Positions 1 through 64,000 of a stretch of 64,000 nt of DNA are shown here, in pieces. How positions within the stretch are numbered: the stretch's first letter is position 1; the number at the start of each line of letters is the position of its first letter. The notes beneath the pieces were generated by a model. It saw only the letters and a program-made list of their open reading frames with translations. It was not told where the DNA came from and ran no database searches. The stretch covers positions 15,955 to 79,954 of the forward strand of contig JAHHIK010000024.1 in NCBI GenBank assembly GCA_019358935.1. The letters are read 5' to 3'. Position numbers and translations under genes: made by a program. This stretch comes from Tolypothrix carrinoi HA7290-LM1 (GTDB taxonomy: Bacteria; Cyanobacteriota; Cyanobacteriia; Cyanobacteriales; Nostocaceae).

Positions 1-870
1 CGATAATTGTTCAGACAATTCGAGTGAGCGTTGTTCAATATAGGTAGTAAAATCCGTCATCACTGCCACAGGTATAGTGTTAGAAGAACGCATTGACTGC
101 CATGAACTATCTGCTAACAAATAATCCTCAAAATCTTGGAACTGCTTCGAGCCTGCTACCCAAATATCCCCAGAACGCAAACCACTACGTAACTCAGCTA
201 AAGCACACATCTCATAGTAGTGACGGTCAATAGTATCGCCCTTAATTACGTGTTTTGACCAACGAGGTTTAACGAAACTAGTGTCCGCAGATTCCGGTAC
301 TTTTCGACCGCCTGATATATTTAATTCTTTAATGACCTCCAAAGCTTTTATCACTGGTAAACTGGCTCCGGTAGCTTTAAACTCAAAGGTCTCCAACAAT
401 TTAGGCGTATACCGTCGTAATTGTGAATAACGGTTATCAAGCAATTCAAGATAATCAAAATCTGCGGGTCTGGCTAGTTTTTCAGCTTCAGCAACAGTAC
501 TGATAAATTTCTCCCAATCCAATACAGACTCAATCGCTTGATAGGCATCATTGGACTCATCTCTAGCTGCAATTAGCGCCTTACCCACTTGAGCATACAA
601 TCGGACTTTCTCATTAATCGCTTTCCCATCACGTTGAAACTTATCGCCGTGCTGATGCTCACTTTTGTTAAACAATTTACCCATCATTTTATCGTGCATA
701 CCTATGGCATAATCGACCAATGACGCGCTCCATTCAATGAGAAAAGCAACTAAAATAGCATAGCGTCTCAGTTCATCTAACCTAGATAGGTGAGCAGGTG
801 TAGACATAGAATCGGGAATTTCAGTAAATTGTAGTCGCTGTGCTGGAGATAAAAGTTCGCGCGTTGCCAA
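1..870 (-). pseudogene. tnpA: Tn3-family transposase TnpA, 5' part, with in-frame internal deletion; runs off the window start
   Basis: Manual translation from TTG at 870 gives (M)ATRELLSPAQRLQFTEIPDSMS-TPAHLSRLDELRRYAILVAFL...IDRHYYEMCALAELRSGLRSGDIWVAGSKQFQDFEDYL, which are typical Tn3 TnpA motifs. The N-terminus joins directly to a segment that normally lies about 240 aa further on. Confidence 0.88.
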
Positions 871-892
871 TTAAATACCTGTATATTTGATT

Positions 893-1363
893 TCAAGCAG
901 TAGTTTGATTTTGTTTGTAATTCGCGCCGCAGTAAGGGCAAAATTTGAATTTCAGCGACATAATTGGTTCGTTGCAACTAACACAGCGATTCCGTAAGGC
1001 TGTACCACAAGCAAAGCAATACTTTGACCGTAAGTCAGTCCACATTTGGTCAGGGGTAGTTCCTGGAGTCCAACATTTTGGGCAAAATTTTAACGTAGTT
1101 ATTGTTTCTGGGGAGACTTTCTTCGCCGCCGCATCCAAGTATTCCGGTGGTATTCCCAACGCAGAAGCCAGACCACCTTTAGCCTTTTGATTGAGCCTCG
1201 AAGTTTGTCCACCTTCAATTTTGCGGATAGTCTGGATATGTATCCCCGCTTTGAAACTCAACTCTTTTTGGGTTAAAGAAAGATGACCTCGCAATCTCTG
1301 GACGTAATTAGCAAGCCCTTCTTCCCCCGTGGGAAGCGTCGAATGTTCTGTTATCACTATCAA
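893..1363 (-). CDS. XRE-family HTH protein with C-terminal double zinc ribbon
   Basis: HTH (LTQKELSFKAGIHIQTIRKIEGG) plus CxxC pairs CPKC, CFAC, CVSC, CPYC; lies between tnpA and the recombinase. Confidence 0.85.
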   Translation of the reverse strand: MIVITEHSTLPTGEEGLANYVQRLRGHLSLTQKELSFKAGIHIQTIRKIEGGQTSRLNQKAKGGLASALGIPPEYLDAAAKKVSPETITTLKFCPKCWTPGTTPDQMWTDLRSKYCFACGTALRNRCVSCNEPIMSLKFKFCPYCGANYKQNQTTA

Positions 1364-1446
1364 AATATATCTAAAAGTATATTTATTAATAATAATTATA
1401 TATCTACACTTTTATTCAAATAAATTGCCAAAAACCTCTCTTCGTA

Positions 1447-2340
1447 ATGATGACTTTAGCTGCTTTAGCCACCGCGTTTTTAGAACGTCCGGGGCTAGCC
1501 AAAAGTACTCTACGTTCTTATGAGTCTACGATTATCCCCTTACTCAAGGAGTATGGTCGATGGTCAATATAAATCATTGACCGACAAATCTTGGTAGAAT
1601 ACCTCAATGATCTAACTGATGTTTCCTATACTACCCACCACCGTCATCAAGCTGTAATCACGGCTTTGTTCAACTTTGCTGTTGATATGGGATATGTCAA
1701 ATCCAATCCAGTTGCGGGACTCGCAAGACGCAAACCCATTCGAGAGCAAGGAGAACACGCTACGGATGAATTGGTTCGTTATCTTACTCCTACTCAGTTA
1801 AGTGTCCTGTATCAAATGATCAAGCCAGATGTGCGAATGTCTGCGTTGGTGCGTTTGTTGCATACCAGTGGCGCTAGAATTGCTGAGATACTGGCTCTAA
1901 ATTTAGATGACATAGACCTCAAAACCCGGAAATTTCAGGTGATTGGGAAAGGTAACAAGCAACGGTGGTGTTTTTACAGTGAAGTGACTTCTTTTAGTCT
2001 AAATTACTACATTAAATATTATAGACACCCCAACCATTCAGCACTATTTACTGCTCAACAGCCAAAAACTTTGGTTGTCTCCCGTCTGTCATACCGGATG
2101 GTGCATAAATCTTGGACTAACCTTATTGGGGAAACTCCGGAACTCCAAGAAATTCGTATTCACGACCTACGGCATACTTTTGCTACAGAGCGAGTGGGGC
2201 TAATGGGGATTGAAGAACTCAGGGCGCTCATGGGACATGAAAGCATTCAGACAACATTACGGTATCAGAAAGTCACATCCCTTCGTGCTGAAGAAGTAGC
2301 ACAATTGGCGTTTAAAAACTTACAAAATTTTTCGGAATAA
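1447..2340 (+). pseudogene. Tyrosine recombinase (probable transposon resolvase) with premature stop
   Basis: ATG 1447 is in frame with the 1591-2340 ORF, but there is a TAA at 1570-1572. Catalytic motifs SGAR, GKG, HDLRH, MGH and Y are present. Confidence 0.85.
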
Positions 2341-2513
2341 TTTCAGTATATAGCTTAATTATGTGGATATAAAAAATACTTTTTTTACCAAAAACTATCA
2401 AGGTGCAGGGAATATATACTACTCTGCACCAATAAAATGAGGGTAATCAGCCGATCTTCGGGTGAAGGGTGAAAAGTCAGTGGCTAAGATGCTTCCTGGG
2501 CAACGCTTTCAGC

Positions 2514-2552
2514 CTTAGCGTACAATTTTCCCGTTTTGGCACGGTGATGCCC
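2514..2552 (-). repeat. Tn3-family terminal inverted repeat (39 bp)
   Basis: The minus strand reads GGGCATCACCGTGCCAAAACGGGAAAATTGTACGCTAAG, with the GGG start and ACGCTAAG end typical of Tn3 IRs. Confidence 0.85.
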
Positions 2553-2924
2553 ACTTGCCTTTCATTTATTTCTGTTGATTGAGTGAGTGTATTGCTCGTT
2601 TGAACCGATACTTGAAAACAGCTAAAAAATACTCCTAAAGTCAACAAGGCTGTTGATTAATAACTCTTCAGCCAAATGAATGCAATACCATCATGTTGGA
2701 TAGAATCGTAAGAGTTAATTTTTAGCTCGAAAGCTCAAAACCCTCTCTCTATTTTATTTATGGGCAAGCGCGTGCATTTTTTTCAATTACGATTCACGCT
2801 TTCAAAGTCAAAAGTAAATTCAGTGGGATTTGAGTTAACTGGATTTGGGTTAAGTGGAGTGTAAACTACCCACCACCATAGCTGTACTCAGCTATGGTGG
2901 GGGCTTTCAGAAGCCCTAGAAATA

Positions 2925-4329
2925 TCAAATAAGCGATCGTTGCACGTACTCAGATTTTCTCCCAATACGCACATCTAGCTTACAAGACAATCCCGAACCA
3001 CGAGGCTGGTTTACAATCACAGCCCCAATTGCAGAAATATTTTTTGCACCATTCAAATCAGCGTCACCAATCCATCCACAATGGCCACAAGCAAACTTCT
3101 TAGCACTGCGATACGATTCACCCTTTACTGGATGAACGTGCAAGCAGTTGTGGCAAGTTTGACTTGTATAGCGCGGGTCAACAAAAACCAGCTTCACCCC
3201 AAACTTGATCGCTTTGTAGGTTATGAATTGCCGCAACTGATAAAAACTCCAACTGTTAGACAATCGGCGTTCTCGTTTACTACGCGGCAAACTGTTTGTG
3301 CGTTCCCTAATTCCTGTCAATTCTTCCAAGGCAATCGTCGCTTTTGTTGTCTTGGCAGACTTTACAAGTTGATAGCTGGTAACGTGATTAATGTGAGCCT
3401 GAAAGCGCCGTTCTTTGCCCGACAACCGTTGCTGAAGTTTTCGGCATCTACGCCGACCACTTCTTGTGCCTTTCGCAGCTTTGTGCTGGAGTTGCGCCCT
3501 AACTTTGGCGTACTTGTCTCGAATCTTGGTTATACTTTGTCCACTGAATTTATCTCCATCAGAAGTAACCGCAATGTCTGTTCTCCCTAGATCAACGCCC
3601 AAAACTTTATCGGTCTGTTCAGGTGTTGGTGGTTCAGACTCAAGCTGAATATTCAGGTAGTATGTGCCATTATTGCGCAGGGCAAACGCATCTTGTCAAC
3701 AAGAGCCTCTAAATGTCAATAAAGTCCAAAAGAATCGCATTAATGCCCGCTTATTGACAAGTCTGTTAGCGATCGCTTAACCCCTGAAAAACCAATTCCC
3801 CCAATAAATTCTTGTTCTCCCGTTGATACACTAATTAACTTTTTTGTCAAGACTAATTAAGATGCGTTTGCCCTGCATTATTGCGTTTTACTAAAGTCGC
3901 TGTTTTAGGGTTTTGTGCCTTCAACAATCCCCTTTGGTAATTACCAATGGCAAGTTTAAACCTTTCCCTGCCACCAATCAATGTTAAGCTAGCCGTCCAG
4001 TCTTTCTCTCGAAAGCTGAACGTTCTTACATCGTAAGTAGCCGAGGTTGGAGCAAACTTTGTGACAGCAAACCCTTTTTGCTTGGCGGTTTTGCGATTTC
4101 CAGACACTCTCCTTACCGCATGAATAGCCAACTGAGAAGACAATCCAAACAATGCCCTGACATCGTGATAAACCAAAGACTGCATCGCCAGTTCGTTTAC
4201 TAAAGTTAGTGGTGCAGTCTTGTTCACGTATTCGCAAGCATCCGCGAAAGCCTGCAACGTTGCATCAATTTTGGCAATTTGCTCAGATGTGACTTGGATT
4301 TTGCAGGATACTGTCAGGACTTGCTTCAT
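2925..4329 (-). pseudogene. tnpB: RNA-guided endonuclease TnpB, interrupted by a MITE
   Basis: N-half MKQVLTVSCK... and C-half GVDLG / IALEEL / CHNC-CGHC / DADLNG. Removing 208 bp (MITE plus one TSD) restores a 399-codon frame reading ...LVKRNNGTYYLNIQLE... Confidence 0.92.
3678..3875. mobile_element. 198-bp MITE with 17-bp TIRs and 10-bp TSD (ISAs1-like ends)
   Basis: CAGGGCAAACGCATCTT ... AAGATGCGTTTGCCCTG, flanked by CATTATTGCG at 3668-3677 and 3876-3885; no ORF. Confidence 0.92.
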
Positions 4330-4429
4330 CCCATCATGATATCTCAATACATGAATATTGTAAATTGCTCAACTGCCCTCCTTTCCTCATCTGTCTATGG
4401 CAAATATTTGTTGGAGGACGTTTCACAAT

Positions 4430-5215
4430 TTATGCGCAATTCCTCTTGCCACCAATCCGAGTAGAGATATGGTTGGGGACTTCTTGCTGTTTGAGCTGAG
4501 GAACTTTAAATTTGAATTTTTCAAGTCCCAATTGTCTTAAAGAAGAAACCACAGATAAGGGCAACTTGACACTTGCGGCTGCTTTAGAAATTGGTGTTCT
4601 ATTCCGTACCAATGCCAAAAATTCACGCACTTTAAAGACAACCGGGTCATCGGTTGCTGTATAACCCAAGGCGATCGCAACTTGTAAACCTCTTTCAATG
4701 TCGTTGAGTGTGGCAATTTGGTTACTTCCTACCAACCCAGTTTGTTCGACTTCGGGAGTTATCGCAGATATAGAAATGCCACTGTAGCTCGGTGTACCAG
4801 AACCAGGAACGATATTGAAAGTGTAGAGGTGTTGTTGTCCATTTGGAGTGCGGGTCTTGATAGACAAATTAGTGATGACTGCTGAAGTTGCACCTGGAAA
4901 GCGCAACGGCTTAATCACCTTTACAAACACAGTTTTTGCCTGATTACTGCTGAGTTCAGCATCAGTGTTGTAAACAGTGCGTGAAGGATCGGCTATCAGA
5001 ATGTAAGTGATGACTTCGTTGGTCTGGGAAAAATCAATAGCTGTAGAACGACCAGCCCAAACTTGTAAGTTTGTAGTACTTGCCGCTGCTGCTTCTTGCC
5101 CGATGACGTGCAAAGCTGGTGTTTGTGCCAGTGTCCGTAACGGGGAAAGTACGGTAGCAGTTGTTGTTAACGAAGAAAAAGCGCACGCAAGTAAGATAGC
5201 TTTTAATTTTTTCAT
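4430..5215 (-). CDS. Exported conjugation-cluster protein (VirB9-like position)
   Basis: Signal-peptide-like N-terminus and beta-rich body; last gene of the T4SS-like operon. Confidence 0.6.
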   Translation of the reverse strand: MKKLKAILLACAFSSLTTTATVLSPLRTLAQTPALHVIGQEAAAASTTNLQVWAGRSTAIDFSQTNEVITYILIADPSRTVYNTDAELSSNQAKTVFVKVIKPLRFPGATSAVITNLSIKTRTPNGQQHLYTFNIVPGSGTPSYSGISISAITPEVEQTGLVGSNQIATLNDIERGLQVAIALGYTATDDPVVFKVREFLALVRNRTPISKAAASVKLPLSVVSSLRQLGLEKFKFKVPQLKQQEVPNHISTRIGGKRNCA

Positions 5216-5246
5216 CTATTTTTCCTCCAGGTGACTTTTGTTATAA

Positions 5247-7058
5247 CTATCGACGCACACGTACAAAGCTGTTGACAAAAATAGAAACCTTAGTTCCTTC
5301 TGGCACAACTGTTACATTCGGTTTTTTAAGCATTTCCTGTACTGCTTGATCTGAGCGTTTTGCTAGGCGATCGCCTGTCACTTTAAAGAACCCTTCCAAA
5401 GCTGCTGCTAGGACGTTTGGATTACTTGTACTAGTGACTGTGGATTGGCTAAAGCCAAAAGAGGATGACGAACTCGATGATTGAGTACGAGGTTGATTGA
5501 TGATTTCTCCAACTCTTCCCAAACTACTGATAACTCCGATTAACAAATCTTGTTTGGCGATTTCAGAACCTTTATCAAAGAGTCCCTGAGCAATTAACGG
5601 CTGATTATTTTTGCCGCGAATTAGCAATTTGCCGGCTGGTATTTCTTCTTGCCGCATATGCCCTTGTAAATCGGGGTAAACCAGTGCCACAACACTCATA
5701 TTCACCAATCTATTACTTCGGTTTACAGACTCTACCTGAGTAACTAAAATAGTGCCAGTTGGTAAAGCTACACTGCCATCAGTTGCCTGCATATCTTCTG
5801 TTAACTGAATAGCAAACCTACCATTTGTAGGGCTTTCACCGCTTTCATCCCAGAGCATCGGTACAACGACTTGTGCGTTAACAGAAGTTCCAATTGCCAC
5901 TTCTAAGGCAGAGTCAGATGTTTCAGCACTATTACTGTCTTGATTAACCGGGGAGCGGTTGAGAATTCCCATTTCTCCATCAGTCATTCCAGTAGCATTA
6001 GTTACTACTGAATTATTATTAGCTCCGGTGTAACCAATGGAAACAGTTGAAATGCCTTGCTGTATACTTTGTTGTTGTTTTATTGTAGGGACAGGGCTTG
6101 CATTGTTTTGAGTAGAAAGTGCTGTTGGCGAAGCCCGAAAAGCTGCTATGGTTGGCGCAGGGGTCGAAGATGTAGCAAAAGAATCAGATCCAGACTGTGT
6201 AGTTGGTTGTCCTTCGCTATTCGATGCCATTTCTGGCGTGGTTAACTCGCGAGTTTGCCCCAAGGAAGCCAATTGGCTCCACCGTTCAAAGGGGTCTACA
6301 GCCTTTACTGGCTCTGCGGGTGGTACAGCCTGTATAGCGCGTATAGGCTGCTGTATGGGTTGTGTACGCTGTATAGGCTGTGTAGGTCGTGCAGTGAAGA
6401 GTGCTGATTGCGGTGGTGGAGGGGATGGTTGACGAACAAAAACTGTTCTAGGTGGAGGTGGAACAGTAGGAGTTTGACGGACTGGGGGTGGAGAGGGAGG
6501 AGTTTTAGCGACCACTGGTGATGGGGAGGTTTGGGGCTTGGTAGAGGTAGAACGTTGTTTCTGTATGTCTGGTTTAGTTTCCAATTGTCGTCGTTGGTCT
6601 TGAAAAGCTAATTTGCCTTTGAGTTCGGCAGATTCGTCTTCTAATTGTTTGGGGGTCGTTGAAGGAGAAGGGTTAGATGCTTTTTGACGCGCAGGCTTAG
6701 GAGCAAGAAATCCAAACCAAACGAATCCTACTGCTCCTATGATGGCTGCTGTTGCAGTTAGAACTAATCCCATACGAATACTTGGTTTTTCTGAAGTTGA
6801 ACGCCCTTCTGGTTCTTCTTCGTCTTGTTTAATGCGATATTCCTTTGTGAGTAATTCAGGAAGATCATCATTATATCCAGCCAGTTCTTTCTCGTCTTCC
6901 AAGGTGATTTCGTCTTTATTAATACCCAAACTGCCTGTTTCTTCCAACATTTTTCCAGAGTTATTAGCGGAGCCATTAAGACCGTTGGACAAACTTAGTG
7001 GACTGCTAATTTCATCGGATTCGTTGTCTAATTCTTCTAGTGATGCTTTATTGTTCAT
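5247..7058 (-). CDS. virB10: TrbI/VirB10-family protein
   Basis: Single TM, Pro-rich linker and a C-terminal VirB10-like domain (ALPTGTILV...VVPEGTKVSIFVN). Confidence 0.8.
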   Translation of the reverse strand: MNNKASLEELDNESDEISSPLSLSNGLNGSANNSGKMLEETGSLGINKDEITLEDEKELAGYNDDLPELLTKEYRIKQDEEEPEGRSTSEKPSIRMGLVLTATAAIIGAVGFVWFGFLAPKPARQKASNPSPSTTPKQLEDESAELKGKLAFQDQRRQLETKPDIQKQRSTSTKPQTSPSPVVAKTPPSPPPVRQTPTVPPPPRTVFVRQPSPPPPQSALFTARPTQPIQRTQPIQQPIRAIQAVPPAEPVKAVDPFERWSQLASLGQTRELTTPEMASNSEGQPTTQSGSDSFATSSTPAPTIAAFRASPTALSTQNNASPVPTIKQQQSIQQGISTVSIGYTGANNNSVVTNATGMTDGEMGILNRSPVNQDSNSAETSDSALEVAIGTSVNAQVVVPMLWDESGESPTNGRFAIQLTEDMQATDGSVALPTGTILVTQVESVNRSNRLVNMSVVALVYPDLQGHMRQEEIPAGKLLIRGKNNQPLIAQGLFDKGSEIAKQDLLIGVISSLGRVGEIINQPRTQSSSSSSSFGFSQSTVTSTSNPNVLAAALEGFFKVTGDRLAKRSDQAVQEMLKKPNVTVVPEGTKVSIFVNSFVRVRR

Positions 7059-7072
7059 ATTATTGAAAGTAT

Positions 7073-7792
7073 TTATTTGGGAATGAACTCAGTTATTCTG
7101 GTGATTTCTAGCCCTGCGGAGCGAATTTCATAAACTTTTTGCTCAAAAGCTGAAGCATTCTGTCCTAAAGGAGGTTTTTGAATTTCAACAGCTTTTAGTC
7201 GTAGCGTTCGGTTAAAGGGAATTCTTTCGTCAGTTCCTGAAGTGCGGTCAACCAGAAGTCGTGTTGCTATCATGTCAACTTCCCATTCTCCTTGCCGAAT
7301 TTCTCGCGGTTCTGAGAGGTAAGAAATGATTACTGTGGAGCGCAGTTTACCGGAGAAAACACTAGAAGGGACTAATTCAGCAATTTCTGAAAGTGCTGCT
7401 TTGGCAAACTCTGGTTCAAGTAGTAAGGAGGCAAAATAAGTACTGGTAGGTATTCTTTTTCCACCTTTTCCTACACGCACACCAGTATCAGTCTCGTTAG
7501 TACCAGGAATTTTGTTATCCCAGTTAAATGTTAGTTCAGTCCAGGTTCTAACTGTATTTTGGATAACAGATGGATAACGCCAGTAGCGGTCTCTCTCAGA
7601 AACGACTAAGGTTTCACCATTTACTAGCTGCACGAAGGTTGTTTTCCTCGCAGCGAGAATGTTAATTCGGAAATAAACAAACAAAATAAAGATGAAAATT
7701 AGGGCATTAAATCCTGTCAATGCTACAAAACATAATGCCAGCAAATTTTTTGAAGCAGGTAGAAGTGGAGTCTGAAATCGTTTAATTTTCAT
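7073..7792 (-). CDS. Bitopic conjugation protein (VirB8-like)
   Basis: N-terminal TM followed by a compact alpha/beta domain; sits in the T4SS cluster. Confidence 0.55.
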   Translation of the reverse strand: MKIKRFQTPLLPASKNLLALCFVALTGFNALIFIFILFVYFRINILAARKTTFVQLVNGETLVVSERDRYWRYPSVIQNTVRTWTELTFNWDNKIPGTNETDTGVRVGKGGKRIPTSTYFASLLLEPEFAKAALSEIAELVPSSVFSGKLRSTVIISYLSEPREIRQGEWEVDMIATRLLVDRTSGTDERIPFNRTLRLKAVEIQKPPLGQNASAFEQKVYEIRSAGLEITRITEFIPK

Positions 7793-7800
7793 GGCATTAA

Positions 7801-8925
7801 CTATTGTCCACTCTTAACAACTAGAGTTGTAAATGAGCCGATGGCGTTGCTAAAAACATCAATTACTTGCTTAACATTTGACGAGATTCCGTTGTAGAGA
7901 GCAATCCCACCACCACCAGCAATTAAAACAGCCAGAATGGGTGCGAAAATGCTGAGGAAGAATAAAAAGGCTACATCAGAAGCAAGTTCTGCACCAGAAT
8001 TAACAAGGACAACAGCGGCTAAACCAACGATAATGTTGTAGCCTAACTGAATACCAAATAAGCTTAAAAAGCCAGTTGTCCAAGCCCAGATTGGACGACC
8101 TTGGAGGGGAAGTAGTGACATGCCCATTGCTATCGGGGAAAATAATGCTGTTAGCAGTAATGCCGCTTCGAGAATGTTGACAAAAGCCCACTGCAAACTG
8201 TAAAGAATAAAGCGGATGATTGGTATAGCTGTTTCTCTAAAAACTCCTCCGGGGTCTGTTGTTAGTCTCACTGCATCTCTAGCAGTACCTATTACTGACC
8301 GATCTACTAAAAAATCTGCAAACTGTCGTAGAGGTTCGAGTGGTCTTTTGCTTTGTTCTTCAGCCCGTTTAACAATCTGTTGAACTTGTGCCTGTTTGGA
8401 CTCCCAGCATTCAATTAATTCTTGTCCAACTTTTCCTCTACATTCGCTGTAAACATTTTCTATTTGTTGTTTGGCGATGTTGCTAATTGTGACCTTGGCG
8501 ATCGCGTTTTTAAACGTGAGTTCTCCTAATTGTGCTTGAAGAACTTTCTGTACTTGCTGGTATCCAAAGTTTCTGGCAAAGGTAACAGTTTGTGATAATA
8601 AATTCCCGTTACCACCCAGAAATAAAGTAATCACAATTGGCCAAATAAACATTGCCATTAACTCTGACCATGATTGCTTTTCGACGATTTCCCGACCCGA
8701 AGTTAAAGTCAAGAAGACAATGCTGCCCGCTGCTAAAGTTAGACCAAGCCGGACTAAACCAATCCACAAGCCAGAGTCCAACGGTTGAAGTATATTTATC
8801 CAAAGACCATTCCAGGCTTCGGAAGTACTCCGAGCTAAGTCAATTGAGCTAGAAACTATCTCAAATGCATCCGCTTCTCCACCCGTTTGAGGATAGGTAA
8901 ATGTTTGTGCTAAGAAGTGCAACAT
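7801..8925 (-). CDS. Polytopic membrane conjugation protein (VirB6-like)
   Basis: About 5-6 hydrophobic segments; sits in the T4SS cluster. Confidence 0.6.
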   Translation of the reverse strand: MLHFLAQTFTYPQTGGEADAFEIVSSSIDLARSTSEAWNGLWINILQPLDSGLWIGLVRLGLTLAAGSIVFLTLTSGREIVEKQSWSELMAMFIWPIVITLFLGGNGNLLSQTVTFARNFGYQQVQKVLQAQLGELTFKNAIAKVTISNIAKQQIENVYSECRGKVGQELIECWESKQAQVQQIVKRAEEQSKRPLEPLRQFADFLVDRSVIGTARDAVRLTTDPGGVFRETAIPIIRFILYSLQWAFVNILEAALLLTALFSPIAMGMSLLPLQGRPIWAWTTGFLSLFGIQLGYNIIVGLAAVVLVNSGAELASDVAFLFFLSIFAPILAVLIAGGGGIALYNGISSNVKQVIDVFSNAIGSFTTLVVKSGQ

Positions 8926-8957
8926 TGCTTTAAAACTTGCGTTCGGGATTTCAAGAA

Positions 8958-8982
8958 TAGGGGAAGGAATGGACTTCCCCTA
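8958..8982. terminator. Intergenic hairpin (possible terminator or mRNA-stability element)
   Basis: TAGGGGAAG...CTTCCCCTA inverted repeat between T4SS genes. Confidence 0.4.
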
Positions 8983-9021
8983 GATTTTTTAATAAACAGA
9001 GAAAAACCCAATATTGGATTA

Positions 9022-9909
9022 TTATTGGTCTACATCGTCAGCACCAATCGTGCCACCGCCTGGAAGCATTAACATTCCCGCCTGTTGACTTGCAGCATTA
9101 CCAGAGGCTGCATCGGCTCGTCTAGAGCTAGTATTAATTGCCGCAATTTCCTTAGCAGCTTGTGCAGTTAATACGTTATTGACTGCTCGGTCAGTCCGGG
9201 CTTGTTGAGCTTCCTGGATCAGCATTTCGTTAGTTTGAGTGTTGAGGGCGGTTTGCTGGCTGATATTCTGCATGATCCGTTGAGTAACGTCTTGATTTTT
9301 CGAGTCCTGACTTAGCTGGTTGCTATTATGAGTTGCGGTTTGCGCTGCTAATAGTTGTTCGGCGCTTCGTTGTTGGGCTTGGGTGCTAAGAGTTGCACCA
9401 TTGGCAACACCAATAGCAGCTGCTCGTTCAGCTTGCTTGTTGAAGTCATCCTTAATGGCATATGAACCTTCGCCACCAATTTTGTTTTCTAGTGTTTCTG
9501 AAAGTTTTGTGCCTTCGTTGTTAGCAGTTGAGGATTTCATAATGTTATCGCTCACCTGATTTAAAACTGGCACTTTAACAGCACCCAGAGTTGAAGAAAG
9601 GAGGTTGTTGAGAGAACCAAACACATCATTATGAACAAATCCAGTTACATCGTCAATGAAATTATTGACTGACTGCACAACATTTTCAATCGGGGCAAAG
9701 AAACTACTTCCTGTTGTTTGGTTAGCAGCTTTTGTTCTTATTTGTGTTATTTCTGTACTCGTTGGTGTGTTTGTTGATTGTCCAGCTTGGGTAGTTGCAT
9801 TCGCAGGGTCTTGGGTCAAAGCAGCAGCACGAGTGGTATTTATTATTGCACTGCTCAGTGCAATTACAAGAGCTAACAAAAGCACTTTTGAGGATTTGAT
9901 AAATTTCAT
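9022..9909 (-). CDS. Secreted helical conjugation protein (VirB5/TrbJ-like)
   Basis: Signal peptide and an A/Q/N-rich helical C-terminus (QDVTQRIMQ). Confidence 0.5.
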   Translation of the reverse strand: MKFIKSSKVLLLALVIALSSAIINTTRAAALTQDPANATTQAGQSTNTPTSTEITQIRTKAANQTTGSSFFAPIENVVQSVNNFIDDVTGFVHNDVFGSLNNLLSSTLGAVKVPVLNQVSDNIMKSSTANNEGTKLSETLENKIGGEGSYAIKDDFNKQAERAAAIGVANGATLSTQAQQRSAEQLLAAQTATHNSNQLSQDSKNQDVTQRIMQNISQQTALNTQTNEMLIQEAQQARTDRAVNNVLTAQAAKEIAAINTSSRRADAASGNAASQQAGMLMLPGGGTIGADDVDQ

Positions 9910-9921
9910 GGTTGTAATTTT

Positions 9922-12900
9922 TTAACGTGCAACAAGTGGGTTGTTTGTTTGCGTTTTTAAAGGTTTGGGTTCATTTGAATTTGACTCTCGACCAATATGT
10001 GAGAACCCTTTGCCCTCCTTCACTGCCAGGATGTATTCTTGGGTGAAATGTTTTAATCCTTGAAGTTGACCCTTGAGAGTAGGCGGATATTTTGCCATAA
10101 TGCGATCGCGTGCTTCGCGTTCGTTTTGGTTGTTGGCAATCGAAGCCAACATCATCTCGCCAGGGTAAAATCTGGTTCGCCAGAAGCGTCCACCTCTTTC
10201 AATCAGCCAGCAGGAGTAGAGGTCAGCAGCTCTGGGCAGAAAGGCTTCAGTGGCATTTCGACTAATAATGTTGGGGTCGTAACCCAAGTGACGTTGGAAA
10301 GATGCTACGCCGTTAGCAGTGATGCGCCCAGTAATTCTGTAAACCATGTTTTGCATAATTTGAGAACCCGTAGCACACTGGCAGATAGTGTCGGGGTCTT
10401 GACTTAGCAACAAGACAGAAATTCCATCTTTTCTTCCAGTTGCACAGAGTTCTCCCACGATTTGGGCGAAACCGTCACGACGCAGCAAAACTGAAAGTTC
10501 ATCCCCAATAAACAAACTTCTCGGATGTGAAAGTGCATTTCGGATGCAAGCAGTGTGAGCGTTAATTGCCATCAAGTAAGCATCTTGTTCATTTGACAGT
10601 CCACTGAGGGCAAAAAATTTAACTGCTGGCTCAGGTGAAAAGGTGCTTGGTCTGCCGATCGCTTTCCCCAAACGCGATGCTAATAAAGCATTTCCTTGGC
10701 TGAGAATTTGGTTGATGGCTTGTTTGTCCAATTCTTCAAAGGACTTGAGGTTGAGCCTTTCTTTACTGCAAAAACGTAGTAAATCTTTAAGTGTGGGGAT
10801 TTGCTGCCATTCAGGAGATTGCCAACCTTTCTCGAATGCTTGATTATAGCGGGCAATAATCTCTGGATCTCTAAGAAACATATCCAGCATTTGGAGTACG
10901 ATCGCATCAACTCGTTGAGCTAAGTGCGGGTTATGGACTTTCCCAAGTGCGATCGCCACCATTGCTTTGCGAATAAACTCTTTCCAAGATTCCATTCTTC
11001 GTTCTCTTTCTGGCTTATCAAACTTCCGCAAATCGGGTGGTTCTACCAGATTGCTTGAACCTGCCGAAATGTCATAGTACGCGCCTTGCTCACCCAAAAG
11101 TTCAATAGCTGTTTTGAACGTACTATTCCCACCGCTGCTAATATCCATCCCCACAACCGGGATATTGTTGGCGAGTGCTTCTACTGCGAAACGCCATCCC
11201 AAAACACTCTTACCCGAACCGGATTCTCCAGTAATCAAAGCGCGACTGATTTGGTCGTGGAATAAGTCAATAAAAATCGGTTTATTTCCCCGGTCTGTGA
11301 CAAATTCAACTCCTCTTTTATCTATGTCCCTAGGAATTGTTAAAGGCAAAATTCCCGCAACAGTTTCTGTGTCTAAGGTGAGTCGTCGTTCGCTAAAAAG
11401 TGAACCACTATGTAGCAGCCAATTCCAAGTTATCGGCAAACACTGCAACCAAATATCCCAAGCAATATTTCGCTCTCGAATAACTTTAGCTGTTCCAAAG
11501 CTATTACTAAAAACATTACAGGCATTGTTTAATTCCAAAGAGTCATTGCGGTAGACCAGAAAAGCCACAGCGCAATGAAGTGCTTTTGCACCTTTGTAAA
11601 GTCTGCGTTGTGCATCAAATGATTCTTCTTGTTTGATTTCTGCTCCGATGTCACGCCCTTGTCCCTTTGTTATTGCCCTGGTACTTGCCGCTTTAGATTG
11701 TTTGGCTTGACGAGCCAGATTGTCATTGATGATAAAATTGTTTCCGGCGCTAATTTCAATCCATGCTTCAGTGTCATGAACGTAGCTAGAACTCATTACT
11801 TCCCAAATCCACTTTAGTTGCTGTCTCGTATTGATCCAACCTGTTGGTGGCTCATACATAGTCAACACACCACATTCTTTGCCTTTGCCATTGAGATAAA
11901 CACGGTTGTGACTTAAGCGATGCTCTGGACAAGACGATCTACCTTCTTCTCCCTCAATCAAGACAGTACAAATATGCTTTGGGGTAGTCTTGGTTTCTGT
12001 TAGCTTGAAGCCCGATGGTGTTTCTTCTAATGTTAGTATTTGTGGAATTGGTGGAGCTTCACCGCTATTAAACCGTTTCCAAAGCCATTGCCAAAGGTCT
12101 GTTGCATTGCAAGGAGTAATTTCCAGCCCCATTTTGGTATTTAGTAGTAATTCCCAGCGGATGAAACCTTCATCAAATCCTTTGAGGAACAGCTTTGTAT
12201 AAAACTGTTCTTTGTAAAGCCGCGTGTTACCAGTAATGGAGCCAAGTAACGAGTCCGCAAGATTTTTTACACCGTCAATTACTTTACCGAGAAAGTCTCT
12301 AGATTGTTGTTCTGCTTGAGCATCCGCTGTCCAACTACAGAAAGCAATTTGTTCCCAGACTTGCCGTGTCCCGTTTTGGGTCATTTGTTGAAGTCGGCGC
12401 TGCTCATTCCGAACTAAGATAGAAATCGGCTTCAGATGGGTATTATCAGCTAGTTGAGTGAGTTCCTTTTGGCGATCGCTGTCGTCGCTGTAGCAACCTG
12501 CACAAAAAGTAATCTTTTCGCCGTTTGGGATATCTTTCATCGCTTCTTCAATGGAGTCAGCAAATCCCGAAACCTCACTTTGAAAAAGTAAATTGTGAAG
12601 TCCTTTGGTGTTAAAACCAAATATCAATTGGTATTGTGAACCATTATTAAGAAGAATTCCGGCAGCTTCTCGACCTTCTTTTTTGATTTCAACTAGGCAA
12701 CAGATATGTGTTTCATTTTGAAATGGCATAAACTTGCTCTTGCCTCCTTTTTGATTTGGTACAATTTTTGGCTTGAGCTTTACTTGAAAAGGTTGTGAGT
12801 TCTTGTGCTGTTTTAGGGTGTGTTGGCGATCGGAGTGTGAAAAGGGAGAAATATAGAGAGAGTCGCCGTTACACCATTCATATCCAGGTGGTTTTCGGAA

Positions 12901-13140
12901 TTTATCTGTAAAATGGTGTGGCTGATTGCCAGTTAAAAGCCACCAGCTGACGATTAGCCAAAACGAAACAGCAAAGAACCACCCCAAACCTAAACTGAAA
13001 AGTGCGTTTGTCAAGATATAGGAAACGACGAAAATTGCACACCAAGGTCCTATTTGGTTGGCAGGAATGGGACCGACACTTGCCTGTTTGCCTAAAATCT
13101 TATTAACACGGATAAAGTCTTTTTCTGGATCTCGTGGCAT
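9922..13140 (-). CDS. virB4: VirB4-like ATPase with N-terminal VirB3-like membrane segment
   Basis: Walker A GESGSGKS, Walker B FIGDE, ATGRK..LLSQ motif, N-terminal TMs; 1072 aa. Confidence 0.85.
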   Translation of the reverse strand: MPRDPEKDFIRVNKILGKQASVGPIPANQIGPWCAIFVVSYILTNALFSLGLGWFFAVSFWLIVSWWLLTGNQPHHFTDKFRKPPGYEWCNGDSLYISPFSHSDRQHTLKQHKNSQPFQVKLKPKIVPNQKGGKSKFMPFQNETHICCLVEIKKEGREAAGILLNNGSQYQLIFGFNTKGLHNLLFQSEVSGFADSIEEAMKDIPNGEKITFCAGCYSDDSDRQKELTQLADNTHLKPISILVRNEQRRLQQMTQNGTRQVWEQIAFCSWTADAQAEQQSRDFLGKVIDGVKNLADSLLGSITGNTRLYKEQFYTKLFLKGFDEGFIRWELLLNTKMGLEITPCNATDLWQWLWKRFNSGEAPPIPQILTLEETPSGFKLTETKTTPKHICTVLIEGEEGRSSCPEHRLSHNRVYLNGKGKECGVLTMYEPPTGWINTRQQLKWIWEVMSSSYVHDTEAWIEISAGNNFIINDNLARQAKQSKAASTRAITKGQGRDIGAEIKQEESFDAQRRLYKGAKALHCAVAFLVYRNDSLELNNACNVFSNSFGTAKVIRERNIAWDIWLQCLPITWNWLLHSGSLFSERRLTLDTETVAGILPLTIPRDIDKRGVEFVTDRGNKPIFIDLFHDQISRALITGESGSGKSVLGWRFAVEALANNIPVVGMDISSGGNSTFKTAIELLGEQGAYYDISAGSSNLVEPPDLRKFDKPERERRMESWKEFIRKAMVAIALGKVHNPHLAQRVDAIVLQMLDMFLRDPEIIARYNQAFEKGWQSPEWQQIPTLKDLLRFCSKERLNLKSFEELDKQAINQILSQGNALLASRLGKAIGRPSTFSPEPAVKFFALSGLSNEQDAYLMAINAHTACIRNALSHPRSLFIGDELSVLLRRDGFAQIVGELCATGRKDGISVLLLSQDPDTICQCATGSQIMQNMVYRITGRITANGVASFQRHLGYDPNIISRNATEAFLPRAADLYSCWLIERGGRFWRTRFYPGEMMLASIANNQNEREARDRIMAKYPPTLKGQLQGLKHFTQEYILAVKEGKGFSHIGRESNSNEPKPLKTQTNNPLVAR

Positions 13141-13155
13141 GGTGACTTTAACTGT

Positions 13156-13815
13156 TTAGTTCAAAAGAATCGTAGCGATGTTACGTATGAAAAAGGTGTT
13201 GATTGCTGTTGCAGTACCATTACCAATGAACAAGAACGTAATCACATCAATGGCAATGACTATGCCAAAAGCCAAGCCAATTTGAGTGACAATAGGTCGC
13301 CAGTCATTACCCTGTTGCGCCTGGTTGTAAGCGAAAAGTGAAGCTGCTGCAACCAGCAAAAGGAAGACACCGCGAATGACGTTAAATATCAATCCGATAG
13401 TGCTTTCGTCAATTGCCGTACCTCCTCCTGCGGTAGAGCTTTGTGTTGCTATCTGCTTAAAGAAGGCTTCTAACCCGCTGAGGAAGATGGCGTGAGCAGG
13501 CATCTCGAAGGTGTTGAGCAATGCTGTGAGGGCGATGATTGCTGCGACAACGTGCCAAAACCGAATTTTGGCTCCAATCAGTTTTTCCAGAATGGGTACT
13601 GTTCTTGTAATCTGCCAAAACCCAAAAAATACGACGCTGGAACACCCTAAAACACTCATTAACAGGGGTTCTTTGACGACCATGTACACGCTGACAACAG
13701 CACAAAGCGCAATAAAAAGCAAGTCAGTCCGGTTGATTTTAAATTTTCGTAAAAACTGGCTGACGGAATGGCGATGGTTTTGTCTTGTTGGTTTGATTTG
13801 ATAATTACTACGCAT
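13156..13815 (-). CDS. Membrane protein, probable pilin precursor (VirB2-like)
   Basis: Several TMs and an internal PAHA/IF processing-like site; immediately upstream of virB4. Confidence 0.55.
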   Translation of the reverse strand: MRSNYQIKPTRQNHRHSVSQFLRKFKINRTDLLFIALCAVVSVYMVVKEPLLMSVLGCSSVVFFGFWQITRTVPILEKLIGAKIRFWHVVAAIIALTALLNTFEMPAHAIFLSGLEAFFKQIATQSSTAGGGTAIDESTIGLIFNVIRGVFLLLVAAASLFAYNQAQQGNDWRPIVTQIGLAFGIVIAIDVITFLFIGNGTATAINTFFIRNIATILLN

Positions 13816-13834
13816 TTTTACTCCTTAAGAATTG

Positions 13835-16093
13835 TTAAGCTTGCATTTGGTCTTTTTTTTGCTGTTCTTGACGTTCTAGCTTCTTGACATCTCTGCTATT
13901 CTGGGATGGTTGCGATCTAGCTGCCTCTGCTTCACCGAGCAAATTCTCCATTTCTTCGATGGGGATACGACACTTTCGGATGTCCGGCGGTTGACCGTCT
14001 ACTAAAACAGCCTCGAACACTTGTTCATCACCTTTGCGCGGGTCAAATCCTTGTAGTACCTTCAATCCCTTTAAAGACAGAATTTCAAATTCATACTTGG
14101 GCTGTTTGTTCTCTTTCCAGGTGAAGGTAGGCTCTTTTTCTCCGTTGAAACGTTTGGGGAAGGTTTCTTCAAACTTTTCGACTAAAGCTTGGGCAGTGGC
14201 TTTAATGGCATAGTCTTCTGACGACTGAGGTAGATTGAGTATGTGGTTTTTTTCATCCGGGTTAAGGTTGTCAGAATGAACAGTCCACTGTTTATCCTTT
14301 TTGGTGCCTGCGAATAGTTCTTGCCCGTTATTGCTTTTCAGGGTGAAAGAAAGTTGATCGTTTTGACCCTCAACAAATAAAGTGCTACCGCCAGTCAGAG
14401 GAATCCCCTCTTGAGGAGACTGCTGTGTTATTTGCGCTGTCACCGCAGCAAAATTCACCAAGGATTCAGCGCAGGCTTCCCGTTGCTGTTGGACTTTGCG
14501 TTGCACCACAATTTGTTCGAGAATGTCTTCTGGCTCGTCGGTTTCCAGACTTCCATTAGAGCTAAATTTCTCCTGTGTCGTGTGCAATTCTTCTTCATCG
14601 TCAGTTTCCAAAGCATCGGTGCTTTTATTTACAACAGTTGACTTTTGTTTTAACACTTTAAGTTCTGTAGGTGGCGATGATGCTCGCTCAACTTCCAATT
14701 TAGTAGTAGGTACTACGGCATTTTCATCAACAACTTCTTCTGGGCGAGATTGTGTTTGGGCTTTTGAAACGAGCTTTTCTTCAAGGTCATTAACGATCGC
14801 TTCCAGTCGATCGAGTCTCTGCGAAAGTTTGTTTAGGTATTTTTCAATCTGATCGAGTTGTTCACTAATTGGCGCGTTTTTATCCAGTTGCAGAGGTTGA
14901 GACTTGTATTCTGGGTCAAGTTGGCTCCCTAACTTGTCAATTTTCTCTCCTACTTGAGCAGCAGCGCTGGCGATCGGATTGTCTGTTAAGGTTTCTGACT
15001 GGCGGTTTTCTGACTTAAATATTTCAGCAAAGGGAGCCAATTCTTCTGGCAGTTCCGACTCTGGCGTACTTTCCACAACTTTAGCAATCCGTTTGAAAAG
15101 TTTGCCAATACGGGCATCCTTTTCTTCTAGGTTTTTAAGGATGTCCTCCAGCCGTTTCTCTTCCCCTTGTTGCTTAATCTGCTCTAAAAGCTCATCAACC
15201 CAGGCAATGCTTTTTGTTCCTAGCACAATCCCCAAGCTTGTCAGCTGACCAGCTAACCCGACTTCATTGATACCGTTGAGTTCACCACCTTTGGTAGCAG
15301 CGTTAGCGCTAAAGCGGGAAGCTTCTTCAGCCAAGTTGTCTGCTAAATCTTTTGCAAATTTAGACTTTTGGTCGTTTGAGTCTGGTTCAGTTTCCCGGTT
15401 TTTACGTTGGGGTTTAGTTACGGTGCGTGCTGCTGCTTTGTTCTGGTTTTTTGGTTTTGCAGAATGCACCTCGTCATCTTCAAGCAATACAAGAGGGTCT
15501 ACATCGTCCTCCTCTGCTTCAGCCACTTGAGGTTTCCCAGTGCGCTTTGCTCCTTTTGAAGCAGGTTTTGGCTGCGAGCGGTTGTTGGATTGTTTATTGA
15601 TTGACCGACGGGGAGTCGTTTCTTCTTCGTCATGTAATAAATCTTCTTCTAAGTCGTCTAGATCATTATTTAGGTCGAGGTCTTCATTTTCTTCGTCCAA
15701 GTCAAGGTTATCTGAATATAAAGCTTCTATCCCCAACATTTCCATCACATTGGATGGAGTAAAGTAGTCTTCATCCTTACTGGTGGCATTTCCCAGGTTT
15801 TTAATTAGGTACTTACCGCTGGTTCTTTGGCTTGGATCTTTGGTGAGGTAGAAGCGAAATCCTTTGATTTCGTCGCTACCTGGTTCTGTGCATAGTTCTA
15901 CAGCGATCGCAGCTTTTCCCGACTGTTCGCTATACTCCTCCACAAAATCTTTGAAGTCTTCTAGAGACTCAATGTCTCCTTCTTCTTGCATCGCTGCAAT
16001 TGCTTTGTCAAGGGTGTTTTCGATGTGGCGCAGCTTCCTGGTATCAGTCAGGTTTTGCCATTGTCTTTTCTTAGAAGTAGCTGTATAAGCCAT
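13835..16093 (-). CDS. Large acidic coiled-coil protein of the transfer region
   Basis: 752-aa ORF co-oriented with the T4SS genes; D/E-rich tracts and coiled coils. Confidence 0.75.
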   Translation of the reverse strand: MAYTATSKKRQWQNLTDTRKLRHIENTLDKAIAAMQEEGDIESLEDFKDFVEEYSEQSGKAAIAVELCTEPGSDEIKGFRFYLTKDPSQRTSGKYLIKNLGNATSKDEDYFTPSNVMEMLGIEALYSDNLDLDEENEDLDLNNDLDDLEEDLLHDEEETTPRRSINKQSNNRSQPKPASKGAKRTGKPQVAEAEEDDVDPLVLLEDDEVHSAKPKNQNKAAARTVTKPQRKNRETEPDSNDQKSKFAKDLADNLAEEASRFSANAATKGGELNGINEVGLAGQLTSLGIVLGTKSIAWVDELLEQIKQQGEEKRLEDILKNLEEKDARIGKLFKRIAKVVESTPESELPEELAPFAEIFKSENRQSETLTDNPIASAAAQVGEKIDKLGSQLDPEYKSQPLQLDKNAPISEQLDQIEKYLNKLSQRLDRLEAIVNDLEEKLVSKAQTQSRPEEVVDENAVVPTTKLEVERASSPPTELKVLKQKSTVVNKSTDALETDDEEELHTTQEKFSSNGSLETDEPEDILEQIVVQRKVQQQREACAESLVNFAAVTAQITQQSPQEGIPLTGGSTLFVEGQNDQLSFTLKSNNGQELFAGTKKDKQWTVHSDNLNPDEKNHILNLPQSSEDYAIKATAQALVEKFEETFPKRFNGEKEPTFTWKENKQPKYEFEILSLKGLKVLQGFDPRKGDEQVFEAVLVDGQPPDIRKCRIPIEEMENLLGEAEAARSQPSQNSRDVKKLERQEQQKKDQMQA

Positions 16094-16150
16094 TTTTTCA
16101 ATTCCCTTTTCCTTTTGAGACTGTTTAATGCACGGGAGGGCATTTCAGGT

Positions 16151-16606
16151 TTAGTCGCAACTCTGTCCTAGATCCTTTCGGGAGCAACCATCCTGCTGTT
16201 CAATCCTTTGTTGAAAAACCTTGCCCTTCAACTCCAAGTGATATTCTGCTAACTGCCTGCCGAACTCCCGTAAAATTTCATAGTTTTGCTGGGGCATTTG
16301 TCCAGCTGCTAAGGCTTTTTGGGCGAATAGGGCGAGGGAGTGCAGATGTGCGCTCATGCTTTTTAGTTCACGGGCTACCTCTTGATTGATTTCTGGCACC
16401 ACAGGACGAGGACTAAACTCGAAAGCACGTTTGCGGAGATAATCAGATAAGGTTTTCTCGCCTGACTGCGCTGTTCGCTTTGCTAAGTCCTCTTTCTCAA
16501 CTGGGGTGAGCCGCATTCGGACGACTTCAGTCCGATGGCAAGAGTCTTGCGTTAAGGAAGCGGCTCGGAACGAGCATTGCTCTTGTCTCAGTGTAGTTTT
16601 AGGCAT
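16151..16606 (-). CDS. mobC: MobC-like RHH relaxosome accessory protein
   Basis: VRMRLTPVEKEDLAKRTAQSGEKTLSDYLRKRA..PEINQEVAREL; resembles 54257-54679. Confidence 0.7.
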   Translation of the reverse strand: MPKTTLRQEQCSFRAASLTQDSCHRTEVVRMRLTPVEKEDLAKRTAQSGEKTLSDYLRKRAFEFSPRPVVPEINQEVARELKSMSAHLHSLALFAQKALAAGQMPQQNYEILREFGRQLAEYHLELKGKVFQQRIEQQDGCSRKDLGQSCD

Positions 16607-16908
16607 TTAGTTCAAAAAATTACTTTTTTTTACGTATCATTACGCCGATAAAAAACCACTTTATTGAGTATGACTACCAGATTTAAATTAGGCATTGATC
16701 TTAGAAAATTCATAAACATCGTTGCCTTTGTGAATTTATTTTAAAGCTGTATCTATACATCAATATTGATTGTTGTTTGGTTTTTTTATCACTAGCTTTT
16801 GCTATTACTAATTTCTCAAATAAAGTATAATTTTTGGGTATTTCTTTGGTTGGATATTTTGCTATGCCTAAAGCTACATGATTTAACAGGTAAAGGTTTT
16901 GGAATTTT

Positions 16909-16963
16909 ATATTCGATTTAATGACGACAAGAATGCGACTAAATTACGACTTGCATACGCATC
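16909..16963. repeat. Five degenerate direct repeats with exact 11-bp period (parC-like)
   Basis: CG cores at 16914, 16925, 16936, 16947 and 16958 (attcga, tgacga, atgcga, ttacga, atacgc); a further pair at 17019 and 17030. Confidence 0.55.
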
Positions 16964-17296
16964 AGGATTTCTGCAAAAACTTTTTTATTAAAGAGTTCAA
17001 TTATTTTCAAAAAAATTACGCCTTAAATACGTATTTTGGCTGAGTGAGTTTCTAGGAGTGAGATGTTTATAGTGGATTTATTAATCCTAAATTTTCAAGG
17101 CAACTATGCAAGATGTCAGCTTCAAGGTAGTAAATAGCACTGGAGCCAGCAGAACTAAGGCGATAGCGTTCGCGGAGCGTGCCCCTCAGGGCAAGCACTG
17201 CTGCCTAAGCGCAAAGCGCACGCTACGCGATCTGCCCTTCGCTGCTGCCTCCATGTCAGTAGCAAAGAAACACAGTAAAAAGGTGGGAGCATAATA

Positions 17297-17671
17297 ATGA
17301 ACGAAGAAATTACACTTCATCTCAAAATACGAGTTCCTGTCGATTCCCCAGACAGTAAGCTGCTCAGTTTCCTGAAAGATAGCCGTACCTCAGCAACCCA
17401 AATGGTGTTAGAAGCTGTTCGTGCTTACTGGTTGCCGGTGGCTTGTGCTAGCAATAAACATCCTGAACGAATTAAGGCGATCGCTCACGAGTGTTTACGA
17501 ACTTTGCAAATTCAGGAACGCTACATCAGTACAATATGCGAACTGGAAAGTTCTCTGGCATCTGTACCTGTTCATTTCGATGTGTCGCGCTCCAACCAGG
17601 AGTACCAGATTGCTGCTTTAGCTAAAAGTGAAAATGTGCCTTTTTCATCTCAGGAACCTCATTCATGTTGA
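17297..17671 (+). CDS. Small putative DNA-binding protein, paralog of the parM-linked gene 56623-57096
   Basis: Shared motif: MVLEAVRAYWLPVAC vs MMLHSLRAFWLPLAC. Confidence 0.7.
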   Translation: MNEEITLHLKIRVPVDSPDSKLLSFLKDSRTSATQMVLEAVRAYWLPVACASNKHPERIKAIAHECLRTLQIQERYISTICELESSLASVPVHFDVSRSNQEYQIAALAKSENVPFSSQEPHSC

Positions 17672-17898
17672 GAATTACTGGTCTAAGGATGCTTTATCGG
17701 AATCCAATTAAGTAGACGCGCAAGCTACAACATAACTGTGTTCCTGTCGATTACTCGACAGGAACGCTTTTTGCGCGAGCGAGTTTCATGCAGCATTAGT
17801 CCCAAAACTCATATTTTCGAGTCGGTGACACTCAGTCAAAGGGCAAAGTCAAAAACTAATAAAATAAATCTGAGGTGAGCTAAACCAGAGTAATAAGT

Positions 17899-18945
17899 AT
17901 GGCTAAAACTAAGAAATCAGAAAACGTTCCCAATGCGATGCAAGAAAAGTTCGATGGCATTGTGGCTTCTTCGGATGATTTTGCAAAACTTCATTTGAAC
18001 TCGGAATATGCCCAGTTGATTCGTTTTGCAACAGCAGCTCTGTGTCGGAAGAGACCATCTCCCCTGGCAAGCGGTAAGGAGAAAACTTGGGCTTGTGGCA
18101 TTACCCATGCTATTGGTATGGTCAATTTTCTCTTTGACCCTTCACAAAAACCCCATGTTAGTGCCAAAGAAATCTACAATTGGTTTGGTGTAAGTCCCAG
18201 CACCGGGCAGTCAAAATCAAAACAGGTACGAGATATCCTGGATATGCGGCAGATGGACCCTGATTGGTGTCTGCCGAGTAAGTTAGACAACAACCCGATG
18301 GCTTGGATGATTTCTGTGGATGGATTTATCCTGGATGCCAGGTCTGTTCGCCGAGAAATACAGGAAGAAGCATACGCACGGGGTTTGATTCCTTATATTC
18401 CGGCTGATGGGAAACCGGAAGATATTGATGAGAAACAAGCATCATCCCAACAAAGCAAACCAGTTAACTTTTCTCCCGATGCCCTGTATGTGCTAGATGT
18501 TTTTATAATTGACGGTCCAATCGCAGAGAAATTTATCGCCAAAAATCCAGTGATATCCCGAACCATTGAGATTAAAGGCAGCAATACCCTGGAAGACCTC
18601 CATAAAATTATCTTCAAAGCATTTGATCGCCAAGAAGAGCATATGTACGAATTTCAAGTGGGAGGTTGTGGACCACAAGACCCAAATGCTAGAAGGTATG
18701 GCTTGAAACAAGCATTTTCTTTTTTCCATTTTGCAGAAGCGCCTACAGGCGATGTGTCTAGCACCCCAATTGCTTCTCTGGATTTATCTATTGATGATGC
18801 TTTTGGTTACTGGTTCGATTTTGGTGATGATTGGTGGCATCAGATTAATGTAACCAACATCGCAGACAAGACTCCAGAGAGCAAGTATCCCAGAATCACT
18901 CTTGTGGTTGGGGCTAGCCCTCCTCAATACGCGGATTTTGAGTAA
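17899..18945 (+). CDS. DUF6398-like domain fused to a plasmid pRiA4b ORF-3-like domain
   Basis: N-terminal WACGITHAIGMVNFLFD; C-terminal RTIEIKGSNTLEDLHKII..HMYEF..YWFDFGDDWWHQI. Confidence 0.75.
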   Translation: MAKTKKSENVPNAMQEKFDGIVASSDDFAKLHLNSEYAQLIRFATAALCRKRPSPLASGKEKTWACGITHAIGMVNFLFDPSQKPHVSAKEIYNWFGVSPSTGQSKSKQVRDILDMRQMDPDWCLPSKLDNNPMAWMISVDGFILDARSVRREIQEEAYARGLIPYIPADGKPEDIDEKQASSQQSKPVNFSPDALYVLDVFIIDGPIAEKFIAKNPVISRTIEIKGSNTLEDLHKIIFKAFDRQEEHMYEFQVGGCGPQDPNARRYGLKQAFSFFHFAEAPTGDVSSTPIASLDLSIDDAFGYWFDFGDDWWHQINVTNIADKTPESKYPRITLVVGASPPQYADFE

Positions 18946-19005
18946 CAAAAACGGGCGTTACTGATTCATAGGATGATTTCGGCTCATTGTCGGTTCGCGG
19001 ACATA

Positions 19006-19163
19006 TGTCACTGTAAGGATAAGTTGAGCAACTCTGAAGGCATAAGTTGAGCAATAGATTCCTTGAAACCCGATTAAACTCTTGTATAGCGTAAAAGTAG
19101 AAATAGAAGTTTTGAAAGCATAAGTTGAGCAAATGTTATATTTAGAAACTATAAGTTGAGCAA
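19006..19163 (+). repeat. tnsAB-proximal end with four TnsB-binding repeats
   Basis: ATAAGTTGAGCAA at 19019, 19042, 19120 and 19151. Confidence 0.9.
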
Positions 19164-19258
19164 ACATTTTCAATATGAGCGCTCATAAATACATAACGTT
19201 GTGCTGTGATAAACAGTAGGAGGAACTCGGACTTAGACCCAGGATTAAAGAAAGCATT

Positions 19259-22006
19259 ATGCTCTCGAGCCAAGAGTTTAATAACTGGTGTCATACTCAA
19301 CACCTCAGTCCAGCAGCGCAAGCAGTAATCTCAGAGATTCGCAGCACCAACCCATCTCGTCGAGTAACAGGGGGTAGGAAAAATGTTTGTGGCTCTTACC
19401 CCAGTAGAAAAATGGGAGTAACAATCCAATTCGAGAGCCACCGTAACGAATTAGCACGTATTTACGAACTAGAAAACGACCCCGAAGTACTCGAATATTA
19501 CGACCAACCAAAGCCCATCGAGCTAGTTTACTCTTCAAAAAGTGGGCGTAAAAATAGACATCAATATACACCCGACTTCTTTATTATTCGGACCGATTGC
19601 GCTCTTTGGTGCGAATGCAAAACAGAACAAGAACTAAACAAATTAACTAACATTAGTCCAAATCGATATTGCTTCCAGTCAGATGACAAATGGCATTGTC
19701 CCCCAGGAGAAAACTATGCTCGTCTTTATGGTTTCGACTTCCAAGTATGGTCAGATGCTCAAATTAACTGGAACTTTCAACAAAACTTAATTTGGCTAGA
19801 AGATTACTTCGGTTACTCGTCAGGAATCATAAAAGAAACTGAAAAGTTTTTGATTGTAGACATTGTTAAAAATCATCCAGGGATAAGCCTTGCAAAGCTT
19901 TTAACAAATAAAGATATCAATCCCGATAGCGTTTATTGGTTAATTGCTTTTAATGAAGTTTACGTAGAACTTAATAAAGTAAAACTCTCGCAAGCTGAGA
20001 CAGTACTCATATTTATTAACCAAGATGTTGCTTTATCTTATGAGTATCTAAACAAGAGTGAATCACATCAAAAAACCAGTAATCAAACAGGATTGCAAAT
20101 AGCTGTGGGTACTTGTATTTCCTGGGATGGAGAATCTTGGGAGATAGTAAATACAGGAACTGCAACTACTGGATTATTACGTGCAGATGGCAAGCTTATA
20201 GAGCTACCAAATACAGCATTTACAACGTTAATTGATAATTGTAAAATAGCTGGAGTCGGTACAACAGAAAGCGAAAATATTAAAGCAGCATCAACCGGAA
20301 TTCTACAACAGGCAACTTGTCTTGACATTATAGAAGCCAACCGTCGCTACAGTTTAATACAACCATACTTAGTGGATAATCCTCCAATATACCCAAGCAG
20401 TACAATCCGTCGTTGGCGCAGTCAGTACCAAAAAGCTTTATACATCTACGGAAATGGATATATAGGATTACTGCCTAATCACAATAGTAAAGGCAACCGT
20501 ACAGCAAAAATTGATGATAAAACCAAAGAATTTATGCTCGAATTTATACTAAAGCATTATGAAACACCCAAACAACGAAGAAAATTACGGGTTTATGAGT
20601 CATTTGTTTTAGCTTGTCAAAACCACGAACCGCCATTAAAACCTCCATCCCGAATTACATTTTGCGCTTATATCAAAACTAGAAGCGGACATCATCAAAC
20701 TAGAAAGCGTCTTGGTAATCGGGCAGCTATTCCAGAAGAGCCATTTTACTGGGAATTAGAGCAAACTACGGAAAGACATGGCAGTCGTCCCTTTGAGATT
20801 GTCCACATTGACCATACTCAACTTGATATTGAATTAGTCAGTTCCCTCGAATCTCTAACTAGTTGTCATATTGCCACAAACAAGGATTTTCATCAAAATT
20901 TAGGTCGTCCTTGGGCAACCTTTATGGTTGATGCATATAGCCGGAAAATTTTAGCCGTTTACCTCACTTTTGATGAGCCAAGTTATCGAACTTGTATGAT
21001 GGTAATCCGCATAGTAGTGCAGCGATTTGGTCGATTTCCTCAAAATATAGTTGTAGATAACGGTGCAGAGTTTCACAGTCACTATTTTGAACAATTATTA
21101 GCATATTACACTTGCACTCTCAAATATCGACCACCAGCACATGCCAGGTTTGGTTCAATTGTTGAAAGATTATTTGGGACAGCCAATACGCAGTTTATTC
21201 ATGAGTTACAAGGTAATACCCAAATTAAACGTCTTAACCGCCAAGTTACCTTATCAGTTAGTCCAGAACGATTAGCAATTTGGACATTAGAAGAACTATA
21301 TTTAGCTATATGCGAATGGGCATATTCAGTTTATGACCAAAGATTGCATCCCACATTAGGTAAAAGCCCTCGCGATGCTTTTGTCTACGGACTTACCATT
21401 GGCGGAAGTCGTTTACATCGACGAGTCGAATATGACGAATTATTTAACATCTTAACTCTACCTGCACCCGATGGGGGACAACGGAAAGTTCAACCCGGAA
21501 AAGGGGTAAAAATCCATAATATTTATTACTGGGCAGACATATTCCGCGACCCAGAAATTGAGAAATCAATGGTCTGGGTTCGGTATGACCCTTGGGATGC
21601 AGGAGTTGCCTATGCTTTAGCAGGAAAACAATGGGTAAAATGCATTTCTTCTTACTATCAATATTTCCAAGGACGTTCAGAAAAAGAAATTCGACTCATT
21701 AGCGCAGAACTTAATCAGCACAAACGTAATTATGAGAGAAACCGGACAATAACGGATAAAGAATTAGTGAATTTTTTAAATTATCAACAAGCATCTGAAG
21801 GGCTTTTTCTTAAACAACGCTTGCATGATGCCGAACATTACAAAATTCACAAAATTATTCAAAATCGTTCTGACGAACCACAGAAACTATATCCTACTTC
21901 TTCGGAAAAATCAAATGATATTGAGTTACAAGAATCTAATGAGACTGAGACAAATTGCCATTTCAACTCCGACACAGAAACCTTTGAATATTATGGAGAG
22001 TTTTAA
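19259..22006 (+). CDS. tnsAB: Fused TnsA endonuclease-TnsB DDE transposase
   Basis: N-terminal TnsA motifs (QFESHRNE, YYDQP, YTPDF, CECK); DDE core HIDHT, VVDNGAEF, VERLFG; Mu-like C-terminus (VRYDPWD). Confidence 0.92.
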   Translation: MLSSQEFNNWCHTQHLSPAAQAVISEIRSTNPSRRVTGGRKNVCGSYPSRKMGVTIQFESHRNELARIYELENDPEVLEYYDQPKPIELVYSSKSGRKNRHQYTPDFFIIRTDCALWCECKTEQELNKLTNISPNRYCFQSDDKWHCPPGENYARLYGFDFQVWSDAQINWNFQQNLIWLEDYFGYSSGIIKETEKFLIVDIVKNHPGISLAKLLTNKDINPDSVYWLIAFNEVYVELNKVKLSQAETVLIFINQDVALSYEYLNKSESHQKTSNQTGLQIAVGTCISWDGESWEIVNTGTATTGLLRADGKLIELPNTAFTTLIDNCKIAGVGTTESENIKAASTGILQQATCLDIIEANRRYSLIQPYLVDNPPIYPSSTIRRWRSQYQKALYIYGNGYIGLLPNHNSKGNRTAKIDDKTKEFMLEFILKHYETPKQRRKLRVYESFVLACQNHEPPLKPPSRITFCAYIKTRSGHHQTRKRLGNRAAIPEEPFYWELEQTTERHGSRPFEIVHIDHTQLDIELVSSLESLTSCHIATNKDFHQNLGRPWATFMVDAYSRKILAVYLTFDEPSYRTCMMVIRIVVQRFGRFPQNIVVDNGAEFHSHYFEQLLAYYTCTLKYRPPAHARFGSIVERLFGTANTQFIHELQGNTQIKRLNRQVTLSVSPERLAIWTLEELYLAICEWAYSVYDQRLHPTLGKSPRDAFVYGLTIGGSRLHRRVEYDELFNILTLPAPDGGQRKVQPGKGVKIHNIYYWADIFRDPEIEKSMVWVRYDPWDAGVAYALAGKQWVKCISSYYQYFQGRSEKEIRLISAELNQHKRNYERNRTITDKELVNFLNYQQASEGLFLKQRLHDAEHYKIHKIIQNRSDEPQKLYPTSSEKSNDIELQESNETETNCHFNSDTETFEYYGEF

Positions 22007-23115
22007 TGTCAACCGAAAAAAGCTTTCCTCGTGATTTACTCCAGCGACCCCAACACGATAGAGTTGCTTATTTCCAGCAATATACAATGGCACATCCGAA
22101 ATTACTACTAGCTTTTGAGAAACTAACACATGCAATTGATGACCCGGCTTCTGTTGCTTTAATCTTTTTATTTGGTCCAACTGGTGTTGGTAAAACAACT
22201 TTACTGCGTCGCATGACGACTAAGTTGCTAACTTCAAATATTGAAAAAATGGAACAGGATAAAGGCTTTATTCCTATTGCTGGGATTGAAGCTGCTACCC
22301 CTGAATTTAGTAACTTTAATTGGAAGGATTTTTACTTACGTGCTTTAACTGTTCTCCAAGACCCATGCCTGGAATTACCAGGTTACGGTCAAGTTACTAA
22401 TTCAAAGTTGAAAACTTCGCTGGAAACTGCACTTAAATATCGTCAACTTCAAGTTTTTTGCATTGATGAAACACAAAATCTAAGTAAAGTTGCCAGCGGA
22501 CGTAAATTACGCGACCAAACTGATTGTATCAAATCGCTGGCTAACTTGACGGCTGTTAAGTTTGTACTGGCGGGTACTTATGATTTATTAATACTCCGAA
22601 ATTTGAGTGCCCAACTGTGCCGACGTAGCCTGGATATCCATCTGGAACGCTACAAAGCCGAAAATCCGGAGGATTTAAAAGCTTTCAGAGGTATTGTCCA
22701 AACCTTTCAACGCCATTTACCTCTTGAAGTTGAGCCGGATTTACTTAAACACTGGGATTTTTGCTACGAGCGCAGTTTTGGTTGTGTGGGTATTCTAAAA
22801 GATTGGCTATGCCGTGCGTTTTTTTGTGCATCTTCTCAAGGAGCTAAAACTCTGACTATTAAACACTTGCAGTTGTCTGCTTACTCTACTGAACAATGCA
22901 TGATTATAGTCACTGAAACTAAACATGGAGAAAAGCAGCTTGAGTTAATAGAGGATAGTTCTGCTTTAAGAATTGCTTTAAGCTTAGAACATAATAATGA
23001 TGCTTATGCTTCAGCTACTCATATTGCTACAGCTCCAAAAAAATCCCGTCGTGACAAAGTAGGCGATACTAAACCTCAGCGTCGTCCAGTTGGAGGAGGT
23101 CAAAATGCCAGTTGA
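22006..23115 (+). CDS. tnsC: TnsC AAA+ ATPase
   Basis: GPTGVGKT, CIDETQ, AQLCRR; coupled to tnsAB by a TAATG overlap. Confidence 0.92.
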   Translation: MSTEKSFPRDLLQRPQHDRVAYFQQYTMAHPKLLLAFEKLTHAIDDPASVALIFLFGPTGVGKTTLLRRMTTKLLTSNIEKMEQDKGFIPIAGIEAATPEFSNFNWKDFYLRALTVLQDPCLELPGYGQVTNSKLKTSLETALKYRQLQVFCIDETQNLSKVASGRKLRDQTDCIKSLANLTAVKFVLAGTYDLLILRNLSAQLCRRSLDIHLERYKAENPEDLKAFRGIVQTFQRHLPLEVEPDLLKHWDFCYERSFGCVGILKDWLCRAFFCASSQGAKTLTIKHLQLSAYSTEQCMIIVTETKHGEKQLELIEDSSALRIALSLEHNNDAYASATHIATAPKKSRRDKVGDTKPQRRPVGGGQNAS

Positions 23116-23995
23116 ATATTTGACTAACTATGAGTCTTGGGATTTTGACACAAATGAACTTCCTCTTCGTAGTCCTCTTTACTCTCTTCTTCCTATCGGT
23201 ATTGGTACACCCGCAGTTGAAAGTTTTACCAGTTACCTGACTCGCTTGGCGGCGGCTCATGGTGTTTCTGTTACTACTTTGATTCGCTATAAAATTGCAC
23301 CATTATTTATCGAGAGCAGTATTGCAACAGATTTACTATCCGCCTATATTATCAGAATACTTATGGATGCTTCGCCCAAAAAGCCTACAACGCTCTTGAT
23401 TCAAACTGCTGGATTTTGGTTAGACCTAACTCAAAATGCTTCTAAGCTCGTCTGTGCTGTTAAAACATTGACTGGTAGGCAGGATATTCATTATACGTCG
23501 CTACTGTCAATGCAAGGGTGGCGGCTAAAGTTTAACAATATTTTTCATTTCTCACAACGCTGGTGTCCTAGCTGCTATTCTGACTGGCGCCACGGCGGAA
23601 AGCCTATCTATCAACCTTTGTTATGGGCTTTGGAACCTGTAACTGTTTGCCCCCATCACCAACGTTACCTACAGTTGCGATGCTTTGATTGCAATGGTTT
23701 ACAGCCATTTCTCGTTTTGGACAAAATTCAAGTTGGTTGTTGTTGTATATGTGGTGCATGGCTAGGACAAATTTTAGAGTCGGAGGCTAATTTCAAGTTG
23801 CCCGACCTTGTTTGGGACTTGTGGTTTGCTCAAGTTCTGGGAAAACTCCTGGCTGCGACACCAGAACTTGTTACAAATCCGACTAGAAAGGAAACTCGGT
23901 TTAGAGAGCGCCCAATATTTCATAGTCTAAATTGGTTTTTAAGGCAGTGTTATCAGATAGGAATCAATCCTGTTGAATATTTGAGTAATTTTTAA
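23105..23995 (+). CDS. tniQ: TniQ-family protein (short, 296 aa)
   Basis: ESFTSYLTRLAAAH, WCPSCY, CPHH, CFDC, CCICG zinc motifs; no long TnsD-type C-terminal region. Confidence 0.9.
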   Translation: MPVEYLTNYESWDFDTNELPLRSPLYSLLPIGIGTPAVESFTSYLTRLAAAHGVSVTTLIRYKIAPLFIESSIATDLLSAYIIRILMDASPKKPTTLLIQTAGFWLDLTQNASKLVCAVKTLTGRQDIHYTSLLSMQGWRLKFNNIFHFSQRWCPSCYSDWRHGGKPIYQPLLWALEPVTVCPHHQRYLQLRCFDCNGLQPFLVLDKIQVGCCCICGAWLGQILESEANFKLPDLVWDLWFAQVLGKLLAATPELVTNPTRKETRFRERPIFHSLNWFLRQCYQIGINPVEYLSNF

Positions 23996-24081
23996 ATGAA
24001 ACTTGGGTGTATTTGAGTTCAACTCGCTTCGGCCTGAAGTCAGGGCGCAACATCCGTAGCGCTATACTTTTCTCCTCCTTC

Positions 24082-24162
24082 TTTGTAAGTATAAGGCTAG
24101 TTTATTCAAGCAGAAAGCATAAAGTAAGCAACAAGCATCTCTTAAGATGCTTACAGTTAACA
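24082..24162. repeat. Degenerate (relic) transposon end inside the element
   Basis: TTTGTAAGTATAAG..GAAAGCATAAAGTAAGCAA..CTTACAGTTAACA aligns with the live distal end TTTGTAAGCATAAG..GAAAGCATAAAGTGAGCAA..CTTACAGTGACA (24978-25053). Confidence 0.75.
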
Positions 24163-24206
24163 AATGGTTAAAAGTATCAGTAAGCTATGCCCCGAACGCC
24201 CTAAAA

Positions 24207-24240
24207 TATCTATACGAGTGTATCTCCATCAGTGTAGATA
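24207..24240. promoter_or_regulatory. Palindromic operator overlapping the cargo gene start
   Basis: TATCTATAC-N16-GTGTAGATA, ending on the A of the ATG. Confidence 0.65.
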
Positions 24241-24827
24241 TGGTGAAAATAGAGCGCGAGTCTATCAACTTCAAATTGCCAAAATCGTTATGTGACGGAC
24301 TCAGAGCCGCTGCGGAACAACGCAACACTACCGCCACTGATTTGGTAATTCAAGGGTTGCACCATATTTTGGGGGATGTACCTGGTGTGGAGGCTAGTGT
24401 CGAAGTTCGTTTAGACCAACTTGAAGAAGAATTTTGGCTTCTCAAACAAAACATTAATCTAACCTGCACCAACCCCGATCAAGAAAGTAGGTTAACTGCA
24501 TTGGAGAATAAACTCGAAGCTATGAGTACTCGACTCGCTCAGTTTGAAGGGGCGATAACGCAACTCCAATATAGCGTCAATTCATCAAAATCCCGCAAAT
24601 CGGGACACCCCTATCAATTTAGTTCCCAACCGCCACAACTCCAACCCCTTGATGAGAATAAACTAGCTTTCAGACTTAATACTACTGTAGCAACATTAAC
24701 TGAAAAACGTACAACCCTCAGTCCCAAAGAGTTTGAATCTTGGACAAGAGACAAAGACAGTATTAGACGTGGATGGCAGTTCAACGATAAAGATGGTCTG
24801 TACCATGAAGTAAGCGCTTTCTTTTAG
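24240..24827 (+). CDS. Transposon cargo: RHH/CopG-like DNA-binding protein with coiled coil; paralog of 25130-25705
   Basis: MVKIERESINFKLPKSLCDGLRAAAEQRNTTATDLVIQGLHHILG (strand-helix-helix pattern); start placed by alignment with the paralog. Confidence 0.8.
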   Translation: MVKIERESINFKLPKSLCDGLRAAAEQRNTTATDLVIQGLHHILGDVPGVEASVEVRLDQLEEEFWLLKQNINLTCTNPDQESRLTALENKLEAMSTRLAQFEGAITQLQYSVNSSKSRKSGHPYQFSSQPPQLQPLDENKLAFRLNTTVATLTEKRTTLSPKEFESWTRDKDSIRRGWQFNDKDGLYHEVSAFF

Positions 24828-24977
24828 GAGTGAATGAGAATTGCTGGTGGTGACATACCCTCTCTGTTGCACCCAACATCTATTACATTACCCGAAGCGC
24901 TTCAGCAACACTGTAAAAAATGCATCCAATACCGAGCGAGTTCAAGAATTATCTATTGAGCGATTGGAAGCATTAGG

Positions 24978-25053
24978 TTTGTAAGCATAAGTTGAGCAAG
25001 TCTCTTTGAAAGCATAAAGTGAGCAACTTGCTCAACTTATCCTTACAGTGACA
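24978..25053. repeat. Distal transposon end with TnsB-binding repeats
   Basis: ATAAGTTGAGCAA at 24987, ATAAAGTGAGCAA at 25014, inverted TTGCTCAACTTAT at 25028, terminal ACA at 25053. Confidence 0.9.
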
Positions 25054-25096
25054 ACATATTTTGAACTAAATATTAATACTCATCCTCGTTGTAAAC

Positions 25097-25130
25097 TATC
25101 TACACGAGCGTATATAACTGGGTGTAGATA
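25097..25130. promoter_or_regulatory. Palindromic operator of the plasmid RHH gene; candidate Tn7-like attachment determinant
   Basis: TATCTACAC-N16-GTGTAGATA, a perfect 9-bp inverted repeat ending on the A of the ATG. Confidence 0.7.
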
Positions 25131-25705
25131 TGGTACGAATCGAACGGGAATCCATCAACTTCAAACTCCCCAAACCCTTAGCTGACGCACTTCGAGCCAA
25201 AGCTGCCGAGCTAGACACCACCGCTACCAATTTAGTCATCGAGGGGCTGCATCACATCCTGGGAGAGATTCCGGGTATAGAAGATAGTGTAGAAAATCGT
25301 CTACAACAACTCGAAGCTCAATTAAACCACCTCGCTAATAGTACAGATAAGCGTGTAGACACTGATGTAGACAACAGACTTAGTTTGTTAGAGCAGAAAC
25401 TAGAAGCACAAGCATTACAGTTGGCAAAAATTGAAGGAGTTATAACAACCCTTAGTCAACAGCGTTCGCATACAGGTGGTGGCTACAGAAGGCAAGCTTT
25501 TAATTATCATCCCCCACAACTAGAACTTCAGCCTTACACGGGGGAAAATTTAGCTAAAAGATTGGGAGTTGATATCGCAACCCTAACAAGAGAGCGAGAA
25601 AACAACACCCAGGCTGAGTTTGAATCGTGGTGTCGTCGCAAAGACCCAAGTCCGGTGGGGTGGCGTTTTAACTCAAATTCGGGACTTTATCATCCCGTAA
25701 AGTAA
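25130..25705 (+). CDS. Plasmid RHH/CopG-like DNA-binding protein with coiled coil
   Basis: MVRIERESINFKLPKPLADALRAKAAELDTTATNLVIEGLHHILG; C-terminal LAKRLGV..W.RRKDP..GW.F motif shared with the cargo copy. Confidence 0.8.
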   Translation: MVRIERESINFKLPKPLADALRAKAAELDTTATNLVIEGLHHILGEIPGIEDSVENRLQQLEAQLNHLANSTDKRVDTDVDNRLSLLEQKLEAQALQLAKIEGVITTLSQQRSHTGGGYRRQAFNYHPPQLELQPYTGENLAKRLGVDIATLTRERENNTQAEFESWCRRKDPSPVGWRFNSNSGLYHPVK

Positions 25706-25868
25706 ATGGTGATGGGTTCTGTGTAAGCGTTGCGCTCTTGCGGCAGCGCAAATCGCTTTATAAAGGCTCATGTCGGAGCAATAATACTTATAACTTAGGT
25801 TTCTACCACAAGCTTACTCTCTTACACGATCGCTTAAACTTGCGTGTCATTCACCTTGACACCTATAC

Positions 25869-28800
25869 CTACGCTAATTCCATCTCTTTCCTTTTGCCTG
25901 ATCCCCTGGAATTTGCTTCTAAGACAGGAGATTGTAGTTGGGCTGATTTTGATGTCAGAATAATCATCTCTTGCAATTGCAGTGCCCCTGCATCTGAGAG
26001 GAGTAGGACTTCTTCTCCGGTATGAATATTGCCTTTGCAGATAGTTCGCTTGGATTCCGAACGCACAAAGAAATCACCATTGGGTTGCACGTAAGCAGTC
26101 CAACTGTTGCCAATTTTGAACTGTTTAGTTTCAGTATTATCAGGCTCTCTTTCTTGCCTGCGTTTGTACGTATTACTGACGGCTTCAAAGAGCAAATCTT
26201 GCATTTCTTTGCGCCAGTCTGAGCTAATGTTAGTCTGCGTGGTACTGTCTGTCTGGGTTTCGCTTTGGGCGTCTGGCAAGCGAATAGAATTAGGGTCAAT
26301 ATTGAGTACAACGGTAGCACCCAACGGTGACAATGAAGCTTGGAATGTAGTGCCGATAGGTAGTTTAGGGGTATCAGGGGCGAAGGTTCCCAGATTTTTA
26401 CCATCAATTTGAATAATGGGGATGCCATTGTAGCGGTAGAATTCTGGGTGCGATTCAGTCAGCTCAAAAGTGCCGACTTCTAGAGTGACTTTCTGCTTTT
26501 TCCATTTTTTATTAGCAAAGTCTTCATTCTTCAAGTCGTTGTATTTTATGCCTAGCACTTTGATTTCATCAAATTGAAACTGTTGTAGTTGATCTACAAT
26601 TTCCTCCATGAATAAGTGGTAGGCGATCGCTCCTTTTCCCGGTTCAGTTCTCGATTCCACCCAGGCGCAATCAGCAGGTGGGACAATCATTACATTGTCC
26701 GGCATTTGAAGAGTGTCAATGTCGTTGTAGTTGTTGCCGTATTTAGCTTCTAGCTTTTCGATTTGTAATGGTGACAAGCTTTTTAAGGCAAACTCAACTA
26801 GCGGTAATCCTGGGTGAACTGTTGCCTCATATTCGATGCTTTTTTGGTCGAGGGATTCTTTCCATTCTTGAACTTTCTTTCCAAATGGAACTTGCAGGAC
26901 ATAGATATCTCGCGGGAGTGCCTCATGGAGTAACTCGTAGTCTGGTTCAAGGGAAAATGTCATTTTGAGCGTTTTGGCAATCTTTAGACATTCCTCTTTG
27001 TGGCTATCGATGTCAAGTTTGGTATGTTGCGTATGCCAAGTAGCAGCAGCGGCGCGAAAACGTTCTTCTTTTGTGGGGAATAACTCATCGATTTCGGCAC
27101 GGTAGCTATCGTAGAGTTTCCCTAACTCTTCATTGAAAACGTCTTTGTCGTCTCCAATTCGTTGGGCGATCGCCGCAATATCTTGTTTAGATCGTTTTTT
27201 GAGTTCTTCAGCCCATTCGAGTTCATCTACGCCGAATGTCTCTTTCGGAAACAGATACCGAAATTCGTGGCGTTCTCGGTGTCGAATACGTGTCGCTTCC
27301 CAGTGGGGATTTACCGCTTCTCTTGGGATTACATTAATCGGGTTCGGTTCCTCAGCAGGCATAGGAAAAGTTTTGTAAAGTCGGTTGTCTTTTTTGAAGT
27401 CGAAGAAGTAACTTGGATGAGCTTCCGACCATTTTTTCGAGTCTGGTAGCAAGTTTTCCCCGTCGATTTCCTTGATATCCTCCAACCGTTCTGCACTTTT
27501 TTGGTAATCAACTTCAGGCTGTAATGCTATGAACAGGCGATTTAGCAATCTTGTTTTCTTGCGCTCAAACAGTCGGGGGTTTTCATCTTCATTCGGGACT
27601 GATGATTGGACTCTTCCAATTGTTGTGGCGACTAAACCAATTTTATTCTGGGAACTGGCTGCGGCTATGCTTGACAAAGTTCTATATTTTTGCTTACCCT
27701 GAGCATCTTTGACTGCGGTGTAGGGAACTTTAGGGCGTTGTTTAACTTCAGCATAGCGCCTGGGTTCTCCGGCGCGTAGAGTTTCAGCAGCAATCTGGGG
27801 TAGCATTTTAGATGGAGCAACTACCATTTGGTCGCCGTCAAAGTCAGCTTGGTGGTATTCTTCAGCGTCTTTTGGCTGCATGAAGACAACACCTTTGTAT
27901 TTCATTAGTTCTAGTTTGTGAACATTTGTATAACGTCTGATGTTATCGCTGGAGACAATTGGAAAGCGAGTGGTGATAATATCGCCTTCGCTTAGGTGAG
28001 GTACGCAGATTGTTCCTCTTTCCAAGTCTGTACATGGCATAGCCATCCCAGAACTAAATTTGAAAGCTCCCTTGATTGCCAAGTCACACCAGCGATTGGC
28101 AACGTATTGTCGCATAGCATCAGCAACAAAGGGGCTGTCGATCAAAAGACCAAATTTATCGTTGCGTAGCAGAGTAACGAGCCGTAATTCTTGTTGTTCT
28201 TGATTTTTGTCAGTATTTTCACGTTCTAATGAGTCATCAACTGAGAGTGCAGCATATTCCCTGGCACGCTGTTGTTTCTTGTCGTACTCTTCAACAATGT
28301 GTTTAGCTAAAGCGAGGGGGTTGCGTTGGAGCTTGGCTAGTTTTTCGGCTTCTTTTCGAGTTGGTTCTACGAAGTCTTTCTTGAGAGCCTCTTCGCTATA
28401 CCAAATGCTAAATTGCCAGCTGTTGTCATAGTCGATTACTTTAGCATTACCCCGGTTGCCCAAAGCACTTCTGGGTAACTCATATTCGCCGCAAGGGATT
28501 AAATCAAGTAAAAGAGTTTTCTTAATCCCTTTAATTGAGGAGCGATCCATAACAATATCAAACCCCTCTGCTTCTAAAGTGGCATTGGGTAGTAAAGTGC
28601 CTTTAGCCAAGAAACTAGTTAAGGATTGCTCCGGATTATCTGCCCAGTTTTCTAGCCAAGCAAAGCGAAATTGGAAGGGTCGGTTAGCTAAACCTCCCAT
28701 GAGTTTAACAAGGCTAGGTGATACTTGTCCATGACAGTCTCCGGTTTTATATTTTTCGGCTTCAGCTTTCTCTTTGGGGTCTTTGCTGTTATAGTCCACA

Positions 28801-29204
28801 ATTTTGATTCGTAGACCTTCAATTTGCTCTGCTCCCTTAAAGCAATTACTGACCAACAGAGAACCGTAGCGACAGGCAGTATCTTCTTCAGTTTGGAAGA
28901 TTTTGCCTATTTTGGCGCGTAGTTCATCATCTGCAAAGTAGTAGTTATTGCCAGAACTAAAGGTGAGTTGTCGTTTGACACCATCGAAGGTTTTGGGTTT
29001 TAGATGTTTAGGGTCAGGGTTTTTCGAGTTAATTTTGACCAGTACGAGAGATTCGAGTTCTTCTGGCTCAAACATGAGTTCCAGAAGAGAGTTTTTGATA
29101 ATTTCTGGTTCAGAAAGGAACCTTCCTTTACCGTTGTTATAAGAACCGTCGAAAACTTTAATTTTGAGACCGATGTTTTGAGCGACTTCTGTTGTTGGTA
29201 TCAT
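25869..29204 (-). CDS. Single-chain RdRP-like (double-psi beta-barrel) polymerase
   Basis: In order: TGDCHGQVS, PFQFR, AKGTL, TRFP and the catalytic loop QADFDGD. Confidence 0.75.
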   Translation of the reverse strand: MIPTTEVAQNIGLKIKVFDGSYNNGKGRFLSEPEIIKNSLLELMFEPEELESLVLVKINSKNPDPKHLKPKTFDGVKRQLTFSSGNNYYFADDELRAKIGKIFQTEEDTACRYGSLLVSNCFKGAEQIEGLRIKIVDYNSKDPKEKAEAEKYKTGDCHGQVSPSLVKLMGGLANRPFQFRFAWLENWADNPEQSLTSFLAKGTLLPNATLEAEGFDIVMDRSSIKGIKKTLLLDLIPCGEYELPRSALGNRGNAKVIDYDNSWQFSIWYSEEALKKDFVEPTRKEAEKLAKLQRNPLALAKHIVEEYDKKQQRAREYAALSVDDSLERENTDKNQEQQELRLVTLLRNDKFGLLIDSPFVADAMRQYVANRWCDLAIKGAFKFSSGMAMPCTDLERGTICVPHLSEGDIITTRFPIVSSDNIRRYTNVHKLELMKYKGVVFMQPKDAEEYHQADFDGDQMVVAPSKMLPQIAAETLRAGEPRRYAEVKQRPKVPYTAVKDAQGKQKYRTLSSIAAASSQNKIGLVATTIGRVQSSVPNEDENPRLFERKKTRLLNRLFIALQPEVDYQKSAERLEDIKEIDGENLLPDSKKWSEAHPSYFFDFKKDNRLYKTFPMPAEEPNPINVIPREAVNPHWEATRIRHRERHEFRYLFPKETFGVDELEWAEELKKRSKQDIAAIAQRIGDDKDVFNEELGKLYDSYRAEIDELFPTKEERFRAAAATWHTQHTKLDIDSHKEECLKIAKTLKMTFSLEPDYELLHEALPRDIYVLQVPFGKKVQEWKESLDQKSIEYEATVHPGLPLVEFALKSLSPLQIEKLEAKYGNNYNDIDTLQMPDNVMIVPPADCAWVESRTEPGKGAIAYHLFMEEIVDQLQQFQFDEIKVLGIKYNDLKNEDFANKKWKKQKVTLEVGTFELTESHPEFYRYNGIPIIQIDGKNLGTFAPDTPKLPIGTTFQASLSPLGATVVLNIDPNSIRLPDAQSETQTDSTTQTNISSDWRKEMQDLLFEAVSNTYKRRQEREPDNTETKQFKIGNSWTAYVQPNGDFFVRSESKRTICKGNIHTGEEVLLLSDAGALQLQEMIILTSKSAQLQSPVLEANSRGSGKRKEMELA

Positions 29205-29351
29205 TGTTAAATTGTTGTTGTTAACTATAAAAATATGCGTTTTATAGGCTTAACATAGGACAAGTCTGTTAGTGATTAGTCGTTAGGAGGATTCTGGAGG
29301 TAAGTAAGGCACCTAGTATTCACCGAAAAGTCATTTTGAGGAAATGCGATT

Positions 29352-29582
29352 ATGTACATTGGTAATGGGCGGAGTGGAAAACCACATTATTTGAAAGTTT
29401 CGGACTTTGAACTGGAGAGCGATGGGCTGTTAGAGGATGAAGGTCTGGCTGAAGTTGTAGAAATTTCTCCTGGCGAGCTGGAGAAGATAGGAGCAAGGAT
29501 TGGTAAAGTTAGGTTTGAGCGGGACAATATGGAAGTGGATGAGCGGCTCAACCTTTATCCGGACGATATAGACCGGGTTTGA
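29352..29582 (+). CDS. Small acidic hypothetical protein
   Basis: 76-aa ORF with GAGG upstream. Confidence 0.45.
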   Translation: MYIGNGRSGKPHYLKVSDFELESDGLLEDEGLAEVVEISPGELEKIGARIGKVRFERDNMEVDERLNLYPDDIDRV

Positions 29583-29593
29583 TGGTATTCCCT

Positions 29594-29619
29594 CCGAGTG
29601 TGACAGTTGTCACACTCGG
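29594..29619. promoter_or_regulatory. Palindrome upstream of the kinase operon
   Basis: CCGAGTGTGACA-GT-TGTCACACTCGG. Confidence 0.5.
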
Positions 29620-29662
29620 TGGCTTCCTTGGGGATTTGCTTTTATAGCACGGTATCGACATT

Positions 29663-30589
29663 ATGACTAACGAGTTTGATATTATCGTCGTACCCGGCGA
29701 TGCCGCCGAAGCTACTGAGGCGATGGGAACCAAATTCAAATTCTGGTTTTACCACCCGGAACTAGGCTATTGTCTTTATAAGCAAGCTCGACCTAATACA
29801 GGTGAAGACTGGGCAGAAAAGATAGCGGCTTCGTTGTGTGAGTTACTCAAAGTGCCCCATGCCCGTATTGAACTGGCTACCTGGAACAACGGTCGTGGTA
29901 CGGTGTCACCATCATTTCTATCTAATGGTTCCTCACTCATTCTTGGTAATGAGATTCTTGCTCCAATGGTGCCGGAGTATCCCCGATTCCAAGCTTTTAA
30001 TGTGTCGCAACACACCCTTGATGTTGTGCTGGCAGCCATTAGTAATAATGCAGTCAATCTGCCTTTGAACTGGATACCACCAGCAGGTATCCAGACAGCA
30101 GTAGATACTTTTGTTGGCTACTTACTGTTGGATGCTTGGATTGGTAACAGCGACAGGCATCACGAAAATTGGGGGTTTATAGAAACATCTTTAGATGCCT
30201 CTACACAGAAGAGAATGTTTCATCTTGCACCCACCTACGACCACGCTTCCAGCCTAGGTCGGGAAATGCTGGACAGCAAGCGACTGGAGCGACTTCTCAA
30301 TCGCTCTGTCTCAGCCTATGTAGACAAATGCAGATCGGCGCTATATGCTCAAATTGGGGATAAAAAAGCCTTGAGACCTCTGGATGCGTTTTGTGAAGCA
30401 GCGCAACAGGCAACTAATGCAGCTTCAGTGTGGTTGGAGTGCTTAAGTTGTGTGTCCTCCACAGAAACGCTGGCACTATTTAACCGCGTGCCATCGAACC
30501 GGATTTCAGAAACGGCGATCGCTTTTGCTCAGGATATACTGGAAATAAATCAACGCCGACTGCTTGAACTGCGGGAGGAACTACTGTGA
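29663..30589 (+). CDS. HipA-family kinase
   Basis: MGTKFKFW, LYKQ, GEDWAEKIA, WIGNSDRHHENWG, LAPTYDHASSL. Confidence 0.88.
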   Translation: MTNEFDIIVVPGDAAEATEAMGTKFKFWFYHPELGYCLYKQARPNTGEDWAEKIAASLCELLKVPHARIELATWNNGRGTVSPSFLSNGSSLILGNEILAPMVPEYPRFQAFNVSQHTLDVVLAAISNNAVNLPLNWIPPAGIQTAVDTFVGYLLLDAWIGNSDRHHENWGFIETSLDASTQKRMFHLAPTYDHASSLGREMLDSKRLERLLNRSVSAYVDKCRSALYAQIGDKKALRPLDAFCEAAQQATNAASVWLECLSCVSSTETLALFNRVPSNRISETAIAFAQDILEINQRRLLELREELL

Positions 30590-31341
30590 AAATGCTCTTT
30601 CTAGCTTGGCAAGACCCAGTTAGTCGCGCTTGGTTTCCCATTGGTCGCTTATCTAGTGATGGAACCACCTATCAATTTGTTTATACTCAAGGAGTCCAAG
30701 TGGCGCAGCAACAGTGCGCCTTTCAGCCATTGCCGTCTTTCCCAGACTTAGACTTGGTGTACTTTTCGCCAGAATTGTTTCCATTATTCGCTAACCGCCT
30801 TCTACGTCGAAGCAGACCGGACTACGCTGATTTCGTACAGTGGTTAAACCTCTCCACCCACGAAGATGACCCAATCGCTTTGCTTGCTCGCAGTGGGGGA
30901 CAACGGGCTACCGATACGTTTTTTGTCTTGCCTGCAAGTGAGCAGGATGGGAATGGAGTTTACCACATTCACTTTTTTGTTCACGGTCTACGCTATCTGC
31001 CTTATGAAACTATTAATCGGATTAGCCACTTACAGACGGGCGAACTGTTGCGTCTTGTTCGCGACACATATTCTGATGAAGAACGTGGTTTGATTTTGTG
31101 TACTGAAGACCGTTACATTGTGGGCTACAGTCCTCAATATCTTTTAGATGATAGCTTTGAGATGCTGCGCTCTTTACTAAACTGCGTGCAAGTTGCCGTT
31201 GAGCGCGTCAATCCACCCCCCACACCCCTCCAGTTTCGGTTGCTTTGTCACCTGAGTGCCTGTTTGCCAGAAAACTTTCGTCCTTTCTCCAGTTCGATTT
31301 ACCAACCACTGGTTGATATGGTAGCGGCTAGCCCGGTTTAG
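30586..31341 (+). CDS. HipA-N/HipS-like plus HIRAN-domain protein (putative antitoxin)
   Basis: LFLAWQD..WFPIGRL..LFPLFANR..RPDY N-domain, then FFVHGLRY..LRLVRD..IVGY HIRAN-like domain; GTGA overlap with the kinase gene. Confidence 0.8.
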   Translation: MKMLFLAWQDPVSRAWFPIGRLSSDGTTYQFVYTQGVQVAQQQCAFQPLPSFPDLDLVYFSPELFPLFANRLLRRSRPDYADFVQWLNLSTHEDDPIALLARSGGQRATDTFFVLPASEQDGNGVYHIHFFVHGLRYLPYETINRISHLQTGELLRLVRDTYSDEERGLILCTEDRYIVGYSPQYLLDDSFEMLRSLLNCVQVAVERVNPPPTPLQFRLLCHLSACLPENFRPFSSSIYQPLVDMVAASPV

Positions 31342-31352
31342 GAAAGGTCAAC

Positions 31353-32189
31353 TCACAGTGTTTGAATCGCTTTGAAGACGGACTCTTGGGTGAGGTAGAG
31401 CGATCGCATACTGGCACTTGCCGAATCGAAGTAAGTGGCGAAGCGTTTTAATTCCCCCGTTGTTAGTTGAATTAAATAATCAGTGGCAACTGCTGCTACT
31501 TGTTGGTTGATGCTCAAGCTTTGAGTATTGAGTAGCGCCATTTGTTCGCATGATAAATTGTTGTCCTGCAATTCCTCTGGTAGTGGAACCAAAAGTTCTG
31601 GATGTTGGATTGTTGGCGAGGGGATTTGGCTACAGCCAAGGGGTCCAAAGGTATAATCTTGCGGGGCATTAGATAGATTTGAACCTAATAAAACCTGTCC
31701 GCTACTTTTACTATTCCCACAGTCTAAATACCAGATTGAAGGAGCCTGATTAGAATTGTAATCGTTATGTTTCAGCACTTGTGAAAGTGACTCTCGCGCC
31801 GAAGCATTATCCACGCACCCAATAATAATTGACAGTGTTTTGTACCCTGCTTGTACCATTTTTGGGTGAAAGCGTTTGGTTATTGCTTTAATTTCCATCC
31901 CCCAGGCAATTGAATATCTTAGAGCTAATGTTTGGGCTTTGAGCAAGCCGATTTCTTTATAGCAGAAGCACTGCCTTAGTACATTAGCTTCTTCGACAAC
32001 ATCATGATCTACGAAAGTGACTTGCACCTCTTTACCCGTATTGCTTAAGCTACAAGCAAGTCGAACAACACTCGCAGCAAGCCAACTCCCAGTCCCTCCC
32101 ATTCCAACGACCCAAAATTCAATGCGGGAGTGTTGTAAAAGAATTAGCTTTGATGCGTTAACAAAATCATAGTAATGGTTCATGTTCAT
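31353..32189 (-). CDS. ThiF/E1-like adenylyltransferase (PRTRC-like)
   Basis: VVGMGGTGS, VDHDVVEEANVLRQ, GCVDN..AR, LDCGN, LSCEQ; start moved to MNMNH. Confidence 0.88.
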   Translation of the reverse strand: MNMNHYYDFVNASKLILLQHSRIEFWVVGMGGTGSWLAASVVRLACSLSNTGKEVQVTFVDHDVVEEANVLRQCFCYKEIGLLKAQTLALRYSIAWGMEIKAITKRFHPKMVQAGYKTLSIIIGCVDNASARESLSQVLKHNDYNSNQAPSIWYLDCGNSKSSGQVLLGSNLSNAPQDYTFGPLGCSQIPSPTIQHPELLVPLPEELQDNNLSCEQMALLNTQSLSINQQVAAVATDYLIQLTTGELKRFATYFDSASASMRSLYLTQESVFKAIQTL

Positions 32190-32886
32190 CCAAAGAATTA
32201 TCCAGAATTGGAGAATTAGTATTCGAGTAAAATTTGTAGGCAATTGCTGAGTCACAAGAGATGTCGTGCATAAACTCAGGTAGTTCAAAGACGTTGCTTG
32301 CAGGGATATCCCAGTAGTTTCTGAAAATTCCCACTCTGACTCGGATTTCAGGTTCTTTGGTGTTGACTCGCCCCAAAACAGCATAGATGCGGAACCCTCC
32401 TTCGTCAGCATCATCGGTTGTTGAGAAGAAGGCTTTCATTGCATGATGAGAATGCACGTCCACAGTAGCGTTGTGGAACGAAGAATCGCCGTCAAATCTG
32501 GTTGGTTGACAGCTTGCGCTATGTTGAGTTTGGTCTGGTATTTCCAAGCGCCAATTGTTCTGTTCATAGTGAATGTGAAAAGCAATTTCTACTGCACCTT
32601 GAGCGTTACAAGCGAGGCAACTGCGTCGCCACATTTCTAGCAATATTGTTTTAGGAATCTTATTTGGTTTGAGTTGCAAATAAGGTTCAATAATTGGCAA
32701 TCCTCGGATATTTTCTCTGTAGTATTCCACGGGCATCAATACTTCTAATCCTGGGCGGATGCCTCTAATGAATACTCCATTCCCAGCAAAAAGATATTCA
32801 AACAGAGAACTGGTATGAGATGGTAAAGGGAGTTGACGGACAATTTTGTAGTCAACTATTTCCTCAAAATTAACTAGCTGAATCAT
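32167..32886 (-). CDS. JAB/MPN metalloprotease (PRTRC protein A-like)
   Basis: AVEIAF plus DVHSHHAMKAFFSTTDDADE JAMM motif. Confidence 0.88.
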   Translation of the reverse strand: MIQLVNFEEIVDYKIVRQLPLPSHTSSLFEYLFAGNGVFIRGIRPGLEVLMPVEYYRENIRGLPIIEPYLQLKPNKIPKTILLEMWRRSCLACNAQGAVEIAFHIHYEQNNWRLEIPDQTQHSASCQPTRFDGDSSFHNATVDVHSHHAMKAFFSTTDDADEGGFRIYAVLGRVNTKEPEIRVRVGIFRNYWDIPASNVFELPEFMHDISCDSAIAYKFYSNTNSPILDNSLDEHEPLL

Positions 32887-33580
32887 CGGCAATTTCTGAA
32901 AATAAAGTTGCAATGGTAGCCTTTTTATCTAAAGGCACAAGGTCTTTGAGCGGGTAAGTGCAGTTTTTCTGCTGATGCAAAGCTAAAAGTTGATCGCGGA
33001 CATCATTTGTATGGTGCTTCGATTTGCCATTACTTAAATGGGAATTAAACGGACTAGAAATGAAAAGATTCCAAGCTTGATTAATGGATTGGGCAGAAGC
33101 AGATGGGGGTTGATTTTTACCCCAGCAAACTTTTCCCCACGGCGTGTACACATTTGGCAGTGGGGCATGGAAAAGGCTGGCATCAGGGTCGAATATCTTA
33201 ATTTTGGTTGCCCATAACCAGTAGGTAAAATTTTTGCCGACAAATATCATTGCAGGCATTGGAATTTGAACTTGCCCTAGTTCGTCACAGTCAAGTAGTG
33301 TTCTTTGTGGCGGGACGAATTTAACTACCCATTCCCCAGAGTTGCTAGTACAAGTGCGAACTACACCTTCACCTATCCAACCAGAGTCGATAGGTTCATT
33401 GCTAAAGGCGATGCGTAGTGCCGTTGGTGAGAGACATTTGTAGTGTGATTTTTCTCCAGATTGGTAATGCAGGATGTAAGTGCCATCAAGGATTAGTAGC
33501 TCGGCTTTGATTGCAGATAAGCTTCTGGGAGGGTCTTGTAAAAGCTCCCTGATTATTTCAGCAGTGATGATGTGTTCCAT
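32870..33580 (-). CDS. Prokaryotic E2 family D protein (PRTRC protein B-like)
   Basis: LFHAPLPNVY..GKVCWG..FISSPFNSHL. Confidence 0.82.
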   Translation of the reverse strand: MEHIITAEIIRELLQDPPRSLSAIKAELLILDGTYILHYQSGEKSHYKCLSPTALRIAFSNEPIDSGWIGEGVVRTCTSNSGEWVVKFVPPQRTLLDCDELGQVQIPMPAMIFVGKNFTYWLWATKIKIFDPDASLFHAPLPNVYTPWGKVCWGKNQPPSASAQSINQAWNLFISSPFNSHLSNGKSKHHTNDVRDQLLALHQQKNCTYPLKDLVPLDKKATIATLFSEIADDSAS

Positions 33581-34353
33581 ATTCCCAAAACTAGTTCAAA
33601 GTGGTTTATAAGGTCTTGCTCCAGCCATTCGATAAGGTGATAAACTTGGTCGAGGATTACCTTGGCATTTTGCCATTCCCTCTGTAAAAATTTGATGTTT
33701 TCAATTGTCCAAAGTAATGAAACTTCTGGTTCATTTGTTGCACAATAATCCAGCCAAATGTTATTGCTTTCATAGTCAAGAAGTTGCAATGCCAAGGGTA
33801 AGAATTTTAAAGGTTTGGCAGCACGACAGGATAGTTTTTTTAACAATTGAGCGTTAATATCTTTGGGGTGTGCGATCGCCTGCCATGACACCCCAAACTC
33901 GCACTCATACCAATCAGTGCCTTCCGCTGACTCAAGCCAGTAATATCCTTCTGTGCTTAAAGGAAGAAGAATTTGCCATCCAGACCGCAATGATTCAATG
34001 TCCTCGTGTCCGATCCAATCGCAGCCCATTGGCATAAGTGGAATTTGGTAGAAGCGTTCTTCATAGGCGTTTTCTATTTGTAACTCTGAGATGGGAAATA
34101 GGTTTTGGCTGACTAGATATAAAAACTCGATTTCAAGGGAACTGTGACTGTCAGGGTTATTTAGGTCTTTGGGGTAGGGTGCAGCTGTACTGTTCTTAAA
34201 TTCATCTGGGAATAAGTGTTGATATAACGCCAGCAGTCGGTAGCTATTGAAACGGTTTTCTAAATAGTCAACCGCTTGGTTAGTGTCAAGAATTCTTTGG
34301 CACTGTCGCAAGCGGTGAATCGCTGATAACGCATTTAAAAGAGAAGGTAACAT
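33553..34353 (-). CDS. Conserved cassette protein (PRTRC protein F-like position)
   Basis: Overlaps its neighbours in the operon; LQLLDYESNNIWLD motif. Confidence 0.6.
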   Translation of the reverse strand: MLPSLLNALSAIHRLRQCQRILDTNQAVDYLENRFNSYRLLALYQHLFPDEFKNSTAAPYPKDLNNPDSHSSLEIEFLYLVSQNLFPISELQIENAYEERFYQIPLMPMGCDWIGHEDIESLRSGWQILLPLSTEGYYWLESAEGTDWYECEFGVSWQAIAHPKDINAQLLKKLSCRAAKPLKFLPLALQLLDYESNNIWLDYCATNEPEVSLLWTIENIKFLQREWQNAKVILDQVYHLIEWLEQDLINHFELVLGIWNTSSLLK

Positions 34354-34355
34354 TG

Positions 34356-34778
34356 CTAGAACCCTTCTGGAATTGCGCCTGGTGATGGTAGAATTTTCTC
34401 TAGCAAGCGCAATGTTTTCCGAATTACATTAGAGTATTCGGTTCCCTGTTTAATGGCTTCTTCAATTTCATTGGAGAGGGCGTTCATACTTTCGTAATCA
34501 AGTTCTCCTATCAATTCCATATGCTGAACTTTTCGGCACATGCTTATTGCTGGATTAACTTCTTCAGGTGAGGTGATTAAAACCTCTAGAGGTGACGCAC
34601 CTTTTGGACCCGCTCGTTTTATAATTTTGATAATTTCTCCGGGCTTCCTCTCAATCACAGAATTTGCCATGTCGGGATAAAAAGGTGTAAAAAGGTCGCG
34701 TAGTAATTGGTCGTTGGCAGCAATGTTTTCATCTACAGGATGTTGTTGTCCCTCAAAAGACACTATTACTTTAACCAT
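34356..34778 (-). CDS. Ubiquitin-like protein (PRTRC protein C-like) with C-terminal extension
   Basis: About 60-aa domain (LRDLFTPFYPDMANS..IIKRAGPKG) followed by about 80 further aa. Confidence 0.65.
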   Translation of the reverse strand: MVKVIVSFEGQQHPVDENIAANDQLLRDLFTPFYPDMANSVIERKPGEIIKIIKRAGPKGASPLEVLITSPEEVNPAISMCRKVQHMELIGELDYESMNALSNEIEEAIKQGTEYSNVIRKTLRLLEKILPSPGAIPEGF

Positions 34779-34806
34779 AGTAGAATTATTGTGTTTAAAT
34801 GTTGAA

Positions 34807-35523
34807 CTAGACCCCAAACAGCGTTAGCTGTGTATTTTTGCTGGTAGGGTTTTCTTCTTTGGTTTTGATAGGGAGAGAAGCAGCGGGTTGTTTATTTTTG
34901 GTTTTCTTAAGAGCCGCGTAGGAAATAGCCCGTCGCACTTGTCGGTTGGGAAAATCTGCTACTAATTCGTTAAGAAGGTCAGTGATAGCAGGTGGTAATT
35001 CGCCCATTTCATAAAGTCGCAGCATTTTATTAACAGGAAAGTCGCCGTGGCTACTGGCTGCCAGCATCACCTTTCTACCTTCGGGAGAGTTGTCATCAGG
35101 TAGAAAGGTAATGGTTAGCTTTACTGTGCATTTTTCAAAGATGTACGGTTCTAATTGTTCTTCTTTTGAGTTTGTTTCAGACTCGAAGTTTTTGGATTCT
35201 GAGTCGTCATCATTCAATTCGTCCACTTCGTCATTTAATAAAGCTGCATCTGGCGCGTCAACTATTGGTTTTTGTTCATCTGGCTGTGAATCATCTGAAG
35301 AGTTGTCGTTAAGTTCATCATTTTTGGACGCTGGTTGGAGAAGTGCCAAGTAATCAGACGCACCTGAAGACCAGCGATCGCGCTCAAAAAGAAGTCCTAA
35401 TTCTTGGAACCGTTCTTCTGTTGTTTTATGCTTTTGAGAACGATTGGGGTAAGTTTTGAGAGTAGCAGGGCTAATTGAAAGTTGAAGCAGTGAAACAGCT
35501 TGTTCTGGAGTTAGCCAGTTCAT
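34807..35523 (-). CDS. Cassette-associated acidic protein (PRTRC protein E-like position)
   Basis: First gene of the cassette; acidic linker; ends in QLTLFGV, a beta-clamp-motif-like tail. Confidence 0.55.
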   Translation of the reverse strand: MNWLTPEQAVSLLQLSISPATLKTYPNRSQKHKTTEERFQELGLLFERDRWSSGASDYLALLQPASKNDELNDNSSDDSQPDEQKPIVDAPDAALLNDEVDELNDDDSESKNFESETNSKEEQLEPYIFEKCTVKLTITFLPDDNSPEGRKVMLAASSHGDFPVNKMLRLYEMGELPPAITDLLNELVADFPNRQVRRAISYAALKKTKNKQPAASLPIKTKEENPTSKNTQLTLFGV

Positions 35524-35763
35524 GATGCGTGTTTTCTACAATAGTCAATTGTTCTGCTTGTGGGGGCGATCGCCCCTTGGACTACAGATTTTATGGTTTT
35601 CACACTAGGAAATTTGGGGTTTAGTTAGTCGTGAAGCGTTAATTCAGTAATTCAATCGAAGAACGTTAGATCGGCGTTTCAGTGCTTACAAATCAATCAT
35701 TTAGCCGCTAAAATCCATTTATTGCTTATTACTGAATCAGTGTTGTGGTGCTATTGAATCGTG

Positions 35764-36027
35764 CTAGTTGTTTTCGTCGCTCAGTAACAGAAGTGGATCT
35801 GGATCATCGACTTCTTCTCTGACACCAGCAGTCATAGCATCGGCTATGCTTTCTCGGATATCCCCCAGTATTTGGAATAATTTACCGTCTTTAATTGGGA
35901 AAACAATTGCGATTGTGTTGTGTTCGTCGCTGATTCCTAAAACAATTTTTTCTCGGTCAATGTGATGGGAGAGGGTGTCCAGTGTGGATACTTCAATAGT
36001 TTGATATTGTTGGTTACTTCTTTTCAT
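35764..36027 (-). CDS. Hypothetical protein
   Basis: 87-aa ORF co-oriented with its neighbours. Confidence 0.55.
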   Translation of the reverse strand: MKRSNQQYQTIEVSTLDTLSHHIDREKIVLGISDEHNTIAIVFPIKDGKLFQILGDIRESIADAMTAGVREEVDDPDPLLLLSDENN

Positions 36028-36269
36028 GTTGCTATAGTGCGCGTGATGGCACGAGTATTCTTTGATAATGGTTGTTGAAAGGAGGAGATAAGTGTGAAGA
36101 TAAATTTGGCATAGCGTGAAAGGGAAGTAGTTTAAAGGGGTGTAATTTATGCGAGAAGTGAAATGACCATTGATAAGATATGCGTATTCGCTCTTATAAT
36201 CAGTTGTACTTCGTTTGCTAATTCCTCAAGCACCAAATATGCTCATTTTATGGTGCTTGAGTGTATGAA

Positions 36270-36878
36270 TTACTTCACTGCGGAGACTTTTTTTTTTCCA
36301 TTACGTTTTTGATGGTTATCTTGAACGTCTTGGATGTTTTTCGGAATTATTCCGTACTCGACTTTTCGCTTGCGTTCTATATGCGTACCGTCTACGGGTA
36401 TGCCTTTTTTCCAATCAGCGATGATTCTCTTTTTGTCAGGAGTAACCACTTCTTTTCGGTTGATGTACTCTTGGGGTAATTCCTCCGTAGGAATCAGTAC
36501 TTCACAACTAGGCGGGTTTTCTTTGATAGTAATGTGGCGGGATTTGCCCACTAATTTATCTGGTAAAATTCCAGTGGAGTGGAAGTACAGTAGGGTAGAA
36601 TCCAAGGAAAGTCGCCAGCGTTGCAAGCGATCAAGTGCCGTTTTATGAATTTCTACTAAATGTTCAAGGCGTGCTTTGATCCCAACTATTTCAGCATCCA
36701 GCTGCAAAGCTAGCTCGGCTTGGGTATCAGTTGATGTTTCTTGGTTTTTATGGTTTTCCCAGAGTGCTTTGAGAATAGCTTCCTCTTCTTCTGGAGTTTG
36801 GGCGCTTTCTAACTGTGTCCAAAGTTCAACAGCTTCAAATGAATATTTGGCTAAGGTTGCTTGAGCTAAGTAAGACAT
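36270..36878 (-). CDS. Siphovirus Gp157-family protein
   Basis: Coiled coil followed by ITIKENPPSCEV..LPQEY..PDKKRIIADWKKGIPVDGTHIE. Confidence 0.8.
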   Translation of the reverse strand: MSYLAQATLAKYSFEAVELWTQLESAQTPEEEEAILKALWENHKNQETSTDTQAELALQLDAEIVGIKARLEHLVEIHKTALDRLQRWRLSLDSTLLYFHSTGILPDKLVGKSRHITIKENPPSCEVLIPTEELPQEYINRKEVVTPDKKRIIADWKKGIPVDGTHIERKRKVEYGIIPKNIQDVQDNHQKRNGKKKVSAVK

Positions 36879-36880
36879 TT

Positions 36881-37054
36881 TTACCACCTTCCGCAGCTAT
36901 GTTTGTAGTCCCATTCGGCTTCAATTTGGTTGATGATAACCATAGTTTCTGAATCAAGTTTTTCTTCAGATGACATGGGAATTGGTAGGATATTAATGGT
37001 CGTCTGATGTTCAAATGTGGATAACTTTGGTTTTGTAACTCGTTTTGGCATCAT
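36881..37054 (-). CDS. Small hypothetical protein (57 aa, below the ORF-track cutoff)
   Basis: Manual translation MMPKRVTKPKLSTFEHQTTINILPIP...EAEWDYKHSCGRW*; the stop lies next to the gp157 start. Confidence 0.5.
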   Translation of the reverse strand: MMPKRVTKPKLSTFEHQTTINILPIPMSSEEKLDSETMVIINQIEAEWDYKHSCGRW

Positions 37055-37575
37055 TGTTAGTGCTACTAGAAATGGCTATAGTGTTGAAAGTTAGGACGTG
37101 GGAGTAATGTTGCTAACATTTAACGCTCATAGCGCGGTAGCGCGGCAATGCGTGCAACGAATGCTCAATTGACTTTAAGAGGGTATTGATGCGGTTGAAA
37201 GAAGCGTTATGGATGGTCAATATTCCTTAGGAAAGATGTTTTCAATCTTTAAGCGGTAGATGGCATTAAAAAAATTTTGTGCCACTATAAGTTGATGGTT
37301 TGTGCAACTTTACTTATGAATTAGTCGTTGGTATTTGTCTTTTCTAATGACGTGAATTTTTAGTTTTTATTAGGTTAAATTACATATTTACTAAGATACA
37401 AACAAAAGTGTTTTCCGTTTATCACCAGATTTCTAACTTAATTCATGAGTCAATTAAGTTATGAATATATATGTTTAGATAATTTTATATATACAGCTTT
37501 TGATGTTAGTCATGTTGGTTATATCCGTGCCAAAATAATTTAAATAAGTATAAATAAATATTATGAAATTGAGTT

Positions 37576-38565
37576 ATGAGTAATGGTTTTTATCCAGTGG
37601 TTCTTTACCCGATGTTAGTCAACAGTTTTTGTGCAGAAAATCCCTTACCAATTCAAGACTCAGGTGCTACACCAGAGCTTATTCCTCCTGTGCCGTCGCG
37701 ATCGCCTAAGCGTTTTGAACGAGCTTACATTTGGGTACTACAGGGTTGGCTGATTAGCGTGGGGGTGTTAGTGGTGACTCAGTGGTTGTTTGGGCTTTCA
37801 TTAGTTGCGTTTTCTTTAGCTTTGGGTTGCTCTGCAATTAGTGGAATAGCGATTTGGTATTACTTGCTCAAGTGCGATTGTAGGGCGAAAACACGGTATA
37901 AACAACGATTGTCCGAGTATGAAAATCGTTTGAAAATGGCGACGGGTACTCAAAAGAATTCTTTAGTGTTGCAAACTCGTCAGAAGAAGCTGAAAGCTTT
38001 GCTCAATGGTCTTATTCAATTGCCCTGTAATTCCAGTAATGCCCAGCAAGGGGTAAGCGAACAGCAGTTTTTTCGCTATTTACTTCGTTATTTTCCAACT
38101 GTTTGTCAGGGTATGGAATTTCAAATCCCTGACTCGTCTTTTCGTTACTCGGCTGATTTTATCCTTTACCACCAGCAATCCGGTTTAGGTGTAGACATTG
38201 AAGTTGACGAACCTTATGAGGGACGTACAGGAGAACCACATCATTGCATAGACCAAGGCAAGGACAGCCGTCGCAACCAATTTTTTATTGATAATAACTG
38301 GATTGTAATCCGATTTTCTGAAAAGCAAGTTGTGCAACATCCAGATTCTTGCTGTAAAGTAATTGCTAGTGCGATCGCTAAAATTATTGGTGATTATAGT
38401 TGTTTAGTTTCTCTTCAAGATGTTCCGGCTTTGCCTTTTGATAAGCAGTGGACAATTAAAGAGGCAAAACGGATGGCGAAAACTAATTATCGGCAGTCTT
38501 ACCTACCGAGGTTTTCGTTTTCAAAGCGTGTTCTTTCAGCACAAACGAAGCAGCCGAAAAAGTAG
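37576..38565 (+). CDS. Membrane-anchored DUF559/Vsr-like PD-(D/E)XK nuclease
   Basis: Two TMs, then YSADF..IEVDEPY..H..DSRRNQFF..WIVIRFSE. Confidence 0.75.
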   Translation: MSNGFYPVVLYPMLVNSFCAENPLPIQDSGATPELIPPVPSRSPKRFERAYIWVLQGWLISVGVLVVTQWLFGLSLVAFSLALGCSAISGIAIWYYLLKCDCRAKTRYKQRLSEYENRLKMATGTQKNSLVLQTRQKKLKALLNGLIQLPCNSSNAQQGVSEQQFFRYLLRYFPTVCQGMEFQIPDSSFRYSADFILYHQQSGLGVDIEVDEPYEGRTGEPHHCIDQGKDSRRNQFFIDNNWIVIRFSEKQVVQHPDSCCKVIASAIAKIIGDYSCLVSLQDVPALPFDKQWTIKEAKRMAKTNYRQSYLPRFSFSKRVLSAQTKQPKK

Positions 38566-38813
38566 GTGGTTAACCACCATCGCAGACACACCACAGTCTA
38601 TGAGACAAATAGCTGGTGCTATTGGATACGAGGAGTGGAGATATATTCCGATTTCCCCCGACTTATGCCATAAAATCTCAACACGTTAGATGTTACATAA
38701 ACAGGCAATAATAAAGCCAGAAGTATAATGATGCTGAAGCCAAACAGTCTCATACTTACTCACTTATGTTTCCAGTGACACGCGCAAAGGCAACCGCGTA
38801 CTGGGGTAATGAG

Positions 38814-38841
38814 AAAGGTATGGAAAATTTTCCATACCTTT
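38814..38841. repeat. Perfect 28-bp palindrome
   Basis: AAAGGTATGGAAAA-TTTTCCATACCTTT, between convergent genes. Confidence 0.7.
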
Positions 38842-38906
38842 AACCTGGAAAGCCAATTTGACCCACATCTTCCTTCAAGTATGTCAACTTTCAGACTCAG
38901 TAGACC

Positions 38907-40994
38907 TTAATTCAAAAGGCTTGCATTTATGTCCAAGTAGCCGCGACGAGCTAGTTCCGCTCTTATATGTGGGTGGTTTTTTAGCTCAGGGTCAATTGCA
39001 AGTATTGAGATTGCGGCAGTCCGTGCGATCGCCAGTATTTCCTCATCTTCTAACAGATTCGCCAAAACCAAATTTGACAGCCCAGATTGGCGAGTTCCCA
39101 ACAATTCACCTTCTCCACGCAGCCGCATATCCATTTCAGAAATAAAAAAGCCATCTTGCGACTGTTCCAGCACAGCGAGACGACTACGCGCTTCTGCTGT
39201 TTTACTGCCATTTATCAGTAGACAGTAGGATTGGTGGGAACCGCGACCGACGCGCCCCCGCAGTTGATGCAACTGGGATAAGCCAAAACGCTCGGCATTT
39301 TCAATCAGCATCACTGTCGCATTGGGAACATCCACTCCCACTTCAACAACCGTAGTAGAAACGAGAATTTGAGTTTGGTTGTCGCGGAAAGCTGCAAGCG
39401 CCTCATCCTTCTGGGCTGGAGTCATGCGTCCGTGCAGTAGACCCACTTTAAATTCGGGGAAGATTTTTTCCGATAGACGTTGATGCTCCTCAATAGCTGA
39501 ACGCACATTCAGCTTTTCTGATTCTTCAATTAGGGGCAACACAATATAGGCTTGATGTCCGAATGGCACTTCGCGGCGGATTAGGTCGTATGCACGAGTG
39601 CTTTTGGTCAAAACTTTGGTGCGGATTGGAGAACGTCCTGGTGGCAACTCATCAATTTGACTGACATCCAAATCCCCATGCAACGTCAGCGCCAGTGTTC
39701 GAGGAATCGGCGTTGCCGTCATTGTTAGCACATGGGGTTGTTTACCTTTTTGCTGCAACTGCATCCGCTGCTGTACGCCAAACCTGTGCTGCTCGTCAAT
39801 TACTACCAAACCCAGCTTATTGAAATTCACCTTGTCTTGAATCAGGGCATGAGTACCTACCAACAGCGGTAGTTCACCACTTTCAAGCTGGGCTTGTATG
39901 CATGAGCGTTTTGCAGTTTTCGTCGAACCCGTGAGCAGTTCGACGGGCAAGTGCATTTTGTTGAACCACGCATTTATCTTACGATAGTGCTGTTCTGCCA
40001 GCACCTCAGTGGGAGCCATCAGCGCCGCCTGGTAGCCAGATTGAATGACGGTGAGTATTGCAACTACTGCTACTACAGTTTTACCTGCACCCACATCCCC
40101 CTGCACCAATCGGTTCATCGGCGTGGGCGATTGCAAGTCATTGAGAATATCGTTGATGACTCGCTGTTGTGCTACTGTCAGATCGAAGGGCAATTGCGAA
40201 TAAAATTGTTTAATTAGCGAACCAGTAGGAGCGATTTTCGAGATGGATGCTCGTGCTTTGAAAAGGTGGCGGCGTTGAAGTAGCGACAGTTGGAGGTAGA
40301 AAAATTCATCAAAGACTAATCGGCGACGCGCAGCTGCCAGGGTTTTGCTGTTAGGGGGAAAGTGGATGTTAGCGATCGCCTTTTTTAACCTAATCAATCC
40401 ATATTGCTGACGCACATACGCAGGCAAGGGGTCTTTTAGTTGATTAATAACAGTTAAAGCAGTCTGGATGGCATTTTGAATTAGCTCCAACGTCACCCCT
40501 TTAGTTAAAGCGTAAATGGGGATAATTGAAGAAGACTTAGCTTTGATGTCTGCTAACTCGATTACACTGAGTTCTGGATTATTTAAGGTTTTGCCCAAGT
40601 ACGAGTCATCTTTAACTATTCCAAATACAGCAACGAGTCGAGTAGTGGAGTAAAGTTTTGATTGCTCACAACGCCATCGTTGCGATTGGTAATAAGGATG
40701 GTTATAAAAACGTTTACAAGTAATAGAACCTGTTTTGTCTTTGATTGTCCAAGTTTGGATTGTTAATTTTGGGTTTTTGGCAGGGCTGATGATTTCATGT
40801 TTTTTGATTATACCGATGATTGTAACGTTGTCACCTACTTTTAAATTGGCAATTCTGACTCTGCGGTATTTTATATAGTCGCGGGGGTAGTAAAATAGTA
40901 GGTCTAGGATAGTATAAATTCCCAGGTTTTTAAGAAGTTTGCTGTTAGTTGGACTGATACCTGGTAAATTATGCAGGGGCTGGAATAAACTCAT
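38907..40994 (-). CDS. recG: ATP-dependent DNA helicase RecG
   Basis: LLFYYPRDY, QGDVGAGKT, DEQHRFG, MTATPIPRT, HQLRGRVGRG. Confidence 0.95.
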   Translation of the reverse strand: MSLFQPLHNLPGISPTNSKLLKNLGIYTILDLLFYYPRDYIKYRRVRIANLKVGDNVTIIGIIKKHEIISPAKNPKLTIQTWTIKDKTGSITCKRFYNHPYYQSQRWRCEQSKLYSTTRLVAVFGIVKDDSYLGKTLNNPELSVIELADIKAKSSSIIPIYALTKGVTLELIQNAIQTALTVINQLKDPLPAYVRQQYGLIRLKKAIANIHFPPNSKTLAAARRRLVFDEFFYLQLSLLQRRHLFKARASISKIAPTGSLIKQFYSQLPFDLTVAQQRVINDILNDLQSPTPMNRLVQGDVGAGKTVVAVVAILTVIQSGYQAALMAPTEVLAEQHYRKINAWFNKMHLPVELLTGSTKTAKRSCIQAQLESGELPLLVGTHALIQDKVNFNKLGLVVIDEQHRFGVQQRMQLQQKGKQPHVLTMTATPIPRTLALTLHGDLDVSQIDELPPGRSPIRTKVLTKSTRAYDLIRREVPFGHQAYIVLPLIEESEKLNVRSAIEEHQRLSEKIFPEFKVGLLHGRMTPAQKDEALAAFRDNQTQILVSTTVVEVGVDVPNATVMLIENAERFGLSQLHQLRGRVGRGSHQSYCLLINGSKTAEARSRLAVLEQSQDGFFISEMDMRLRGEGELLGTRQSGLSNLVLANLLEDEEILAIARTAAISILAIDPELKNHPHIRAELARRGYLDINASLLN

Positions 40995-41285
40995 GGTATT
41001 TGCAGAAATAGTAACGTGCGCGTTCCTCGTGATGTGGCACGAGTTTTGCTGCGTTTTAGCTGCGGTAGCAGTGTTTATAGTAAAAAGAAACCCCCGGTAT
41101 CACCAGGGGTAAAATTGTTGTTCCTACATAGATAAATCGTCAAAATGTGACTTACTTTTCGACTTTTCTAATGTTTAATTGTCCGATTTTGTTTTGAATA
41201 AATCGATTAAATGTCCGATTTATTTTGTAGAATGGTATTAGGATATTCGTTCCAAGCCGCTACGCAATGGCAGGGAGTGCCCGCA

Positions 41286-42584
41286 TTAAGGCGATCGCCA
41301 CCAATTGATGCTTCTAACAATTGAAGCTGCGTCTCGCGTAGGATAAGCGGGTTTGCTGTTGGCACTTTGCCAAATTGATAAAGCTTCTTCTGCGTCCAAG
41401 GGAGGGTTACAGCGTTTGCAGTATTGGCGGAATAGGCTTTGTGATGTCGGGTAGTAAGCTATGCCTTGCTCTTCCAAGATGGCAGATGTACCCAGTAAAT
41501 TTCGTGCTAATTTATAGCCTGAGTTGTTGCGATTTCCTTGTGAGTCTCCTTGTTTTATTAGAGTTTGGTCACTTTGGGTTAAACATATAGACAATGGAAT
41601 GCCTTGGGCGCTACCGCGCAGCTGTTTTAGAGGTAAAGTGCTGTTTTGGCGGTAGAGTGGCTGCATTGTCCTACGCTTGCTGTGTAAAAGCAAACGCTTA
41701 TTCGGGATGCCTTGCTGCAACTCTTTTACCAACAGTACGCAGCTTGGGTTTACGTCTTCTCCGTTGTGTTTTTTTCGGAGGAGATAAACCCATTTTCTCC
41801 ATCGTTCATCTGATAATCCATAGGGGAATAAGCCAGTTGAATCAAATGCACTCTCTAGCTGCTCTGGACTGTACTGGCAATTAGACCACTGCTCAACAGT
41901 GATTGGGATTGGTTTACTTAAGCACCCATCAACAACTCGCCGCCGAAATAATCCTGGTAGCCGCATCGCACGAGCTAAGTTGCAGATAGCTGGATCTGAG
42001 GTTTGGGTTATAGCCAGTTTGCGATTGAGTACTAACCATTGTTCAGGAGTTAAAGCAGTTTTGGCGCGGAAATAGCAATGCAGCGATTTCCCTCCAGTGA
42101 ATACAACAGCAGCAGGCTCTAACTTTGTTTTCTGTTTGAGTTGTTGCAGTGCGATCCACTGATTCTCTAATGGCAGATCGTCAATTTCATAGAAGATTGT
42201 TTGGCAGCTTTTAACGTGGTTGTTGCTGATGCCACGGGTTGGTTGATTCGGGTAAAAACTAATTGTTGCACCGATACGAGACAGTTTAAAGACATGAGCA
42301 AAGCCGTCTGTGTGTTTTTTAGTTGACTGCTTCCAAATCGTATTGCCGCATTTGTCGCGTCCTCCATATGTGCATTTGGTTAGGCTAAAGCCTTTGCGAG
42401 TAATCTTACCGCAAAAAATATATTGACAATAAACGGTTTTGTTACTTATGCGGTATCTTCTCCAACTACTAGGGGCTGGTTCTGTTTTGTGATCCCAAGA
42501 GGCTCTGATCCAAATTTGGGTTCCTATGGCAAAGCCTATGGTTTTGAGAAAACGGATGGCTGTTTTTCTTGGCTGATTGCTCAT
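41286..42584 (-). CDS. AEP-type (RepB-like) primase with PriCT-like C-terminus
   Basis: FYEIDD, FTGGKSLHCYF, SDP..RAMRLPG; GNRNN..CNPPLDAEEA.SIWQSA. Confidence 0.75.
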   Translation of the reverse strand: MSNQPRKTAIRFLKTIGFAIGTQIWIRASWDHKTEPAPSSWRRYRISNKTVYCQYIFCGKITRKGFSLTKCTYGGRDKCGNTIWKQSTKKHTDGFAHVFKLSRIGATISFYPNQPTRGISNNHVKSCQTIFYEIDDLPLENQWIALQQLKQKTKLEPAAVVFTGGKSLHCYFRAKTALTPEQWLVLNRKLAITQTSDPAICNLARAMRLPGLFRRRVVDGCLSKPIPITVEQWSNCQYSPEQLESAFDSTGLFPYGLSDERWRKWVYLLRKKHNGEDVNPSCVLLVKELQQGIPNKRLLLHSKRRTMQPLYRQNSTLPLKQLRGSAQGIPLSICLTQSDQTLIKQGDSQGNRNNSGYKLARNLLGTSAILEEQGIAYYPTSQSLFRQYCKRCNPPLDAEEALSIWQSANSKPAYPTRDAASIVRSINWWRSP

Positions 42585-43180
42585 TGTATACGTGCAGCGG
42601 TTATAGCTTTGTTTTCCAAGAGCGTCGGATTTTATGTACGCTCTGCATGGAACGCAGCAGCGATCGCTGCACGGGAATGCCGCTTTTTATCCGAGGCATG
42701 GCGCTCTTGGCATTGAGCCAAAATTATTGTAAGATTATGTAATTGAGTCTGGAAATTATTGTTAAATTTAGCTCGCAACCATTTTTCATCAATTAACGCT
42801 ACACGATAAAGTCTAAATATACGGTTGACAGTGGATGGCATTAAGCAAATATATGTGTGTTGATTGGCAATTAGAGATGAGAAGTTTTGCTAAATCTGTC
42901 TTCCAATAATTTTTCATCCAAGTACCACTTAAATCAAAATTTATCTATCTGTAGCTAAATCGTTAATTAGTTAAGTAGAAACTAAAAAATAAATTTCGGT
43001 TAAGCAGGAAACACTCAACAGGTAAGCAATAAAGATGGCAGTATCGCGCACCCGTGTTGCCCAGTGTTGGCTCTAACTGTATACATCCGTAACCACTGTA
43101 TACAGGTGGCATTACACGAAATGGCTCATTTGACTACACTTTAATACTAGGAAGGATGTTCATTCCTAAGGTCTCCCGTT

Positions 43181-46100
43181 TCAAGAGTTACCGTCGAGAA
43201 TTAAACGGCGATCGCTCTCACTGACATCGGGGTTATTCTGGAGATAGTCACGCACCCAATCGCAGCCCCGCTGCATTAGTTCATCCAGTGATTCAATCTG
43301 CAACAGCTTGGTATTTCCACGATATCCGACGGTAGCCAGTAGCCGACCATCTGGGCTAAAACTAATACTCTTGACAAAACCTTGATCCACTCTCCATCTT
43401 GCTAATGGCTGACCTTTTAAGTCCCATAAGCGGACAGTGCGATCCGCTCCTGCGGTAGCGAGTAGCTGACTATCTGGACTAAATTTGAGTTTCATGATTG
43501 ATTTTTGCGTTGCCTGCCATGTTGACAACTGCTCTGTCAATGGCTGATCCTGCAACTTCCAAAGGCGGACAATGCCATCGTTTCCCGCAGTAGCGAGTAG
43601 CTGATTATTTGGGCTAAAACCGAAGCTACTAATTCCACCTCGATGCGCTACGGGTGTATCTGCCACATGCTGACCTTGCCAGTCCCACAAGTAAACATAG
43701 TCGTGATATTCTATGGTGGCCAATCGCTGACCATCCGGACTAAAATTGTCGCTAGTAATATAACTTTTGTTGTTTGTTATAATATCGCTTCGCTTTTGAG
43801 GAAATTCTATCGGCGGCTGATCCGTCATCAAGTTCCACAAGCGGACTGTACCGTCTTCTTCTACGGTAGCCAATTGCTGACCATTCCGAATAAAACTGAC
43901 AATAGTGATCTTGCGGTCATTCCCTGGCAATTCCTTTAACAGCTGACCCTGCAAATTCCATAAGCGAGCTATACCGTCATCTCCTGCGGTAACAAATTGC
44001 TGACCATCTTGACTAAAACTGACACTGATGATCTTGCGGTCATTCCCTTTCAATTGTGTCAACGGCTGACCCTGCAAGTTCCATAAGCTGACTGTGCCAT
44101 TCTCTCCAACAGTAGTCAATCGCTGATTATCCGAATTAAAACTGACGCTTTTGATTACCTCTTGATCTCCTTTCAATTGTGTCAACAGCTGACCCTGCAA
44201 GTCCCACAAGTACGCTGTGTCGCTAATTCCTGCAACAGCCAGCATCCGACCATCCGGACTAAAACTAACACTCTTAAGCTCGTTTTGACTTGCTTTCAAT
44301 TCTTCCAACTTTTGACCCTGTAAGTTCCAGAAGACAATTGTACCGTTCCCTCCATAGGTAGCCAGCATCTGACCATCCGGACTAAAATTGACAGTAGAGT
44401 ATTGGATTTTAGGGTCATTCTCTTCTAATTCCATGACCGTCTGCTCCTGCAAGTTCCACAAGCGGGCTATACCGTCATCTCCTGCGGTAGCGAATCGCTG
44501 ACCATCCGGGCTAAAACTGACGGATCTGAGGTAGTCGTCAGACGCTTTCCATTCCCGTCCTTCTAACGTCTGTACGTCCCATAAGCGGACATAGCCATCA
44601 AATCCTACGGTAGCTAGTTGGTGACCATCCGGGCTAAAACAGATATTCCATATCCAACCCTTATCGGTAGCTCGCCATTCTTTCAACTTCTGACCCTGTA
44701 AGTCCCACAAGCGGACAATACCAGTACCTCCTGCGGTAGCGAGTTGCTGACCATCCGGGCTAAAACTGACGCGAGCAAGCCAAAATTGATCCGCGTTCCA
44801 TTCTTTCAACTTTTGACCCTGCAAGTTCCATAAGCGGACAGTAACGTCATCTCCTGTGGTAGCCAATAGTTGACGATCTGGGCTAAAACTTAACAAGTTT
44901 GTACGTGGCTCAGTCTTCCATTCTTCCAACTTTTGACCCTGCAAGTTCCACAAGCGGATAGTACCGTCATCTCCTGCGGTAGCTAATAGTTGACCATCTG
45001 GGCTAAAACTTACCATAACGCTGCTGGCATTGTCTCCCCCTTTAAGACGGTTGCGTTCTTGTACTCTACTAAGAGTTTGCTGAAGAAGTGTTTGAATGCG
45101 AACATGGAGATTCTTCTCTAACCACGGCGATTCTTTGAGTTGTTGGATTTGTCTGCCCGCCTTCAAAGCATATACCAACGCTCCAAGTTGATCGTCTCCA
45201 AAACTAGCTTGAGCTAAAGCTGACAAGGCAGTAAAGGCAGTATGAATCTGTGTTTTAGTGTCAACTTGCCTTTTTTCTTCTAGTTGTTGGCAGGCATGAA
45301 CATATTCCCTAGCCAGCGTGTCCAGACAAACCGTATTTTTGCTGTATGATAATTCTACTGCATCTTCCAAACGGCTTCCCTGAAGCAGTAAAAGCTCTTC
45401 TTTCTTCTCCTTCTCTGCCTTTTCCCACTCCCGTGCTTCGTTTTCAATTCGTTGCCGCAAAAAGAGGCTGGTAAGGTCTTTATCCAGCCAAGAACGCAAT
45501 GTTGGCCAATAGCGGATTAACGCTTCATGGGCAACTTCTACTTCTTCTTTTTTTGTTGATTCGTTTTGGCTGGTGATTACCAATCGCTCATTTGCTAAAA
45601 GCGTCACCAGCTTCTTGATAACAGCTGAATCTCCATTGGCTGGCACCAATTGTTTTAGCTCAACTCGTCGCCGTGTATCCCGTCGTTGTTCTCCTTGGAT
45701 AGAATTTTCATCTAAATGGGTTAGCCTGACAAAGATATTCCTGACTTGTTCTTTTTCCTCAGATGATAATTTATTGTAGACCTCATCAGCGGTATGAGCG
45801 ATCGCTCCTTGTACTCCACCAATCTCTCGATACTCCTCCGACAGTAACCACTTTCCGTGTCGTCGATTCCACAACTCCAATAATGTGTGTTGCAACAGTG
45901 GCATTGCCCCCGGTTCTCCCTCCAAGTGTTCCAAAATTTTATTCAGCAAATCGACTTCAAACCGCAAGCCAACCTTTCCTGCTTGTTCGTGAATCGCATT
46001 ACGCAACTCAGCAGTATTCATCGGGGCAATTAGTTTCTGCTGTTTCTCCATCAAGTCTTTCAATTCGGGGTACGGCGCACATTCACCCCAAAAGTCAGCA

Positions 46101-47917
46101 CGCATGGTAAGAATCACTTGCTGATTCTTAGCTAACTTAAGCAGTTCGTCGATAAAATTTTGGCGCTTGTATTCATCGTTGCAAAGGGTAAAAATTTCTT
46201 CAAACTGATCCACCACTAATATATAAGGATGGTTTTGTACCTTGGCTAAACTTGCTTTCAGTTGCGCCAGTGGGGCAACTTTTGGAGTCATGTAAGCCAT
46301 CTTAAGTTTTGGTTCTTTTTTCTTTAGTGCAGGGAACAAACCCGCCATTATCAAAGATGATTTACCGGAACCGGAAGGACCTAAAACTGGTAAAAATTTA
46401 TCTTCGCTGAGTTTTTGTTGCAATTCCTCAATTAATTTTTCCCGTCCGCAGAAAAATTCGCGCTTTTCATAGTGGAAGGGATACAAACCTTGAAATGGAC
46501 AACGAGCATCGTAGCTGGGGACTTCCTTACCTAAAGCTAGATTTTCAAAGCTAAGGTCAAGCGCTTCTGAACATATTCGTTTTACTTCTACCAAAGCTTT
46601 GTCTTTTTCTTCAATTGCTTTATCGCTGTCCGCGTTTAATGTTCTTTGGAGGGTTGCAATATGTTGTTTTAACTTCTCAGCCAAAACAGGCGCACTTTCT
46701 GGTAACAATTTTTGCAAGCGTTCTAGACCAAACTCGATTTCGTTTTTAGTCAAAGGACGATCCAAAGTGTCGCTAAACAGGGGTTTTCCACCCAAGCGGC
46801 TAAACAAAGCTGGAACTGTAATATCATATCTACCTTGTAGCCCAGCTGTTGCTTCAACTAACGCCAAGTCTACATACCCGTGCTGCCTCAGTTGCTTGTA
46901 AAAAGTTGCAGCTAGTGCCTTAACCGTATTTATACTTATTGCGTCAGTCATAGCAACTACCGCAGGCATACCTAGGTCCCGGACAAGACCTTGTGCCAGT
47001 CCCCCTATCGCTTTTACTTCTCCTATCTGGGCTTCGTTTGCTTCATCGACTTTTGTTACCTCAGCCTCAGCACTTGCACTTTCACAAGTTGATAAAAAAG
47101 CAAAATGGGGTAGACGACGCAATAGCTTTAATTCTTTGATTAAGTCAGTTGCTTTGACTGGTGCAACCTCATTTTTTTCATTTGCCAAATAAATTGCTGT
47201 TTCCCCATCATTAAGTACTCGACCATGACAGACTAAGTGCAGCAGAGTATAGTTATTCTCAGTAAGAAATTTTTTCAAGTTGTCATTAGTCGGTAAACCT
47301 GCTGCACCATCAACAGTTGCAAGTACATCACAGGGAATATCGCTGAGAGAAGCCTTAATACTAGATACCGTTGCTTGAACATCAAACGGTGCCAGGTGAT
47401 ACGTAACCGAATTTTCAGGACTAGCAGCCACAACCAAAGCCTTTAAATCACGCCGTCCAAATCTAGGAAATTTATCGTCCGTTATTGGCGAGGGAATATA
47501 GAAAGAAAGGGGGGTTTGTTGGTTGAGTAATAAATAGTCCCAGTCGTCATCATCCCCAGGAGCGTGGAGTTTTTCCCATCGTAATTGTCTTAGTTCTTCG
47601 TCTTCAATATCTAATAGAATATGCAGACAATTTAGATTGTCATCACTATCGGAAGTCTTATTCGTCGAGAAGAAACTCCGAGCTTGAATGAGAGCTTTAT
47701 GAGCGTTACCGTCAAATAAAGCTTTACCCAACATTTCACCATAGTCTTGTGGTTTCCATAATAACTCTCTGAACTTATTAAAAATATCGTCGTTATTGGG
47801 TTTGAAGTTTAAAGTGCTATTTTTATGAATTTTTAGCCCTGTTCTACTAATATATTCGATAGTCACAGGCCAACTATTTTTATCTTTGGGTCTAATAGTA
47901 ATTTCAAAAATACTCAT
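43181..47917 (-). CDS. CHAT protease - nSTAND1 NTPase - WD40 repeat protein
   Basis: CHAT dyad HLVCHG and LSTCES; CPFQGL, GPSGSGKSS, VDQFEEIF, PLLQHTL, AHEAL; about 14 SFSPDG WD40 repeats. Confidence 0.92.
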   Translation of the reverse strand: MSIFEITIRPKDKNSWPVTIEYISRTGLKIHKNSTLNFKPNNDDIFNKFRELLWKPQDYGEMLGKALFDGNAHKALIQARSFFSTNKTSDSDDNLNCLHILLDIEDEELRQLRWEKLHAPGDDDDWDYLLLNQQTPLSFYIPSPITDDKFPRFGRRDLKALVVAASPENSVTYHLAPFDVQATVSSIKASLSDIPCDVLATVDGAAGLPTNDNLKKFLTENNYTLLHLVCHGRVLNDGETAIYLANEKNEVAPVKATDLIKELKLLRRLPHFAFLSTCESASAEAEVTKVDEANEAQIGEVKAIGGLAQGLVRDLGMPAVVAMTDAISINTVKALAATFYKQLRQHGYVDLALVEATAGLQGRYDITVPALFSRLGGKPLFSDTLDRPLTKNEIEFGLERLQKLLPESAPVLAEKLKQHIATLQRTLNADSDKAIEEKDKALVEVKRICSEALDLSFENLALGKEVPSYDARCPFQGLYPFHYEKREFFCGREKLIEELQQKLSEDKFLPVLGPSGSGKSSLIMAGLFPALKKKEPKLKMAYMTPKVAPLAQLKASLAKVQNHPYILVVDQFEEIFTLCNDEYKRQNFIDELLKLAKNQQVILTMRADFWGECAPYPELKDLMEKQQKLIAPMNTAELRNAIHEQAGKVGLRFEVDLLNKILEHLEGEPGAMPLLQHTLLELWNRRHGKWLLSEEYREIGGVQGAIAHTADEVYNKLSSEEKEQVRNIFVRLTHLDENSIQGEQRRDTRRRVELKQLVPANGDSAVIKKLVTLLANERLVITSQNESTKKEEVEVAHEALIRYWPTLRSWLDKDLTSLFLRQRIENEAREWEKAEKEKKEELLLLQGSRLEDAVELSYSKNTVCLDTLAREYVHACQQLEEKRQVDTKTQIHTAFTALSALAQASFGDDQLGALVYALKAGRQIQQLKESPWLEKNLHVRIQTLLQQTLSRVQERNRLKGGDNASSVMVSFSPDGQLLATAGDDGTIRLWNLQGQKLEEWKTEPRTNLLSFSPDRQLLATTGDDVTVRLWNLQGQKLKEWNADQFWLARVSFSPDGQQLATAGGTGIVRLWDLQGQKLKEWRATDKGWIWNICFSPDGHQLATVGFDGYVRLWDVQTLEGREWKASDDYLRSVSFSPDGQRFATAGDDGIARLWNLQEQTVMELEENDPKIQYSTVNFSPDGQMLATYGGNGTIVFWNLQGQKLEELKASQNELKSVSFSPDGRMLAVAGISDTAYLWDLQGQLLTQLKGDQEVIKSVSFNSDNQRLTTVGENGTVSLWNLQGQPLTQLKGNDRKIISVSFSQDGQQFVTAGDDGIARLWNLQGQLLKELPGNDRKITIVSFIRNGQQLATVEEDGTVRLWNLMTDQPPIEFPQKRSDIITNNKSYITSDNFSPDGQRLATIEYHDYVYLWDWQGQHVADTPVAHRGGISSFGFSPNNQLLATAGNDGIVRLWKLQDQPLTEQLSTWQATQKSIMKLKFSPDSQLLATAGADRTVRLWDLKGQPLARWRVDQGFVKSISFSPDGRLLATVGYRGNTKLLQIESLDELMQRGCDWVRDYLQNNPDVSESDRRLILDGNS

Positions 47918-48019
47918 AGCTGAGATTGTCCTTTTGAGATTAGTTGTATTTTCACCCCTCTGAGTGTCAGAGAAAGGTAGGGTAAAGGTTACAAAAAATC
48001 GCGTTATATTACATTAACT

Positions 48020-49693
48020 TTAAGTTCTCATTGCTTGAAGTAAACTATTTGCAAATATCGTCATCGTTTGCAGTTTTGCAGCTTCGTCTGCTGGAGCTTT
48101 CTTAACTTCCTCCAAAAATTCCTCCAGAGATTGAATCAATTTAACTTGTGCTTGCTTTAACCCAGTTCCTGAATCAGAAGTGGTCGCTGGTTGTGGCACA
48201 AGTGCGGGTTGCAAAGTTATTTTTTCAATAATTGGTCGCTCTATATCCGCATCACCTACAAATAATCGCACTGCTGGGTCGCCAATAACGGCATAGCTGC
48301 GAGCGTCGTTGTTGGCTGTCCATATACTAGCCACTTCCCAATCATCAGCAGCATAGCCATATTTGATATCTTCTAGCTTTGAACTTAAGTCAGAAGATAG
48401 TTCCGCATAACGTTCGTTGAAGTAATCTAAAGCTGAACCTACAGGATACCCCTCCATTAGTTGCTTCATCGTACTTTGAAAGTGTGACAACTGCGTTCCT
48501 GCTTTTTGCCAAACAAAAGAACATCCCCAAGCTCGTTCCACATGACCGACTACAGCTAACGCTCCTCCTTTAGGGTGGCTGAGTAAGCGCTGTGGTAATT
48601 TAGCAACGAAGGCATGGGGAGCAATAGCCGAGCGTTCTGTTGAGTTTGTTGGATTACCAAACTTATCCACATGAGCAAAGTCATTCCGTTGGGGGGTACC
48701 CGCCCCATAGCAAGCAAAGTGAAAGGCAATTAACCCCAACAAACGAGCATCATCGCCAATATCATCTGCCGAAAAGTAAAAATCTTCTGGAATTGGTTTT
48801 TTACCCCATATCATTGAACCAGGCCAATCCTGACATAATAATGCTCCTTGGTGGCGCAATTGTCTGCGATCGCCGTTGGGAAATTCCATCCCGTGACTGG
48901 CTGTAAATAAAAAGCTAGGTGTTTCGCTACCTCCTAGCAGTTGCCCCAAACGAGCTTTTGTAGCTTCGTCTCGAAGTATGGTATGCACCTTCCAATTAGG
49001 TTGATCGGCAGCCATCAATTCCGCTAGTGGCTTAACTAGTTCGTCTGCACTCAGTTGAGTGGCTTTGTCCATATTATTCCGCACACCAAAGAAACAGGCA
49101 TTACGAGATAGCGAAACCTTACCTGTTTCTGCTGCGACTACACTTTGAGCGTACTGAGCATACTCTTCTAAAGTATCGAAATAAATTCTGCCTACTGCAT
49201 ATTGCACATCAAGTTGATACTGAAAGCGATAGGAAATGCTTTCTGGGTCACCAACTATCAGTAGATAATAGGGCATTTTCTCTGGATCGGCAGCACCAGG
49301 ACCAACTTTATGACGACTCAGAAACTTGTTTTTCGACTCGTCGGGACGATATCCCCTGTGACCTGTATATTCCTGATAGTAATGTTCTTTATTTTGTGTT
49401 GCTTGTTGGCGACGAAATTCTAACAAAGGCTTAAGAGCTTCTCGAATTGCGGGGTCAGCATCATGAGCAAAGATAACTCCCCAGCCAGTTTCCGCCAAAT
49501 TTTTTGGGTCTACTCCTTCTTTTGGGCGAAAGCTATCTTCTCCGCTAGCTCGTCTTTCAAGTTCGCTCAGGTGTGCAGAGTCTATTTTTTCGCCCTTGGC
49601 AATTTGTACAACCTGTTTGGCTGTTAAAGGTGGCAATGAATATTCACCAGTTACCCCATTGACACCGTTAAAATACAAAAGTTCTTCATCCAT
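48020..49693 (-). CDS. Gingipain/C25-like (caspase-fold) cysteine protease
   Basis: [18 protein letters not shown] (His), FACYG (Cys), IGDPA. Confidence 0.8.
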
Positions 49694-49814
49694 CGTTTTG
49701 TTTATCAGTTTGCTAACTACAATTTCAATTCATTAATTACGGAAGACTCTTGGATAACAGGGATCGGAGAAATAATCACTTAGCAAATCACTGCTGGTGT
49801 AGATTAATGTTGAT

Positions 49815-51164
49815 TTAACTGCCAATTGCTGCCTGCCAAATTGCATGGGCAACTTCCGGTTTAGCGATATCACTGTGGGCACCACCTAAACCACCACCTG
49901 TTTTGTCGTTAATAAACTCGCTACTATCCAAATTGTAGATTTTTCCAGCTTCAAATTGGTAAAAACCATTCACAGGAAGCATTTTCATATCTACAATTTC
50001 TAAACCAGGTCCACGAGCACCAAATGTTCCCAAGCCACCATACTTAGGAAATTCAAAAGAGCCATCAGCTTTGACTGGAAACGCCACTTGCTGGCGAAGA
50101 CCCGCACCAAGAGGATACATTTTACTAACCGCAGTATCGTTCTCTGACTGCGTGGTAATTATGCAACCAGCAACTTTACGGTCAGCAACAACAGACCGGA
50201 AATAGCCTGCACGACCGGGTGCAACAGGAATATCCGAGCAGTAAGACCACAGCGAAAGCGCACCTTGTATCAACGCCACAGAATTAACAGGACGAACTAA
50301 AGTGCCGCGACCATCGGGACCAGCCAAAGTTGCGGAAACCACAATGCAACCAAAGCTGTGACCCATCAAATGAAATCGCACATCATTAGATGTAGCCTGT
50401 TGAAGTTTTGTTAGTAACTGGAAGCCACCACTTTCACCAAATTGACGAGCGCGGTCTTTCATTTTCCAAAAAGACAGAGTTCGCAAAGGTGCTAACATCG
50501 AACCCCAATCCAAGTCACCGTAACTGGTAGGGTCATTTTCAGCATCTTGGAATATACTTTCAGGGTCAAACGATTCGTGGTCTGCTCCCGGTGCTGCTCC
50601 TTCTCCTTCTGCAACCAAATGAGCTTCTCGGTTTAATACCTCATAAGCTTCAAATACTTCTGGTGGTAAGGTGTCAGGTGCAACATTTTCCATTGCTGCT
50701 AGAAAAATAGTCCTCAGAGCTTGTTTAGCTGTCTGTGTATTGGCTATTCGCTCTGCATACTCCTCAACCAATTGCTCTACAGGAGAAACTTCCTGCACTA
50801 CAAATTCTTGTACTGCAAAGGATTCAGAACTATTTCCCAACTCTTCATTACCCCAAGGTAAACTGGGCCAATGCAAACCTATCAGCAATGGGCAAAATTC
50901 TGACCGCGCCCTTTGGATTTGTTCAATATCAGCCAGGTTTTTGGACATGGCTTTAACCCATTTGTTGTACTGGTTACGTGCTGCTGCAATATCGCCCAAC
51001 CATCCGTGGCTAAACAAAAAGACATCTGTGATTGGCTCATTGGATAAGACATCCAAGATTTTTTGGCTCATCTTCCCTTCTGCCTCATCGCGTTCTTTGC
51101 CAGCAGCATTAAACGCGACCAGGTAGTACTGCACGGAGGTTCCGAGTACGTTTTCAATTGACAT
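49815..51164 (-). CDS. Alpha/beta hydrolase
   Basis: SHGW, HWPS, nucleophile GHSFG, NDTAV, GAHSDI. Confidence 0.85.
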   Translation of the reverse strand: MSIENVLGTSVQYYLVAFNAAGKERDEAEGKMSQKILDVLSNEPITDVFLFSHGWLGDIAAARNQYNKWVKAMSKNLADIEQIQRARSEFCPLLIGLHWPSLPWGNEELGNSSESFAVQEFVVQEVSPVEQLVEEYAERIANTQTAKQALRTIFLAAMENVAPDTLPPEVFEAYEVLNREAHLVAEGEGAAPGADHESFDPESIFQDAENDPTSYGDLDWGSMLAPLRTLSFWKMKDRARQFGESGGFQLLTKLQQATSNDVRFHLMGHSFGCIVVSATLAGPDGRGTLVRPVNSVALIQGALSLWSYCSDIPVAPGRAGYFRSVVADRKVAGCIITTQSENDTAVSKMYPLGAGLRQQVAFPVKADGSFEFPKYGGLGTFGARGPGLEIVDMKMLPVNGFYQFEAGKIYNLDSSEFINDKTGGGLGGAHSDIAKPEVAHAIWQAAIGS

Positions 51165-51920
51165 AAGAAGGTTATGTTATAAAAACTTATCGAGGATAGA
51201 ATAACCACTCGAAAGGGAGTGTAGTGATGCAGCGACTCCAAAAAGTTGAGCCAAAAAATTTTACTTGAATATCGACATCTCCTACGCGCAGTGAGTGGCT
51301 CCATGTGTTACCTCATAAGCGTGGCATCCTATTTACTTATTATTACCACATGGTTTCTGTTCTCAATTCCGCAATTGAGGTAAAAAGCTTATAGCTTAAG
51401 TTTCGACTCGTGAGTAATGCGCCATTCTACGAAAGGGCATTTAGGTGGAATAGAAGAAATTGAGATGAGTAGAATGAATGCTTAGAGCCAATGCGGTGCC
51501 ACGGGGATTGTGAAACACTGGCTGACCAATTCCCTACTGCACGGGAGATTGCCAAGATTGTCGAGCGTTGATTTCTTACTTTTAAATTAATTATTAAACT
51601 ATATATTCAAAAACAAATTTATAATTCAATTAACCCTGACTCTTTATCGTGTTGTAAAGCTTTATGCAATTTATTGTCAACCGTATAGTCACACTTTATC
51701 ATGTAGCATTGATTATTGATTTTCAAAGAATGCCTGAAAGCTAAATATAACAAGAGTTGTCAGGCAAAATAGCATTATTTTACAATGATCTCGACGCAAT
51801 CCCTCTTGGTTAAGATATGGTAACATTGCGCGACCTACCAAGTGAACAAGTGCAACGCCTGTTCAATTGTTTAGGAGCGGTGAAAAGAGCTAGTGACTCC
51901 CATTCAGTCACTTCGGAGCA

Positions 51921-54251
51921 TCAATCAATGTCTAAGCCTTGGTCGCCTGTCTGCTTTTTATGAAGCTTTTGTACCTCGGATTCAATAAACTCTCTCTCGT
52001 CGGTTAGTATCTTGTTCCAGCCTCCCATACCTGGGTTTATTCGCCTAGCCTGGGGTAAAGCAGCAAGTATTTCTTCAGATACTGCATTGCCTTCTTCATC
52101 CCCTTTCAAACCCACTACGACATTAGGTAATTTCTCCAAAAATTCTTTGGGAATTGCTTTGACGCTATCGGCAGCTAAGTATAAAGTTGGCGTTTGATTA
52201 AAGTCAGGGTCGAGAGCCATTACTGAAAGCACTTCCACTGGATCGCTGGTAAGAACTGCTCTTTGAATTGGGGTAATGGTTGCTACCCAGAAGCAGCCCG
52301 TTGTTGTGTTCGGATCATCAGGGGCAGCTGTTTCATCGAAGCCAGGGCGAATAGAAGAGAATGTGCTATCATTCAGCACAAATGCCCCGGTCGGTTCACC
52401 GTCAAGAGTCCGCTCAATAAATACAGTTTGACCTTCATCGTCCGCATAGATCCAACCTTTGGCGTGCAAGAGTTTTACCATTTGCTCAGGCAGCAAGCGA
52501 TCGCCTACCAAATACTCTTGCACCTTATGCCAGTTGTTCTCGTTTCGGTCGGGCAGCACTGGGGCTGGGATTTCTGGTGATGCGTCGTTCGTTTGTTGTT
52601 CCGGTATTTGGGGCATCTCGTCAGACTGTGACGTAGGCATTGGCTCTGCCCTATGAAGAATTTGCTGCTTTGACTGCGATCGCCAACGGACACGCTTTGC
52701 TACATGCACTTCCTTATCTTTCAGTTGGGTGTCAGATTCTTGGGTTTGTGTTTGGTTCAGGGGTTGTCCCAATTGGTCGGGTTTCTGGCGCTGCGTGTCT
52801 GGGTTTGTTTGGGACGACGCCTGCTGATTAAACTCTAATTCTGACAATAGCCTGCTGCGTCGTTTCGCCAGCATCGATGCTTGTTCTTTTAGTGCTTCTT
52901 GATCCGGCAGCTGTTGTGCAACGCTCGTTGTTGCTCTAGCCTCGTTGGGTTGCTGTTGGTCAGTAAGTTGTTGCTGGTCAAGATTTTGGGCAGCCTGGGA
53001 TTCCCCTTTGTGTAGCTTTGTTTCACGTTGGTCGCCATCTACATCTCCGGGTCGCCGTTGCTGCCCAATAGTCGAGGCGGTTCCTATTGTCACGTCAAAA
53101 AGCTCTTGTTCACGCTTGACTTTGCTGAAATTATCGTCTATAATACTTTCCCCAGAAGCTGATGTATTGTCGTCCCCCAAGATAACCGACTGTTGTTGCT
53201 TAAGACGCGATCGCTTCTTATGCGGCGTCGTGGTTGTTTGTTGCTGCTGTTTTAGTTGCTCAAGCGATTGATTGACGAGGCTTGCGGGTTGTTGCTGGTC
53301 GCTGTCCAAGCTGTCTGGCATCGTAGGGTAAGAGTCAGGCGAGGTGGTGGTTTCGGTACGGGATTTTTTCTCTTCCTCTTCCTGACGTTTCCGAATCTGG
53401 TTTTGATGTGCGAGTTGAGCCTGTTGTTGCTGCTGTTCTTTGGCTGGGCTACGCAATGCTTGCTCGACAACTTCTTGCCTTTGTTTCTCGCTGTAACTAA
53501 CACCCCTGTATTTCTGCAATCCTTTGAAAGTGTATGCTTTCCCCAAGTGGGTGCCAGAAAAAGCGACGCCGTTTAGCTGATAGCTAATGCCCATTTCTTT
53601 TGTTGGTGTTGGCGACACCCTAACATCAATGCCTTGGTCTTTTAGCTGTTGAACCAAATCCGGCATTGTGGGACTATCTTCGGTCAGCTGGTCAATTGTA
53701 TCTTGCAGTTTCTTTCTAACGCTAGTTTCTCCGGTTCGGGAAAAGAGACGGCGTTCTCCCGTGGTTGGGGAGCGGCGGTCTTTTTCAAAGCTTGATGATG
53801 CTGGTGTTAGTTCGTACTTCTTCTCCAGATCCCTGATTAGTTCCTCAGAACGTTTGTAGTCTTGCCATTCAGAAACAGTGGAGCCACTCAGTCTCAGACG
53901 GCTGGCTACAATATGAACATGGTTATGTTCGGTATCAGTATGACGCGCCAGGATGTACTGATTGTCGTCAAATCCCATACCTTGCAAATAATTTTCTGCG
54001 ATCGCGCACCAAGTTTCATTGAAGAGTGTTTCTTCTGCTGGCACACTCAAGGTTGCATGATAGACGACTTTGCGGGTGGGCTTTTTAGTGCGCGTCCTCT
54101 CGTGACGCTGCATAGATAATTGAAATTCCTGGGATAATTCAGCTGGTGTCTCTCCTACCATATTGCCACCTATTAGCTCGGCTCCTTCTTTGCCCAGCAC
54201 GTAGTCCAGGCAGCCGTAAAAGTCAGTTCCCTTGATTTGCTTACCAATCAT
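51921..54251 (-). CDS. MOB(P)-type relaxase with long Q-rich linker and C-terminal DUF3991/Toprim-like region
   Basis: MIGKQIKG..LDYV, YHATLS, RHTDTEHNHVHIVASR; C-terminal YLVGDRLLP..GWIYAD..KGDEEG. Confidence 0.88.
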   Translation of the reverse strand: MIGKQIKGTDFYGCLDYVLGKEGAELIGGNMVGETPAELSQEFQLSMQRHERTRTKKPTRKVVYHATLSVPAEETLFNETWCAIAENYLQGMGFDDNQYILARHTDTEHNHVHIVASRLRLSGSTVSEWQDYKRSEELIRDLEKKYELTPASSSFEKDRRSPTTGERRLFSRTGETSVRKKLQDTIDQLTEDSPTMPDLVQQLKDQGIDVRVSPTPTKEMGISYQLNGVAFSGTHLGKAYTFKGLQKYRGVSYSEKQRQEVVEQALRSPAKEQQQQQAQLAHQNQIRKRQEEEEKKSRTETTTSPDSYPTMPDSLDSDQQQPASLVNQSLEQLKQQQQTTTTPHKKRSRLKQQQSVILGDDNTSASGESIIDDNFSKVKREQELFDVTIGTASTIGQQRRPGDVDGDQRETKLHKGESQAAQNLDQQQLTDQQQPNEARATTSVAQQLPDQEALKEQASMLAKRRSRLLSELEFNQQASSQTNPDTQRQKPDQLGQPLNQTQTQESDTQLKDKEVHVAKRVRWRSQSKQQILHRAEPMPTSQSDEMPQIPEQQTNDASPEIPAPVLPDRNENNWHKVQEYLVGDRLLPEQMVKLLHAKGWIYADDEGQTVFIERTLDGEPTGAFVLNDSTFSSIRPGFDETAAPDDPNTTTGCFWVATITPIQRAVLTSDPVEVLSVMALDPDFNQTPTLYLAADSVKAIPKEFLEKLPNVVVGLKGDEEGNAVSEEILAALPQARRINPGMGGWNKILTDEREFIESEVQKLHKKQTGDQGLDID

Positions 54252-54256
54252 CCTGG

Positions 54257-54679
54257 TTATCTTTTAACTATGTCTGCTATAGTGCCTGCTTTGGAGAGGG
54301 AATTGTTTGTCTGGGTCTCGATTCCCGCTATTTCTTTACGAGTCTGGATCAGCAAGGACTGGAGTTGGTGCAGTAGGTTAAGGTCTATAGGGATGTCCTG
54401 TTGACAGGACGCTATTGAATCTTGTAGCGTGGCGGTTAGTTTCTTCAGGTCAGCACCAATACGTCCTAATTCCCTGTACGTGTCGATAGAAATGTCTGTG
54501 ATGATAGGGGGAAGGTGGCGAGATAGGGCGCATCTTCGTATATATTCGCTTAGGTTGTAACCTGCTTCTTTGGATTTGGCTTTCACTTTTTGATAATCCG
54601 AAGCATTGAAGTGGACGGGAATGTTGCCACTGGTGAGAGGCGATTTGGCACTCGTGATGTGCTGTGTTTTCTTTGGCAT
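54257..54679 (-). CDS. mobC: Relaxosome protein MobC
   Basis: AGYNLSEYIRRCAL..ELGRIGADL; directly upstream of the relaxase. Confidence 0.85.
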   Translation of the reverse strand: MPKKTQHITSAKSPLTSGNIPVHFNASDYQKVKAKSKEAGYNLSEYIRRCALSRHLPPIITDISIDTYRELGRIGADLKKLTATLQDSIASCQQDIPIDLNLLHQLQSLLIQTRKEIAGIETQTNNSLSKAGTIADIVKR

Positions 54680-55087
54680 AGCTCAAGATTGAGTTTTTTT
54701 ATTTCTAGCTTTGACGCGATCGCGCTTCGCTTGCCGCTGCTGAAGAAGAAGGAGAATTTTTCGCTTCTTCTCTTGAGCGATCGCTCTTTTATGCGGGGGA
54801 AAAGCACCCGAAGCGAAGCTCGCTCTAGCCCCTAGTCTTTTTGAACGAACTCGTCGCGGAAGACTGTGGGCGATCGCTCTTACAAATAAGCGAGCAAATA
54901 TTCATAATCGAATGGTAGTGCGGTGGTCGCCATTCTTCGTAAAGGTAAATATTGATCTAGTTTCCATAAGGCGAAGTGTAAGTTTAATTTTTGGTGCTTA
55001 GTGTTAGCTTATTCCAGTTGAGTGTTCTTCATCTTCCCACTGGAGAAATAATCTCACGAAAAAATTTGTAAAAATATGATTGACGGC

Positions 55088-55142
55088 AATGCGAAACTAA
55101 GGCGTAATTAATGCGAATCTAATTAGTAAATCAGGCGTAAAT
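55088..55142. repeat. Five 11-bp direct repeats upstream of parM (parC-like centromere candidate)
   Basis: AATGCGAAACT / AAGGCGTAATT / AATGCGAATCT / AATTAGTAAAT / CAGGCGTAAAT. Confidence 0.65.
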
Positions 55143-55472
55143 AACCCTTATTTATGTTTTATAAACCTCCTAAATACGTTGAAAAGCATATAAATAAAAT
55201 ATGGCTTGCTCAAATGGAAAAACACGAATAATCTGCTCAATTAGTCTGTCTTTAGGCACAGAAATAACTTCTATCTTTTGTCTGAATTCAGAAGTAATTA
55301 AAATGAGTTAAGAAGATAAAAGAAGAACAAGCAAGCAATTTTCGGACTGGGAGAATTGTTAAGGCTAAATATTGTGTCTTTTTAAATCTTCTATTTGCCT
55401 AAAAAATGCAGAGATTCTCTAAACACAAGCTTGCAAATTGCGTCAAATGTCTTATAAAATCTGGGAAAATTC

Positions 55473-56609
55473 ATGAGTACAAATACTCAGCAGAAAAAAG
55501 TAGCACTGCTGACTCTGGCTTTGGATTTTGGAGGCTCTGCTACCAAAATCGTTTACGCCACGTCTTTAGATCAAAAAGCGCGGTTGCTGTGCATGGAACC
55601 GGAGGTAGCAGTTTTAGCTCGTGAATCTATCTTGGAGTACGAGGGGGGTAAATTAGGATCTTCAGATCCAGAGAATGTAGCTTGGGTAGCGGTAGGTGAG
55701 CAATATAGAGCCGTAGGGTATCTGGCTCAATCTCGCTTTTATGCCAATGCGGGTTTATCGGAATTAAAGTACGAGCGAGCTATCTACAAAACCCTAGCAG
55801 CGATTTGGGTAATTAAAGAGAAGCTTCAGCTGAGTTCGCGGTTAGGAGTAGCGATCGCAGTTTTATTGCCCCCCGGAGAATACGAAGATAGAGATCGCTT
55901 TGAAAAGATGCTGCGTTCGTCGCTGGCTGGATATCAGACTCCCACAGGACGGATGAGTGTGTCGCTAAAAGCCTTCAACTGCAAGCCAGAAGGGGGTGGA
56001 ATTTATCTGGTGCATCGCAAGAAAGTCGGAGAAGTTCTCAAAACTAGGGTTTGTGCCATAGCGATGATTGGCTATCGCAATGCTAGTGTTCTAGTTTCCC
56101 ATCGCGGGGTCATAGGTGAGGGGAAAACTTCTGACCTGGGCTTTATTCGGATGCTAGAGAAAGTGATGAGCAAGACTTCCGGGCTAAACCCCAAGCGTCT
56201 GACCCCAGCAATTGTGGAAGCAGGTGACGAGGTTAGATCAGCAGCGTTGTTGCGTTTACCCAGAAGCACGACCAGAGAGTTACGAGCAGCCGATGTTCAA
56301 CAAATTGTGGCTGCTATTAAATCAGCTCGTCCTGAATACGCCAAAATCCTCATCAGTTGGTTAGATGAAACCCTCCCCTTAGATGTGGAAGAAATTGTTT
56401 TTTGCGGGGGTACAGCCGATTACTTAAGAAAGGAACTTAACGAACATTACGACAGGATTCCTTTATTTTGGAATGCTGAATTGGTTATTCCCAAAGCCCT
56501 AGACACTTTTGGGTTGGGGAATCGATTGGCTGATGTGTATGGAATGTTTTTGTATTTCTCTAATTTAGTTAACACATTGCCCGATAGAGATGAAGAGGGA
56601 GCGGCATAA
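55473..56609 (+). CDS. parM: ParM/StbA actin-like ATPase
   Basis: LDFGGSATK, PEGGG, MIGYRN, CGGTA. Confidence 0.88.
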   Translation: MSTNTQQKKVALLTLALDFGGSATKIVYATSLDQKARLLCMEPEVAVLARESILEYEGGKLGSSDPENVAWVAVGEQYRAVGYLAQSRFYANAGLSELKYERAIYKTLAAIWVIKEKLQLSSRLGVAIAVLLPPGEYEDRDRFEKMLRSSLAGYQTPTGRMSVSLKAFNCKPEGGGIYLVHRKKVGEVLKTRVCAIAMIGYRNASVLVSHRGVIGEGKTSDLGFIRMLEKVMSKTSGLNPKRLTPAIVEAGDEVRSAALLRLPRSTTRELRAADVQQIVAAIKSARPEYAKILISWLDETLPLDVEEIVFCGGTADYLRKELNEHYDRIPLFWNAELVIPKALDTFGLGNRLADVYGMFLYFSNLVNTLPDRDEEGAA

Positions 56610-56622
56610 AAGGTAAAAAATT

Positions 56623-57096
56623 ATGGCTGAAAGAATAAAGCAGGCGCATTTTTGTTGGCGGTATCAGCCAGAATCCCACACTTTGGATGCAGTGTTGTTG
56701 GCTTATCTCAAAAACAATGTGGTGATGCGAACAACCGATATGATGTTGCATTCTTTGCGGGCGTTTTGGTTGCCACTGGCTTGTTTAAAGCATCCCGATT
56801 TATCTGAAACAGACAAAAAACAGATGGCAAGAGATGCAGTGTATGCCCTGATGCGACAGGCGGATTATCTTTGCTCAACTTTTGGTTTGGAGCGGGTTAC
56901 TCCTCCTAATTCTTTAGTTTCCCCAAGTTCGATATCGCCAGTTTTTAGAAGTACAAATTCGGGACAAGGAGCCGAATCTTCTTCTTTGCCTTCAAAGAAG
57001 TTGAAAGAGGAAACAAGGGAGAATTCGTTATTGGTGTCGGAGCTAGAACGAGCCACTGGCGATGGTGATTGGGATGACAACGGTTGGAAAACTTAA
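56623..57096 (+). CDS. ParR-like adaptor candidate
   Basis: Small gene directly after parM with an acidic C-terminal tail. Confidence 0.6.
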   Translation: MAERIKQAHFCWRYQPESHTLDAVLLAYLKNNVVMRTTDMMLHSLRAFWLPLACLKHPDLSETDKKQMARDAVYALMRQADYLCSTFGLERVTPPNSLVSPSSISPVFRSTNSGQGAESSSLPSKKLKEETRENSLLVSELERATGDGDWDDNGWKT

Positions 57097-57110
57097 GGAG
57101 AAAGAATAAT

Positions 57111-58208
57111 ATGGCTTTAAGAGGAAGAAAGAAGAAAGAGGCGATTTTTGAAGAAATAGGAAATATTGAGGTTGAAGAGCATACTTTGGACAATACTTCA
57201 ACCCCAGGTGCACAACTTGAAGCTGAAAATTTGGACAATACTTCAACTCAAGATGCACAACTTGAAGCTGAAAATTTGGACAATACTTCAACTCAAGATG
57301 CAGAAATTGAAAAGCATACTTTGAACAATACTTCAACTCAAGATGCACAACTTGAAGCTGAAAATTTGGACAATACTTCAACTCAAGATGCAGAAATTGA
57401 AAAGCATACTTTGAACAATACTTCAACTCAAGATGCACAACTTGAAGCTGAAAATTTGGACAATACTTCAACTCAAGAAAAACAGGATGTTGGACAGAAA
57501 CCCCTACAAGCAAAGCAGAGGACAATAATTCATTTGGTGGATGGCGAGAAGGGGGGTGTAGGCAAATCTCTGGTTGCTCGAACCATGCTGCAATATTGTT
57601 TGGATAATTCACTGCCAATTGTTGCAGTGGAAGCTGACCGTTCCAATCCAGATGTGGCTGGGATTTACTCAGATTGCTTTGAAGCTGTATTTAGTGAGGA
57701 TGAAAAGAGAGCTGACAAAGCGGATAAAATTTTTGAGTTGGCTATGTCTAAGTCCGTGATTGTAAACTTACCTGCTCAGGTATATGAACCGGTGTCTGAT
57801 TGGATAAACAAGAATGGACTGATTGAATTAGGAAAGCAGCACTCTCTGAGTTTCTGCAAGTGGTTTGTCTGCACCGGTGGTTATGACAGTGTGCAGTTGT
57901 TTTTGAAGTCCGTGAAGGATTTTGGTGACAAAATGCCCCATGTTTTGGTGCGGAATTTGGGATTATGTGACGATTGGTCTCATGTCGAGGGGATGGAGGA
58001 AGTGAACAATACTATTAATAAGTATTCGGTGCAGGTAATTGACTTCCCCAAATTTAGCTACCGGGAAAGGAATATGGTAGACGAGAAGCGCATAACCTTT
58101 GCCCAAGCGCGGGATTCTGATGAATTTGGGATTGTGTCGAAACAGCGAATTCATAATTTTCTCAAGTCCGCTTATGCACAGTTTAAAAATACGGGTTTGC
58201 TACCTTAA
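57111..58208 (+). CDS. MobD/ParA-like P-loop protein with N-terminal 15-aa repeats
   Basis: DGEKGGVGKS, EADRSNPDV, VNLPA; AAGGAG upstream of 57111. Confidence 0.78.
   Translation: MALRGRKKKEAIFEEIGNIEVEEHTLDNTSTPGAQLEAENLDNTSTQDAQLEAENLDNTSTQDAEIEKHTLNNTSTQDAQLEAENLDNTSTQDAEIEKHTLNNTSTQDAQLEAENLDNTSTQEKQDVGQKPLQAKQRTIIHLVDGEKGGVGKSLVARTMLQYCLDNSLPIVAVEADRSNPDVAGIYSDCFEAVFSEDEKRADKADKIFELAMSKSVIVNLPAQVYEPVSDWINKNGLIELGKQHSLSFCKWFVCTGGYDSVQLFLKSVKDFGDKMPHVLVRNLGLCDDWSHVEGMEEVNNTINKYSVQVIDFPKFSYRERNMVDEKRITFAQARDSDEFGIVSKQRIHNFLKSAYAQFKNTGLLP
57186..57477 (+). repeat. Coding tandem repeat, 45-bp unit, about 6.5 copies
   Basis: Units start at 57186, 57231, 57276, 57321, 57366, 57411 and 57456, encoding LDNTSTQDAQLEAEN or LDNTSTQDAEIEKHT. 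Confidence 0.92.
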
Positions 58209-58470
58209 CAAGTAAAAAGTAGTCGTAGAATCCCCATAATTAAAACGCGTAGCGCCGTTCGCTGTGCGTGGCGGTCTGGGGATTTTACGCTCACCTTTTC
58301 CTTTGGTCGCTATGCGCCTCGAAAAAAATCTTTATATTTCTTACCAGAGATTAATTTTCGGCTCCCAGACCAATTCTCTCTTTTGCCTTTTAAATGCATG
58401 ACTTTTGACTTGGAGCGAACGCGAGTGCGTCTCCGTTCGCGCAGCGTCCCGAAGGGAAGGAGAACCGACT

Positions 58471-59151
58471 GTGACCTTTTTCAAAAATGCCAAAACCCAA
58501 AATTTGTTGGATGTGGTTTTGGAAGGAAAAACTGAGGAATTCCGGCGTAGGGTGCTGGATTTGGTAGTTAAGACGGGGTTGGAAGCGGATGATCCAATTT
58601 TTCTAGTCTTGCTAGCTACTGGGCGTTTGGAAGTGTTGTTGGAGGAATCTCCTCTGGCGCTAGAGCGTCTGTTTAAGGGATGGACTTCTGAGATTAAGCG
58701 TAGTCTGGATTTGGTGGAGCAGGTTACTCTTGAGCAGCAGAAAAGTGCGATCGCTAAAGCAGCCGGGGATTTAATTCGGCAAGCGGAAAGGAAAGAAGGG
58801 CGACGGTTTTTTACTTCTTTGATACCAGCAATGGCGGTGTTGCTCTCTTGTGTGGGAATCGGTGTATTGTTGGGGATAACGGTTCCTCCCTGGATGGGCG
58901 GGGGATTGACCAAAGAGCGCCGCCTGACAGTAGAGGAAGCTGAAGCCTTGCGCTGGGCGCAGAGTAAAGAAGGGAAGTTTGCCCGCAATCTGATAAAGTG
59001 GAACTCCGGCTCCCTGGACAATTTGGACTGCACTAAGGACGTTTTGCGCCTGGGTGTTACTTTGAAAATTGCTGGAAGACCCTCCACAGCAGGCTTTTGC
59101 ACGATTTGGGTGCAACCCCCAGAAAAGCGCCAATTTAAGAAAGAGGAGTAG
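58471..59151 (+). CDS. DUF6753-like mobilisation-associated membrane protein
   Basis: GLEADDPIFLVLLATGRLE, one TM, LRWAQSKEGKFARNLIKWN; GGAAGGAG before GTG 58471. Confidence 0.7.
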   Translation: MTFFKNAKTQNLLDVVLEGKTEEFRRRVLDLVVKTGLEADDPIFLVLLATGRLEVLLEESPLALERLFKGWTSEIKRSLDLVEQVTLEQQKSAIAKAAGDLIRQAERKEGRRFFTSLIPAMAVLLSCVGIGVLLGITVPPWMGGGLTKERRLTVEEAEALRWAQSKEGKFARNLIKWNSGSLDNLDCTKDVLRLGVTLKIAGRPSTAGFCTIWVQPPEKRQFKKEE

Positions 59152-59165
59152 TTATAACGTCAAGA

Positions 59166-59211
59166 GTAAACTACCTACACCTGTGTGAGTACAGGTACAG
59201 TGGGAGCCTCC
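59166..59211 (-). repeat. Orphan IS200/IS605-like right-end hairpin
   Basis: Minus strand GGAGGCTCCCACTGTACCTGTACTCACACAGGTGTAGGTAGTTTAC resembles the tnpB right end at 2861-2915 and shares its GGTAGTTTAC terminus. Confidence 0.5.
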
Positions 59212-59223
59212 TGCCGGAAATAG

Positions 59224-59348
59224 GTGACAATTGTCACTCTCGCGCTTTTGTTTCATCCTAAAATTTATCGTCCAAGAGCGATAAGCGGAGCTTAAGCCTT
59301 GTCCTGTCGGACACGCTACGCGAACGGCTATCGCGTTATGAAATATGC
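59224..59348 (+). repeat. About 125-bp direct repeat, copy 1
   Basis: GTGACAATTGTCACTCTCG..TTTCATCCTAAAATTTATCG..GCGATAAGCGGAGCTTAAGCCTT..ACGCTACGCGAACGGCTATCGCG.TATGAAATATGC. Confidence 0.85.
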
Positions 59349-59405
59349 AAAAAAGTAAGAATGGGGCATTTGATGAGTTTTAGCTAAAATCGAAGGTAAA
59401 CAAGG

Positions 59406-59753
59406 ATGAAGCTGGAAGATATTGTTAGTAGCATTGTTATAGATCCCCGCAAGCTGACGGATTACGCTCTCAACAGAGATAACCCCGTAGGTGCTGACAA
59501 GGCGGTAATTTTTCAGCGTGATTTAGGTTTTACCATAGATAACTATCAACTTCTGCTAGAACAAATTTCGACTCAAGCCCTAGATGCTGAAGCCCTGAAG
59601 GGGCGTGCCGACGAGCATGGACAACGCTACACTGTAGATTTGGATATTACGGGAACCCAAGGGCAGCGAGAGATTGTTCGTACAGGTTGGATAGTAGAAC
59701 TCGATAGCGATGCAGCTAGATTAGTAACGCTTTATGTTCGGAGGCGAAAATGA
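59406..59753 (+). CDS. DUF6883-like protein (putative toxin)
   Basis: IDPRKLTDYALN..KAVIF..LGF..HGQRY..RTGWI..RLVTLY. Confidence 0.72.
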   Translation: MKLEDIVSSIVIDPRKLTDYALNRDNPVGADKAVIFQRDLGFTIDNYQLLLEQISTQALDAEALKGRADEHGQRYTVDLDITGTQGQREIVRTGWIVELDSDAARLVTLYVRRRK

Positions 59754-60061
59754 CTTATCCAGAACTGTTTGATGTGATTGAATTGTTAGTAAATTTGCCT
59801 TTATATAACCTGCGTGCCGGAGTCCGAGGGGCGATTGTAGAATGTTATGACGATAATACTTATGAAGTAGAGTTTACTAATGAAGAAGGAGAAACTTTAG
59901 CTATTTGTACTCTATCATCTGAGCAATTTATAGTTATCTGGAAAGCTAAAACTAAGAGTTGGTTACCAGTCTCGGAACAGATTTCTGCTGTGATTAACCA
60001 TTTGTCTGAAGAACGTAAGCAGGAAGTATTAGATTTTGCCCGTTCTCTTCGAGCGCGATAG
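59750..60061 (+). CDS. DUF4926-like protein (putative antitoxin/immunity partner)
   Basis: LFDVIEL..LRAGVRGAIVE..YEVEF; ATGA overlap with the previous gene. Confidence 0.75.
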   Translation: MTYPELFDVIELLVNLPLYNLRAGVRGAIVECYDDNTYEVEFTNEEGETLAICTLSSEQFIVIWKAKTKSWLPVSEQISAVINHLSEERKQEVLDFARSLRAR

Positions 60062-60089
60062 TTACTTTAAAAAGGAAAAACGCTCTTGA

Positions 60090-60211
60090 GTGACAATTGT
60101 CACTCTCGGTAGTTCTTTCATCCTAAAATTTATCGACCAAAAGCGATAAGCGGAGCTTAAGCCTTCTCTTACGAGACGCTACGCGAACGGCTATCGCGCT
60201 ATGAAATATGC
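60090..60211 (+). repeat. About 125-bp direct repeat, copy 2
   Basis: Closely similar to 59224-59348. Confidence 0.85.
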
Positions 60212-60304
60212 GTGCAAAGCATTTCTGGTCAACCTTGTCATTGAGAAACCGTGTATTTCCTCAGATAATACGATCTACTATTAAAGGTGGAGAGCTGATA
60301 ACTT

Positions 60305-60946
60305 ATGGTTCAAACAGTTGGGATTACCAAAGCGATTACTAACCTGAATGAGGCACACGCCAAGTTCAAATTAAGCCAGACTCTGAAGAGCGAATTTTTC
60401 ACAGAATGGTTTGAGGATTTACCCGAACTCACTGATAGCGAAAAAGCATCTTTGAATCGGCTGAAGAGTCGCTACCTCTATTATGCCGCAGACGGTGAAA
60501 TCACAGAAGGTACTGTCAATATTATTATGCTATCTCCGCTACTGGAATTAATGGGTTTGTGCGATCCACCTTTTAAGAAGAAGAGTGAGCAATTGGTGAA
60601 GGTTGAAATTGAAAACGGAGGCGAAGAAGAACCAGTATTAGAAGGATTCATTGACGCTTTAGTTGTGCAAAATCGACTCTGGGTGGTGTTAATTGAATCT
60701 AAGCGTTATGGTTTGAGCGTTATGCAGGCTCTCCCACAAACTTTAGCTTACATGATGGCAAACCCTAACTTGGAAATGCCAGTTTTTGGAATGATAACGA
60801 CTGGTGAAGACTATATTTTTATCAAGCTGAATCAGCAGGTGCGTTCCTATGCTCTATCAAACAAGTTTACTCTCTCCAACCCAAGAGAAAACGAGTTGTA
60901 CGAAGTTATGCAGGTGATGAAGCGAATTGTTAGCTTGGTCGTATAG
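60305..60946 (+). CDS. PD-(D/E)XK restriction-endonuclease-like protein (HsdR N-terminal-like)
   Basis: EGTV..GFIDALV..IESKR..ALPQTLAYM..GMITTG. Confidence 0.75.
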   Translation: MVQTVGITKAITNLNEAHAKFKLSQTLKSEFFTEWFEDLPELTDSEKASLNRLKSRYLYYAADGEITEGTVNIIMLSPLLELMGLCDPPFKKKSEQLVKVEIENGGEEEPVLEGFIDALVVQNRLWVVLIESKRYGLSVMQALPQTLAYMMANPNLEMPVFGMITTGEDYIFIKLNQQVRSYALSNKFTLSNPRENELYEVMQVMKRIVSLVV

Positions 60947-61110
60947 TGAAAGTTGGTGAAGAATTTATTGACCAAGTTAAAACAGCCCTACAACGGATCT
61001 ACATTACGCAGAGATAGAGGTCGCGGCTCTAACCGCTGCGTTACAAATTATTTCGGCATTAGGGAGGAAGTTCGCATTTCACTTCCTGACAGTTTCAAAA
61101 AGCATTGCCC

Positions 61111-61157
61111 CAAACCCCGAAAAAAAATTACCCCGCTCCGGTTAAGGTAGCGGGGTT
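61111..61157 (-). terminator. Probable intrinsic terminator
   Basis: ACCCCGCT...AGCGGGGT stem next to an A-run (U-run on the minus strand), downstream of 61186-61518. Confidence 0.6.
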
Positions 61158-61185
61158 GCCGTCCAATGGTGACGGCAATGCATAT

Positions 61186-61518
61186 TTAGGCAGATTTAGC
61201 TGATATTCTTTCAGCACGCTGCTGCTTGTGCAGCTTCCGACGTACTTTGATGGCATCTAGGTCTGCCAATCCGTACAACAACTTTGCTTTCTGAATAAGC
61301 TCGCTCAAGGGCGTTTCTTTGTAGTCCTTGCGGAATTCGGCGTTATGAACTTTCCAGTCGAATTCTTCACCGCTCCATTGGGCTGCGCTTTCCAGTTCAC
61401 GTCCGCTTTCTTCCCGTAAGACTTCCAAAGTCATAAGACGTAATTTTTCCGTGTATGGGATTACGCGGTCTAATGCTTTAGCTTTGGGTTGGACTTGAAC
61501 TTGAGACTTACGTGTCAT
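61186..61518 (-). CDS. Hypothetical protein
   Basis: ORF with GGAG upstream of MTRKSQ; terminator downstream. Confidence 0.65.
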   Translation of the reverse strand: MTRKSQVQVQPKAKALDRVIPYTEKLRLMTLEVLREESGRELESAAQWSGEEFDWKVHNAEFRKDYKETPLSELIQKAKLLYGLADLDAIKVRRKLHKQQRAERISAKSA

Positions 61519-61740
61519 TACATTTTCTCCGTTTTTAACAGTTGATATCATGTGGAAAGCAGCAATAGCTGCATTTACAGTCAGTTAAAAATTGAACTTT
61601 ACTCGCTTCGCTGCGTCCGCGTAGCGGTTCACAGGCATTTACAGCGGTAGCTGGTTATCCAGTTAAATTCAAAGTTTTAAACTTTCACGTATTAGCAGCA
61701 ATCGCTGCTTATTTAATTAAATTCAGCTTGAATCTTCACG

Positions 61741-61778
61741 AAAAAAAAATACTCTGCTTTGGGGGCAGAGCATTTTTT
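61741..61778. terminator. Probable bidirectional terminator
   Basis: A-run, CTCTGC...GCAGAG stem, T-run. Confidence 0.6.
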
Positions 61779-61802
61779 TAGTTAATCAGGCAGTTTGCAA
61801 TT

Positions 61803-62414
61803 TTACTCTAAGGAATCGCCTTCTTCTTCGTCGTCCTCATCTTCATCATCGAACTCCTCTTGGGAGTCCTCGTCCTCCTCATCATCGAGGTCTTCCAGGT
61901 CATCGAGGTCTGCATCGTCCTCATCCTCTTCCTTATTGTTGTTGAATGAGTTACGCTTTTCCAGACTCTGACGATTAAATTCCACCAGGTCAGCAATTGC
62001 CTGTTCGGGAGTCAAATCGATAGTGTCGTATAGCATCGCTAGGGCGAGTGCTACGACTTCTGTGGGATGTTTGAGAGCGTCTGGCGTTCCGAAGAGCCGG
62101 ACAAATACTTTGTTATTCCAGCGGTTCCAGTCCAACTTTTTCCCGTTCTTCTTTTTGACTTGGGCTGCGATGTCAAGTCCGATTTTCTCTCGGCTTGCGT
62201 GACCCACTTTGGTGGCGATTCGCTGGTTGCGAACTTGGAGTTTGACTCCAAATTCTTTGAAGACTGCGTTGCGAAGTTCTTTGAGTAATGCGATCGCTTG
62301 GTCTTCGACGTTGCCTTTAGCTGCAATTGAGGTTGATACCGTCGCTTTTGTGCTGGCAGCACCATTTCCGTTTCCGTTCCGAGCCGTATTAGTGCGAGCT
62401 TTAGCGGTAGTCAT
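61803..62414 (-). CDS. Hypothetical protein with basic N-half and very acidic C-terminal tail
   Basis: 203 aa; the last ~45 aa are mostly D/E. Confidence 0.75.
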   Translation of the reverse strand: MTTAKARTNTARNGNGNGAASTKATVSTSIAAKGNVEDQAIALLKELRNAVFKEFGVKLQVRNQRIATKVGHASREKIGLDIAAQVKKKNGKKLDWNRWNNKVFVRLFGTPDALKHPTEVVALALAMLYDTIDLTPEQAIADLVEFNRQSLEKRNSFNNNKEEDEDDADLDDLEDLDDEEDEDSQEEFDDEDEDDEEEGDSLE

Positions 62415-62675
62415 GAAGTTCCTTTTTTTTAATTTATTGACTTCATGCTCATAGCCGCGTTAGCGGCATTTTTGGTTCTGCCACGTTTGCCGTGGCAATT
62501 AAATTCATTTAATGAATGAAATTTAGATGTAAGTTCTTGCACTTTTTGCTGCGCTCGCTACCCAAAAATAAATTGCCTCTACTGCTATTTTGTATTTATA
62601 CAACTTGAGAAAGAGTTAAATCTTGACTGGGGATTGTTATCAAAGTTATTAGGTTTAAAACAAAAATAAAAATAT

Positions 62676-62824
62676 AGGACTTACGCAACTGGCACATTTA
62701 TCTGAAAACTGTCACATTGAGTTAGTTTTGCTCTAACGTTTATAAATCAATGCTTACAAGCATTAACCTCAAATCCAAATATATGTGCCAGTTGACCTTA
62801 TATTGTGACGCTTGCGTAAGTCCT
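62676..62824. mobile_element. MITE-like element with AGGACTTACGCA ends
   Basis: AGGACTTACGCAACTGGCACAT ... ATGTGCCAGTTG[20 bp]CGTAAGTCCT, flanked by AAAATAT on both sides. Confidence 0.7.
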
Positions 62825-62856
62825 AAAATATTTACTTGATATTCATAGGGTAGTGT

Positions 62857-63885
62857 ATGCGCTTGATAAATGATTGGTCAGCCTTAGCCGCGAAAGGCAC
62901 TCCAATAGTTGGTTTGGAGTATTATTCGACTGATAGGGCAAGCATATTAAACCAGTTCTACAAATGGGGTGCAGAGCGTTCAATGCCCGTTTATTACTGG
63001 AATCCCGGTTATTCCTGTCTTCAGCAGGTGGTGGAGCGTTCAGGGCAAAGTAAGTGCATCTTGCTCCCTACGGATATTGCCCCAAATAAGGATGTGCCGC
63101 AGTTTTTATTGGAGAACAAGCAGGCAGGGATTTTCCTGTTAGAGGGGGTGCTGGAGTTTGACAGCATTGGTCAGGTCAGTGAACGACGTTCTTATCAATT
63201 GATGAACGCTTTCTACCAAGCGTCTTGGGCAACAAGCCAGCAGTTCTGGGTTTTACTGTCCGATTATGTCCAGCTACCCTTGAATTTGCAAGCCTTAATT
63301 CCTATTCTCTCCAACCCACTGCCTGGGCGCGAACAGGTACGCGACACAGTTGCAGATTTTGTCAGCAGAAATTCCGGCGTTGCAGAAGGAAAAGACGATC
63401 CACTGGCTCAGGCTCTCCTTGTTCGGGCTTGTCAGGGATTACCTTTGGGAGAAATTGGGCTGGTATTAGAGCGTAATCTGACGAATGCTCTCACAATTGA
63501 GGAACTAGCACTCGTTGTGCTAGAACACAAAGTTTTCAAGCTGCGGGGGCGGGGTTTGGAATATCTGAACGAGCCGGATGTGCCTTCTTCTGGGGGTTTG
63601 GACTTGCTCGACGAGACGCTCGACAGGGTGACAGCATTGCTAGACCCGGAAGCTGAAAAATACGGGCTAAAGTTTCCTAAAGGCATGATCCTCTGGGGAC
63701 CGCCAGGAACCGGTAAAAGTTTGAGTGCCAAACTTGCCGCTAAGAAGATGGGAGTGCCGCTTTTGGCGGCTGACTGGGGTGGGCTGCGCGGTGCCACTGC
63801 TTATGAGTCAGAGCGAAACCTCCGGTTTTTACTAGAATTAGCCCAGAGCCTTGCTCCTGTTATTCTCTACTTTGATGACTTTGAT
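62857..63885 (+). CDS. AAA+ ATPase (Ycf46-like), 5' exon or truncated
   Basis: GGLDLL, PKGMILWGPPGTGKSL; Walker B ILYFDDFD ends abruptly where GTGCG begins. Confidence 0.8.
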
Positions 63886-64000
63886 GTGCGATTCGTTCAG
63901 TCGAAATGAGTAGGAATACTCAAGGATGACTGGCAGGGAAACAGAAGGGGAAAACCCAACTGAACCTTGACAACTTGATTACCGTGCGGTGAATTTAGGC
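63886..64000 (+). mobile_element. Probable group II intron, 5' end
   Basis: GTGCGATTCGTT matches the GUGYG 5' consensus exactly where the AAA reading frame loses its expected continuation. Confidence 0.72.

Follow-up and report, generated by a model that had tools for sequence, protein, structure and literature searches.

How a Tn7-like transposon with one short TniQ and no Cas proteins chooses its target is the question raised by the 64-kb stretch of DNA analysed here (the window). Tn7 elements are known to select targets through TnsD, TnsE, TnsF or Cas effectors, and Tn5053 through a target-borne resolvase. In the window, an intact 6,048-bp Tn7-like element at positions 19006-25053 carries tnsAB, tnsC, a short tniQ and an RHH-type cargo gene, in this order (Table 1). 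The initial annotation had described the element as complete, which was borne out by the repeats, the Pfam matches and the coordinates: the termini are perfectly matching 26-nt inverted repeats, and the TGT...ACA ends, the 5-bp TSD and the multiple TnsB sites place the element among the Tn7-like elements of the TnsAB-fusion clade. Between its ends only these four genes were found, and no cas gene, CRISPR array, second tniQ or resolvase gene; with neither cas genes nor an array within the ends, the reading as a remnant of a type I-B2 or I-D CAST was rejected. Targeting of a CRISPR array or of a tRNA was likewise rejected, since no array adjoins the element and no tRNA was found in the 64-kb window. 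We read it as a minimal Tn7-like transposon that moves by cut-and-paste and belongs to the TnsAB-fusion clade of cyanobacteria.

Table 1. Features of the element and of its flanks in the window.
Feature	Position	Strand	Remarks
Remnant of an E2 end	18988..19003	+	16 nt; second, unrelated Tn7-like family; overlaps the TSD
TSD, right-end copy	19001..19005	+	ACATA
Right (tnsAB-proximal) end	19006..19163	+	26-bp terminal inverted repeat and four TnsB-site-like repeats
tnsAB fusion	19259..22006	+	915 aa; PD..ECK nuclease motif (105-121); DDE candidates D518, D600, E636
tnsC	22006..23115	+	AAA+ ATPase, 369 aa; Walker A at 57, Walker B at 153
Short tniQ	23105..23995	+	296 aa; TniQ core and short C-terminal helical segment, without the full TnsD DNA-binding region
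Decayed inner left end	24113..24162 (approx.)	-	19/20 match with the live TnsB site; mutations in the terminal bases
Operator-like palindrome of the cargo gene	24207..24240	+	captured former attachment site
Cargo RHH-type gene	24240..24827	+	195 aa; N-terminus RHH-like, followed by a coiled coil (52-115) and a small C-terminal helical/hairpin domain (133-192)
Live left end	24975..25053	-	TnsB-site-like repeats and 26-bp terminal inverted repeat
TSD, left-end copy	25054..25058	+	ACATA
Operator-like palindrome of the plasmid RHH gene	25097..25130	+	putative targeting landmark
Plasmid RHH-type gene	25130..25705	+	191 aa; extra TGTAGA/TCTACA boxes in the coding sequence at 25288, 25300, 25354, 25366

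Pfam identified TnsA_N, rve and Mu_C domains in TnsAB and PF06527 at residues 30-189 of TniQ. In the PDB, TnsAB matched 9BW1 (E 4e-265), TnsC matched the TnsC of 8FCU (E 5e-96) and TniQ matched the 329-aa TniQ of 8FCU; these entries and 8V32 we take to be PmcCAST. The core proteins of PmcCAST (type I-B2) and of type I-D CAST are the closest solved relatives of all three proteins, and there too the left end faces the target, whereas the present element has no Cascade, array or TnsD. A TnsD-targeted element, with a selector of more than about 450 aa and a tRNA or glmS site, was rejected because the TniQ has 296 aa and the 462-aa TnsD of 8V32 could be aligned to it only up to TnsD residue 250. 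A truncated TnsD pseudogene was rejected as well, because the TniQ family is monophyletic (26 rows of 288-311 aa in a single clade at 100/100 in the tree; the row labelled L048_Cpar is the translation from L053) and tniQ dN/dS was 0.32-0.74, below 1 in 10 of 10 pairs. The corresponding values for tnsC were 0.21-0.40. In a phylum sample of 401 genomes no close TniQ other than the window's own was found, and viral_contigs held no relative of the element.

The cargo had been taken for a diverged paralog of the plasmid gene just outside the element, and 98 of 196 residues (50%) are indeed identical between the two. The motif TATCTAYAC-N16-GTGTAGATA overlaps the ATG of both genes and precedes nearly all of 35 distinct upstream regions of the RHH family, being clearly absent in L187; from this position and conservation we infer a putative operator. 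A sigma-70 scan detected no promoter at the operators. In the AlphaFold2 model of the RHH-type protein an extended segment is followed by two helices at residues 15-44, and the best N-terminal Foldseek matches were RHH proteins (PutA52 with prob 0.94 and rmsd 1.4 over 39 columns, Arc, ORF56, CopA and ParG), with E-values of at least 0.47 in every row and none at or below 0.001. The top ESM Atlas match (0.97) was a 'putative Arc-like DNA binding domain', and Pfam CopG_antitoxin was matched in 1 of 105 family members. A wide structural search with the RHH model and a PDB sequence search with the protein returned coiled coils only, the C-terminal domain had no Atlas match of at least 0.9, and Pfam gave no integrase match in the cargo.

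The cargo gene starts 244 bp past tniQ, behind its own putative operator, and the decayed left end sits 44-45 bp ahead of this operator. The cargo is therefore a captured former target, comprising operator and gene. Judged by its dN/dS (0.09-0.36, mostly about 0.3), it is under purifying selection and it travels with the clade, the conservation that the initial annotation had proposed to check.

The live left end lies 43 bp from the plasmid operator, as originally measured, and relatives recur at other alleles of the RHH operator: G402 at 44 bp (TSD TTTGG) and L050 at 49 bp, both on the opposite side and inside the RHH gene. The left end faces the operator from either side, which fits a symmetric protein-bound site. 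Every on-target flank carries TnTCTACAC or TnTATACAC at 43-49 bp with the same polarity, a spread of 6 bp in a small sample in which G402 and X4 are possibly not independent. Run X4 contained a complete element flanked at its right end by 30 bp of RHH coding sequence, with the breakpoint of G402 but other codons; in run X15 a contig extends beyond the left end across 25054-25180, with 18 of 258 letters different. From run X2 no flank of the element was obtained, and the X14 joint (left end to 25428), which rests on 30 letters, was left out of the counts. On-target sites bear the whole box array, whereas single boxes are common in the genome; the chance that any one 12-bp window holds the start of an operator-like pair was about 6e-5 (80 sites, this genome).

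Insertion had been expected to leave the regulator locus undisturbed. RHH genes are, however, broken at five RHH-linked sites (G402, L050, X4 and a pair of copies in G401); insertion thus frequently disrupts the gene, and the view that it always spares it was rejected. Of the 12 ends in G401, two interrupt an RHH gene away from the canonical positions, one after codon 57 and one before about codon 93; the other ten, from cargo-bearing copies, lie at 6-7 unrelated sites without an operator. The in-gene copies are compatible with each facing internal boxes at about 44 bp, with positions taken from related alleles and the intervening DNA unassembled. In G403, a MAG in which the cargo was not assembled, neither of two ends is near an operator and the TSDs are unmatched. 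These off-operator ends count against an RHH-occupied operator as the landmark.

The unrelated sites in G401 and G403 would also be expected if there were no dedicated targeting, that is, if insertion were as wide as that of Tn5469, RHH loci were over-represented since insertions are tolerated there, and the cargo were a passenger. Tn5469 resembles the present element in its cyanobacterial TnsAB fusion, TnsC and single TniQ and is multi-copy as in G401; in excerpts of its description (PMC9881144) it is cargo-less and has no specific attachment site, and by this description it is set apart from an element with cargo and a recurrent site. Fixed offset and left-end polarity at different alleles, with the above chance per site, together with purifying selection on the cargo, largely refute untargeted insertion for the on-target sites, and as a general account we regard it as very improbable.

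The proposal that the cargo is the necessary selector is supported by its conservation in the clade, but it is weakened because cargo-less sister elements are site-specific, the cargo-less family E2 occurs at the same operators with the same offset, and G401 copies lie off-operator. Homologues at unrelated sites or without cargo had been named as evidence against it; both were found, the latter among the sisters, while relatives within the clade do recur at the operator. The sister short-TniQ elements have another plasmid motif at a fixed offset in 12 of 22 flanks, those of one subclade having been read by eye, and stand at an RHH operator in 0 of 22. A short TniQ may therefore read DNA or use other host proteins. 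Between the two clades TniQ is only about 53% identical, compared with 78% for TnsAB and 75% for TnsC, and the TniQ stem in the tree is 0.45, as would be expected after a target switch. E2, an unrelated Tn7-like family without RHH cargo (TnsB 26% and TnsC 25% identical to the window's), has 9 of its 30 loci at 40-44 bp from an RHH operator, five with TCTACAC boxes and four with the GATATC boxes of a distant RHH subfamily, so that the offset is the same and the DNA sequence different. No tns genes were found in the DNA retrieved around the E2 copies examined at RHH operators, miniature elements that would depend on a helper, which weakens the parallel. In the sole tns-bearing E2 copy located inside an RHH gene TniQ is broken; intact members of its subgroup have about 417 aa and may possess a DNA-binding domain of their own.

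These data bear on the possibility that TniQ itself, as a pared-down TnsD, reads operator DNA with its core and short C-terminal helices, the cargo only replacing an often-broken gene. The shared boxes and polarity of the on-target flanks, the fixed-offset motif of the cargo-less sisters and the gene broken at five RHH-linked sites agree with direct reading, as does a non-significant resemblance of the last 40 TniQ residues to TnsD 273-314. Similar in kind are minimal tnsAB-tnsC-tnsD/Q elements, for whose shortened TnsD recognition of a motif at 40-50 bp from their left end has been proposed, possibly with host-factor dependence; in the published account (PMC11837452) they target a CRISPR repeat and have no cargo, whereas here there is cargo and no adjoining array. 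Related elements failed to work in E. coli according to that paper. However, most of the TnsD DNA-binding region is missing from this TniQ, the on-target sites have the whole array although single boxes are common, and the unrelated E2 family keeps one offset at two different operator sequences; we consider direct reading rather unlikely.

Alternatively, the RHH protein could be an accessory to a neighbouring tyrosine recombinase, and the elements res-site hunters that sense a larger resolution complex. A tyrosine recombinase gene adjoins the RHH gene, in convergent or divergent orientation, in L006, L212, L213, L214 and L215 and in host contigs C69 and C78. The motif used by the sister clade precedes a tyrosine recombinase operon, and this motif attracts several Tn7-like families. 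The sole integrase match in the window (1591-2340), however, is 23 kb away, the offsets are centred on the operator from both sides, and the gene captured is the RHH gene, not a recombinase. A resolution complex as the landmark is thus improbable.

It appears moderately probable to us that the preferred target of this minimal transposon is an operator array occupied by RHH protein, namely that of an RHH/coiled-coil gene widespread on plasmids. The RHH protein would bind the operator boxes, and the complex, by contacting TniQ or bending the DNA, would let TniQ load TnsC; this would set the offset at which TnsAB then inserts. As the RHH protein may be supplied by the target plasmid, the cargo may serve as a backup or a replacement and not as an obligatory selector. 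The captured copy may be retained to keep operators occupied, to replace a gene broken by a downstream-side landing, or both. Targeting would be leaky, with copies also building up at unrelated sites. A complex prediction of TniQ with two RHH chains reached a score of 0.01 and a mark of 0.32, controls not being folded, and was left out of the evidence; the AlphaFold2 model of TniQ from 16 sequences was poor, with a pLDDT of 43.

On the best reading, an RHH-occupied operator as landmark would parallel the resolvase-bound res sites of Tn5053, which uses a target-site resolvase (PMC7765201). According to excerpts of PMC7765201 and PMC11406308, the res-site hunters Tn5053/Tn402 share with the present element one short TniQ, fixed orientation, a 5-bp TSD, lower-level insertion at other sites and a plasmid-borne target marked by a target-encoded protein, which here would be the RHH protein. 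They differ in having no TnsA but their own res site and TniR, whereas here TnsA is fused to TnsB and neither res nor TniR is present; their landmark is a serine-resolvase site, in contrast to a repressor-like operator and an element-borne copy of the landmark gene. Tn6022 also combines a short TniQ with the absence of TnsD and Cas, and requires TniQ and TnsF (PMC11014353), a separate element-encoded DNA-binding protein to which the RHH protein is a candidate counterpart. In the excerpts of PMC10293859 and PMC11014353, TnsF is a 481-aa relative of tyrosine recombinases that shares an operon with tniQ and has comM as its target, whereas the candidate partner here, an RHH/coiled-coil protein of 195 aa, has an operator of its own, was captured from a target and would be directed at its own gene family.

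A stronger version, which we find somewhat doubtful, would make the RHH protein a true selector in contact with TniQ and at the outset of domestication, its gene taken up together with the attachment site and the old end inactivated; cyanobacterial Tn7 elements with TniQ only would form a wider guild, of which this is one case, that hunts plasmid sites occupied by proteins (RHH operators, tyrosine-recombinase loci). Target selection by an RHH operator was not found described in the literature searched; published supplementary lists of elements may include the clade. Landing near the operator and the captured gene copy, both read from sequence, suggest an undescribed way of target choice with a putative role for the RHH protein.

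The locus preserves a route of selector acquisition, the capture of a former attachment site, and offers a small, testable four-gene system for the coupling of TniQ to non-Cas partners. If the RHH protein is a true selector, it would be a 195-aa modular adaptor that may be re-aimed by a swap of its DNA-binding domain. If the proposed targeting is correct, transposons would have a further way onto plasmids, with a repressor-operator complex as the landmark, and site choice by cyanobacterial elements with a lone short TniQ, hitherto read as untargeted, would be explained.

The element is real and intact. It is present as one copy in its genome, is flanked on each side by an ACATA duplication, and encodes TnsAB (915 aa), TnsC (369 aa) and TniQ (296 aa), for which PDB 9BW1, 8FCU and 8V32 are the nearest solved relatives, followed by its cargo, a gene of the ribbon-helix-helix (RHH) type. 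The window is plasmid-like, with a relaxase, two NikA/MobC genes and TrbI- and TraC-like matches; no tRNA was found within its 64 kb. The spot occupied by the DUF6398/pRiA4b-ORF3 gene turns over often.

Features of the window, of host contig C9 of the same genome and of related loci (E2, a second Tn7-like family)
Feature	Location	Description
DUF6398/pRiA4b-ORF3 gene	window 17899-18945	replaced by an E2 cargo element in the syntenic G498 plasmid
E2 remnant	window 18988	16 nt
Tn7-like element	window 19006-25053	6,048 bp; perfect 26-nt inverted repeats at both ends
Internal TnsB site	window 24113-24132	19/20 identical to live left end
Decayed terminus	window, ending near 24162	follows internal TnsB site
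Cargo	window 24240-24827	fourth and last element gene; 50% identity with plasmid RHH-type gene
Plasmid RHH-type gene	window 25130-25705	beyond left end
TGTAGA boxes	window 25281-25372	12-bp spacing, within family coding sequences
Gene for 1,111-aa protein	window 25869-29204	convergent with RHH gene; weak Pfam RdRP match (E 6e-4, below cutoff)
Candidate defence modules	window 29663-35523	HipA-like gene with 251-aa partner; five-gene operon with ThiF (E1-like) and prokaryotic E2 domains
E2 miniature element	C9 95468-95791	324 bp, TSD ATTAC; lies within a broken RHH paralog
Second E2 end	C9 95977	about 41 bp upstream of broken paralog's operator
Recombinase-operon site	L002-L005, L032-L035, L046, L049, L216-L219

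The palindromic box pair TATCTAYAC-N16-GTGTAGATA, here termed the operator, spans the start codon of both the cargo and the plasmid RHH-type gene. The family is frequent on Nostocales plasmids (106 records, 308 proteins), and in its protein model an RHH-like N-terminus leads into a long coiled coil, with a small domain at the C-terminus; the best Foldseek matches of the N-terminus were RHH proteins, none of them significant. Since the ESINFKLPK strand is (near-)invariant across 105 family sequences and an operator-like array precedes nearly all of 35 family upstream regions, the cargo and plasmid proteins should bind identical boxes. A distant RHH subfamily has another strand sequence and GATATC boxes. 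The internal TGTAGA box at nt 150-164, with 25 matches among 34 family genes, is gone from the cargo through synonymous changes that keep the Val-Glu residues; its loss could avoid self-targeting.

The window copy was inserted 43 bp upstream of the plasmid operator. In genome G402 the element lies reversed within another RHH allele, with 44 bp between left end and operator (TSD TTTGG), and the copy at locus L050 is likewise reversed within an RHH allele, 49 bp from the operator. The recurrence at a fixed distance from RHH operators proposed in the initial annotation was thus borne out; the chance that any given 12 bp contain the start of an operator-like pair is ~6e-5 (80 sites in G000, the window's genome). 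Four runs (X2, X4, X14, X15) were examined out of the 19 containing part of the stretch: X4 held the full element with RHH codons at the G402 breakpoint as right-end flank, the left end in X15 ran on into a diverged RHH-type flank, and the right end in X14 was joined to a window-like flank; X2 yielded no informative flank. Genome G401 contained 12 ends, two within an RHH gene, the first following codon 57 and the second preceding about codon 93, and ten at 6-7 operator-free sites, three with matching TSDs; most of its copies lie away from RHH loci. Neither of the two ends in G403 had an operator nearby. Homologues at unrelated sites therefore exist, but an RHH-locus insertion was found in six of the seven samples with a readable flank (G000, G402, L050, X4, X15 and G401; not G403), and it is very improbable that the element has no targeting. 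The expected insertion without disruption of the regulator locus did not hold, as five RHH-linked insertions broke the gene.

The cargo is a captured target. The decayed terminus lies 44-45 bp from the cargo operator, matching the geometry of the live end, and also occurs in G401, G402, G403 and L050 with differing terminal damage, partly deleted in L050. As anticipated, the cargo is conserved in every close relative whose DNA reaches it (4/4 G401 contigs, G402 and L050), in runs X4, X14 and X15 and, judged by consecutive accession numbers, in two further genomes; G403 and L051, in which the cargo region was not assembled, stand outside this tally. Its dN/dS was 0.09-0.36 (6 pairs), compared with 0.21-0.40 over 3 pairs for a portion of tnsC and 0.32-0.74 over 10 pairs for tniQ.

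From sequence, we somewhat favour the reading that the RHH-occupied operator is a landmark beside which TniQ would load TnsC; direct contact between TniQ and the RHH protein is a bolder and more tentative prediction. The unrelated TnsA-TnsB-TnsC-TniQ family E2, whose end pattern had 60 matches spread over 43 of 389 genomes, also reaches RHH loci. Among 30 loci fetched, nine lay 40-44 bp upstream of an RHH operator (five of TCTACAC type, four of GATATC type), three inside RHH genes, three about 60 bp from the ACAAAATAA-N7-TTATCTTTTATCC motif of the sister elements and one at an operator array ahead of a decayed gene, while 14 showed none of these features. More cases at RHH operators were found on C9, in G498 and G685 and on two named plasmids; at the syntenic G498 locus an E2 cargo element replaces the element, 42 bp before the operator. 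Because the E2 offset is equal at two operator sequences, the cue would appear to be a protein-DNA complex; that TniQ reads DNA directly is unlikely. Since E2 reaches RHH operators at the same offset, RHH carriage is apparently dispensable for reaching the site. No E2 tns gene was present near RHH-operator E2 copies in 13 regions fetched, and the sole tns-bearing copy found inside an RHH gene encodes a broken TniQ, belonging to a subgroup with a protein length of about 417 aa. At L236 and L237, E2 ends adjoin a stand-alone GTGTAGAC-like box array with 12-bp spacing, possibly a centromere-like RHH site, where no RHH gene was detected. At L294 (G405), a single palindrome that precedes a tyrosine recombinase gene has a full E2 element on one side and an E2 miniature on the other.

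The short TniQ family (288-311 aa) forms a single clade with 100/100 support, which argues against a truncated TnsD pseudogene. The Nostocales sisters share 78% (TnsAB), 75% (TnsC) and only about 53% (TniQ) identity with the element, and none contains an RHH gene. After removal of three duplicate loci, the ACAAAATAA-N7-TTATCTTTTATCC motif was located 19-23 bp from the left end in 12 of 22 sister flanks (one common to L005 and L045), and an RHH operator in 0/22. This motif precedes a plasmid tyrosine-recombinase operon and draws other Tn7-like families too; at least three short-TniQ families occupy it, from both sides and often in tandem. By analogy, this site is a res-hunter-like hot spot. Res-site hunting is also the closest likeness of the element's putative targeting, although the element also carries the landmark gene as a captured copy; a recombinase-containing complex is improbable as its landmark. 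Sister ends at L029, L038 and L045, from two species, mark what may be a secondary site: they share a near-identical chromosomal position that follows a small Cys-rich gene; the flanks swapped between L038 and L045 suggest recombination between copies or misassembly. The four sister copies in Calothrix brevissima (L001, L006, L027, L029), at unrelated sites and with longer left-end regions, are a G401-like multi-copy burst. P0008, the closest outgroup TniQ (73%), is encoded on six contigs, the largest 5,208 bp long, which is the length of a cargo-less element.

A literature search covering few subscription papers turned up no account of RHH-operator targeting, nor any paper on ribbon-helix-helix target selection by a TnsC transposon, and 'ribbon-helix-helix' was absent from the papers among the matches listed. 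The accessible portion of PMC10293859 contains no 'ribbon', 'RHH' or 'CopG', and those of PMC11837452, PMC11406308, PMC11014353 and PMC7765201 do not describe such targeting. Table S1 of PMC9881144, as far as available, enters a G401-type tnsAB-tnsC without TniQ or target and includes one sister element; the available part of bioRxiv 10.1101/2025.07.27.667033 describes an archaeal TniQ accompanied by a separate HTH gene. The element is a predicted new variant of Tn7-like targeting. Since the sisters are cargo-less yet motif-specific and TniQ has diverged, site specificity without cargo is likely the ancestral state, and in the cargo-bearing clade target, TniQ sequence and cargo likely shifted jointly.

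Follow-up and report, generated by a model that had tools for sequence, protein, structure and literature searches.

Organization of the transposon

The analysed window, a stretch of 64,000 nucleotides from Tolypothrix carrinoi HA7290-LM1, contains a Tn7-like transposon of 6,048 bp (19006–25053) with four genes, all on the + strand, as are the ends and operators described below. The termini form a perfect 26-nt inverted repeat, TGTCACTGTAAGGATAAGTTGAGCAA (19006–19031 versus the distal end), and the element is flanked by direct 5-bp target-site duplications with the sequence ACATA, the left copy at 19001–19005 and the right copy at 25054–25058. The transposition genes encode a fused TnsA–TnsB protein of 915 residues (19259–22006; Tn7_TnsA-like_N, 9e-09; rve, 2.5e-10; Mu-transpos_C, 6.8e-06), the AAA+ protein TnsC of 369 residues (22006–23115; AAA_22, 3.1e-14; TniB, 8.5e-11) and a short TniQ of 301 residues without an extra DNA-binding domain (23090–23995; TniQ, 2.6e-15). 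The fourth gene, referred to here as the cargo gene, encodes a protein of 195 residues (24240–24827). The combination of a TnsA nuclease and an rve transposase, an AAA+ TnsC, a TniQ, a 5-bp duplication and TGT...ACA ends is that of Tn7-like transposons, and the presence of TnsA and TnsB in a single polypeptide corresponds to the fused-TnsAB group, which includes Tn5469 and McCAST. The element is not a CRISPR-associated transposon, since only four genes and no cas genes lie between its ends, and no CRISPR repeat array was found within 16000–26500. The TnsA domain and the lack of a resolvase gene between the ends likewise separate it from the res-site hunters of the Tn5053/Tn402 type.

The two ends are asymmetric. 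The tns-proximal end (19006–19163) consists of the terminal TGTCAC and four spaced TnsB-type repeats, which span 19007–19163 in one orientation. The distal end (24975–25053) is compact, with three packed sites, of which two are oriented like those of the other end and the third is the inverted terminal site. The same three-site build recurs in two cargo-less relatives (L001 and L003), and the architecture of the compact end is thus a family trait. The cargo gene is separated from this live end by 147 bp (24828–24974) that match only other copies of the element and are unlike the DNA that follows three other alleles of the gene that were compared.

The element is present as one copy in its own genome. 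At least six copies in a single other genome, each with its own flanks, lead us to infer that it transposes; further 5-bp duplications in this transposon family are GGAGA (L094) and CCAAA (Scytonema sp. PCC 10023). The 80-kb contig also carries a full-length RecG helicase gene (38907–40994; NCBIfam equivalog, E 0) and conjugation genes (NikA-like, 16151–16606; TraC/VirB4-like, 9922–13140), and a plasmid or an integrated element would both fit this juxtaposition.

The relic end

A segment between tniQ and the cargo gene (24082–24162) had been described in the first-pass annotation as a decayed copy of the live distal end. The alignment confirms that it is a true copy of 24975–25053. The local alignment of 24060–24245 with 24960–25135 has a score of 56, compared with 17.3 ± 2.4 for 1000 dinucleotide shuffles, none of which reached the observed value (z 16.1). 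The end blocks alone (24075–24165 versus 24970–25056; z 8.4) and the spacer with the operator alone (z 9.6) are each significant, with 0/1000 shuffles, and the DNA that precedes the two ends (23996–24081 versus 24828–24977) shows no relation (z 1.1; 174/1000). The relic and the live end are built of the same three blocks, arranged and oriented alike: two sites that run from inward to outward, and the inverted terminal site, finishing with CTTACAGT(G/TA)ACA.

Both ends face an operator that abuts an ATG. The operator of the cargo gene, ATCTATAC-N16-GTGTAGAT, occupies 24208–24239, and that of the resident gene beyond the transposon, ATCTACAC-N16-GTGTAGAT, occupies 25098–25129, with its centre 60.5 bp from the live terminus. 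There are 77 nt between the relic terminus (24162) and the cargo ATG (24240), and 76 nt between the live terminus (25053) and the resident ATG (25130). The operator half-site ATCTAYAC starts 45 nt from the terminus in the relic and 44 nt from it in the live end. The one-base difference reported earlier therefore holds, although the values themselves are not the 44 and 43 given at that time.

The term decayed applies to only a part of the relic. Sites 1 and 2 are kept and the terminal inverted site is scrambled. When four lineages are compared, 35 of the 36 columns of the block CTAGTTTATTCAAGCAGAAAGCATAAAGTAAGCAAC, which comprises site 2 and the left spacer, show no variation; in the core of the terminal site, the same is true of 3 of 14. 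The terminal site has one sequence in the window, another in the two Scytonema and a third in a metagenome-assembled genome (MAG), which indicates that the cleavage-proximal site was scrambled more than once. With its middle site conserved, the relic may still bind TnsB. The cargo operator is invariant in the Scytonema copies except for two spacer bases. Site 1 of the relic (24085–24088) is interrupted by foreign DNA in a lichen metagenome (run X1) and in Scytonema sp. PCC 10023 (G522, contigs C172 and C305), and contigs break there.

In cargo-less relatives, the compact end lies about 40–85 bp past the tniQ stop codon (about 40 bp in L001), behind a pyrimidine tract. The same tract precedes the relic, whose position thus coincides with the end of the cargo-less relatives and identifies it as the original end of the element.

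The cargo gene and its resident paralogue

The gene facing the live end (25130–25705, 191 residues) is a paralogue of the cargo gene, and the two proteins are 50% identical (98/196). In the alleles that were read, those of the cargo and resident genes among them, the ATG directly follows an inverted repeat, TCTACA-N18-TGTAGA. Homologues of the target gene are present in 102 plasmid records. The nearest non-cargo relatives of the cargo protein are 74–75% identical to it; the gene on plasmid p5 of Calothrix PCC 7716, where the upstream site is empty, is 70% identical, and the best plasmid relative of the flanking gene reaches 62%. A maximum-likelihood tree of 52 rows was calculated from every third of 120 listed matches and four more, together with the copies of the cargo and the alleles that were targeted. 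In it, the cargo copies form a clade (support 100/96) that is sister to plasmid alleles including that of Calothrix PCC 7716 p5 (100/99), and the window target gene lies in the opposite deep half of the tree. The targeted alleles fall into at least three clades, and the cargo into a fourth. The dN/dS ratio of the cargo gene (0.36–0.41) is comparable to that of tniQ (0.31–0.45), with 0.21 for tnsC and a dS of about 0.10, and the cargo is therefore a gene kept by selection.

The AlphaFold model of the cargo protein (pLDDT 78) has an extended segment (residues 1–14), two helices (residues 15–27 and 32–44), a coiled coil and a small, helical C-terminal domain. A Foldseek search with the model gave no match at E ≤ 0.001 and only weak local fits, to Arc (1baz; rmsd 1.3 over 40) and PutA (2rbf; 0.9 over 39). 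No curated RHH profile in Pfam or NCBIfam matches the cargo or target proteins, the match of the N-terminus alone to CopG_antitoxin is not significant (E 0.23), and a PDB profile search returned coiled coils only. The proteins are accordingly referred to as RHH-like (Arc/MetJ/CopG), a designation suggested by the model and the weak local fold matches. The C-terminal 55 residues (24630–24827 in the cargo, 25505–25705 in the resident gene) are modelled as three helices and a hairpin, resemble a winged helix, have no Pfam match, and represent a possible second DNA- or protein-binding domain. Operator-like half-sites at 12-nt spacing also occur inside coding regions: there are three in the resident gene (GTACAGAT, GTGTAGAC and ATGTAGAC; 25341–25372) and others in the L094 gene (+221 and +233), and they are absent from the cargo allele. 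They possibly constitute a second binding site of the RHH-like protein.

Distribution of the relic–cargo module

Relatives of the element were sought by a TniQ scan of genome contigs and by a scan of 389 family genomes and of metagenomes for the terminal 26-mer. Scytonema tolypothrichoides VB-61278 contains six assembled tns-proximal ends and six assembled compact ends, all with different flanks, and in all four copies in which the region is assembled the relic, the cargo gene (91% amino acid identity) and the live end are present. The module of relic and cargo is also found in Scytonema sp. PCC 10023 and in metagenome contigs (cargo 93% identical), at unrelated sites. The occurrence of the module at different flanks implies that it moves as a unit and predates the insertion in the window. 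Since it is carried to other sites, the insertion beside another allele in the window is an event separate from the capture of the cargo, and the intact ACATA duplication shows that the whole unit arrived there in one transposition.

A cargo-less element ending at the relic position, which the first-pass annotation had proposed to look for among relatives, was not retrieved in this TniQ clade. In four sequencing runs, no contig joins position 24162 to foreign DNA and no cargo-less form was seen. P0123 (TniQ 73% identical) is represented by contigs whose maximum length, 5208 bp, is what an element without cargo would have, and its best match among the 389 family genomes is the window itself. 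One contig of the MAG G740 breaks off where the relic terminates; this 92%-complete assembly includes a live-type end, and no cargo gene was found in it. An order-wide TniQ search yielded only relatives of 43% identity or less.

Junctions and target-site specificity

The first-pass annotation had taken two insertions at the same offset in diverged alleles as evidence of site specificity. The junctions show that the subfamily inserts with its compact end facing the operator of the plasmid-borne RHH-like family, and that it does so from either side. Besides the window, six independent junctions face an operator, four of them upstream of the gene (71–76 nt from the ATG) and two in mirror image at codon 15. 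The upstream junctions comprise a metagenomic case (L085/L086, with the allelic L090) that lies 71 nt from the ATG and is 5 bp nearer to the operator than the geometry of the others; a mini-element with the duplication GGAGA, 76 nt from the ATG (L094, in G431); a junction at 74 nt (L099, in G508); and a solo relic of a compact end with two sites, 74 nt before the gene, in a congener of the window organism (G506:C17; L175, 1468–1511), where no transposase gene lies nearby and the gene is 77–82% identical to the window target. The first mirror-image case is a full element in Scytonema sp. PCC 10023, present in identical form in metagenome Ga0209902, that interrupts a homologue at codon 15 with the duplication CCAAA; it is inverted, so that its compact end points toward the operator, 45 nt from the ATG-side edge of the latter. 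In the second, from run X5, a derivative of 1,701 bp that retains relic and cargo is inserted in codon 15 of another allele in the same orientation, on a contig that does not include the operator itself. The distances from the terminus to the operator centre in eight cases are 60.5, 61.5, 55.5, 60.5, 61, 58.5, 61.5 and 60.5 bp.

A pattern consisting of the end terminus, 78–94 bases and the back-translated sequence ERES matched 5 of the 389 family genomes, and its reversed control matched none. Four of the five matches are operator-facing junctions; at the fifth, in G526, there is no gene of the RHH-like family. The site specificity proposed earlier is thus borne out by six further independent junctions but is not exclusive, as seven junctions of the same subfamily lie elsewhere. 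These seven, all compact-end junctions that carry the exact 26-mer, come from S. tolypothrichoides (six) and G740 (one). None has an RHH-like gene nearby, and a scan of their flanks revealed a single half-site in only one. No occupied site was found among 72,556 plasmid records. A PRiA4_ORF3-like gene to the left of the element was also considered as the true target and rejected, because the RHH-like gene is not consistently found next to it and other junctions are without such a gene.

On contig C15 of S. tolypothrichoides, a homologue of the target gene is cut twice by tns-proximal ends, at nt 171 and 282: codons 1–57 abut one such end, and a second, inverted one abuts codon 95 onward. If both elements are whole, their compact ends would face the missing piece of about 120 bp, which would hold the half-site cluster; its close homologue in L094 has two operator-like half-sites (the +221 and +233 sites mentioned above). 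The missing piece is absent from the assembly, as a DNA search with the L094 counterpart gave nothing below E 0.5, and sequencing runs screened for the C15 junction contained at most 0.36 of its words in any run.

Several further arrangements were observed at the ends of the family. The mini-element of L094 (1447–1526; G431:C91) measures 80 bp and is reduced to three sites, a terminal one, a single inner one and the inverted terminal one, which may be about the smallest mobilisable Tn7-like unit that can be expected. In L126 (1406–1462; G608:C256), the compact and tns-proximal ends of two elements lie 5 bp apart, as tandem elements that share one site. A motif, TGT(C/A/G)GGTTCGC(A/G)GAC, abuts ends of the transposon family in either orientation, in the window (18988–19005) and in L086, L099, L100 and L175; it occurs once in the window, which is the chance level for a short pattern. 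In L099 it leads into four direct repeats, each about 21 bp long (CGTCGCAGACTAATTGAAAAC). The motif could represent the end of another transposon family or plasmid iterons. The window and G506 have ATTGTSGGTTCGCG in common to the left of the insertion point, and the DNA further left differs.

A sister subfamily and the mode of target recognition

A sister subfamily has about 80% DNA identity in tnsAB and 53–54% identity in TniQ, encodes a TniQ of 305 residues and carries no cargo. In 14 loci (L001, 11083–11220; L092, L093, L102–L105, L109–L111, L118, L125, L127 and L129), its compact end adjoins one conserved motif (ACAAAATAAGATACCCTTATCTTTTATCC...; ACAAAATAAGATACCCTTATCTTTTATCCGAYATAAACTACGATTAA), with ACAAAATAAGATACCCTTATCTTTTATCCGAYATAAACTACGATTAA starting about 20 bp from the terminus. 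This motif constitutes a second, undescribed attachment site. Because the compact end of the sister subfamily lies at one motif in these loci, the compact tns-distal end is the target-proximal end, and the choice of target follows the TniQ clade. L001 has the duplication GTATA, and 29 bp from its other end a gene for a site-specific integrase begins. In L003 (11060–11545; Calothrix brevissima), tniQ and the compact end are separated by about 480 bp with inverted repeats of their own (GTGACCAAA...TGAACCATA), which give the appearance of a small nested element from another family.

How the target is read bears on the role of the cargo. TniQ homologues with HTH domains have 410–519 residues, compared with 301 in this element, and we consider it close to an even chance that the signal for such a short TniQ is an operator occupied by a repressor of the RHH family rather than bare DNA. 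An occupied operator is favoured by the symmetric use of the palindrome, the tolerance of diverged operators and the retention of a repressor paralogue. The sister subfamily, on the other hand, combines an equally short TniQ and the absence of cargo with a fixed DNA motif in 14 loci, which favours direct reading of DNA. TniQ itself might then recognize the operator, perhaps as a dimer on the palindrome, with the RHH-like proteins uninvolved and the cargo a mere passenger. This account, a possible one that we hold with some doubt, is also in line with the half-sites nearest the end, which share RTMTRYAC, and with the conserved block of the target, which starts about 37 bp from the insertion point, like in Tn7. 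It is harder to reconcile with a TniQ that is so much shorter than homologues with recognisable DNA-binding domains, with targets that belong to at least four clades and differ in their half-sites, and with purifying selection on the cargo like that on tniQ. The repressor-occupied operator would gain a further dimension if the captured gene were the transposon's own target selector, the short TniQ docking on a copy of the repressor bound at related plasmid operators; we regard this extension as unlikely. If it is true, insertion would occur about 61 bp to either side of the operator with the compact end toward it, the regulator of the target would have been turned into a homing device, and the fossil end would mark the moment of capture.

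Origin of the cargo

The relic likely marks the end of a cargo-less ancestor that was inserted 77 nt upstream of another allele of the target gene, and this gene later became the cargo. In the proposed sequence of events, the ancestor would have occupied the upstream site of an allele A with its compact end facing the operator. A second compact end would then have come to lie beyond the gene of allele A, in the manner of a composite transposon as in Tn6022, and would have taken over as the outer end, so that transposition from it carried the gene, its operator and the old end. The terminal site of the old end would subsequently have been inactivated, leaving a relic inside the cargo region. 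Insertion of an ancestor upstream of another allele and capture of its own target, as the first-pass annotation had envisaged, agree with the position of the relic, the presence of the module elsewhere and the tree. We infer the gain of the new outer end, for which spare ends are at hand in the 80-bp mini-elements and solo compact ends that persist.

The relic and the live end, each with its gene, are collinear from the end to the stop codon, as would be expected if the live end and the flanking gene (24978–25705) had been duplicated in tandem where they lie and had then diverged. The Scytonema copies, in which relic and cargo stand beside other flanks, and the intact ACATA, which implies that a single transposition brought the whole unit, make such an origin very improbable. 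A plain duplication of this segment, named beforehand as an outcome that would overturn the proposal, is also excluded by the 50% identity of the two proteins, their closer relatives elsewhere and their placement in opposite halves of the tree. Chance, with the element near the gene by accident and the relic a coincidental resemblance, has a practically negligible probability: the seven junctions elsewhere are all that speaks for it, while 0/1000 shuffles reach the relic alignment, six more junctions lie within 5 bp of the same geometry and the reversed control matches 0/389 genomes. A different matter is whether the relic has become a working internal TnsB-binding module, disabled for cleavage and kept by selection for target immunity or for regulation of tniQ or the cargo. 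The invariance of site 2 and the left spacer (35/36) at a synonymous divergence of 0.08–0.17 among the four lineages, set against 3/14 for the terminal core, would fit this function, although the conservation could also come from an overlapping promoter or terminator; a scan of 23900–25250 found no promoter-like site and only a weak hairpin on the minus strand. We consider such a module rather improbable, and it is compatible with the origin of the relic as an ancestral end.

The probable capture of the target by a cargo-less ancestor makes the relic a rare piece of physical evidence for the gain of cargo by a site-specific transposon, which appears to have swallowed its own target and disarmed its inner end. 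Minimal cyanobacterial Tn7-like elements with a single TniQ have been described as being without a known attachment site, and the present subfamily has a sharply defined one, the plasmid operator of a widespread backbone gene, which is used symmetrically from both sides. The symmetric geometry, the short TniQ and the conserved cargo paralogue of the target's regulator render a protein-guided, retargetable selector testable in a system of four genes and 80-bp ends.

Comparison with known systems

No Tn7-like element directed at a gene of this kind, or bearing a copy of its own target, emerged from a full-text search of the literature. Tn7 with its TnsD/attTn7 (glmS) pathway is similar in its heteromeric transposase with a TnsA-type nuclease, its AAA+ TnsC and its selector of the TniQ family, and shares the 5-bp duplication, the asymmetric ends and a fixed spacing between the insertion and a conserved sequence, which lies beside the element rather than being interrupted by it and always faces the same end. 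In Tn7, TnsD reads attTn7, and the conserved target block lies at a similar distance (about 37 bp) from the insertion. By contrast, TnsA and TnsB are fused in the present element, TniQ has 301 residues and is devoid of the TnsD-type C-terminal domain, and the target is the promoter–operator of a plasmid gene that is approached from both sides. The target-proximal end also differs, since it is the tns-proximal right end in Tn7 and the end far from the tns genes here.

The Tn5053/Tn402 elements, known as res-site hunters, were reported in work from 1999 to insert in a TniQ-dependent manner, at clustered positions, close to a plasmid site to which a DNA-binding protein is bound. They are without TnsA and carry their own resolvase, TniR, with a res site; the present element has TnsA and no resolvase, and its insertion positions are sharper.

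The cyanobacterial elements with fused TnsAB (Tn5469 and Tn5541) are alike in architecture, with a fused TnsAB, TnsC, one TniQ and a minimal size. In the parts of their account that bear on this group, Hsieh and Peters (PMC9881144) describe fused-TnsAB Tn7-like elements in cyanobacterial hosts, some of them only on plasmids, and Tn5469 as an element that has no cargo and seems to be without a sequence-specific attachment site. Unlike Tn5469 as portrayed there, the present element has a defined site and a cargo; its TniQ matches in Microchaete diplosiphon and in Tolypothrix PCC 7601 plasmids are 34–36% identical.

Tn6022 offers two further parallels. According to the relevant sections of Faure et al. 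(PMC10293859), it combines a short TniQ with TnsF, a derivative of a tyrosine recombinase that was co-opted for the selection of targets and whose role was shown. The present element likewise has a short TniQ followed by a gene for a putative DNA-binding protein of another family, and unlike TnsF its candidate partner would be paralogous to the repressor of the target itself. Tn6022 in AbaR islands, as characterized in the corresponding passages of Correa et al. (PMC11014353), captures host DNA in a manner 'akin to composite transposons'. In both cases, DNA beside a resident Tn7-like element would become cargo once a second end lies beyond it. By contrast with the capture described for Tn6022, the present element probably acquired its own target gene together with the operator, and its inner end persists in disabled form as the relic.

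What the first reader, a model, noticed from the sequence alone, without database searches (positions are those of the whole stretch)
43181..51164. Three-gene cassette: alpha/beta hydrolase + C25-like protease + CHAT-nSTAND1-WD40 sensor, a candidate proteolytic-cascade defence system
Seen: three co-oriented genes placed between the primase and the relaxase. All catalytic motifs look intact: Ser (GHSFG), two caspase-fold His/Cys dyads (ASHG/ACYG and CHG/TCES), Walker A/B and about 14 WD40 repeats. Established: STAND NTPases with repeat sensors act as NLR-like receptors, and caspase-like proteases activate effectors by cleavage in bacterial gasdermin and type III-E CRISPR systems. Inference: ligand binding activates CHAT, which cleaves the C25 zymogen and/or unmasks the hydrolase as a toxic effector. 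I cannot match this combination to a named system.
Basis: partly seen in the sequence, partly recalled or inferred. Interest (0 to 1): 0.78.

Follow-up and report, generated by a model that had tools for sequence, protein, structure and literature searches.

The report
Two-protease cascade with shared cut tag
A mobile three-gene module in a filamentous cyanobacterium looks like an immune receptor that switches on a second protease, which then unlocks dormant enzymes carrying one short shared tag, including fat-oxidising enzymes encoded elsewhere in related genomes; this is predicted from sequence comparison and has not been tested.

Summary
The cassette is real: hydrolase, gingipain-fold C25 protease and CHAT-nSTAND1-WD40, with catalytic residues invariant in 148, 97 and 34 aligned homologues. 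It recurs in 23 of 32 cyanobacterial C25 loci. It fills a variable plasmid slot that holds Pepco plus caspase-nSTAND1-WD40 in a relative.

New evidence: a short tag, roughly V-S-F-G/D/A, flanks the hydrolase's acidic insert (120 and 133 of 148 homologues). It follows C25: 19 of 21 sites in C25-fused hydrolases, 0 of 12 in CHAT-fused ones, which mostly carry L-L-G. It recurs in unrelated partners: a helical protein, trypsin-nuclease fusions and lipoxygenases. Related lipoxygenases carry it in 7 of 8 C25-positive genomes and mostly lack it in 19 C25-negative ones.

Best model: sensor activates CHAT, CHAT activates C25, C25 cuts tagged zymogens. It works like the hydrolase-caspase pair (Evans 2025) and SAVED-CHAT/PCaspase, but belongs to neither. 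No cleavage, toxicity or phage phenotype is shown; the CHAT-to-C25 step is the weakest.

The parts
49815..51164 (-). Alpha/beta-hydrolase, 449 aa, DUF900-like; predicted zymogen effector; triad S270/D343/H430
   Evidence: triad invariant in 148 of 148 aligned homologues
50505..50852 (-). Acidic helical insert, aa 105-220; both ends low-confidence in the model (pLDDT under 50 at 103-125 and 212-219)
50814..50825 (-). Candidate cut tag, site 1 (aa 114-117, ESFA)
   Evidence: tag in the site-1 window of 120 of 148 homologues, 13.5 expected from shuffles
50517..50528 (-). Candidate cut tag, site 2 (aa 213-216, TSYG); below the profile threshold in this copy
   Evidence: 133 of 148 homologues, 24.9 expected; window scan
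50076..50087 (-). Candidate cut tag, site 3 (aa 360-363, VAFP) in a low-confidence loop; proline after F makes it atypical here
   Evidence: 70 of 145 homologues, 12.1 expected
48020..49693 (-). C25/gingipain-fold cysteine protease, 557 aa, dyad H267/C328; predicted executioner
   Evidence: dyad invariant in 97 of 97
49526..49693 (-). Predicted pro-segment of C25 (aa 1-55) ending at candidate activation site DSF/R; aa 1-39 low-confidence in the model
   Evidence: residue at this position F 50, L 18, Y 11, W 5, K 4, R 3, V 3, M 1 of 95
46763..47917 (-). CHAT protease domain of the sensor, aa 1-385, dyad H231/C278; predicted initiator
   Evidence: dyad invariant in 34 of 34; subfamily nearly confined to C25-bearing genomes
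45404..46498 (-). nSTAND1 NTPase, aa 474-838, Walker A and B intact
43298..45037 (-). 14 WD40 repeats, the fast-changing sensor end
   Evidence: 46% identity to the nearest relative against 69% (CHAT) and 82% (STAND)
42786..42846 (.). Left arm of a 61-nt imperfect inverted repeat (79%), at the left edge of the variable slot; role unknown
51659..51719 (.). Right arm of the same inverted repeat
51921..54251 (-). Relaxase of the plasmid-like backbone flanking the slot (context, not part of the module)
   Evidence: PF03432 E 4e-32; flank 93-95% identical in G423 and G438

Best explanation
A three-tier, NLR-triggered protease cascade for conflict defence, most likely abortive anti-phage defence. 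(1) The WD40 end binds a foreign ligand and the STAND domain oligomerises, activating its CHAT domain: inferred from characterised STAND receptors. (2) CHAT removes the roughly 55-aa pro-segment of the C25 protease, possibly amplified by C25 self-cleavage: inferred, the weakest step. (3) Mature C25 cuts after F/Y in a V-S-F-G/D/A-type tag in acidic linkers, excising the hydrolase insert and unmasking a serine hydrolase, probably acting on lipid esters, that kills or arrests the cell. Covariation of the tag with C25 is shown; cleavage, substrate and toxicity are inferred. Other genomes attach other tagged outputs to the same protease.
For: All three genes in 23 of 32 non-redundant cyanobacterial C25 loci and 31 of 106 overall. 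24 of 26 other genomes with this CHAT subfamily have C25, which occurs in only 31 of 300 family genomes. 7 of 7 plasmid records with a C25 match have a hydrolase match within about 10 kb. The hydrolase sits beside a protease in 9 of the 10 plasmid loci opened. The tag changes with the partner: C25-fused F-type 19 of 21 windows, L-type 0; CHAT-fused F-type 0 of 12, L-type 10; subtilase-paired copies carry A/G-A/Q-G-like words by eye. A profile trained on hydrolase sites 1-2 finds the tag in unrelated partners: helical protein c0 37 hits against 6.0 shuffled (max 13), trypsin-nuclease fusion middles 21 against 6.5 (max 13), C25 N-termini 35 against 5.9 (max 12). In G450 the sensor carries an intact C14 caspase, the C25 pro-site has K, and the hydrolase keeps VSFG at site 2. 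Same plasmid slot holds Trypco1/Pepco plus caspase-nSTAND1-WD40 in G423. C25-hydrolase co-fold: weak support, score 0.53, best control 0.00, contact agreement at least 0%, partner pLDDT at least 79; that mark was reached by 116 of 157 solved complexes and 2 of 215 mismatches, but at 0.60 or under by 18 solved and both mismatches.
Against: No experiment on any member. The C25 pro-site usually resembles the effector tag (F/Y/W in 66 of 95), so one protease could read both. The caspase-swap argument rests on one complete locus, where site 1 is lost. Neighbours of the fusion proteins are unknown, so a C25 gene beside the CHAT-fused hydrolases is not excluded, and each fusion class may be one lineage. 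The tag is short and degenerate: WD40 strands (S-V-S-F-S-P) score as well, and the training words included some mis-picked ones. This copy deviates at three places (site 2 under threshold, site 3 F-P, pro-site F-R). 24 of 59 loci with both flanks have no hydrolase. PADLOC has no model for the C25 or hydrolase. The same slot carries metabolic genes in G438, so the slot alone does not prove defence.
Confidence: 0.55

Rival explanations
1. C25 activates itself when recruited to or clustered by the active STAND oligomer. It reads the tag in its own pro-segment and in the effectors; CHAT has another job (self-release, or another substrate).
For: The C25 pro-site is enriched for the hydrolase-trained tag (35 against 5.9) and matches it exactly in L126. 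Tagged effectors persist in seven loci where no CHAT was found within the fetched flanks (L058, L067, L082, L097, L106, L109, L124).
Against: CHAT dyad invariant in 34 of 34. The pro-site turns K where the sensor protease is a C14 caspase, and turns K in L064/L065 while the C-terminal linker tag stays. Orphan sensors exist elsewhere in C25 genomes (L197-L200), so CHAT can act from a distance.
Confidence: 0.17
2. Flat wiring: the CHAT subfamily reads the tag and cuts both C25 and the hydrolase directly; C25 is a parallel, broad-range killer like PCaspase.
For: This CHAT subfamily is tightly tied to the cassette; CHAT specificity differs among families (own knowledge); PCaspase is broad (Steens preprint, passages).
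Against: Hydrolases fused to CHAT carry a different word (0 of 12 F-type) and those fused to C25 carry the tag (19 of 21). G450 lacks this CHAT subfamily yet keeps the tag.
Confidence: 0.1
3. Same biochemistry, different purpose: a stress, developmental or inter-strain cell-death and oxylipin-signalling switch of multicellular bacteria rather than anti-phage defence.
For: Sensor ends include CHASE2 and FGE-sulfatase as well as WD40. Tagged lipoxygenases lie far from the cassette in G152, G439 and G463. No phage data.
Against: Patchy, mobile distribution (31 of 300 family genomes, 0 of 10 same genus), a fast-changing sensor end, tandem and decayed copies, and nuclease, SIR2 and Pepco partners fit an arms race.
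Confidence: 0.12
4. The tag is a docking strand or a structural feature, not a cut site; the genes co-occur for another reason.
For: The tag resembles the WD40 strand word; the three co-fold runs may share no contacts.
Against: It lies in low-confidence acidic linkers on both sides of a removable-looking insert, switches with the protease class, stays when WD40 is replaced by FGE-sulfatase or CHASE2, and has decayed in a lipoxygenase whose genome shows no C25.
Confidence: 0.06

Closest known systems
LcHydrolase/LcCaspase protease-effector module (Evans et al. 2025, 10.1101/2025.11.14.688446; pairing predicted in Kaur et al. 2020, PMC7159879)
   Same: An alpha/beta-hydrolase zymogen next to a caspase-fold protease, cut at two sites around an acidic middle piece, substrate unknown. 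The paper names beta-transducin and STAND fusions among sensors.
   Different: LcHydrolase is 296 aa and cut at R/G by one caspase. Here the hydrolase is 449 aa, the candidate sites are F/Y-type, there is a third site, and there are two proteases. Similar layout was judged by eye only; no alignment was run.
SAVED-CHAT to PCaspase cascade of type III-B CRISPR/CBASS (Steens et al., preprint 10.1101/2023.06.23.546230)
   Same: An oligomerising sensor-CHAT that activates a second clan CD protease.
   Different: The trigger there is cA3 through SAVED, the second protease is a broad C14-type caspase, and the partners are a sigma factor, inhibitor and kinase. Here the trigger is STAND-WD40, the second protease has the gingipain fold, and the substrates carry a specific tag.
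Avs/STAND receptors with N-terminal proteases gating MBL nuclease, Pepco or EACC1; Apaf-1-like WD40 STANDs (PMC13581612; Evans 2025; Tuck 2025, PMC12799240)
   Same: Protease-STAND-repeat architecture with a separate latent effector; sensor ends include WD40 and FGE-sulfatase.
   Different: Those act in one proteolytic step; no C25 tier was found in the passages read. No ligand is known for this nSTAND1-WD40.
Gingipains RgpB/Kgp (family C25)
   Same: Fold and His-Cys dyad.
   Different: No signal peptide or Ig-like/secretion tail seen in the sequence; 12-13% identity in the structural alignment; predicted preference for F/Y, not Arg/Lys (gingipain specificity from entry titles and own knowledge).

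Membership tests
LcHydrolase/LcCaspase module | Alpha/beta-hydrolase fold with intact triad, encoded beside a caspase-fold protease | tested here: met
LcHydrolase/LcCaspase module | Conserved R/G cleavage motifs around a short middle fragment | tested here: not met
   The conserved words around the roughly 100-aa insert are F/Y-type
LcHydrolase/LcCaspase module | Sequence membership of the LcHydrolase family (about 300 aa) | not tested
   Reference seen in a supplement and compared by eye only; lengths 296 against 449 aa
LcHydrolase/LcCaspase module | Cleavage makes the hydrolase toxic | not testable with these tools
   needs bench work
SAVED-CHAT/PCaspase cascade | SAVED sensor and type III CRISPR or CBASS context | tested here: not met
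   Sensor is nSTAND1-WD40; the only SAVED_CHAT match covers the CHAT part (E 1e-4); no Cas or cyclase family among the window proteins scanned
SAVED-CHAT/PCaspase cascade | Two clan CD proteases with intact dyads in one locus | tested here: met
SAVED-CHAT/PCaspase cascade | First protease cleaves and activates the second | tested here: inconclusive
   Only indirect: pro-site change in the caspase-sensor locus
Avs / defence STAND receptors | Effector-STAND-repeat architecture with intact Walker motifs | tested here: met
Avs / defence STAND receptors | Match to a named Avs model | tested here: inconclusive
   No Avs model among PADLOC 2023 or NCBIfam hits; the clade tables of PMC13581612 were not read
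Avs / defence STAND receptors | Activated by a phage protein | not testable with these tools
   needs bench work
Peptidase family C25 | Pfam PF01364 above cut-off and gingipain fold | tested here: met
   41.7 bits against 23; gingipains rank 1-5
Peptidase family C25 | Arg/Lys specificity of gingipains | tested here: inconclusive
   Partner tags point to F/Y; no activity measured

The most novel reading that the evidence does not exclude
C25 is a sequence-specific executioner that runs a genome-wide proteolytic regulon. Unrelated enzymes, including chromosomal lipoxygenases far from the cassette, have gained or kept acidic inserts with the cut tag, so one NLR-like signal unlocks a lipase-like hydrolase and a lipoxygenase together and drives lipid peroxidation or an oxylipin alarm in the filament: an immune-triggered, ferroptosis-like or oxylipin pathway in bacteria. 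The window's own genome has no lipoxygenase match, so this would apply to relatives.
Probability: 0.3. Interest if true: 0.92.

Novelty: new variant of a known kind. Interest (0 to 1): 0.8.

Why it matters
If right, it is a bacterial initiator-executioner-substrate hierarchy behind an NLR-like receptor, with the logic of the apoptosome but a gingipain-fold executioner. It gives a first job to a large cytoplasmic C25 family (7,840 clusters among 8,000 scored) and to a hydrolase family of at least 2,822 clusters at 50% identity. The tag makes it directly testable: it names the bonds to map and predicts new effectors by scanning, such as the unknown helical protein c0 and the long lipoxygenases. 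It offers a testable route to what lipoxygenases (233 of 301 family genomes) and caspase-like proteases do in multicellular cyanobacteria.

Tried and rejected
PADLOC and NCBIfam gave no system-level or family name for the hydrolase or C25. Foldseek found no hydrolase match at E 0.001 or better; the wide structural search did. No solved relative of the nSTAND1 domain by sequence. C25 and CHAT profiles do not align significantly (prob 0.1), so they are not recent duplicates. c0 has no Pfam hit and only sub-0.9 Atlas leads. The tag is not enriched in the sensor's CHAT and linker (15 against 9.8, max 22), STAND region (5 against 6.9), the M12-like neighbour c24 (1 against 0.9), or the subtilase-type hydrolases (1 against 4.1); metallophosphoesterase c25 is borderline (4 against 0.8, max 4); C25 C-linker 18 against 7.3 (max 17); C25 core 29 against 11.8 (max 22), unexplained. 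A scan of the own genome for further tagged substrates returned mostly WD40 repeats and no convincing target. A motif search for a short LcHydrolase-like gene in the own genome found none. Membership of the LcHydrolase pair, the type III-B cascade and gasdermin systems was rejected (no gasdermin hit among neighbours scanned). Paper searches that did not turn up this combination; most subscription papers are outside that library, and PMC7685563 was not held. Earlier-findings look-ups by sequence and place were empty. Sequencing-run and viral-contig searches were not used.
Full report
OBSERVATION. Three minus-strand genes are present as stated: hydrolase (449 aa), C25-like protease (557 aa) and a 1578-aa CHAT-nSTAND1-WD40 protein. 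All named motifs are in place and 14 WD40 repeats can be counted. The hydrolase triad is invariant in 148 of 148 aligned homologues, the C25 dyad in 97 of 97, the CHAT dyad in 34 of 34. The C25 model (mean pLDDT 70) matches gingipains best. The hydrolase model (pLDDT 76) matches alpha/beta hydrolases with no single clear relative. Each of the two smaller genes is single-copy in the genome. The contig is 79,954 bases and plasmid-like: relaxase, NikA/MobC-like, TrbI- and TraC-like hits. The nearest named homologues are from filamentous cyanobacteria. The 'primase' label has no family hit.

DISTRIBUTION. C25 matches 5 of 300 other genomes of the phylum and 31 of 300 of the family, some only as fragments, and 0 of 10 of the genus. 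The CHAT subfamily matches 26 of the same 300 at E 1e-40; 24 of these have C25 and the other two are partial hits (only six candidates per genome were scored). I mapped 118 loci with a near-complete C25 and dropped 12 at 97% identity or more (L017, L018, L026, L030, L043, L045, L055, L061, L087, L092, L108, L114). Of 32 cyanobacterial genome loci, 24 have the hydrolase, 26 the CHAT subfamily and 23 all three. Of 74 metagenome loci, many short, the counts are 19, 10 and 8. Of 59 loci with at least 1.6 kb on both sides, 35 have the hydrolase and 29 all three. Hydrolase and C25 distances correlate over 43 paired loci (rho 0.67, best permutation 0.29; kin are not independent). The sensor end varies fastest (46% to the nearest relative against 69% and 82%), is swapped for FGE-sulfatase or CHASE2, comes in tandem pairs and occurs as orphan copies elsewhere in C25 genomes. 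Variants include C25-trypsin-nuclease-hydrolase fusions in five loci, C25 with CHAT-SIR2 and nSTAND1-WD40, C25-CHAT fusions, and C25 with an unknown 265-aa protein, c0.

THE SLOT. G438 has the same backbone at 95-97% on both sides but 8.4 kb of metabolic genes in place of the cassette. G423 has Trypco1/Pepco and a caspase-nSTAND1-WD40 gene beside the same relaxase. Pepco is a tested protease-gated effector (Evans 2025). A 61-nt imperfect inverted repeat brackets the cassette.

THE TAG. A word of the form V/I-S/D/N/A-F/Y-G/D/A/S lies on both sides of the hydrolase's acidic insert and in a third loop: 120 and 133 of 148, and 70 of 145, against 13.5, 24.9 and 12.1 in shuffled windows; the middle of the insert has 15 against 24.8. 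All three places are low-confidence in the model. A profile trained on sites 1-2 only (75 words, a few mis-picked) finds it in proteins not used for training: c0 37 against 6.0, trypsin-nuclease fusion middles 21 against 6.5, C25 N-termini 35 against 5.9, site 3 19 against 2.6. It is not enriched in the sensor's first 960 residues. WD40 strands score too, which is a caution. These sequences are related, so counts overstate independence.

WHICH PROTEASE READS IT. The hydrolase family sits beside a protease in 9 of 10 plasmid loci opened: four with a subtilase, five with CHAT and/or C25, one with none seen. The words change with the partner. Among distant representatives, 11 proteins fuse the hydrolase to C25 and 6 fuse it to CHAT. 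C25-fused: F-type in 19 of 21 windows, L-type in none. CHAT-fused: F-type in 0 of 12, L-L-G-type in 10 (patterns chosen after seeing the sequences). Of 111 near-complete representatives, 46 matched the strict tag; the rest carry other words or none. Five subtilase-paired copies show A/G-A/Q-G-like words by eye, and 1 of 9 distant copies matched the tag. The window's hydrolase has the C25-type words. In G450 the sensor protease is an intact C14 caspase, the CHAT subfamily is not found, the C25 pro-site has K, and the hydrolase keeps site 2. That is what two tiers predict, given that bacterial C14 enzymes often cut after basic residues (own knowledge; LcCaspase cuts at R), but it is one locus. 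The co-fold of mature C25 with the hydrolase gave weak support: 0.53 against a best control of 0.00, contact agreement at least 0%, partner pLDDT at least 79. The mark was reached by 116 of 157 solved complexes and 2 of 215 mismatches, at 0.60 or under by 18 and both mismatches.

LIPOXYGENASES. A lipoxygenase gene or fragment neighbours the cassette in six loci, one a duplicate. It belongs to a long clade with an N-terminal acidic insert. I examined 27 members, one per genome; three second copies were not fetched. Seven of 8 from C25-positive genomes have two to four tags in the insert; 16 of 19 from C25-negative genomes have none and none has more than two; profile hits 16 against 2.3 shuffled, and 3 against 3.9. 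The exception, from G468, has none. Thirty shorter control lipoxygenases have 0-1. Tagged copies fall in two supported lineages, so the independent events are few. Three lie far from any cassette. G152 (C25-positive) and G476 (no C25 or CHAT match; 99% complete draft) have syntenic copies 93.6% identical, and three of four tags are altered in G476. The window's genome has no lipoxygenase match.

MECHANISM. Shown: anatomy, co-conservation, and the tag's covariation with C25. Inferred: ligand sensing, CHAT activating C25 near F55, C25 cutting the tags, hydrolase toxicity, phage as trigger. The pro-site is aromatic in 66 of 95 homologues, so self-activation remains a live rival. This copy deviates at site 2, site 3 and the pro-site, so it may be less active than the consensus.

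LITERATURE. Evans 2025: parts 1, 2, 5 and 6 of 6 and the first part of one supplement; its figures and large PDF supplement were not visible and may show such loci. Passages only: Kaur 2021, Kaur 2020, Tuck 2025, PMC13581612, Steens preprint, PMC10907252; their supplements were not read. Together they cover caspase plus hydrolase, CHAT plus caspase, and WD40 STAND receptors. Seven searches did not show a C25 tier, this operon, the tag or tagged lipoxygenases; that library lacks most subscription papers. Earlier scan notes were leads only.

VERDICT. A real, recurrent, mobile module; a new variant of protease-gated defence, not a member of any described system tested here. Interest 0.8, for the two-tier wiring and a tag that names the bonds and substrates to test.

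Noticed in passing
window 19259-23995: Tn7-like unit: fused TnsA-TnsB (915 aa), TnsC/TniB-like ATPase and TniQ; PADLOC best match TniQ_IB.
   Followed up: no
window 25869-29204 (-): 1111-aa protein with a weak match to eukaryote-type RdRP (PF05183, E 6e-4, below cut-off) on a plasmid-like contig.
   Followed up: no
window 31353-35523 (-): Prok-E2_D and ThiF genes with small neighbours, resembling a PRTRC-type ubiquitin-like cluster (name recalled); shared with G423.
   Followed up: no
window 38907-40994 (-), 29663-30589 (+), 60305-60946 (+): Second RecG helicase copy on the plasmid-like contig; HipA-like kinase; HsdR_N-like protein.
   Followed up: no
window 57084-58208 (+): ORF with an N-terminal run of about 15-aa tandem repeats ahead of a P-loop region; no Pfam hit.
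   Followed up: no
c0 family, e.g. L035:4629-5444, L012:6964-7770: Unknown 265-aa protein beside C25 in 18 non-redundant loci, with about three tags and a C-terminal hydrophobic stretch (14 of 19 at 1.6 or more on a 19-residue scale); candidate membrane effector.
   Followed up: partly
L058:6542-6877, L059:9367-9702: Free 111-aa proteins homologous to the C-terminal extension of long C25 forms (E about 1e-7); possible adaptor or inhibitor.
   Followed up: partly
L089, L096, L097, L106, L109: Single 1,700-aa proteins joining C25, trypsin, non-specific endonuclease and the hydrolase, with tags in the linkers.
   Followed up: partly
L128, L129, L133: Distant four-gene form (hydrolase, unknown protein, CHAT, C25-like) in Embleya, Bradyrhizobium and Gemmobacter, with a different word (I/M-A-A-like, by eye) at the same sites.
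   Followed up: partly
L127, L003, L041: Decayed cassettes: sensor split by IS1634 with degenerate sites (L127), hydrolase in two pieces (L003), both genes broken (L041).
   Followed up: no
L019, L020, L023; L032, L040, L049: A subtilase with P-domain, or a ferrochelatase, lies just upstream of the cassette in three loci each; may be synteny only.
   Followed up: no
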